Shown: in pieces, positions 1-20,000 of the stretch
Numbering within the stretch: the first letter of the stretch is position 1
Layout of the letters: every line of letters begins with the position of its first letter
Virus record (IMG/VR): IMGVR_UViG_3300030390_001081
Coordinates: 47,151 to 67,150 of that record
DNA from: an uncultured virus (IMG/VR IMGVR_UViG_3300030390_001081)
Lineage: Duplodnaviria; Heunggongvirae; Uroviricota; Caudoviricetes
Length of the DNA stretch: 20,000 bases
Reading direction: 5' to 3' (one strand)
Program-made: the position numbers and the translations under genes
Notes under the pieces: generated by a model
Database searches by the model: none
Seen by the model: only the letters and a program-made list of their open reading frames with translations
Told to the model about the DNA's origin: nothing

Positions 1-2
1 AA

Positions 3-1568
3 GAAGCAGAACGTGTATATGGACCAACTGCTAAATTGACTGAAGGAAATGGACAAGAAAGAATATCATATACAGATGAAAATGGCGTCTTTAAAGAAGT
101 TGATAGAAACATTGTTACGAAAGAAACTCCTAATTATGTTGTAGATGATCAGCAATCTGAACAAGACACTACTACTGAAGTTACTGAAGACACTACTACT
201 GAAGTTATTGAAGAAACTTCTACAGAAGTAATAGATGAACAAACAGAAACTGGACAGACAAATATTACGCCACAGCCAAGAGTAATTGATTCAGAAGGTA
301 ATGAAGTTGATAGTCCAGTTACGCCTAATACACCGTTACAACGAATTGAGCCAAAATCAACAGGGCCTATACCTATAGAGGGGGGTGAACCTGATTTAAC
401 TCGTAGAACTGTAGCTGCAGAAGTTAGTACTGATGACAGTGAACAAACTACAGAACAACAAGTAGAAGATTCAGATGCAACTGTAAATCAAACAGTAGAA
501 TCATCATCTCTTACTCAAGATCAAATAGTAGAAATATATGGACCAGACGCTAGAACATCAACTAATAATGCAGGACAAACACAAATAATTGTTCCAGGTG
601 TAGATGGAGCTGAAGACGAAATTATAAATATGCCTGATGCTGTAGCTAAAAGAGATAATAGAATTGCATTAGAGGAAGAGAAACAACAAGAAGTTAATGC
701 AAATGTCATAGGATTAAGAAGAAATGATTTAGATGGATTATCAGAAGAAGATTTAAACACTAGACTTAATCAAACAACTATACCTGATGAAGATAAAGAA
801 AATATAAGAAGCAAATGGACTAATGCTAATAAAGAAAGTTTATTAGAACAAATATTTAAAAAATACAAAAAAGGTGATGGTAATGCTCTTAAGGACGCAG
901 CATCTTTAATTAAGTCAGCTGGTGGTGTATCTTCATTGGTTGCAGGTTTTATGGGCGCTAAAGCTGCTAAAAAAGGAATGGAAGAGGTTCCTGTTCCAGA
1001 GCTTAATGGCATGACAAGTGCTTTTAAAATGTATTCACAGCAACAAAAAGCATTATCTGAAAGTGGATTGTCTTATGCTGAAAGAAGAACTATAGAACAA
1101 GGTATAGATGAAACTTATGAAAAAGGTATACAAAACCTTAGAGTAGGTACAGGTGGAGATAGAGCTAAATTTTTAGCAGGTACTGGTGCTTTAGACTATA
1201 ATAGACAAACATCTTTATTAAAAACTGCAGCTTTAGAAGATGAAGCTAGAAGACAAAATAGAGATGCTTACGGTAAGCTTTTAACGTTTGAAGCACAACA
1301 AAATAGAGATAAAGATTTGTTTACAAAATCAAGAGAATATAATCAAGATTTAGCAGATAAAGCTATGTTCCAGAATACAGCATCTTCAGCATTTAAACAT
1401 GTATTTGATAATATTAGATTTGGACAAGATTATAAGCCTTTGATGGATCAAATGAGTATTTTAGCAACTCAAATATCTGGGGTTAGTGGTCTTGTAAATG
1501 ATATTAAAACAGATGAAACATTAAGTAATAACATTGAAGCAACTGATCCAAATGAAACAAGAAATTAA
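3..1568 (+). CDS. Virion ejection/cargo protein, 5'-truncated (acidic disordered N-part, Gly/Ala-rich amphipathic segment, helical C-part)
   Basis: The frame of track ORF 36..1568 is open from base 3 (EAERVYGPTAK precedes the TTG at 36), so the true start is probably upstream of the window. E/T/Q-rich low-complexity N-half; AASLIKSAGGVSSLVAGFMGAKAA at 897-968; Q/A/E-rich helical tail; TAA at 1566-1568. Lies two genes upstream of the virion RNAP, where crAss-like phages carry cargo genes. Confidence 0.6.
   Translation, partial: EAERVYGPTAKLTEGNGQERISYTDENGVFKEVDRNIVTKETPNYVVDDQQSEQDTTTEVTEDTTTEVIEETSTEVIDEQTETGQTNITPQPRVIDSEGNEVDSPVTPNTPLQRIEPKSTGPIPIEGGEPDLTRRTVAAEVSTDDSEQTTEQQVEDSDATVNQTVESSSLTQDQIVEIYGPDARTSTNNAGQTQIIVPGVDGAEDEIINMPDAVAKRDNRIALEEEKQQEVNANVIGLRRNDLDGLSEEDLNTRLNQTTIPDEDKENIRSKWTNANKESLLEQIFKKYKKGDGNALKDAASLIKSAGGVSSLVAGFMGAKAAKKGMEEVPVPELNGMTSAFKMYSQQQKALSESGLSYAERRTIEQGIDETYEKGIQNLRVGTGGDRAKFLAGTGALDYNRQTSLLKTAALEDEARRQNRDAYGKLLTFEAQQNRDKDLFTKSREYNQDLADKAMFQNTASSAFKHVFDNIRFGQDYKPLMDQMSILATQISGVSGLVNDIKTDETLSNNIEATDPNETRN
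165..236 (+). repeat. In-frame 24-bp tandem repeat, 3 copies (DTTTEVTE / DTTTEVIE / ETSTEVID)
   Basis: gacactactactgaagttactgaa (165-188), gacactactactgaagttattgaa (189-212, 1 mismatch), gaaacttctacagaagtaatagat (213-236, degenerate). Confidence 0.9.
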
Positions 1569-1586
1569 GTTTAATATAATAGTAGT

Positions 1587-3809
1587 ATGGCCGAACAAAA
1601 AGACGCAGCAATAAATATGATGGGACAGTCACTGTTTTCAGGTGACGCCTACAATCAAAGACAGCAAAACTTTAATATGGCTTCTCAAGCTTTGCAAATG
1701 CAAGCTCAAAGACAGCAAGCTAATAATGAGCTCAGTGGTGCTGTAAGAGATAATTATGAGCAAACTGTAACAACTGCTAATGCAGCAGCTGTTAGACCTT
1801 ACGATAAAAAAAGATTAGATACTATATTAGGTGGTGGTTATGAAAGAGTTATAGAAGACATAAAAAATAACTATAATGGCGATTTCATGACTTATTCTAA
1901 TAGTATAGATGCAAGTGGAGTTAGTGGAGCAGATAAAATTAGAAATATATTTTTTAATGATGACTTACAAGGTTTATATCAAGAGTTAAATCATAATAAA
2001 AAACAGTTTACTAAAATTATAGATTTACAAAAAAATAATAAATCACATTTAATACCAAAAGCTTATTCTTTAGCTTTAGAAGAATGGCAACAAAATGGAC
2101 CTACAGACTCTAAACCAACTTTATCTAGACTGCCAACATTTTATCAATTACAAGATCCAAGTGCAGCTTTAGAAGAAAAATTTGAAAGTATAGGTGGTAA
2201 TTATGGCGCTAATCCAGAAGATATTTTAGAAGTAGCTAGTAAAGAAATAAGTCATAATATGTCTTTAGAAGGTTATACTAAAGATGAAATGGAAGTAATT
2301 AATAGAGATTTAGCTTTAGGTAGAGGTCCAGGATATGATGCTGCTATAGAATTTGTAAAAAACAATCATCTTACAAGTGGAATGGTAAATCCTCAAAGTA
2401 CTGATTTTATTAGTGGAAAACTTGAATATGGTAAAGGTGATATAATAGTACAAGTAGCAGATGAGCTAAATGAAGAATCATATAAAATATATGCTAATGA
2501 GGATTACAAATCTATAGTTAAAGGTGTTAACACAATTTCTGATGGATATGTAAAACAATTACAAACAATATCTAGTGCAAAACAGACACAGTTACCATTC
2601 GAAAATTTAGGTCCTTTAAGAGGTAAAGGTAAAAGGATAGTTACAGGTGGTGTTTTATATGACAATAGCGCTGATATGAAAAATATATTAGAATCTACTT
2701 TGCCTGGATACGAAACTGAAATGGGTTCTGAATTTGGATTAAATAATGGACAATTAGTTTTAGATAATTATAATTTTTTAAAACACGGAAATGTTTACCA
2801 TGCAGATAGTGGTACTTTATTAGGTGGCGATGAATTGTTTGACGCAGTTGATGGTTTGACTGTTGCAGCTGGATTTGGATTAGCTGGTGCAGGAGCTGGT
2901 TCTGTTACAGGTCCAGGAGCAGTATTTACTGGAGCTGGAGGATTTGTTGCTGGTGCATTAACTTATGCTTCAACAACTGAATTAAATGCATTTAAAGATT
3001 TCACTATAGACAAAATAGTTTTAGGATATAAGGTTAATATGGGTAATGGTGAGTATGAATTAATGTTAGATTTTGAAGACAAAGGTGATGGTGACTTTAA
3101 AGAATATATGAAAAAATTTGATTTTGATGGGTCTGATAGTTTAGCTGGTACTGTAGAACCTGTACATTTAGCTTATGGTAGAGATCAAGATCTAACATTT
3201 TCAGATGGTTATTTAATTGAATTAAATTTTAATGATAGTGCGGTTGAAAAAATAAAAACTGCATATTCAGGAGAACGAGGTGAATTTGATAGAGTTATTA
3301 AAGAAGGTATACAAGGATCAAAAGGATATAACTCTAGTATAGAAGCTCAAAAATTAAAAGCAAATAGAACTGTTGCTAATGTGCAAAAAGCACAAACATT
3401 TGTAAACAATATGTTTGGAGATAATCCTGAAACAGTAAATAACATACAAAATACTTTTGGTCAACCATTACAATTATATGCTAAATCAGCGAATATACCT
3501 GAAATAAAAGGTAAAGAAAATCAAAGTTTATTATTAGCAGAAATTCTTGTATCTTCGCAATACTTTAAGGATGATAATGGTAAGTATAGCAAAATAAGTG
3601 ACGATAAAGGAACAAAAATAGCTCAAGATGCTTTTAATAAAATACAAGGTATAGGAGGTATGATGTCACAAAATAAAGCAAAACTTTCTATGTATCAATC
3701 AATGAAAACGCAAGACATTCTTAAAGGTTTTACTTCTTTTTATTCAGATGATATGATAAAAGATATGAAACAATTAACTATTGCATTAAGAGATTTAAAA
3801 GGATTATAA
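1587..3809 (+). CDS. Virion ejection/cargo protein with Gly-zipper hydrophobic hairpin (740 aa)
   Basis: Long ORF with ATG start and TAA stop. Q/A-rich N-terminal helix; uncharged GLTVAAGFGLAGAGAGSVTGPGAVFTGAGGFVAGALTYA at 2853-2969 (aa 423-461); stop is 1 nt from the start of the giant RNAP gene. Confidence 0.65.
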   Translation: MAEQKDAAINMMGQSLFSGDAYNQRQQNFNMASQALQMQAQRQQANNELSGAVRDNYEQTVTTANAAAVRPYDKKRLDTILGGGYERVIEDIKNNYNGDFMTYSNSIDASGVSGADKIRNIFFNDDLQGLYQELNHNKKQFTKIIDLQKNNKSHLIPKAYSLALEEWQQNGPTDSKPTLSRLPTFYQLQDPSAALEEKFESIGGNYGANPEDILEVASKEISHNMSLEGYTKDEMEVINRDLALGRGPGYDAAIEFVKNNHLTSGMVNPQSTDFISGKLEYGKGDIIVQVADELNEESYKIYANEDYKSIVKGVNTISDGYVKQLQTISSAKQTQLPFENLGPLRGKGKRIVTGGVLYDNSADMKNILESTLPGYETEMGSEFGLNNGQLVLDNYNFLKHGNVYHADSGTLLGGDELFDAVDGLTVAAGFGLAGAGAGSVTGPGAVFTGAGGFVAGALTYASTTELNAFKDFTIDKIVLGYKVNMGNGEYELMLDFEDKGDGDFKEYMKKFDFDGSDSLAGTVEPVHLAYGRDQDLTFSDGYLIELNFNDSAVEKIKTAYSGERGEFDRVIKEGIQGSKGYNSSIEAQKLKANRTVANVQKAQTFVNNMFGDNPETVNNIQNTFGQPLQLYAKSANIPEIKGKENQSLLLAEILVSSQYFKDDNGKYSKISDDKGTKIAQDAFNKIQGIGGMMSQNKAKLSMYQSMKTQDILKGFTSFYSDDMIKDMKQLTIALRDLKGL

Positions 3810-3810
3810 T

Positions 3811-6800
3811 ATGGGATTTGATTTAAATGAGTTCTTTCAATCACAGGTTAAAGGAGCTAGAGGTGGTTATCAACAAGCACAAGATGATTTAAAACAAGAT
3901 GTAGATAATTATGATGTAGGTGGGCCTATGGATGCTAATCCTGGAGAAGATTTTTCTATATCGCAAGGAGATATATCTGCATCTGCATTACAGCAAAGAA
4001 CATCATTTAGAACTACGGGTAGAGGTTCTGGATTTCAAACTCCAGAAATGATTATACCTGAAGATCCTAATGTGCAAGGAGCAATAGATCAAGATAGATT
4101 TTTAAAACAATCTATGACAAGAACTGAAGACATTGCAAGATCTGAAGTTTCTAGATTACAAAGATCACTTATAGCAGGTAGTGGACAAGTAGTAAGTATG
4201 GTAGGGGATATATTTAATTTTCTACATGCAATAACTCCTGATACAGGAGAAACATTTGAACCATTTGAAACAGTAGGAACATTCTTAACAAAGCATGGTG
4301 ATAAAACTATGAATGAGTATAAGAATACTTATATACCAGAAGAATTAGAAACGATAGGTGTAAATGATATGTTCAATCCTACTTTTTGGACAGGTGATGT
4401 AGCTCAACAAGTACCAAATTTTTTATCTATGCTTACTCCTGGTGTACTAGGTACTAAGCTTGCAAGCAAAGGATTATTAAAATATTTACCAAAATATACA
4501 AAAGCATCGAGAGGATTTTTAGATGATACTGTCGGTGTTGTAACAAGAACAAAAGGTGGTCTTGGTAGTTTAACTCCTATTATTAATGTAGGAATAGAGG
4601 GTGCAGATGATTTTATATTATCTAGATCAGGTAAGGCTTTATCTGCTTTTCTTGGTGGTGGTATTGGTACAACTATGGTAGATGGAGCTACAATAGCAGG
4701 ACAAACATATAGACAGGGATTACAAGTAGGTTTAACAGAAGAGGAGTCTTCTGTAGCTGCCGCTAATGTATTTGGAAATAATTTTGCATGGGCAGGTATA
4801 AATGGTATATCATGGGGATTAACTTTTGGTGGAGTTAGATTAGCTCCTGTCAGAGGATTAGTCAATAAAATGCCTAAGAATACTTTTGGTAAAACAGTAT
4901 CTGGTATATTGCAAAGTAGAATTACCTCTGGAATAAGTAAAGCAGGATTAGAAGCTGTAGAGGAATCATTCCAAGAAACTTATCAAGATTGGGTGCAAAA
5001 AAGACAATTAGCAAAAGCTCAGGGAATACCATTTGAATATGATGGAGATTATTTATACCTTAGTTCAGGTTATGCTGAATATTATAATAGTCCTGAAAAC
5101 AATAGAACAAAATATGTAGCTGGTGCTACAGGTATATTAGGTGGAGGATTTTCATCTATTATAAATGACACTGCAAAGCAACAGCTTGCTATGGACAGAC
5201 AACGTGAGATTTTAGAACAAAATCTTGATTTGTTAAATGATAATAGTAGAACATCTAGATTAGCAGTTGTAGACAACGTAGTAAAACATTCTGTAGAATC
5301 TAGAGAAACAGGAGAGTTAACAGCTTATTTACAGCAACAATTAGACAAGGGTATTATAGATCAAAAATTATTTGATTTTTATACTAACGTAATAAACTCA
5401 TATGAAGAGTTATATAATAGAATACCAGAATATATAGAAGAAACAGAAGGGTTTGGTAAAGAACAGTATTTTTCTAATTTAACTTTAGTAGAAAGAAATA
5501 AGAATGCATTAAAATATAGTGAGGAAGAATTACAATCTTGGAAAGATGCTAATAAAGATTCAGAAGGAACTAAAGGTTACAATGAAGTATTAGCACAAAA
5601 AGAAGGTGAGCTTGCAGAACTTGCAAATGAACTTGAACAAGCTAGCGCAAAAGCTCGTGAAATAAACTTAGGTATAGAGCAAGAAATACTTACTGAAAAT
5701 AGAAAGTTTAAAAAAGGTGTTTCTGTTACACCTGAAGGTAAGTTAACAAGAGGTGAAGGTAAAAAAGTTGGAGGAAAATTTGCACCTGAAAGTAAGTTAG
5801 ATCAAGAACAAAAAGAAGATATACTTACAAAAGAAGCAGAAAAAAAACAAGCAAAAGAAGAGTCGAAAGAAAGCGAAAAAACAGAAGAACAAACAGAGGG
5901 TGAACCATCTGTAGTTAAAAGAGTAGTAGACAAAGCAGGAGATATAGCTCGTAAAACAGGTGAAAGATTAGGAATAGTAAGTGCAAAAGAAGAAACACCT
6001 GAAACAACTCCTACAGAAGAAACAACACCAGAAGTAGCTGCAGAATCAAAAACAGAAACAAAACAACAAGCTTCAGAAGATGTGTCTGTATCTAAAGTTG
6101 CATCTAAAATTAAAACAGGAACTTTATCTCCAGAGAATGTTAGAACACAAGATAAAACTGATGTTGACGCTGCAGTTAAAAGTGTTGCGCAAAAATTAGA
6201 TAGTGGTGTTACTGCAGATAAACTTACTGAAAATGAAAAAACTATTGCAATTGAATTTGCACAAGAGGTAAGACAAGCGCGTAAAAAAAAAGTAGAAACT
6301 AAGACTAAGAGTAAGACAAAAACTGAAACTAGTCAAAAGTCTAAACCTAAACCAAGAGATAAAAAAGGTAAAAAGTCTAATTATAAATCAGCTAATCAAG
6401 CTGTAACTAAAAACCTCAACTTTAGATTAAGAAATGCTAGAATAGCAAACACAATGTTTATACAAGATAAACTTGGAATTGCTGTTGGTGTAATAGACTC
6501 TTCATACAATCACTTTGGTACTACTCCCGCATACGAAGTAGCTGGAGCAATATTTGTAGATCCAAATAAACTATATCAAGAATTATTTGTACACGAATAT
6601 ACAGGACACATTTATTTTAGAGCAAATCAAGATAGTCCACTTATAAAAAAGTTTATACAGGAATATGCTAATTCTAACGAATATGCTGCTATGAAAGGTA
6701 GGTATCCAGAATTAGAAATGTTTACCTATAATGGACAAGAACTTACATTGTCAGAAATATCACAAGACTTACACGAAAGGTCTTTTAATAAAGATGATAA

Positions 6801-9800
6801 TTTTTATTATGCAGAGTTAGAAGCAGACTTACAAGCTCTTATAGATATAGTTGATGAAATAGCAGCTAATGAAACTGCAGGTGCTTATGAAGGTACAGGA
6901 GTTACAAAACAAATAGAAGACTATGCTGAGTTAAAAAGAATGTTACAAGAAAATAAACTTGTAAAAGAACTTAAGCCACAGCAACAGATGGCACTAATGG
7001 AAGAAGGTTGGGCTACATATATTTCTGATCCTGACAATCCTAATACAAGAGAAGACGCTAGAAAAATATTTGATGGATTAATGGAGAATCCAGAAGAAAA
7101 CAAAAAACGTAAATCAAGAATAAAACGTTTTTGGAATATTGTAAGTAAACAAGGTAAGTCTATAGAAAAAGAAGCTACTACAACACTACAAAGTAAAGAA
7201 GGATTAGCTGGACTATCTTTAGATGAAATTAAAAGCAGACTTACTTCTGATATGCTAAGAATGACTCCAGAAGAGGTAAGACAAGGTAGAGCTACTAGTT
7301 CTAGAAGAATGAACTACAAGCCTAATAGAAGTCTTACAGATACATCTGTATTTGAAAATGAGTTAGCAACTAATGTATATAACGAGCTTGTTAACAATCC
7401 TAAACTAATAAAAGAATTTGCAGAAAGATATAAAGACAACCCATCTGATTTATTACAAGACGAAGAGTTTATAAATGTAATAGTAGAAAGTATGACTCAG
7501 TTGTCATATCAATATGGTGTGCATAACAGGTTTGCTGAAGCTATAATATACAATACTAAAAAATTATCTAAACTTAATAGAGAGGTAATTGATTTACAAA
7601 AGAAAATAGATTCTGCTACTAATTTAGATAGTAGAAGAGAGTTTGTAAAACAAGCTAAATTTAAAAGAGCACAATTAGTAAAAGCAGCAGCTAAAATACA
7701 ACCTAAAGATATAGATACAACAACTATACAAATGGGTGACAATAGTATGAGTGTAAGAAACTTTGCACAAGCTATTGCATTTAAAGTAATGAATCGTAGA
7801 GGTATTAACTCTGCATTTAATAAATTTAATGCTCAAGTATCTAAACTTTCTAAAGATGCTACTTTATCAAAAATAGAAGAAACTTTTAATAATGCATTAA
7901 AAAAAGAAGGTTTATCTGATTTACAAATAGAAGGACTTGCTAGCGAACAATTGCGTGTAGTTATAGACGAATATGAAAAAGTATTTGGTTTAAACTATCA
8001 TGGATTAGATGCTATTACTGATATAAATGAATTAGTAGACTATAGTGATAATATACTTAATATCTACAATAAAGATAAAGATGAGTTGTTATCTGGTTTA
8101 TCATCATTGATGATGGACTTTACTAGAGTTTATATGCAAACTGAAGAGGCGCAGTCTAAAAAGAAAACATCTAGACAACCTTATGTAAAACAAAAAGCTT
8201 TGGGTGCTATGGCAATCATATTGCAAACAGCACAACAACACAGGGGTGACTTGCAAGGATTTATAGGATCTATAAGGTCTAATAAGAATAGCTCTGTAAG
8301 AGCATTTTTAAAGTATTTAGAAGATAGATTACAAGTAGAAGGTGTAAAGTATAAGAAACCACTACAGTTACTTAGAACTAAAGAGAGATCTGGAGTTATG
8401 AAAAGTTTAGCAGATCACTTGTTAACATCTGTGTGGATTAACTTTAGCAACAAAACTAACGAACAAATATTTAATACAGTACAAAGAGGTAATGATTCTA
8501 CACAAACAAATGATTTAGATTTATTTAATGAAGAAACAACTGCAAGTGAAGAAAGAGCTTTAGTTGCAAGAGTAATAAAAGAAGGTGGCTTTATATTTAA
8601 CCAGGGTAAAGATGGAGCAAGAAGACGTAGAGATGTAGCGTTTACACAAAAAATGATAGACGCTATACGTGGACTTAATGAAGATAAGTCAACTACATTT
8701 CAAGATGCCGAGTCTATACTTATGGAAATGTTTGATGTATATGGAGGTAATTATTTCTTTTGGAATACATTAGAGCAAACTGGTGTAGTAGATGGTAAAA
8801 ACAGAATATCATTAAATGATTGGTTTAAAAAGAATGAAAAGAAAATAATTAAAGCTTCTAAAGATCCTAAGATAGCTGTAGATGTCTTTGCTCCTGTATT
8901 GCAACAAGCAGCATTAAACAGTAGAGTATTCTATTACTTTACTATGATAAAGAATGCAGAGGGTAATCCATCAAATACTATGAATAGTCGTAGTTTTATT
9001 ATTAATCAAAATGAAAGACTAAATGAGTTTTTTACAAGAAAGGATAATGAAACAGATCAAGAATATAATGATAGAGTTTTTGATAGAGCGAAAGCATTAA
9101 GAGATATTTATGGCGATAATGCATATCTACCTTTTGAATTAAAAACAATAGATGGTGTATTTACCGTACAGCCAAAACAAAATGTATTAAAATTTAGAGG
9201 CGGTCTTATATCTCAGTTAAACAATAAAGGTTTGAATTATGTTAGACTTACACCACAAGAACTTATGGTTAGTGAGATGACTGACTTTATAAGCGCTTTA
9301 GGTAGACGTAGACAAACAGACTCTGATGGTAATATAGTTGATACTACATATATGCAGCAAGTAGGTGTATTTGCTGAAAAAACAAGAATGTACTATGTAG
9401 AAACAAAGTTGTTAAAAGACACACAAATTAAAGAAGAAATAGATTTAAGACTGTCTGAATACGTAGGACAAACATATCAAGATGGTAAATTAATATTACC
9501 ATTTATAAAATCTAAAGGTAAAAAAGCTGTTATAGATGAAGTATATGTAAATAAACAAGTAAGGTTATTAGGTAATCATATTAATAATAATTTACATTTA
9601 TATAAAGACAATGTAGATTTTCAAAATTTATTTGATGGCAATAAATTAAATGCACAAGGTAAAAAAGCTTTGCGTACATACATTCTTAATTATGGAATAA
9701 ATAGATTCCAGGCACAAAGAATGTTTATTGGGGATCATAAACAATTTAAAAACGAAACTGATTATGTTAAGCGTAGTGCAGGTGCTATAGCTAGACAAAT

Positions 9801-12800
9801 GCCCACTGATATAAATCAAAAGGTAGATCTACTAATATTGAAGGATCAAGAATTAGATGGAGATAGCGAAATGGATGCGCAAGGATATATGTTGCAAGAA
9901 GATGCAGACATAGTAGGAAACCAGTATGGTTTAAACTTTATGCGTAATGATTTTGAAACTGCTAGACATTTTAAATATGTTTATTACGGACAAGATTTAA
10001 GAGAGGATGCATTAGTTAATAATGTATTTGGTCCACATTCTGCAATGTACGCTAAAGCAAATGTAATGTCTATTACTAAAGATATGGAAAATAAAAATCC
10101 ATACTTAGCTAGCGTAGCAGAATTATTACGTGCTCGTAAAAAAGATTTAACTAATAGAAAAGAAAACTATCAAGTAGTAGCTTATCAAGAATCAGCTATT
10201 AAAACAGCTCCTTTTAAGTTAGAAGACTACACTATTAACTTAGACAATACAACTAGTTCTGGTGTTAATGCATTATATGAAATGCAGATAAAAGAACAAT
10301 ACGATAACTTGTACTCTAACGAAGAAGGCTATGTTGGATTAGATGGACAAAACTTTGGTGTACAACTTATATTAGATAAAGAAAAGTTTACATCACCAAT
10401 GGCCGCACAGTCATACTCACAACACCTTACTAATACTACGCCTGAAACTGAATTACTTGCACAAGGTGCACACCGTGCAATTGCAAGAGCTATGCAGTAT
10501 CAGTTGGAGGAATCAGGAGTAAAGAAGTATTATAATGTAGATGAATATACAGAGTCAAAACAAATATCTCTTAACAAGTCTTTGTTAGACAAGATAAGTT
10601 CTAACTGGGCTGGTAATCCTACTGCAAACTTAAGTGAATATGCAAGTCCATTTTTTCCTAAGTTAAATGTATCACGTAACTCTATATTAAATAAATTAAT
10701 TGTTGAGGTAGGTACAAAGGTAACAACACCTGGTACAATTGCATTTCAAGTAACTCCATATGGATATAACCTAAAATCATTTACAACTCTTGGAGCATTA
10801 AAAGAATCTGCTGCAGATCAAAATGAAAGAAATACAATAGACAAGTTAATTAATAAGTATGATAGTAACCTTACAGTTTCTGAAGTTATACTACCATATA
10901 ACATGCAAAAAGATTATAATGTAGGTGATATTATATTGGGTAGTAGAATACCTTCACACGCAAAATCTACGCAACCTGTATTAGTTGTAAAAGACTTTTT
11001 TGATAGAGATGCTGGTAGTATAATTGCTGTAGGTACTAAAGTATCTAAAGCTATGGGATCTGACCTTGATGGTGATGCTATTTTTGTAAATGGTAGGTAT
11101 GTTAAAAAGAATTTAAAATTATCTGAAACTGCATACAATAGAGCTTTTGATAATATAGTAAGTTTAAACGGACATCCTGCACATCAAGCAGAAGCATCTG
11201 AATCTATTGAATTTGAGGATACGGCAAAAGATGCTTTAAAGTTTTCTGAAGAAACATTAGGAAGAAAGCAAGATAGTTTTGCAGAAGAGTCTAGTCAAAT
11301 GATGCCTATAGGTATGTTAAATGCATTTAATGAAAATGTACCTGCTGGTGGTATGATTGGTATAGCAGCTACTATGCAAAGAGATTTAAATTATTTTGCA
11401 CATCACAATGCTGAGTTAGACTTTAGCGTAAGAATAAATGGTGTTGAAAGAAATAAAATAACAGATGATGGAGGTTTAACTTATTTACAAACAGCAAAAG
11501 TTTTAAACATTATACTTGATAATCCTAAGTATCAATATGCAAGAAAGTTAGGGTTTACATATGAAACAATTAAAACTGCAATGCTGTTGTTAAGAATGGG
11601 TTATAGTTTTAATGAGGTAGCTACAATACTTAATAGTCAGGGTGCATTAAAGTATGGTAAGTACGCATCAGAGAGAACTGTTATTAATGTAAATGATATG
11701 TCATACTATACGCCTGGACAAAAGGCTATGGTAGAATACTATGAAAGCGAAAACAATAATAAAGAAATAAATAGCTCTATAGAGTTCTTATCAAGAAAAC
11801 AATCGCCATCATTATATGTTAGACAAAACATTGATCCTCAGTTAAAAGTAGATAAAGGTGGTGTAATTAATCTTGACTTTAGTGATGTACAAAGCAACGA
11901 GTTTAATATGCAAGTAGTTAAGCTGCTTGATAATTTAAATAAAGTTGGTACAGAAGTGTTTAATGCTGGTAGAATTATTGGTGCATATGGTTTAACTATG
12001 CAGAATGGATTTCAAGTAGATAAACTTATATCAGACTTTAATAATGTAGGTTCTAAAGATTCTAGATTTATAGAAGGCCCTATAAATAAATTAAAAGCTG
12101 ATCCTATTATACAGCATAATATTAAAGTTCTTAATAAAATAAAAGAATTAGATCAAGAAATTAATACACAATATAGTACAGAAGCTGTAGCCGTACAAAA
12201 AGAAATAAATAAAATTGTTAGCTCTGACCAGCAAAACATATTTGAAAGTCATCCTATAGCTGTAAGACAATATCAATTATTTAGAATGCAACAAGACCTA
12301 TCTGTCTTACAAGATATGCCATCTATTGATGCATTGTTTGCTCAGATTGAACAAGTTAAACTAGAAAACGATAAACTGCCATATGAATTACAAAACAGAT
12401 TTATTGCTGATGGTATAATTTTAAACCCTGAAACAAAGTCTGTGTCTTTAAATAGTAGATTTGTTGATTCTAATATACCAGAGTCTGATTTATTTGTATT
12501 ACAAAGACACTTTGATTTATTAGATCAAAATAGAGGCATAGGAGCATTTGATGTTGCACCAGGTACACCAAGAATAGAAGTAGAAAGAGTAGAAAATGAA
12601 GATGGTTATATTCCTAAATATGCTGACTTTACTACTGATTTAAGAAAGACATTTATACAAATGGATTTTTTACAAAATGGCTGGATAGGTTCATCTTCTA
12701 CCTCTGTATTGTGGAGTCCTAATACACATGGAGTTGATTTTAAAATAAACCAAGAACTAAATAACCTTATACTTGATAACAAGCGTACAGTTACTAATGA

Positions 12801-15720
12801 AGAAGCTAAAAGTATTGCACTAAACTTTTTAAAAGATTATTCTTTTAATGCTCCTTCTGTTACTATGAGAGAAAGCGATATATCAGAAGATGGAACAGTA
12901 TATGTTATAGCTGGTTTCCCACCGCCTGTTGTAGATAAATTACAAAAAGAAAATACACAACACGTTGTAAAGTCTTGGGATAACACAGATAAAAAATACA
13001 GAACTTTTGAATATGTAGATGGTAAGTATTATTTAATTGGTGAGTCTAAGTTTAATCCTAAAACACAAGAACAGCATAATAGAAATAATAAAACTAAAAC
13101 ATTTAAACAAGTTACTAGAAAAGCAGTTGATAGAACTTTCTTTGCTAAAAGATCTAATAAAGGTAAATACAAAGGTGCTAACGATGTATCTGACACTATA
13201 ACTAATAGAGCTGAACAATCTGGTATACCTACTAAAGCATTATCTAAAGATGCTTACTTTCAAATTAAAGGTTTGTCTTCTCGTAACAGAACTATTTCTG
13301 CTGGTACTGAACAGTATTATAATAAAATGTATGAGAACTATGTAGATCAACATCAAGATTTATATGATACATTGTATTTACCAAATATTAAAACTAACAA
13401 ATACAAAGAAATGTCTGAAGGTGAATTAGTTAGCATTTCTGTTGACCTAATTAATTTTGATAAAGTATTATATAATCAATATATAGAATACATTGGCGTA
13501 GAGCTTACTGAAAGAATGGAGAAAGAGCAGATAGCAAACATTGCTAAAGTAGCTAACAAAAATAATATATCTCTTGTAGGTAAAGATTTGGGCGCTTGGG
13601 AATCTTGGCTTATATCTAATAATTTAAAACAAACTAATCCTGAAGTACAGAACATTATAAGAAAACTTCAAAATGATTACATGAAGTTTGTAAAAGATTA
13701 TAGACGTGAAGCTATGATAATATCTAAATTAGAAAAACAGATTAAAGATAATAGACTATCTAATCTTACTAACTCACAAATGGTTGGACTGTTTCTAAAA
13801 GGAAAGCTTAATGATTATATATATAAAAATTTATATAAAACAAAAGTAAACGCAGATGGTAGAGAGTTTATTGTACTTAGATCTGAAGAAGAAATAAAAG
13901 GTTTACCTCAATATGAAATTGAGTTTTATTTTAAGTTTAAAGATATGGTGCAAAAATATAGTCCTGGTATTGATGAATCATCTATACCTTACAAGTCTAT
14001 GTCTGGTATACCTTCATTGGCTAGACACGGTTTATTAGGATTATACAAATCACAAATAGGTAGTACTTCTGATTTAAATAATATAAAAGTATTAGGAGAG
14101 TTGCCAGATGGAACTACAGAGATAAGAACATTTGCTGAGTTTAAAACATTGTATGAAGCTAAAACAAAAGATTCTTTATTGAATAAAGCTAAAAATATTG
14201 TAAGATTAGAAAAAGTTCGTAAGCGTGCTGTAGCAGCATCTAAAAGAGGAATGAATGATGATAAGACTCCTATAATTTTAAATAAAGCAGAGAGAGCTAC
14301 AATGACTGATAGCGATATATTCTACAATATGATTGACAATAAAAATGTTAGTGTGTCTGAACTTGGTTCTAAAGACCTGGGCGATATACTTAAATCATAT
14401 GTTCATAGTAATATGTTTAAACATGGATCACAAAGATTTAGACAAGATTATTTAAATACAGTTAATGTTATTACAGATAAAAATGGTAAAAAGTATTTTG
14501 AAGAAACTTATCAACAATGGGCAGTTAGAAACGAGAAAGATGATTTCTTAGGGATGCAGTCTTACTTACCATTAATTGATGGAGCTATAGCACTAAACAA
14601 GCTTAAGGGTAATGACAACATGGTTGATTACTTACAGGAAGTTTGGAAAGATAATATTATAGGTGGTAAAAAACAAAAAGCATTTAAAGGTCCATTTGAT
14701 TGGGCTGTAAATAAATTAGTAGATTTAACTACACTATCATATATTGGTTTAGATTCTTCTGTTGTTATTGGTAATGCTGCCATGGGTAAGTATACATCTT
14801 TACGTGCTAAAGGTGGTAAAGAATTTATAAGTGGTGAGAAAAGATTTTGGCAAGGTTTTCTTGGTGGACAAGAATCTGTAAAAGATAAACTTACTCGTGC
14901 TAAAAAGTTAGAGTTTGGTTCTACAAATAAAACCTCAGCTATGTTGAATGAATTATTTAAGTTTGAATACTATCAGTATGAGGATATATCTGCAGTACAC
15001 AAACAAAATCCTTTGTTTAGACTTGCTTTATGGCCAATGGAACAATCTGAAAAATGGATACAAGGTGTAATGTTCTTTGGACAAATGTCACAAAAACAAT
15101 GGAACTCGTATGATGCTGATGCTGATGGTAATTTATTAGTAAAAGCTGTAGATGGTAAGTTTTATAAATACAGTGATTTAGAATTAAGTGATGTTAGTGA
15201 AGATGCATTAAGTATAGATCGTATTAATCAGATAGTATTTGATGTAAAAAAACAACAAGGATTTGGTTACTCGCCATTAGATCAACGTAGATTATCTATG
15301 TACTCCTGGGGTAGAGCTTTAGGACAATTTAAAAAATATTTCTTTTCATTAAGTAGAGAAAGATTTGGATCTGAAAATATAGACATGTATGGTAATGCGG
15401 ACGTAGGTACTTATCGTGCAGCATTTGAATATACTAAAGATATGTATCAAGGTAAAAAAGATTTTAATGATTTTAAAAAGTTACCTAAATACAAAAAAGA
15501 TGCAATAATAAGATATGTAAGAGGTGTGGCTGTTACGTTTGCAGCAATGTTAGCATATGGATTATCATCTGAAGATGATGATAGTATTATATCAAATCAG
15601 ATTAATAAAACTGCACACGCAAGAATACAAGAACAAAATATTTTCTTTAATCCAGAAAGATTAAAATTTATGGCTACACCGCCAGCAGTGAATTTTGTTT
15701 CGGATAGATTAGGATATTAA
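3811..15720 (+). CDS. Giant virion-packaged protein: two-barrel (double-psi beta-barrel) DNA-dependent RNA polymerase fused to a zincin-like metalloprotease and ejection-type domains (3969 aa)
   Basis: Catalytic DxDGD as GSDLDGD (D2418-D2422, nt 11062-11076), with the RxP motif GSRIPSH 39 aa upstream (R2379, nt 10945). Motifs resembling those I recall from crAss-like vRNAPs: FIGDHKQFK..DYVKR (9724-9774), DAQGY (9874-9888), IGIAA (11356-11370), ILDNPK (11512-11529). HEYTGH at 6592-6609 with EEGWA at 7000-7014. Confidence 0.88.
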   Translation: MGFDLNEFFQSQVKGARGGYQQAQDDLKQDVDNYDVGGPMDANPGEDFSISQGDISASALQQRTSFRTTGRGSGFQTPEMIIPEDPNVQGAIDQDRFLKQSMTRTEDIARSEVSRLQRSLIAGSGQVVSMVGDIFNFLHAITPDTGETFEPFETVGTFLTKHGDKTMNEYKNTYIPEELETIGVNDMFNPTFWTGDVAQQVPNFLSMLTPGVLGTKLASKGLLKYLPKYTKASRGFLDDTVGVVTRTKGGLGSLTPIINVGIEGADDFILSRSGKALSAFLGGGIGTTMVDGATIAGQTYRQGLQVGLTEEESSVAAANVFGNNFAWAGINGISWGLTFGGVRLAPVRGLVNKMPKNTFGKTVSGILQSRITSGISKAGLEAVEESFQETYQDWVQKRQLAKAQGIPFEYDGDYLYLSSGYAEYYNSPENNRTKYVAGATGILGGGFSSIINDTAKQQLAMDRQREILEQNLDLLNDNSRTSRLAVVDNVVKHSVESRETGELTAYLQQQLDKGIIDQKLFDFYTNVINSYEELYNRIPEYIEETEGFGKEQYFSNLTLVERNKNALKYSEEELQSWKDANKDSEGTKGYNEVLAQKEGELAELANELEQASAKAREINLGIEQEILTENRKFKKGVSVTPEGKLTRGEGKKVGGKFAPESKLDQEQKEDILTKEAEKKQAKEESKESEKTEEQTEGEPSVVKRVVDKAGDIARKTGERLGIVSAKEETPETTPTEETTPEVAAESKTETKQQASEDVSVSKVASKIKTGTLSPENVRTQDKTDVDAAVKSVAQKLDSGVTADKLTENEKTIAIEFAQEVRQARKKKVETKTKSKTKTETSQKSKPKPRDKKGKKSNYKSANQAVTKNLNFRLRNARIANTMFIQDKLGIAVGVIDSSYNHFGTTPAYEVAGAIFVDPNKLYQELFVHEYTGHIYFRANQDSPLIKKFIQEYANSNEYAAMKGRYPELEMFTYNGQELTLSEISQDLHERSFNKDDNFYYAELEADLQALIDIVDEIAANETAGAYEGTGVTKQIEDYAELKRMLQENKLVKELKPQQQMALMEEGWATYISDPDNPNTREDARKIFDGLMENPEENKKRKSRIKRFWNIVSKQGKSIEKEATTTLQSKEGLAGLSLDEIKSRLTSDMLRMTPEEVRQGRATSSRRMNYKPNRSLTDTSVFENELATNVYNELVNNPKLIKEFAERYKDNPSDLLQDEEFINVIVESMTQLSYQYGVHNRFAEAIIYNTKKLSKLNREVIDLQKKIDSATNLDSRREFVKQAKFKRAQLVKAAAKIQPKDIDTTTIQMGDNSMSVRNFAQAIAFKVMNRRGINSAFNKFNAQVSKLSKDATLSKIEETFNNALKKEGLSDLQIEGLASEQLRVVIDEYEKVFGLNYHGLDAITDINELVDYSDNILNIYNKDKDELLSGLSSLMMDFTRVYMQTEEAQSKKKTSRQPYVKQKALGAMAIILQTAQQHRGDLQGFIGSIRSNKNSSVRAFLKYLEDRLQVEGVKYKKPLQLLRTKERSGVMKSLADHLLTSVWINFSNKTNEQIFNTVQRGNDSTQTNDLDLFNEETTASEERALVARVIKEGGFIFNQGKDGARRRRDVAFTQKMIDAIRGLNEDKSTTFQDAESILMEMFDVYGGNYFFWNTLEQTGVVDGKNRISLNDWFKKNEKKIIKASKDPKIAVDVFAPVLQQAALNSRVFYYFTMIKNAEGNPSNTMNSRSFIINQNERLNEFFTRKDNETDQEYNDRVFDRAKALRDIYGDNAYLPFELKTIDGVFTVQPKQNVLKFRGGLISQLNNKGLNYVRLTPQELMVSEMTDFISALGRRRQTDSDGNIVDTTYMQQVGVFAEKTRMYYVETKLLKDTQIKEEIDLRLSEYVGQTYQDGKLILPFIKSKGKKAVIDEVYVNKQVRLLGNHINNNLHLYKDNVDFQNLFDGNKLNAQGKKALRTYILNYGINRFQAQRMFIGDHKQFKNETDYVKRSAGAIARQMPTDINQKVDLLILKDQELDGDSEMDAQGYMLQEDADIVGNQYGLNFMRNDFETARHFKYVYYGQDLREDALVNNVFGPHSAMYAKANVMSITKDMENKNPYLASVAELLRARKKDLTNRKENYQVVAYQESAIKTAPFKLEDYTINLDNTTSSGVNALYEMQIKEQYDNLYSNEEGYVGLDGQNFGVQLILDKEKFTSPMAAQSYSQHLTNTTPETELLAQGAHRAIARAMQYQLEESGVKKYYNVDEYTESKQISLNKSLLDKISSNWAGNPTANLSEYASPFFPKLNVSRNSILNKLIVEVGTKVTTPGTIAFQVTPYGYNLKSFTTLGALKESAADQNERNTIDKLINKYDSNLTVSEVILPYNMQKDYNVGDIILGSRIPSHAKSTQPVLVVKDFFDRDAGSIIAVGTKVSKAMGSDLDGDAIFVNGRYVKKNLKLSETAYNRAFDNIVSLNGHPAHQAEASESIEFEDTAKDALKFSEETLGRKQDSFAEESSQMMPIGMLNAFNENVPAGGMIGIAATMQRDLNYFAHHNAELDFSVRINGVERNKITDDGGLTYLQTAKVLNIILDNPKYQYARKLGFTYETIKTAMLLLRMGYSFNEVATILNSQGALKYGKYASERTVINVNDMSYYTPGQKAMVEYYESENNNKEINSSIEFLSRKQSPSLYVRQNIDPQLKVDKGGVINLDFSDVQSNEFNMQVVKLLDNLNKVGTEVFNAGRIIGAYGLTMQNGFQVDKLISDFNNVGSKDSRFIEGPINKLKADPIIQHNIKVLNKIKELDQEINTQYSTEAVAVQKEINKIVSSDQQNIFESHPIAVRQYQLFRMQQDLSVLQDMPSIDALFAQIEQVKLENDKLPYELQNRFIADGIILNPETKSVSLNSRFVDSNIPESDLFVLQRHFDLLDQNRGIGAFDVAPGTPRIEVERVENEDGYIPKYADFTTDLRKTFIQMDFLQNGWIGSSSTSVLWSPNTHGVDFKINQELNNLILDNKRTVTNEEAKSIALNFLKDYSFNAPSVTMRESDISEDGTVYVIAGFPPPVVDKLQKENTQHVVKSWDNTDKKYRTFEYVDGKYYLIGESKFNPKTQEQHNRNNKTKTFKQVTRKAVDRTFFAKRSNKGKYKGANDVSDTITNRAEQSGIPTKALSKDAYFQIKGLSSRNRTISAGTEQYYNKMYENYVDQHQDLYDTLYLPNIKTNKYKEMSEGELVSISVDLINFDKVLYNQYIEYIGVELTERMEKEQIANIAKVANKNNISLVGKDLGAWESWLISNNLKQTNPEVQNIIRKLQNDYMKFVKDYRREAMIISKLEKQIKDNRLSNLTNSQMVGLFLKGKLNDYIYKNLYKTKVNADGREFIVLRSEEEIKGLPQYEIEFYFKFKDMVQKYSPGIDESSIPYKSMSGIPSLARHGLLGLYKSQIGSTSDLNNIKVLGELPDGTTEIRTFAEFKTLYEAKTKDSLLNKAKNIVRLEKVRKRAVAASKRGMNDDKTPIILNKAERATMTDSDIFYNMIDNKNVSVSELGSKDLGDILKSYVHSNMFKHGSQRFRQDYLNTVNVITDKNGKKYFEETYQQWAVRNEKDDFLGMQSYLPLIDGAIALNKLKGNDNMVDYLQEVWKDNIIGGKKQKAFKGPFDWAVNKLVDLTTLSYIGLDSSVVIGNAAMGKYTSLRAKGGKEFISGEKRFWQGFLGGQESVKDKLTRAKKLEFGSTNKTSAMLNELFKFEYYQYEDISAVHKQNPLFRLALWPMEQSEKWIQGVMFFGQMSQKQWNSYDADADGNLLVKAVDGKFYKYSDLELSDVSEDALSIDRINQIVFDVKKQQGFGYSPLDQRRLSMYSWGRALGQFKKYFFSLSRERFGSENIDMYGNADVGTYRAAFEYTKDMYQGKKDFNDFKKLPKYKKDAIIRYVRGVAVTFAAMLAYGLSSEDDDSIISNQINKTAHARIQEQNIFFNPERLKFMATPPAVNFVSDRLGY
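6592..7014 (+). other. Zincin-like metallopeptidase motif region within the giant protein (HExxGH ... EExxA)
   Basis: AGAIFVDPNK-LYQELFVHEYTGHIYF gives a beta-strand followed by a helix carrying HExxxH (H928); a downstream helix LMEEGWA (E1064) could supply the third Zn ligand. This layout is typical of metallopeptidase domains in phage polyvalent/ejection proteins. Confidence 0.7.
9721..11529 (+). other. RNA polymerase catalytic core (both double-psi beta-barrels plus bridge/trigger-like elements) within the giant protein
   Basis: Ordered motifs GD....K...D..KR, DAQG, HFKYVYYG, YAKAN, KVTTPG, RIP, DLDGD, IGIAA, ILDNPK. Boundaries are approximate. Confidence 0.8.
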
Positions 15721-15724
15721 TTAT

Positions 15725-15732
15725 TATATTTG
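15725..15732 (+). promoter_or_regulatory. Bacteroidota primary-sigma promoter -7 element (TAnnTTTG)
   Basis: TATATTTG lies in the 26-nt gap between the RNAP stop (15720) and the next ATG (15747), the longest intergenic gap in the window, followed by an A-rich leader. No canonically spaced -33 TTTG is seen (the nearest TTTG, 15694-15697, is 27 nt away). Confidence 0.6.
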
Positions 15733-15746
15733 TAAAAAATAATAAC

Positions 15747-16112
15747 ATGGCAAATACAAATGACGTAAATGGTGCAGCACTAGGTAAATATGGTGTAGCT
15801 TATATGGATACAACCGATTTATTTACACCACCAAATGGTATGGTGATTGTAGCTATACAGTTTCTTGCACAAAATACTTTAAATACTTTAACGTCTTTTG
15901 ATACTGATTCTGGTACTAGAAGGTATGCGAATACTGCTAATGCAGCACATGCAGCAGAGGATAATTTAGAAGGAAAAAATGGTGCGCAGTTAGACAATAC
16001 TGCTATATTTCCAGTAGGAACAATTATTTATGGTAGATGGAGTACTGTAAAATTACAAACTGCAGATTCTAATGGAGGTATATTAATTTATTTATCACCA
16101 AAAGGTAGTTAG
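15747..16112 (+). CDS. Small beta-rich hypothetical protein, possibly virion-associated; paralog of 16544..16912
   Basis: 121 aa, A-rich leader, TAG stop. Shares MAN..D...A.LG.YG, M...AI..LA and FP.G..I.GRW..V.L blocks with 16544..16912. Confidence 0.75.
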   Translation: MANTNDVNGAALGKYGVAYMDTTDLFTPPNGMVIVAIQFLAQNTLNTLTSFDTDSGTRRYANTANAAHAAEDNLEGKNGAQLDNTAIFPVGTIIYGRWSTVKLQTADSNGGILIYLSPKGS

Positions 16113-16113
16113 A

Positions 16114-16536
16114 ATGTCAATTAAAAAAGATTATACAAATAGTACTATAAGAAACGATTACAAAAGTAGAGTTAAAAGTCAAACTCTTACTAAAATTGTT
16201 GTAGAAAATGAAGAAAAAAGAAGTAGAGCGGAACTATTAGATATGGTTGAAGAATTATTTGAAGGACAAAAAAAACAATTAGACTTTAGAGATCTACGAG
16301 CTATGATTCATATGCTTGTAAAATCTGTAGAAAATAATACAGATGATGATACAGGAGCTACAGCTGGACAAGTAACAGCTATCAACGCTAATACAGCTAA
16401 AATAACTCAAGGTTTAAATACAGCAAACTCAAGTATGACATTTGATATAATTGAGAGTAGAGGTGCATATAGTATAAGAATTAATGTCGTTTGCGATGAC
16501 GGCCAAACAAGAACATTTACAACAAGTTTAAGATAA
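16114..16536 (+). CDS. Hypothetical protein (helical N-part, AINANTAK segment, short beta C-terminus)
   Basis: 140-aa ORF starting 1 nt after the upstream stop and ending 7 nt before the next start. GQVTAINANTAKIT resembles trimeric coiled-coil segments of phage fibre proteins (weak). Confidence 0.65.
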   Translation: MSIKKDYTNSTIRNDYKSRVKSQTLTKIVVENEEKRSRAELLDMVEELFEGQKKQLDFRDLRAMIHMLVKSVENNTDDDTGATAGQVTAINANTAKITQGLNTANSSMTFDIIESRGAYSIRINVVCDDGQTRTFTTSLR

Positions 16537-16543
16537 AAAAATT

Positions 16544-16912
16544 ATGGCAAATAATACAGATATATATAATGCAACGCTTGGTCAATATGGATCATCGTTT
16601 ATTACAGGTGACGGTGGAACTGTCGATTTAAATGGTACTTCATCAACAATGTTTGTAATAGCAATTACAATGTTAGCTGATACAACATTTCAGAACTTAC
16701 AAACTTATAAAGGTGAGATAAAATCTATAAGTACAGTTACAGCTGAAAATGATCATGATGCAGAATTTGGTGCAGCATCAAATGCTACTGATATTACTAC
16801 ATCACACACTTTTCCAAAAGGTGTAACAATATTTGGAAGATGGGATTTTGTAGAACTTAATAGTGGAACTTGTGTTTGTTATTTTGCACCACAACCATTT
16901 AATGTGTCGTAA
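16544..16912 (+). CDS. Small beta-rich hypothetical protein; paralog of 15747..16112
   Basis: 122 aa; same conserved blocks as 15747..16112; its stop overlaps the next start (TAATG). Confidence 0.75.
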   Translation: MANNTDIYNATLGQYGSSFITGDGGTVDLNGTSSTMFVIAITMLADTTFQNLQTYKGEIKSISTVTAENDHDAEFGAASNATDITTSHTFPKGVTIFGRWDFVELNSGTCVCYFAPQPFNVS

Positions 16913-17955
16913 TGATAAAAACAATACTATATATTTGTTTAGCATTTTTTTGTGCATTATCAAGTATAACTGTTGATGCGCAAATAAAAAACCTATATAA
17001 ATTTTCTACATTTTATATTGCTGCAAATGGAGGTACTTCTTTGTCAGATCGTAACATATATAATGTACAAGACATACTTACTACTGCTACAGAAGAAACT
17101 CCTTATGATTATTCTTTAACTGCAGGCATTAGAAAAATTAAAAGATTTCAATACGAACCTACCAGTCCTTTTAAGGATGGTACAGAAACTACATATAGTG
17201 ATGCAGCTACTATAGGTTTATCTCCGTTTGAATTTTTATTTGAAATAGACTACAGAAGACAAGAAGGTATAGAATACATAAATCAAAATCATTTTTTACG
17301 TTATGTAAAACCAATATGGTTAGCTAAAGCAGAATACATTCTTGATGGTTTTGCTGATGTTGAATATTATGAAACAACACAAAGATTAAGATTAAGAGGT
17401 AATAAAAAACTATCATTTAATTTAGGAGCTATACAAAGAATATCTGAACCCTATGGATATGATCCACTAGAAGAATGGATATTATCTAATGGTAACTTAC
17501 ATTATACATACTTAGCAATACAAGAAGGATATACTATAGATGTATATGATAATCAATATATAGATCCACAAGGTAACATTGTAGCAACAAGTTCAGCTGT
17601 GTGGGATGAGGTAGTTATACCACAAGTTTTATCAGATTATGTAGAAAGTAAAAGAGATGAACTTACAAACCAATGGGTACACTCTATTGTTTTGGGTTTT
17701 GATTATTATACATACAAAAAAAATGCATGGTTACATGTATGGGGTAATTTTATACCTTATCATTACAATGATGGAGGTGAATACTCTTATCATAACTTTA
17801 ATGATGGAGAACAATGGTACGACTATTCTGGTGGTTTAATATTTGGTTTGAAAATTAACAAACATTTAGGTACTTTTGTAGAAGGAAAATATCATAAGTA
17901 TTGGAATAGAGAATGGTATGATTTTAAATTTGGAATAAATTATATAATATTTTAA
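16912..17955 (+). CDS. Putative outer-membrane beta-barrel protein with Sec signal peptide
   Basis: N-terminal signal MIKTILYICLAFFCALSSITVDA|Q; about 12 amphipathic aromatic-rich strands (e.g. FEFLFEIDYRR, WLHVWGNF, LGTFVEGKYHKYW); last strand WYDFKFGINYIIF ends in Phe, matching the BAM beta-signal. Confidence 0.75.
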   Translation: MIKTILYICLAFFCALSSITVDAQIKNLYKFSTFYIAANGGTSLSDRNIYNVQDILTTATEETPYDYSLTAGIRKIKRFQYEPTSPFKDGTETTYSDAATIGLSPFEFLFEIDYRRQEGIEYINQNHFLRYVKPIWLAKAEYILDGFADVEYYETTQRLRLRGNKKLSFNLGAIQRISEPYGYDPLEEWILSNGNLHYTYLAIQEGYTIDVYDNQYIDPQGNIVATSSAVWDEVVIPQVLSDYVESKRDELTNQWVHSIVLGFDYYTYKKNAWLHVWGNFIPYHYNDGGEYSYHNFNDGEQWYDYSGGLIFGLKINKHLGTFVEGKYHKYWNREWYDFKFGINYIIF

Positions 17956-17956
17956 A

Positions 17957-18232
17957 ATGGCAAAAGAACTTAACGAAGAAACAGGGTTCAATATAAGTGT
18001 AAAAACATTAATAGGCATAGGTTTTGCTATGGCAACTATAATTAGTATGTGGTTTGTTTTACAAGCTGATATAGCAGAAGCTAAAGAACTTCCTAAGCCA
18101 GAAATTTCTAAGATGGAATTTAATATGAAAGATGTTAATATACGTCAATCTATTAAGAACACAGAGAAAAATGTGGAAAAGTTAGAAGAGCGAATGATTC
18201 GCATGGAGGACAAAATTGATGCATTAAGATAA
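17957..18232 (+). CDS. Single-pass membrane protein with C-terminal coiled coil
   Basis: 91 aa; hydrophobic LIGIGFAMATIISMWFVL, then a Pro linker (ELPKPE) and heptad-like IKNTEKNVEKLEERMIRMEDKIDALR; stop overlaps the next ATG. Confidence 0.75.
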   Translation: MAKELNEETGFNISVKTLIGIGFAMATIISMWFVLQADIAEAKELPKPEISKMEFNMKDVNIRQSIKNTEKNVEKLEERMIRMEDKIDALR

Positions 18233-18585
18233 TGAAAAAGATAGCAGAATGGAAGATATTTGGAATGTACTTGTTAGTATTATTTTTATTGTTAGCCTCA
18301 CATACTGCTTTCTCTCAGGTAAAAGTGATACACTTTAATGCTGATTTTAATTCAGCTAATGATGTAGCTTGGTTCGTGAAATTAAATGAATGTGATAGAC
18401 AAACGCTTTTGATAGAGCAAAATGATAATCAAATTAAATACGAAATAGCTATTGTACCAACAATAATAGTGTTTGATGACGGTAAAGAAGTAAAAAGATT
18501 TCAAGCAGACATAAGTTTTAAAATGGCTGCCACAAGAAAAGAAGTACAAGAATATATTGACGAATTAATAATAAGCAAATTTTAA
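18232..18585 (+). CDS. Exported thioredoxin-fold protein lacking CxxC
   Basis: Signal peptide ending TAFS|Q. VIHFNADFNSAN occupies the position of Trx 'vdF.A.WCxxC'. YEIAIVPTIIVFDDGKEVKRFQ matches the Trx cis-Pro 'y.i..vPT...f..G.ev.r..' signature. The mature chain has only one Cys. Confidence 0.75.
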   Translation: MKKIAEWKIFGMYLLVLFLLLASHTAFSQVKVIHFNADFNSANDVAWFVKLNECDRQTLLIEQNDNQIKYEIAIVPTIIVFDDGKEVKRFQADISFKMAATRKEVQEYIDELIISKF

Positions 18586-18586
18586 T

Positions 18587-19318
18587 ATGTTAGTTTTAAG
18601 TAATTGTATATCGCTTCCATCTATAGATTTTGTTGAAGATTTTCAACTTACTAGTGTAACAGGTTTAAAAGCTTGGTATAAATTTAATACTGGTATAACA
18701 TTAGATACAAACTCTGGAACAGAAACTGTAGTATTACAATGGGCTGATAGTAGTGGTAATACTGATAAAGATATGGATTTAACATTAGCTACTAGTTTAA
18801 CAGAAAATGTAGCAAATTACAGTTCTTCAACTGGAGGAATAGAATTTAGAACTGGTGATAAATCAATATTAAATACAGATAGCGACCAACTTAATTTAGG
18901 TGCTTTTACAATATTTGGAGTTATTGATATTGTAGAAAGTGGAGCAGCAAATGAAGCTATATTAGGTAGACTAGGTAATGATGAATTAAGATTTTATAGA
19001 GGTTCATCTGCTTCAGGTTTTAGAGCAAGAATAAATGGCGCAAATAAAGATATAAATTTAGACAGTAATTTACCTAATGACAAATTATTGTTTACGGTAA
19101 TTAGAGCAAGTGATGGTACTATTTCTGTACGTATAAATGGAACAACACAAAGCAACACCTCTTCATTAGCAATTACTAATTTATTTGATTTTTTAAGAAT
19201 TGGTAATGCTTCAACAGATAGTGATGTGTATGAAATTGCAATTTATGATAACGAAGTAAGTGCTGATAATATTACTCTTATTGAAAATAATATTAACATA
19301 AGAAACAATATAAATTAA
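18587..19318 (+). CDS. LamG/concanavalin A-like jelly-roll domain protein (possible glycan-binding or virion fibre-associated)
   Basis: 243 aa with LKAWYKF...VLQWADSSGN near the N-terminus, ISVRINGT internally, and YEIAIYDNEVSADNITLIEN at the C-terminus, the usual LamG-like pattern in phage proteins. No signal peptide. Confidence 0.7.
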   Translation: MLVLSNCISLPSIDFVEDFQLTSVTGLKAWYKFNTGITLDTNSGTETVVLQWADSSGNTDKDMDLTLATSLTENVANYSSSTGGIEFRTGDKSILNTDSDQLNLGAFTIFGVIDIVESGAANEAILGRLGNDELRFYRGSSASGFRARINGANKDINLDSNLPNDKLLFTVIRASDGTISVRINGTTQSNTSSLAITNLFDFLRIGNASTDSDVYEIAIYDNEVSADNITLIENNINIRNNIN

Positions 19319-19319
19319 A

Positions 19320-20000
19320 GTGAATAATTTTACAAAATTTTTATACGCATTTATAATGCTATTTGTTTTTACGCTGTCTACAGCGTTTTCGCAATGTCCT
19401 AACGGAACATATGTAAACATAGTAATTAATCCTGATCAATACCCAGAAGAAACTTCATGGGCTATTATATCATTGCTAGAAGACACCATTGTTTCAGGTG
19501 GACCTTACGAAGACATAGTAGATTATCAGCCGCAAGTTATTCAGGTATGTATACCTAATGGAGAGTACTTGTTTAATATATCTGATTTATATGGTGACGG
19601 TGTTGCAGGAAGTCTATGGGGTGGACAAGATGGGTCTTACTACGTAGTTCACTGTGGTGATACTTTAGTTCAACCAGACTCCGCTAACTTTGGCTTTAGC
19701 GCTTTTCATGGTTTTGCATTAGAAGATTGTGCTCCACCACCACCTGTATTTGGTTGCATGAACAATAACTACTTAGAATTTTTACCTATAGCTACTGTAG
19801 ATACTGGTATGTGTTTTACAGAAAAAATATTTGGTTGTACTGATGTAGAATCTTTTAACTACGATAGCATAGCTAATACAGATATACTAACAGACAGCTG
19901 TACACACACGCTAGAATTAACAGATTTAGCTGGTAATGGTTGGGCTGGTTCATATCTACAAGTTTATCAAGGTTATAATTTTATAGGTGAGTTTACTTTA
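19320..20000 (+). CDS. Secreted Cys-rich repeat protein, 3'-truncated (absent from the ORF track)
   Basis: GTG at 19320, 1 nt after the upstream stop; open for 227 codons to the window end: MNNFTKFLYAFIMLFVFTLSTAFS|QCPNGTYVNIVINPDQYPEETSW...ISDLYGDG...CAPPPPVFGCMNNNYLEFLPIATVDTGMC..IFGCTDVESFNYDSIANTD...SC...TDLAGNGW. Resembles Flavobacteriia secreted surface proteins with GCTD-type repeats. Confidence 0.85.
   Translation, partial: MNNFTKFLYAFIMLFVFTLSTAFSQCPNGTYVNIVINPDQYPEETSWAIISLLEDTIVSGGPYEDIVDYQPQVIQVCIPNGEYLFNISDLYGDGVAGSLWGGQDGSYYVVHCGDTLVQPDSANFGFSAFHGFALEDCAPPPPVFGCMNNNYLEFLPIATVDTGMCFTEKIFGCTDVESFNYDSIANTDILTDSCTHTLELTDLAGNGWAGSYLQVYQGYNFIGEFTL
19746..19901 (+). repeat. Two protein-level GC[MT]x-type Cys repeats
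   Basis: VFGCMNNNYLEFLPIATVDTGMC (19746-19814) and IFGCTDVESFNYDSIANTDILTDSC (19827-19901) fit the GCTD..a.NY...A..ddgsC consensus. Confidence 0.7.

Follow-up and report, generated by a model that had tools for sequence, protein, structure and literature searches.

Lineage-specific tags at the module seams of a fused crAss-like virion RNA polymerase polyprotein as candidate cleavage sites for its built-in zincin

Introduction

In the crAss-like phage phi14:2 the cargo proteins gp67, gp66 and gp65 are three chains, whereas the uncultured phage studied here encodes three modules resembling them, in the same order and with the polymerase fold shared (PDB 6VR4), within a single chain of 3969 aa. 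This raises the question of how such a chain might be taken apart, at which positions and by which enzyme. Fusion, likely cleavage and MPTase autoproteolysis have already been proposed in print, and the sites at the seams between modules were not found among what is printed. The phi14:2 preprint (bioRxiv 10.1101/2020.03.07.982082) calls the fused “single huge polyprotein” of other crAss-like phages “likely cleaved”, presents the zincin as a possible activator, and states both polymerase activation and the zincin target to be open; no named cleavage sites were found in its accessible text. For the MPTase domains of phage polyvalent proteins, N4 vRNAP and P1 DdrB, autoproteolysis either in the head or post-injection has been proposed (PMC5512222), and the accessible part of that paper yielded no cleavage-site motif, the phrase “cleavage site” appearing once, in the reference list. 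The terms zinc, protease, cleav, fused and polyprotein do not occur in the accessible text of Yutin 2021 (PMC7886860), nor do “cleav” or “proteol” in that of the main text of PMC10172136. No paper naming seam motifs or showing cuts in crassvirus cargo was returned by our literature search, which covered mainly the main texts of freely available papers.

A cysteine-free polyprotein combining the crAss-like cargo modules

The polyprotein is encoded on the forward strand at 3811..15720 of the window (the whole stretch of DNA analysed, 20,000 nucleotides in length) and contains no cysteines. The 67-kb contig carries crAss-type capsid, portal, terminase, ring and muzzle genes, with matches to the Pfam families Crass_capsid (E 3e-34), crAss_MUZ (E 5e-131), CrAss_Ring_1 and CrAss_Ring_2 and to PHROG terminase and portal families, and by these genes the phage is classified as Crassvirales-like. 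Because the genome also encodes a T9SS sorting domain, a Bacteroidota host may be supposed; relatives come from marine metagenomes (Tara labels). Upstream, after the muzzle gene, lie two further cysteine-free ORFs on the same strand (3..3809), one of 877 aa cut by the window and one of 740 aa, which by the gene order of crAss001 are probably the smaller cargo proteins.

Searches of the whole 3969-aa protein against Pfam and PHROGs gave nothing informative, phmmer and profile searches of PDB sequences gave no relevant match, and tblastn with aa 831-3230 found no match among cultured phages. The module order is N-module, zincin, RNAP and C-module, the first and the last two being identified by profile alignments and, for the RNAP, a structural model. 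The N-module (aa 1-857; 3811..6381) is homologous to phi14:2 gp67, with aa 153-396 aligning to gp67 119-362 (hhalign 94.7%, E 6e-8), and ends in a variable linker rich in Lys and Glu. Within the RNA polymerase module (aa 1169-3119, 1951 aa; 7315..13167), aa 1956-2620 pair with gp66 862-1662 (hhalign, 97-98%), and a model of aa 1965-3160 matches 6VR4 (Foldseek E 4e-21), followed by QDE-1/RDR2. The predicted catalytic loop, DLDGD (aa 2418-2422; 11062..11076), is retained as DxDGD in 98/98 homologues. Together, the model and alignments identify the middle module as a crAss-like virion RNA polymerase of the gp66 type, with a single-chain two-barrel fold. Its packaging in the virion and transcription of early genes would follow from homology and from the position of the gene after the muzzle gene. 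The C-module (aa 3120-3969; 13168..15720) shows homology to the C-terminal part of gp65 (aa 3634-3929 versus gp65 977-1321; hhalign 88.8%, E 2.5e-6). Besides the fusion itself, further differences from phi14:2 were apparent: the zincin heads the gp65-like part there and precedes the RNAP here, and phi14:2 has a DFDID loop and cysteines where the present protein has DxDGD and none. Across the wider group, the loop has the canonical DxDGD form in all 98 family members, versus DFDID in phi14:2 and DFDVD in crAss001. Also identified were four proteins of 2038-2359 aa (L075, L076, L078 and L081) possessing a central HExxH and a related C-module, lacking cysteines and any DxDGD-type match, which would seem to be polymerase-free cargo fusions.

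From three protein searches, together with three viral-contig scans, 109 full-length homologues were collected, 98 of them distinct, of 3508-4151 aa and forming 23 clusters at 50% identity; this set excludes sequences shorter than 3400 aa and those truncated by the end of a contig. Among four matches to a zincin-region search of 50% representatives, one (P0012) was dropped as an unrelated repeat protein. Another sequence, P0011, is 100% identical and stops at residue 1171, at the second seam; since it lacks a contig record and a sibling fragment (P0018) begins in mid-domain, it is probably the product of a cut contig rather than of a natural split. P0013/P0028, L016 and L042 appear to be copies damaged by frameshifts or breaks.

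A predicted zincin conserved throughout the family

Between the N-module and the polymerase lies a predicted zincin of MPTase type, defined by an HExxxH motif (aa 928-933; 6592..6609), in which E929 is the predicted general base, and by a Glu pair (aa 1064-1065; 7000..7005) predicted to supply the third zinc ligand and kept as [EDQ]E in 98/98 homologues. The zinc motif takes the form HExxH in 84/98 homologues and HExxxH in 14/98, the latter variant having been described for MPTase domains in the accessible text of PMC5512222. Both forms occur among near relatives, e.g. P0006 versus P0007. Zinc ligands and general base are retained in all 98 homologues, so that the sequence signature of MPTase domains, an HExxH/HExxxH helix with a downstream Glu, can be recognised in every one. 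As described in the same source, MPTase proteins resemble the present one in carrying this zincin-like arrangement within a giant injected protein; N4 vRNAP differs in its T7-like polymerase class and, despite a similar domain, is reported there to be packaged uncut. The zincin fold was not recovered in the model: fold searches found no metalloprotease, returning generic helical bundles only (best Z 6.5), but the strand region of the model has pLDDT<50, which put the three-stranded sheet and flanking helices of a zincin beyond the reach of such searches. Atlas neighbours are unnamed phage proteins, including one cluster with 18% LPD23, and the zincin of crAss001 gp47 gives a weak profile match (E 0.07). 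Zinc-dependent proteolysis is a predicted activity of this domain.

Tyr-Lys sites at the three seams of the query protein

The original prediction was that a Tyr-Lys motif following a basic run marks three candidate self-cleavage sites at domain boundaries. The three sites lie where they had been placed, at Tyr858-Lys859 (tag 6361..6405; Tyr codon at 6382), Tyr1169-Lys1170 just past the zincin (7291..7332; 7315) and Tyr3120-Lys3121 after the RNAP (13147..13188; 13168), all on the forward strand, and the pattern [NK]YK[SPGA].?N has exactly these three matches in the whole protein. Sites 1 and 2 bracket both parts of the zincin motif (928-933 and 1064-1065), and sites 2 and 3 bracket a gp66-type segment including DLDGD. 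By colinear extrapolation the ends of gp66 would fall near aa 1095 and 3140, such that the piece from seam 2 to seam 3 would span roughly the extent of gp66; cutting at all three sites would yield pieces of 857, 311, 1951 and 850 aa. All three sites sit at module seams, in coil with pLDDT<50 next to ordered helices, with the caveat that both structure models end close to the Tyr-Lys sites, which lowers confidence in the coil there. A Pro follows Lys1170 and restricts the possible position of a cut.

Three matches to the pattern were found in 0/5000 shuffles, the pattern having been drawn from these same sites. When no pattern was imposed, the best triple of 5-mers in the three seam windows of the query was exactly the Y858/Y1169/Y3120 set, at p=0.33 against shuffled windows and p=0.21 against random windows, and 1438 five-residue triples drawn from the entire protein do equally well or better; within the query alone, therefore, the motif does not exceed chance. 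In two relatives, P0002 and P0003, the pattern-free best triple again comprised the same sites (p=0.049; 40 shuffles).

Relatives at 77-96% identity retain Tyr-Lys at all three sites, with synonymous codon changes. Conservation at ~77% depth does not by itself single out these sites, because 8/14 Tyr-Lys pairs of the query are invariant among such relatives, i.e. five others besides the three. Sites 1 and 2 are conservation peaks at this identity, with 12/13 and 12/14 residues invariant, respectively, versus 60% overall, and at site 3 Tyr-Lys-Gly is retained, with synonymous codon changes, while its flanks change. Details of the proposed pattern nonetheless fail at site 3, where Arg precedes Tyr in 4/4 close relatives (P0001-P0004), three of which have also lost the trailing Asn. 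In a 10-row alignment (A1), K1170 is invariant.

Several related lineages carry their own tags at the seams

Across the wider family the literal motif did not hold: [NK]YK[SPGA].?N occurs at any seam in 0/17 outside clusters, and Tyr-Lys is present at all three seams in only 9/98 homologues. Tyr-Lys is lost in P0005-P0009 (29-43% identity), being absent from all seams in P0005-P0007 (41-43%) and represented by Phe-Lys at seam 3 of P0009. Yet it is present again at all three seams of P0107, P0108 and L033, which are 23-24% identical to the query.

A different tag was identified in a 38-member sister clade that shares ~23% identity with the query, in which [KR][AP][KN]K occurs at seams 1, 2 and 3 in 36/38, 30/38 and 37/38 members, respectively, versus at most 7/38 at any other place, with 3.6 occurrences per protein against 0.9 expected. 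This pattern was picked after inspection, and a pattern-free analysis was therefore run on the whole sister-clade alignment. With five columns, the seam triple ranked first (11.83, compared with 11.64 for the best of 12 column shuffles); with four columns it ranked second and 3/12 shuffles scored better, and with six columns, run without shuffles, it was also second. A fourth tag candidate in this clade (P0010, residue 3371) was rejected as a seam since the helix containing it is conserved throughout the family. Hand counts further indicate that the seams keep their position relative to conserved landmarks: in the query, P0005 and P0010, seam 2 falls ~60-64 residues past the Phe that closes the zincin, and ~28-34 residues separate seam 3 from the conserved Gly that follows it (query, P0009, P0010 and P0107). 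Seam 1 is less fixed, lying ~70 residues before the zinc motif in the query and ~110 in P0010.

When the seam-window test used above for the query, with its shuffled-window and random-window controls, was applied to one representative of each of the 23 clusters, in windows chosen after the seams had been seen, 8/23 passed both controls at p<=0.05, 2/23 passed one and 13/23 passed neither. Four of the eight passing clusters belong to the sister clade and share its tag, and hence are not independent; L030 has a match at two seams only, and those passing neither control include the query's nearer relatives P0005, P0007 and P0009. The tag itself differs among P0107, P0112, P0114 and the sister clade, reading Ala-Arg-aromatic-Lys/Ser-Leu in P0114/P0115 and Gly-Arg-Ala-Lys/Ser-Lys in P0112, and P0008 carries a basic or acidic residue followed by Ala-Lys-Leu. 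The lineage tags share a basic run followed by a small or aromatic residue and, in most cases, by Lys. Beyond the two main clades, patterns of this kind show ~2-3x enrichment at seams 2 and 3, although counts are small, with hardly any or no enrichment across outside clusters at seam 1, the least enriched. A shared tag thus recurs at all three seams in some distant relatives, whereas a family-wide Tyr-Lys motif is not supported. In the sister clade and some other lineages the tag is a lineage-specific feature of the seams, of which Tyr-Lys is probably the query lineage's version.

Split cargo proteins suggest a disulfide-linked counterpart

The distribution of cysteines offers a comparison between split and fused cargo. 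In phi14:2, cysteines occur at residue 1797 of gp67, residues 3 and 2179 of gp66 and residue 3 of gp65, and nowhere else in these proteins; crAss001 and three other split loci show nearly the same terminal pattern. Among the split cargo loci as a group (L011, phi14:2; L012, crAss001; L071, L077 and L079), cysteines are found almost only at facing ends, and 92/98 fused chains have none. This suggests that split cargo proteins form a head-to-tail disulfide chain. An end-to-start disulfide of this kind, Cys1715-Cys5, joins gp27 and gp26 in the pre-ejectosome of cyanophage A4, according to the accessible text of PMC12002296. The ejection proteins of this cyanopodophage are joined in the manner that the terminal cysteines of split crassviruses suggest; there the link is a chemical one between separate proteins, whereas here the modules are joined through a peptide bond, and a protease would be required to break it. 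In crAss001, three RNAP-associated cargo proteins, gp47, gp50 and gp49, were found in virions (PMC10172136, accessible text). There gp47 ends 184 aa after its HExxH, like the N-module plus zincin here, and the core of gp50 can be aligned (97%); for gp47 and gp49 the profile matches fall below 30%, their correspondence being by motif order only. In contrast to the single cysteine-free chain, these are separate genes with terminal cysteines. Taken together, terminal cysteines in split cargo and their absence from most fused chains suggest that the cargo is ejected as one chain and dismantled later.

Proposed mechanism and competing explanations

We propose that the packaged cargo, i.e. the gp67-like module, zincin, gp66-like RNA polymerase and gp65-like C-module, forms one chain in which a short basic peptide at each seam would act as a recognition tag for the built-in zinc protease. 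Cutting by the zincin would separate the modules and free a polymerase of ~1950 aa. Each lineage would have its own version of the tag, basic-Tyr-Lys in the query lineage and basic-Ala-Lys-Lys in the large sister clade, with enzyme and sites drifting together to give lineage-specific tags. The cut would most likely be made post-ejection, once the chain has been threaded into the host and the zincin has folded and bound zinc. Because the tag recurs at the joints and, from one lineage to another, switches at all of them in concert, a single phage-encoded reader is suggested, and the zincin is the candidate since it is the only endoprotease-like domain found among 62 ORFs. The alternative of a head protease, also raised in the original prediction, gained no support: Pfam and PHROG scans of the 62 ORFs revealed no prohead protease, the sole peptidase match being M28/M42-like and located in the replication block. 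Protease activity, the zincin as reader, the scissile bond and the timing are what we infer from these patterns, and we give about even chances to lineage-specific tags being cut by the built-in zincin, probably after ejection.

The tags might instead be real and remain uncut, serving as docking or handling signals that order the packing and threading of the ejected chain, for example as basic peptides binding DNA, the portal or the tail, or the zincin cleft as pseudo-substrates. Seams 1 and 3 fall in the top 1% of 25-residue windows for net positive charge, in keeping with such a role, and in N4 vRNAP the HExxH domain is required for encapsidation without cleavage (PMC5512222, accessible text) and the domains are modelled as still linked post-ejection (PMC13434306). 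However, a fixed order of four to five residues at three places, switching at all seams between lineages, is unlike a plain charge patch, and the general base is retained in 98/98 homologues; we consider docking fairly unlikely. A sceptic could also regard the three Tyr-Lys sites of the query lineage as a chance pick from Lys-rich linkers, with the real tags decayed or elsewhere. The p values of 0.33 and 0.21, the 1438 equally good triples, the equal conservation of 8/14 Tyr-Lys pairs and the lack of Tyr-Lys at any seam in P0005-P0007 (41-43%) all favour this account, but it must contend with the pattern-free recovery of these sites in the query, P0002 and P0003 (p=0.049 in the latter two), the alignment of site 2 with an invariant Lys, the conservation peaks at sites 1 and 2 and the sister-clade tags at the same seams, and we judge it unlikely.

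Cleavage of the tags by another enzyme, either a host protease specific for basic residues or a phage head protease that escaped recognition, appears more improbable still. The target of the zincin would then lie elsewhere, e.g. in peptidoglycan or a host protein, and peptidoglycan digestion has indeed been offered as a zincin role in the accessible text of the phi14:2 preprint; moreover, the zincin is retained in split phages, in which there is no fused chain to be cut apart. Against this stand the lack of a prohead protease match among the 62 scanned ORFs and the lineage-specific tags, for which a reader encoded by the phage would be a better match than a host enzyme common to all.

For cleavage by the zincin, the terminal cysteines of split relatives make release after ejection seem likelier than maturation inside the virion. 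Release after entry is the simpler option because, if split phages rejoin their modules for ejection, cutting in the head gains nothing. On a broader and more tentative reading, fused chains would carry a cleavage code that drifts with the zincin, be ejected whole and cut themselves in the host, activating the polymerase, as a counterpart of the disulfide chain of split crassviruses. As part of this possible but not favoured scenario, the fusion peptide bond and the head-to-tail disulfide could be two interchangeable ways of achieving ordered ejection as one thread, followed by release. The seams provide precise targets for mutagenesis and define the termini to be sought, and clades with different tags make specificity testable by swapping. 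If cleavage by the zincin is correct, similar reasoning could be used to predict where other injected phage proteins with an MPTase domain are processed.

Other features of the contig

None of the ORFs scanned at genome C1 8109-26691 could be recognised as a DNA polymerase or primase; this is a region where a 482-aa ORF without a family match lies beside a DnaB helicase. Directly after the polyprotein are two small paralogous ORFs (15747-16112 and 16544-16912) with 30% identity and no family match. The contig has the same four-gene block at each end (16912-20000 of the window and 789-3073 of genome C1), with 53-83% protein and 70-87% DNA identity between copies, which may reflect either duplication of the block or the joining of sequences from two related phages.

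What the first reader, a model, noticed from the sequence alone, without database searches (positions are those of the whole stretch)
16912..20000. Phage-encoded host-envelope module: OM beta-barrel, membrane coiled coil, redox-dead thioredoxin, LamG protein and Cys-rich secreted protein
Seen: five genes joined by overlaps or 1-nt gaps (TAATG, TAAAATG, TAATG, TAATATG, TAAAGTG). Three have Sec signal peptides and one a single TM helix, so the predicted products span inner membrane, periplasm, outer membrane and possibly the cell surface. None looks like endolysin, holin or a known tail part. Inference: a possibly undescribed trans-envelope system that a lytic-type phage installs in its host, for example for superinfection exclusion/receptor masking, surface display of the Cys-rich protein, nutrient uptake, or an unconventional outer-membrane disruption step. 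The LamG gene lacks a signal peptide and may be an inserted virion gene.
Basis: partly seen in the sequence, partly recalled or inferred. Interest (0 to 1): 0.8.

Follow-up and report, generated by a model that had tools for sequence, protein, structure and literature searches.

The report
Phage envelope trio plus secreted cargo
An uncultured marine phage carries three linked genes of unknown function, for an inner-membrane protein, a periplasmic protein and an outer-membrane barrel, that often lie beside cell-bursting genes in related phages and may be an undescribed way of opening or timing the opening of the host's outer membrane; the cysteine-rich gene beside them is a protein tagged for the host's own secretion system.

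Summary
The five genes are real, but they are not one five-part unit.

Core: a phage-specific trio of a 12-stranded outer-membrane barrel, a single-pass inner-membrane coiled-coil protein and an exported CxxC-less thioredoxin fold. It recurs in crAss-like, long-tailed and large phages. Anchored on the membrane protein, 43 of 43 loci had the barrel, 41 the thioredoxin fold and none the Cys-rich gene.

Cys-rich gene: cut by the contig end. Run contigs carry it across the junction toward a type IX secretion (T9SS) sorting domain, so it is host-secreted cargo added in one branch. LamG is a variable insert.

Best reading (0.35): a spanin substitute. Endolysin or holin-like genes lie within 2 kb in 30 of 43 cargo-less loci, but only 9 of 70 in this phage's branch. 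No lipoprotein spanin was found. Rivals are lysis-timing signalling (a distant branch fuses a c-di-GMP-type motif to the membrane protein) and surface display.

No function is shown. I found no paper on the trio; phage T9SS cargo has precedent. This scan noted the same cassette before on other DNA (34 windows, 30 genomes).

The parts
16912..17955 (+). Outer-membrane beta-barrel, 347 aa. Signal peptide ends before Q24; 12 strands; conserved 30-residue periplasmic loop (mature 53-82); 75-residue aromatic-rich extracellular insert (mature 156-230); C-terminal Phe. Core member.
   Evidence: AF2 model pLDDT 82. Foldseek best NanC E 9e-5. VIA best EstA Z 10.9, rmsd 6.5, 201 aligned, tied with CymA and OmpG. 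No Pfam, PHROG or NCBIfam family. Conservation by segment. Sidedness inferred by counting strands back from the C-terminus.
17957..18232 (+). Single-pass inner-membrane protein, 91 aa. TM about 17-35, then a Pro linker, a conserved (R/K)MEFxMKD motif and a coiled coil. Inferred N-in/C-out (i-spanin or T4-holin layout). Core member.
   Evidence: Hydrophobicity scan, alignment A3, weak hits to unknown-function PHROGs 1009, 1863 and 12220. Distant homologues carry an N-terminal MshEN-type motif, which implies a cytoplasmic N-terminus.
18232..18585 (+). Exported thioredoxin-fold protein, 117 aa. Signal peptide ends before Q29; FNxxN stands in place of WCxxC; the cis-Pro-type VPT motif is kept; ends in Phe. 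Core member, absent in one distant branch.
   Evidence: PF00085 E 0.012 and TIGR01068 E 0.001, both under the cut-off. (W/F)NxxN in 63 of 64. CxxC in 0 of 151, terminal F/Y in 150 of 151. Directly follows the TM gene in 78 of 83 loci holding both.
18587..19318 (+). LamG-like protein, 243 aa, no signal peptide. Variable insert, probably a virion accessory; not part of the module.
   Evidence: PF13385 E 8e-5, under the cut-off. Absent from the second copy at the contig start. Present in 16 of 70 loci of this branch and 0 of 43 in the cargo-less set. Virion role is inference.
19320..20000 (+). 5' part (227 aa) of a Cys-rich T9SS cargo protein: signal peptide, DxYGDG beta-sandwich domain, GC(T/M)D repeats. 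Continues outside the window at G000:C1:3074-4225 (about 610 aa in all) to a type A sorting domain. Accessory member of this branch.
   Evidence: The contig end overlaps C1 about 2999-3073. Run contigs with the window's alleles cross the junction. TIGR04183 27.4 bits (cut-off 23) and PF18962 29.1 (cut-off 27). Domain 1 fold is a generic beta-sandwich.

Best explanation
The barrel, TM protein and thioredoxin-fold protein form a late-made bridge across the host envelope that does the outer-membrane step of lysis in phages without a lipoprotein spanin. The TM protein anchors in the inner membrane with its coil in the periplasm (i-spanin role). The barrel is inserted in the outer membrane by the host BAM machine and offers its conserved periplasmic loop as the anchor (o-spanin role). 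The redox-dead thioredoxin fold is the adaptor between them. After the endolysin removes the wall, the linked membranes are pulled together. The Cys-rich protein is a separate add-on, secreted by the host T9SS as a non-catalytic stalked surface protein; LamG is a passenger.

Shown: genes, export signals, barrel fold, loss of CxxC, co-occurrence, neighbourhood, sorting domain. Inferred: topology, late expression. Not shown: any contact between the proteins, or any role in lysis.
For: (1) The trio moves as a unit between unrelated phages: crAss-like, long-tailed with tape measure (L141) and a 158-kb virus (L143).
(2) In cargo-less loci an endolysin or holin-like gene lies within 500 bp in 20 of 43 and within 2 kb in 30 of 43, often as TM-Trx-barrel-M15 peptidase-holin. 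Neighbouring endolysins are of unrelated kinds: M15 peptidase, phage lysozyme, amidase, and DUF5675 (its lytic role is recalled).
(3) The TM protein has the layout given for Rz: class II membrane protein with periplasmic coils (PMC6139136, passage). It is the only such protein among the hydrophobic ORFs of G000, apart from its second copy.
(4) No convincing lipoprotein spanin pair in G000 or in 11 further near-complete genomes. The same scan finds lambda Rz1 and Bor. DUF6549, the TM-coil gene after the endolysin of B40-8, was in 0 of 26 genomes from these loci and rang in B40-8.
(5) PMC6139136 section 15 names an OMP acting as o-spanin as an untested possibility.
(6) Where the thioredoxin fold is missing, the stretch after the TM helix is about twice as long: 108-124 residues in 15 sequences, against 56-72 in 125.
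Against: (1) In this phage's own branch lysis genes are within 500 bp in only 2 of 70 loci and within 2 kb in 9 of 70. In G000 the holin-like gene is about 3.9 kb past the Trx gene across the junction.
(2) Lack of a lipoprotein spanin is not specific: phi14:2 lacks the trio and also gave no o-spanin-like candidate.
(3) The barrel keeps charged strand residues (R51, K52, E84, R93, R107, K116, R135, R153, E301) and a conserved extracellular domain, which a plain anchor would not need.
(4) The MshEN-type motif in one branch points to signalling.
(5) The periplasmic part of the TM protein (median 59 residues) is at the low end of the spanin range, 62-300 for both parts together.
(6) The long-coil, no-Trx contrast is one lineage, and L120 has both a longer coil and Trx.
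(7) Loci are related, so the counts are not independent events.
Confidence: 0.35

Rival explanations
1. Lysis-timing signal chain. The TM protein is a single-pass holin or holin regulator like T4 T, and the exported thioredoxin fold is its antiholin-like partner like T4 RI. The barrel senses something outside (sibling virions, neighbouring cells) through its extracellular domain and passes it on through its periplasmic loop. In one branch c-di-GMP feeds in from the cytoplasm.
For: T4 RI is a periplasmic protein with a cleavable signal peptide that binds the periplasmic domain of holin T (PMC8385771, title and passages). The published relaxed MshEN motif (PMC5013675) matches 38 of 39 long TM proteins and 0 of 3558 other ORFs. 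A long TM protein has a weak hit to a holin PHROG (E 2e-4). In G407, G415 and G416 the endolysin candidate is 0.5-3.5 kb from the trio, while the other holin-like gene is 24 kb or more away. phi14:2 has a TM-coil-PAS gene just before its endolysin.
Against: A separate holin-like gene exists in many of these genomes (family hit weak, E 0.03). PF05157 was not hit at E 0.05. The linker is 11 residues, not 5, and the second motif is complete in 5 of 39. The window's TM protein has no such domain. No homology to T or RI was seen.
Confidence: 0.22
2. Surface display or masking. The trio helps export, fold or hold the Cys-rich cargo, or remodels the outer membrane, to exclude superinfection, shield progeny from adsorbing to the dying host, or make infected cells sticky.
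For: In this branch the cargo lies within 4 kb of the barrel in 65 of 67 loci. 30 of 33 sampled long tails pass the T9SS type A cut-off. Cargo domains occur in 44 of 400 cellular genomes, so it resembles host surface proteins. A shared CxxPKxCC leader is found on 25 of 250 barrels and 3 of 119 cargos. Precedent for phage T9SS cargo: PMC7468147 and PMC6949934.
Against: The trio occurs without cargo in 43 of 43 and the barrel-TM pair in 18 of 18 distant loci. The thioredoxin fold cannot do thiol chemistry (CxxC in 0 of 151). The genes follow the virion genes without a gap large enough for their own promoter, and promoter-like sites are at chance level (28 found against a mean of 32.4); late expression suits superinfection exclusion poorly (inference).
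Confidence: 0.2
3. The barrel is a gated uptake channel for an anionic nutrient (NanC/KdgM-like), with the other two proteins as gate or binding partner.
For: The best Foldseek match is NanC (E 9e-5, TM 0.36/0.51, rmsd 9.1). Conserved Arg/Lys residues lie on the polar strand faces. Phage porins exist in the viral structure library.
Against: The fold matches are generic and tied among unrelated barrels. No cellular homologue was found in 400 genomes, whereas a captured host nutrient gene should have one. It does not explain the lysis-gene neighbourhood.
Confidence: 0.08
4. No joint function: the genes are virion parts or unrelated late genes that share a neighbourhood.
For: LamG behaves this way. 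GC(T/M)D repeats also occur in about 1500-aa proteins without signal peptide or sorting domain in related phages. Barrel and TM gene are separated by other genes in some loci, and 5 of 70 loci lack TM and Trx within the fetched flank.
Against: Cleavable export signals and a C-terminal barrel signal do not suit proteins packaged in the cytoplasm (established knowledge). The trio stays together through several gene orders and unrelated phage types.
Confidence: 0.1

Closest known systems
Two-component spanins (lambda Rz/Rz1 type; Kongari et al. 2018, PMC6139136; read: abstract, passages, section 15)
   Same: An N-in/C-out inner-membrane protein with a periplasmic coil, plus an outer-membrane partner encoded alongside, often next to endolysin and holin genes.
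   Different: The outer-membrane partner is a 12-stranded integral barrel, not a small lipoprotein. There is a third, periplasmic thioredoxin-fold protein. No periplasmic cysteine in the window's TM protein. No sequence similarity, no function shown. The paper lists an OMP as o-spanin only as a possibility.
T4 lysis inhibition, holin T with antiholin RI (PMC8385771; read: abstract start and passages)
   Same: A single-pass inner-membrane protein with a periplasmic C-terminal part, plus a small exported periplasmic protein with a cleavable signal peptide.
   Different: No outer-membrane barrel is described for T4 in the passages read. The periplasmic part here is about 59 residues against about 160. 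No homology; holin activity untested.
Phage-encoded T9SS type A cargo: Cryophage (Bellas et al. 2020, PMC7468147) and crAss-BACON cluster 2 contigs (de Jonge et al. 2019, PMC6949934); read: passages only
   Same: A phage gene with a signal peptide and a type A sorting domain, variable between relatives, presumed to use the host T9SS.
   Different: Here the cargo has no detected catalytic domain (DxYGDG beta-sandwiches on Cys-rich repeats), is conserved across a whole phage branch and sits beside the trio. The passages read mention no barrel, TM-coil or thioredoxin partners.
12-stranded outer-membrane barrels (NanC, autotransporter barrels, LpxR, OMPLA, Tsx, FapF) and phage porin morons (lambda Lom, PA-2 Lc; recalled)
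   Same: Overall barrel fold and C-terminal aromatic signal.
   Different: Under 11% identity and rmsd above 4 A. Has a long periplasmic loop and a large extracellular helical insert. Translationally coupled to envelope partners rather than a stand-alone moron.
MshEN c-di-GMP receptor domain (Wang et al. 2016, PMC5013675; read: abstract and passages)
   Same: The 24-residue motif stands at the N-terminus of distant TM homologues.
   Different: Not in the window's protein. 11-residue linker, second motif often imperfect, Pfam model not hit.

Membership tests
Two-component spanin | i-spanin: class II inner-membrane protein with a periplasmic helical coil | tested here: met
   Single hydrophobic helix followed by a coil; orientation inferred from the MshEN-type fusion and flanking charge, not measured.
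Two-component spanin | o-spanin: small outer-membrane lipoprotein in or beside the i-spanin gene | tested here: not met
   The six-frame lipobox scan of G000 gives only a 37-aa ORF elsewhere and the barrel's own leader. Control finds lambda Rz1. Some barrels of relatives have a lipobox-like CxxPKxCC leader (25 of 250).
Two-component spanin | Position in the lysis cassette | tested here: inconclusive
   Within 2 kb of a lysis gene in 30 of 43, 8 of 18 and 9 of 70 loci of the three sets.
Two-component spanin | Required for outer-membrane disruption; complex spans the periplasm | not testable with these tools
   Needs complementation and microscopy.
T9SS type A cargo | N-terminal Sec signal peptide | tested here: met
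   Hydrophobic leader then Gln in 21 of 22; judged by eye, no SignalP.
T9SS type A cargo | C-terminal sorting domain above the curated cut-off | tested here: met
   TIGR04183 27.4 against 23, PF18962 29.1 against 27 on C1:2417-4225. Link to the window's gene through junction-crossing contigs; no listed piece bridges 3379-3529. Among relatives 30 of 33 sampled long tails pass and 0 of 19 short tails hit.
T9SS type A cargo | Secretion depends on the host T9SS | not testable with these tools
   Host unknown; needs expression in T9SS-positive and mutant strains.
Thioredoxin / Dsb oxidoreductase | CxxC active site | tested here: not met
   0 of 151 homologues; (W/F)NxxN in 63 of 64 close ones.
Thioredoxin / Dsb oxidoreductase | Thioredoxin fold | tested here: inconclusive
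   Repeated weak profile hits under the cut-off and Atlas neighbours with 17% PF00085; not folded.
Outer-membrane beta-barrel (general) | Signal peptide, amphipathic antiparallel strands, C-terminal aromatic signal | tested here: met
A named barrel family (NanC/KdgM, PorV, YaiO, autotransporter) | Family profile or close structural match | tested here: inconclusive
   No profile hit in 84 members; structural matches are tied and distant.
T4-type holin/antiholin | Holin activity and antiholin binding | not testable with these tools
   Only the layout is alike; weak holin PHROG hit for a distant homologue.
MshEN (distant homologues only) | Two 24-residue motifs with a 5-residue linker | tested here: inconclusive
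   First motif in 38 of 39, both in 5 of 39, linker 11; PF05157 not hit.
LamG (PF13385) | Profile score above the cut-off | tested here: inconclusive
   23.2 bits against 27.6, E 8e-5.

The most novel reading that the evidence does not exclude
A regulated, three-part, barrel-anchored lysis machine. A phage-made outer-membrane barrel reads the outside, a dead thioredoxin relays, and an inner-membrane coil (c-di-GMP-gated in one branch) decides when the two membranes are joined. It would be the missing outer-membrane step of many spanin-less marine phages. In this branch the infected cell is also coated, through the host T9SS, with a phage-chosen adhesin-like protein.
Probability: 0.2. Interest if true: 0.92.

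Novelty: categorically new. Interest (0 to 1): 0.7.

Why it matters
How phages without spanins cross the outer membrane is an open question: 91 of 677 genomes in PMC6139136 had none, and an OMP acting as o-spanin was raised there but not found. This trio is a concrete, clonable candidate of about 1.7 kb. It is abundant (3557 barrel proteins at 90% clustering, at least 544 viral stretches) but has no match among 50,697 GenBank phage records. Whatever it does, a phage device with parts in the inner membrane, periplasm and outer membrane is not described in the papers I could search. The cargo extends host-T9SS use by phages from isolated cases to a conserved feature of a marine phage branch.

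Tried and rejected
Complex prediction of barrel + thioredoxin fold + TM coil (residues 36-91): no answer, score 0.00 in both runs, partner fold uncertain, controls not run; neither support nor evidence against.

RNA: one metatranscriptome gave nine contigs at 90-99% identity over the TM, Trx and cargo parts of the second copy and almost none over the barrel. They are relatives' sequences, direction unknown, so expression is not shown.

Family searches for the barrel in Pfam, PHROGs and NCBIfam gave nothing. Cargo domain 1: no Foldseek match at E 0.001; best Z 6.7 (CBM60, rmsd 3.8, 94 aligned), tied with PLAT domains, so only a common beta-sandwich.

Promoter and terminator scan at chance level. 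A recalled Bacteroidota promoter pattern matched only inside the barrel gene within the window.

Search for the phi14:2 gp087 family in 25 viral records: none, but no control rang, so uninformative.

My early notes that all cargos end in a type A domain and that L138-L141 lack the thioredoxin gene were wrong: 19 of 85 tails are of a short type, and the gene had been dropped by my overlap filter. In one search seven short TM proteins were listed as Trx-less in error: four were outside the six-frame set and three scored under my threshold; searches show the gene. I left them out of the contrast.

A cellular origin for the three genome-collection hits was rejected: they lie among phage genes.

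Literature searches that found no description of the trio. Subscription papers are missing from the library and no supplements were read, so tables there could mention these genes.


Full report
**Setting.** The window is the last 20 kb of a 67,150-base virus record. It encodes terminase, portal and major head proteins, and terminase, portal and one large virion gene match the crAss-like phage phi14:2 at 26-28% identity. The 3969-aa protein before the cassette has a DLDGD motif; I read it as the virion RNA polymerase from recalled knowledge of crAss-like phages. The five genes follow the virion genes on the same strand with gaps of a few to some tens of bases. Promoter-like sites are at chance level, so late co-transcription is likely but inferred.

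**Observation.** All five ORFs and junctions are as described. Barrel, thioredoxin-like and Cys-rich proteins have hydrophobic leaders followed by Gln, kept in 65 of 84, 55 of 64 and 21 of 22 aligned homologues. This fits the Bacteroidetes Q-rule (PMC5837995 and PMC10653852; search listing and abstract starts only) and points to a Bacteroidota host.

**The truncated gene.** The contig starts with a second copy of the cassette from a related virus, 70-87% identical, lacking LamG, and becoming identical to the contig's end for the last 75 bases or so. Contigs of public runs X1 (possibly the source), X3 (same study) and X4 (another study) carry the window's letters at 2977, 2989, 2990 and 2998. 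They run on to 3379, 3288 and 3222 with 4, 5 and 12 differences. The window's gene therefore most likely continues at C1:3074-4225, about 610 aa in all, and the assembled 602-aa copy is a chimera. No listed piece bridges 3379-3529. The end of that stretch passes the T9SS type A cut-offs. Among 85 distinct complete cargo ends, 66 are of this type and 19 have a shorter tail. Of 33 sampled long tails (every second one) 30 pass TIGR04183; 0 of 19 short tails hit. No catalytic domain was detected. The first domain folds as a generic beta-sandwich, and these domains and repeats occur in 44 of 400 other genomes of the phylum of G001, whose record title names a Bacteroidota group. Phage T9SS cargo is in print: PMC7468147 and PMC6949934 (passages).

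**The barrel.** AlphaFold2 gives pLDDT 82 and twelve long strands. Matches are outer-membrane barrels without a clear best: NanC by Foldseek; EstA, CymA and OmpG tied at Z 10.3-10.9 with rmsd 5.6-6.5; one unnamed viral homologue. Atlas neighbours are viral clusters without a family. Counting strands back from the C-terminus puts a 30-residue loop in the periplasm and a 75-residue aromatic-rich insert outside. Across 28 diverse rows the conserved residues are charged strand positions, that periplasmic loop and parts of the insert. The loop is poorly predicted in the monomer, as a plug or docking site might be (inference).

**Distribution.** 3557 barrel proteins, 277 at 50% clustering and at least 544 viral stretches. 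A pattern scan of 185,579 species genomes gave 3 hits, all among phage genes; that scan sees only close relatives. A profile search found none in 400 further genomes, and the thioredoxin-like profile gave only weak generic hits there. No GenBank phage record of 50,697 matched barrel or TM protein.

**What is the unit?** Counts are for dereplicated loci with enough flank.
- Barrel-anchored, this branch: all four genes within 4 kb in 58 of 67. TM and Trx were somewhere in the locus in 65 of 70 and LamG in 16 of 70, in several orders.
- Anchored on a distant TM protein: barrel 43 of 43, Trx 41, cargo 0, LamG 0.
- Anchored on the long TM type: barrel 18 of 18, Trx 0, cargo 0. The barrels of this type that I looked at lack the N-terminal Gln, so the host may be outside Bacteroidota (inference).
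Barrel and TM are thus the core, Trx is nearly constant, the cargo belongs to one branch and LamG is a passenger. Carriers include crAss-like phages, long-tailed phages and a 158-kb virus.

**Lysis link.** An endolysin or holin-like gene lies within 500 bp of a trio gene in 20 of 43 cargo-less loci and within 2 kb in 30 of 43; 8 of 18 for the long type; but 2 and 9 of 70 in this branch (53 of 70 somewhere in the flank). Endolysins are M15 peptidase, lysozyme or amidase, or DUF5675, whose lytic role I recall rather than tested. G000 has no o-spanin-like lipoprotein. Of 11 further near-complete genomes 5 gave no lipobox candidate and 6 gave mostly short off-frame ORFs; one has a real-looking 118-aa lipoprotein beside Trx that does not look like an o-spanin. 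The scan finds lambda Rz1 and Bor, but phi14:2, which lacks the trio, also shows no o-spanin candidate, so the absence is not specific. PMC6139136 (passages and section 15) reports 91 of 677 phages without spanins and raises an OMP as o-spanin. A review states that crAss-like lysis appears to use spanins and lysins (PMC10136315, passages).

**Bridge and signal hints.** The stretch after the TM helix is 56-72 residues in 125 sequences with Trx and 108-124 in 15 without (seven mislabelled rows left out, see Tried and rejected). This is one lineage, and L120 is an exception. The long type begins with the published relaxed MshEN motif in 38 of 39 sequences, against 0 of 3558 other ORFs. This supports an N-in orientation and suggests c-di-GMP input, though Pfam's model was not hit. 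T4 holin T and its exported antiholin RI give a parallel layout (PMC8385771).

**Verdict.** A real, phage-specific envelope trio with a T9SS cargo added in this branch. The two lysis readings together carry somewhat over half of my weight: spanin substitute 0.35, timing device 0.22. Surface display or exclusion gets 0.2, no joint function 0.1, nutrient channel 0.08. It fails spanin membership (no lipoprotein partner) and thioredoxin membership (no CxxC), and I found no description in the searches listed; supplements were not read.

Before consulting earlier notes I favoured display (45%) over lysis (35%). Those notes (34 windows, 30 genomes) supplied the trio wording and the spanin paper, which I then tested. 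They are not independent support. Not mentioned in the eight summaries shown to me: the junction resolution, the MshEN-type fusion, the length contrast, the second tail type, and the finding that closeness to lysis genes is weak in this phage's own branch.

Noticed in passing
G000:C1:1-3073 (L001): The contig's first 3 kb comes from a related co-occurring virus; the record is a strain mosaic of a probably circular genome of about 64 kb.
   Followed up: yes
L121-L137 and L239-L286, e.g. L123:1212-1856: Distant TM homologues carry an N-terminal MshEN-type c-di-GMP motif and lack the thioredoxin partner; a phage lysozyme often lies two genes upstream.
   Followed up: partly
e.g. L065:7409-7678, L040:7306-7575: 19 of 85 cargo proteins end in a short tail of about 30 residues (ITD-LGR...LLF-IY-DG-V-KK) instead of the type A domain; possibly a second sorting signal that TIGR04183 does not see.
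   Followed up: partly
e.g. L046:7935-8978, L066:4301-4990: A lipobox-like leader followed by CxxPKxCC and then Gln occurs on 25 of 250 barrels and 3 of 119 cargos; lipidation or double processing is possible.
   Followed up: partly
window 18232-18585 and homologues: The thioredoxin-like protein ends in Phe or Tyr in 150 of 151 homologues, like an outer-membrane protein signal; role unknown.
   Followed up: no
L043:877-5271, L050:1233-5603, L085:310-4920 and others: Proteins of about 1200-1600 aa with 38-66 Cys and the same GC(T/M)D repeats but no signal peptide or sorting domain lie upstream in related phages; possibly virion fibres sharing repeats with the secreted cargo.
   Followed up: partly
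L290:19230-20984 (phi14:2 gp087-gp089): The endolysin is flanked by a TM-coil-PAS gene and by a gene with an N-terminal TM helix and C-terminal beta-strands ending in Phe; the latter could be a one-piece beta-anchored spanin.
   Followed up: partly
window 15747-16112 and 16544-16912: Two similar small genes (121 and 122 aa) around a 140-aa gene, between the giant virion gene and the barrel; recurrent in close relatives, no family hit.
   Followed up: no
window 3811-15720: 3969-aa protein with a DLDGD motif, likely the virion RNA polymerase in one piece; no informative Pfam or PHROG hit.
   Followed up: no
L001:4225-4783: Very basic small proteins (DUF6321, DUF5872) lie between cargo and holin-like gene and recur, often in several copies, near the cassette.
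   Followed up: no
L038, L039, L040: Three species-representative genomes under different taxon names hold contigs with this cassette among phage genes, probably mis-binned virus DNA.
   Followed up: partly
L092:10557-13475, L108:11039-11728: Some cargos start with a MAM-like domain (motif recalled) in place of the first DxYGDG domain, which fits an adhesion role.
   Followed up: no
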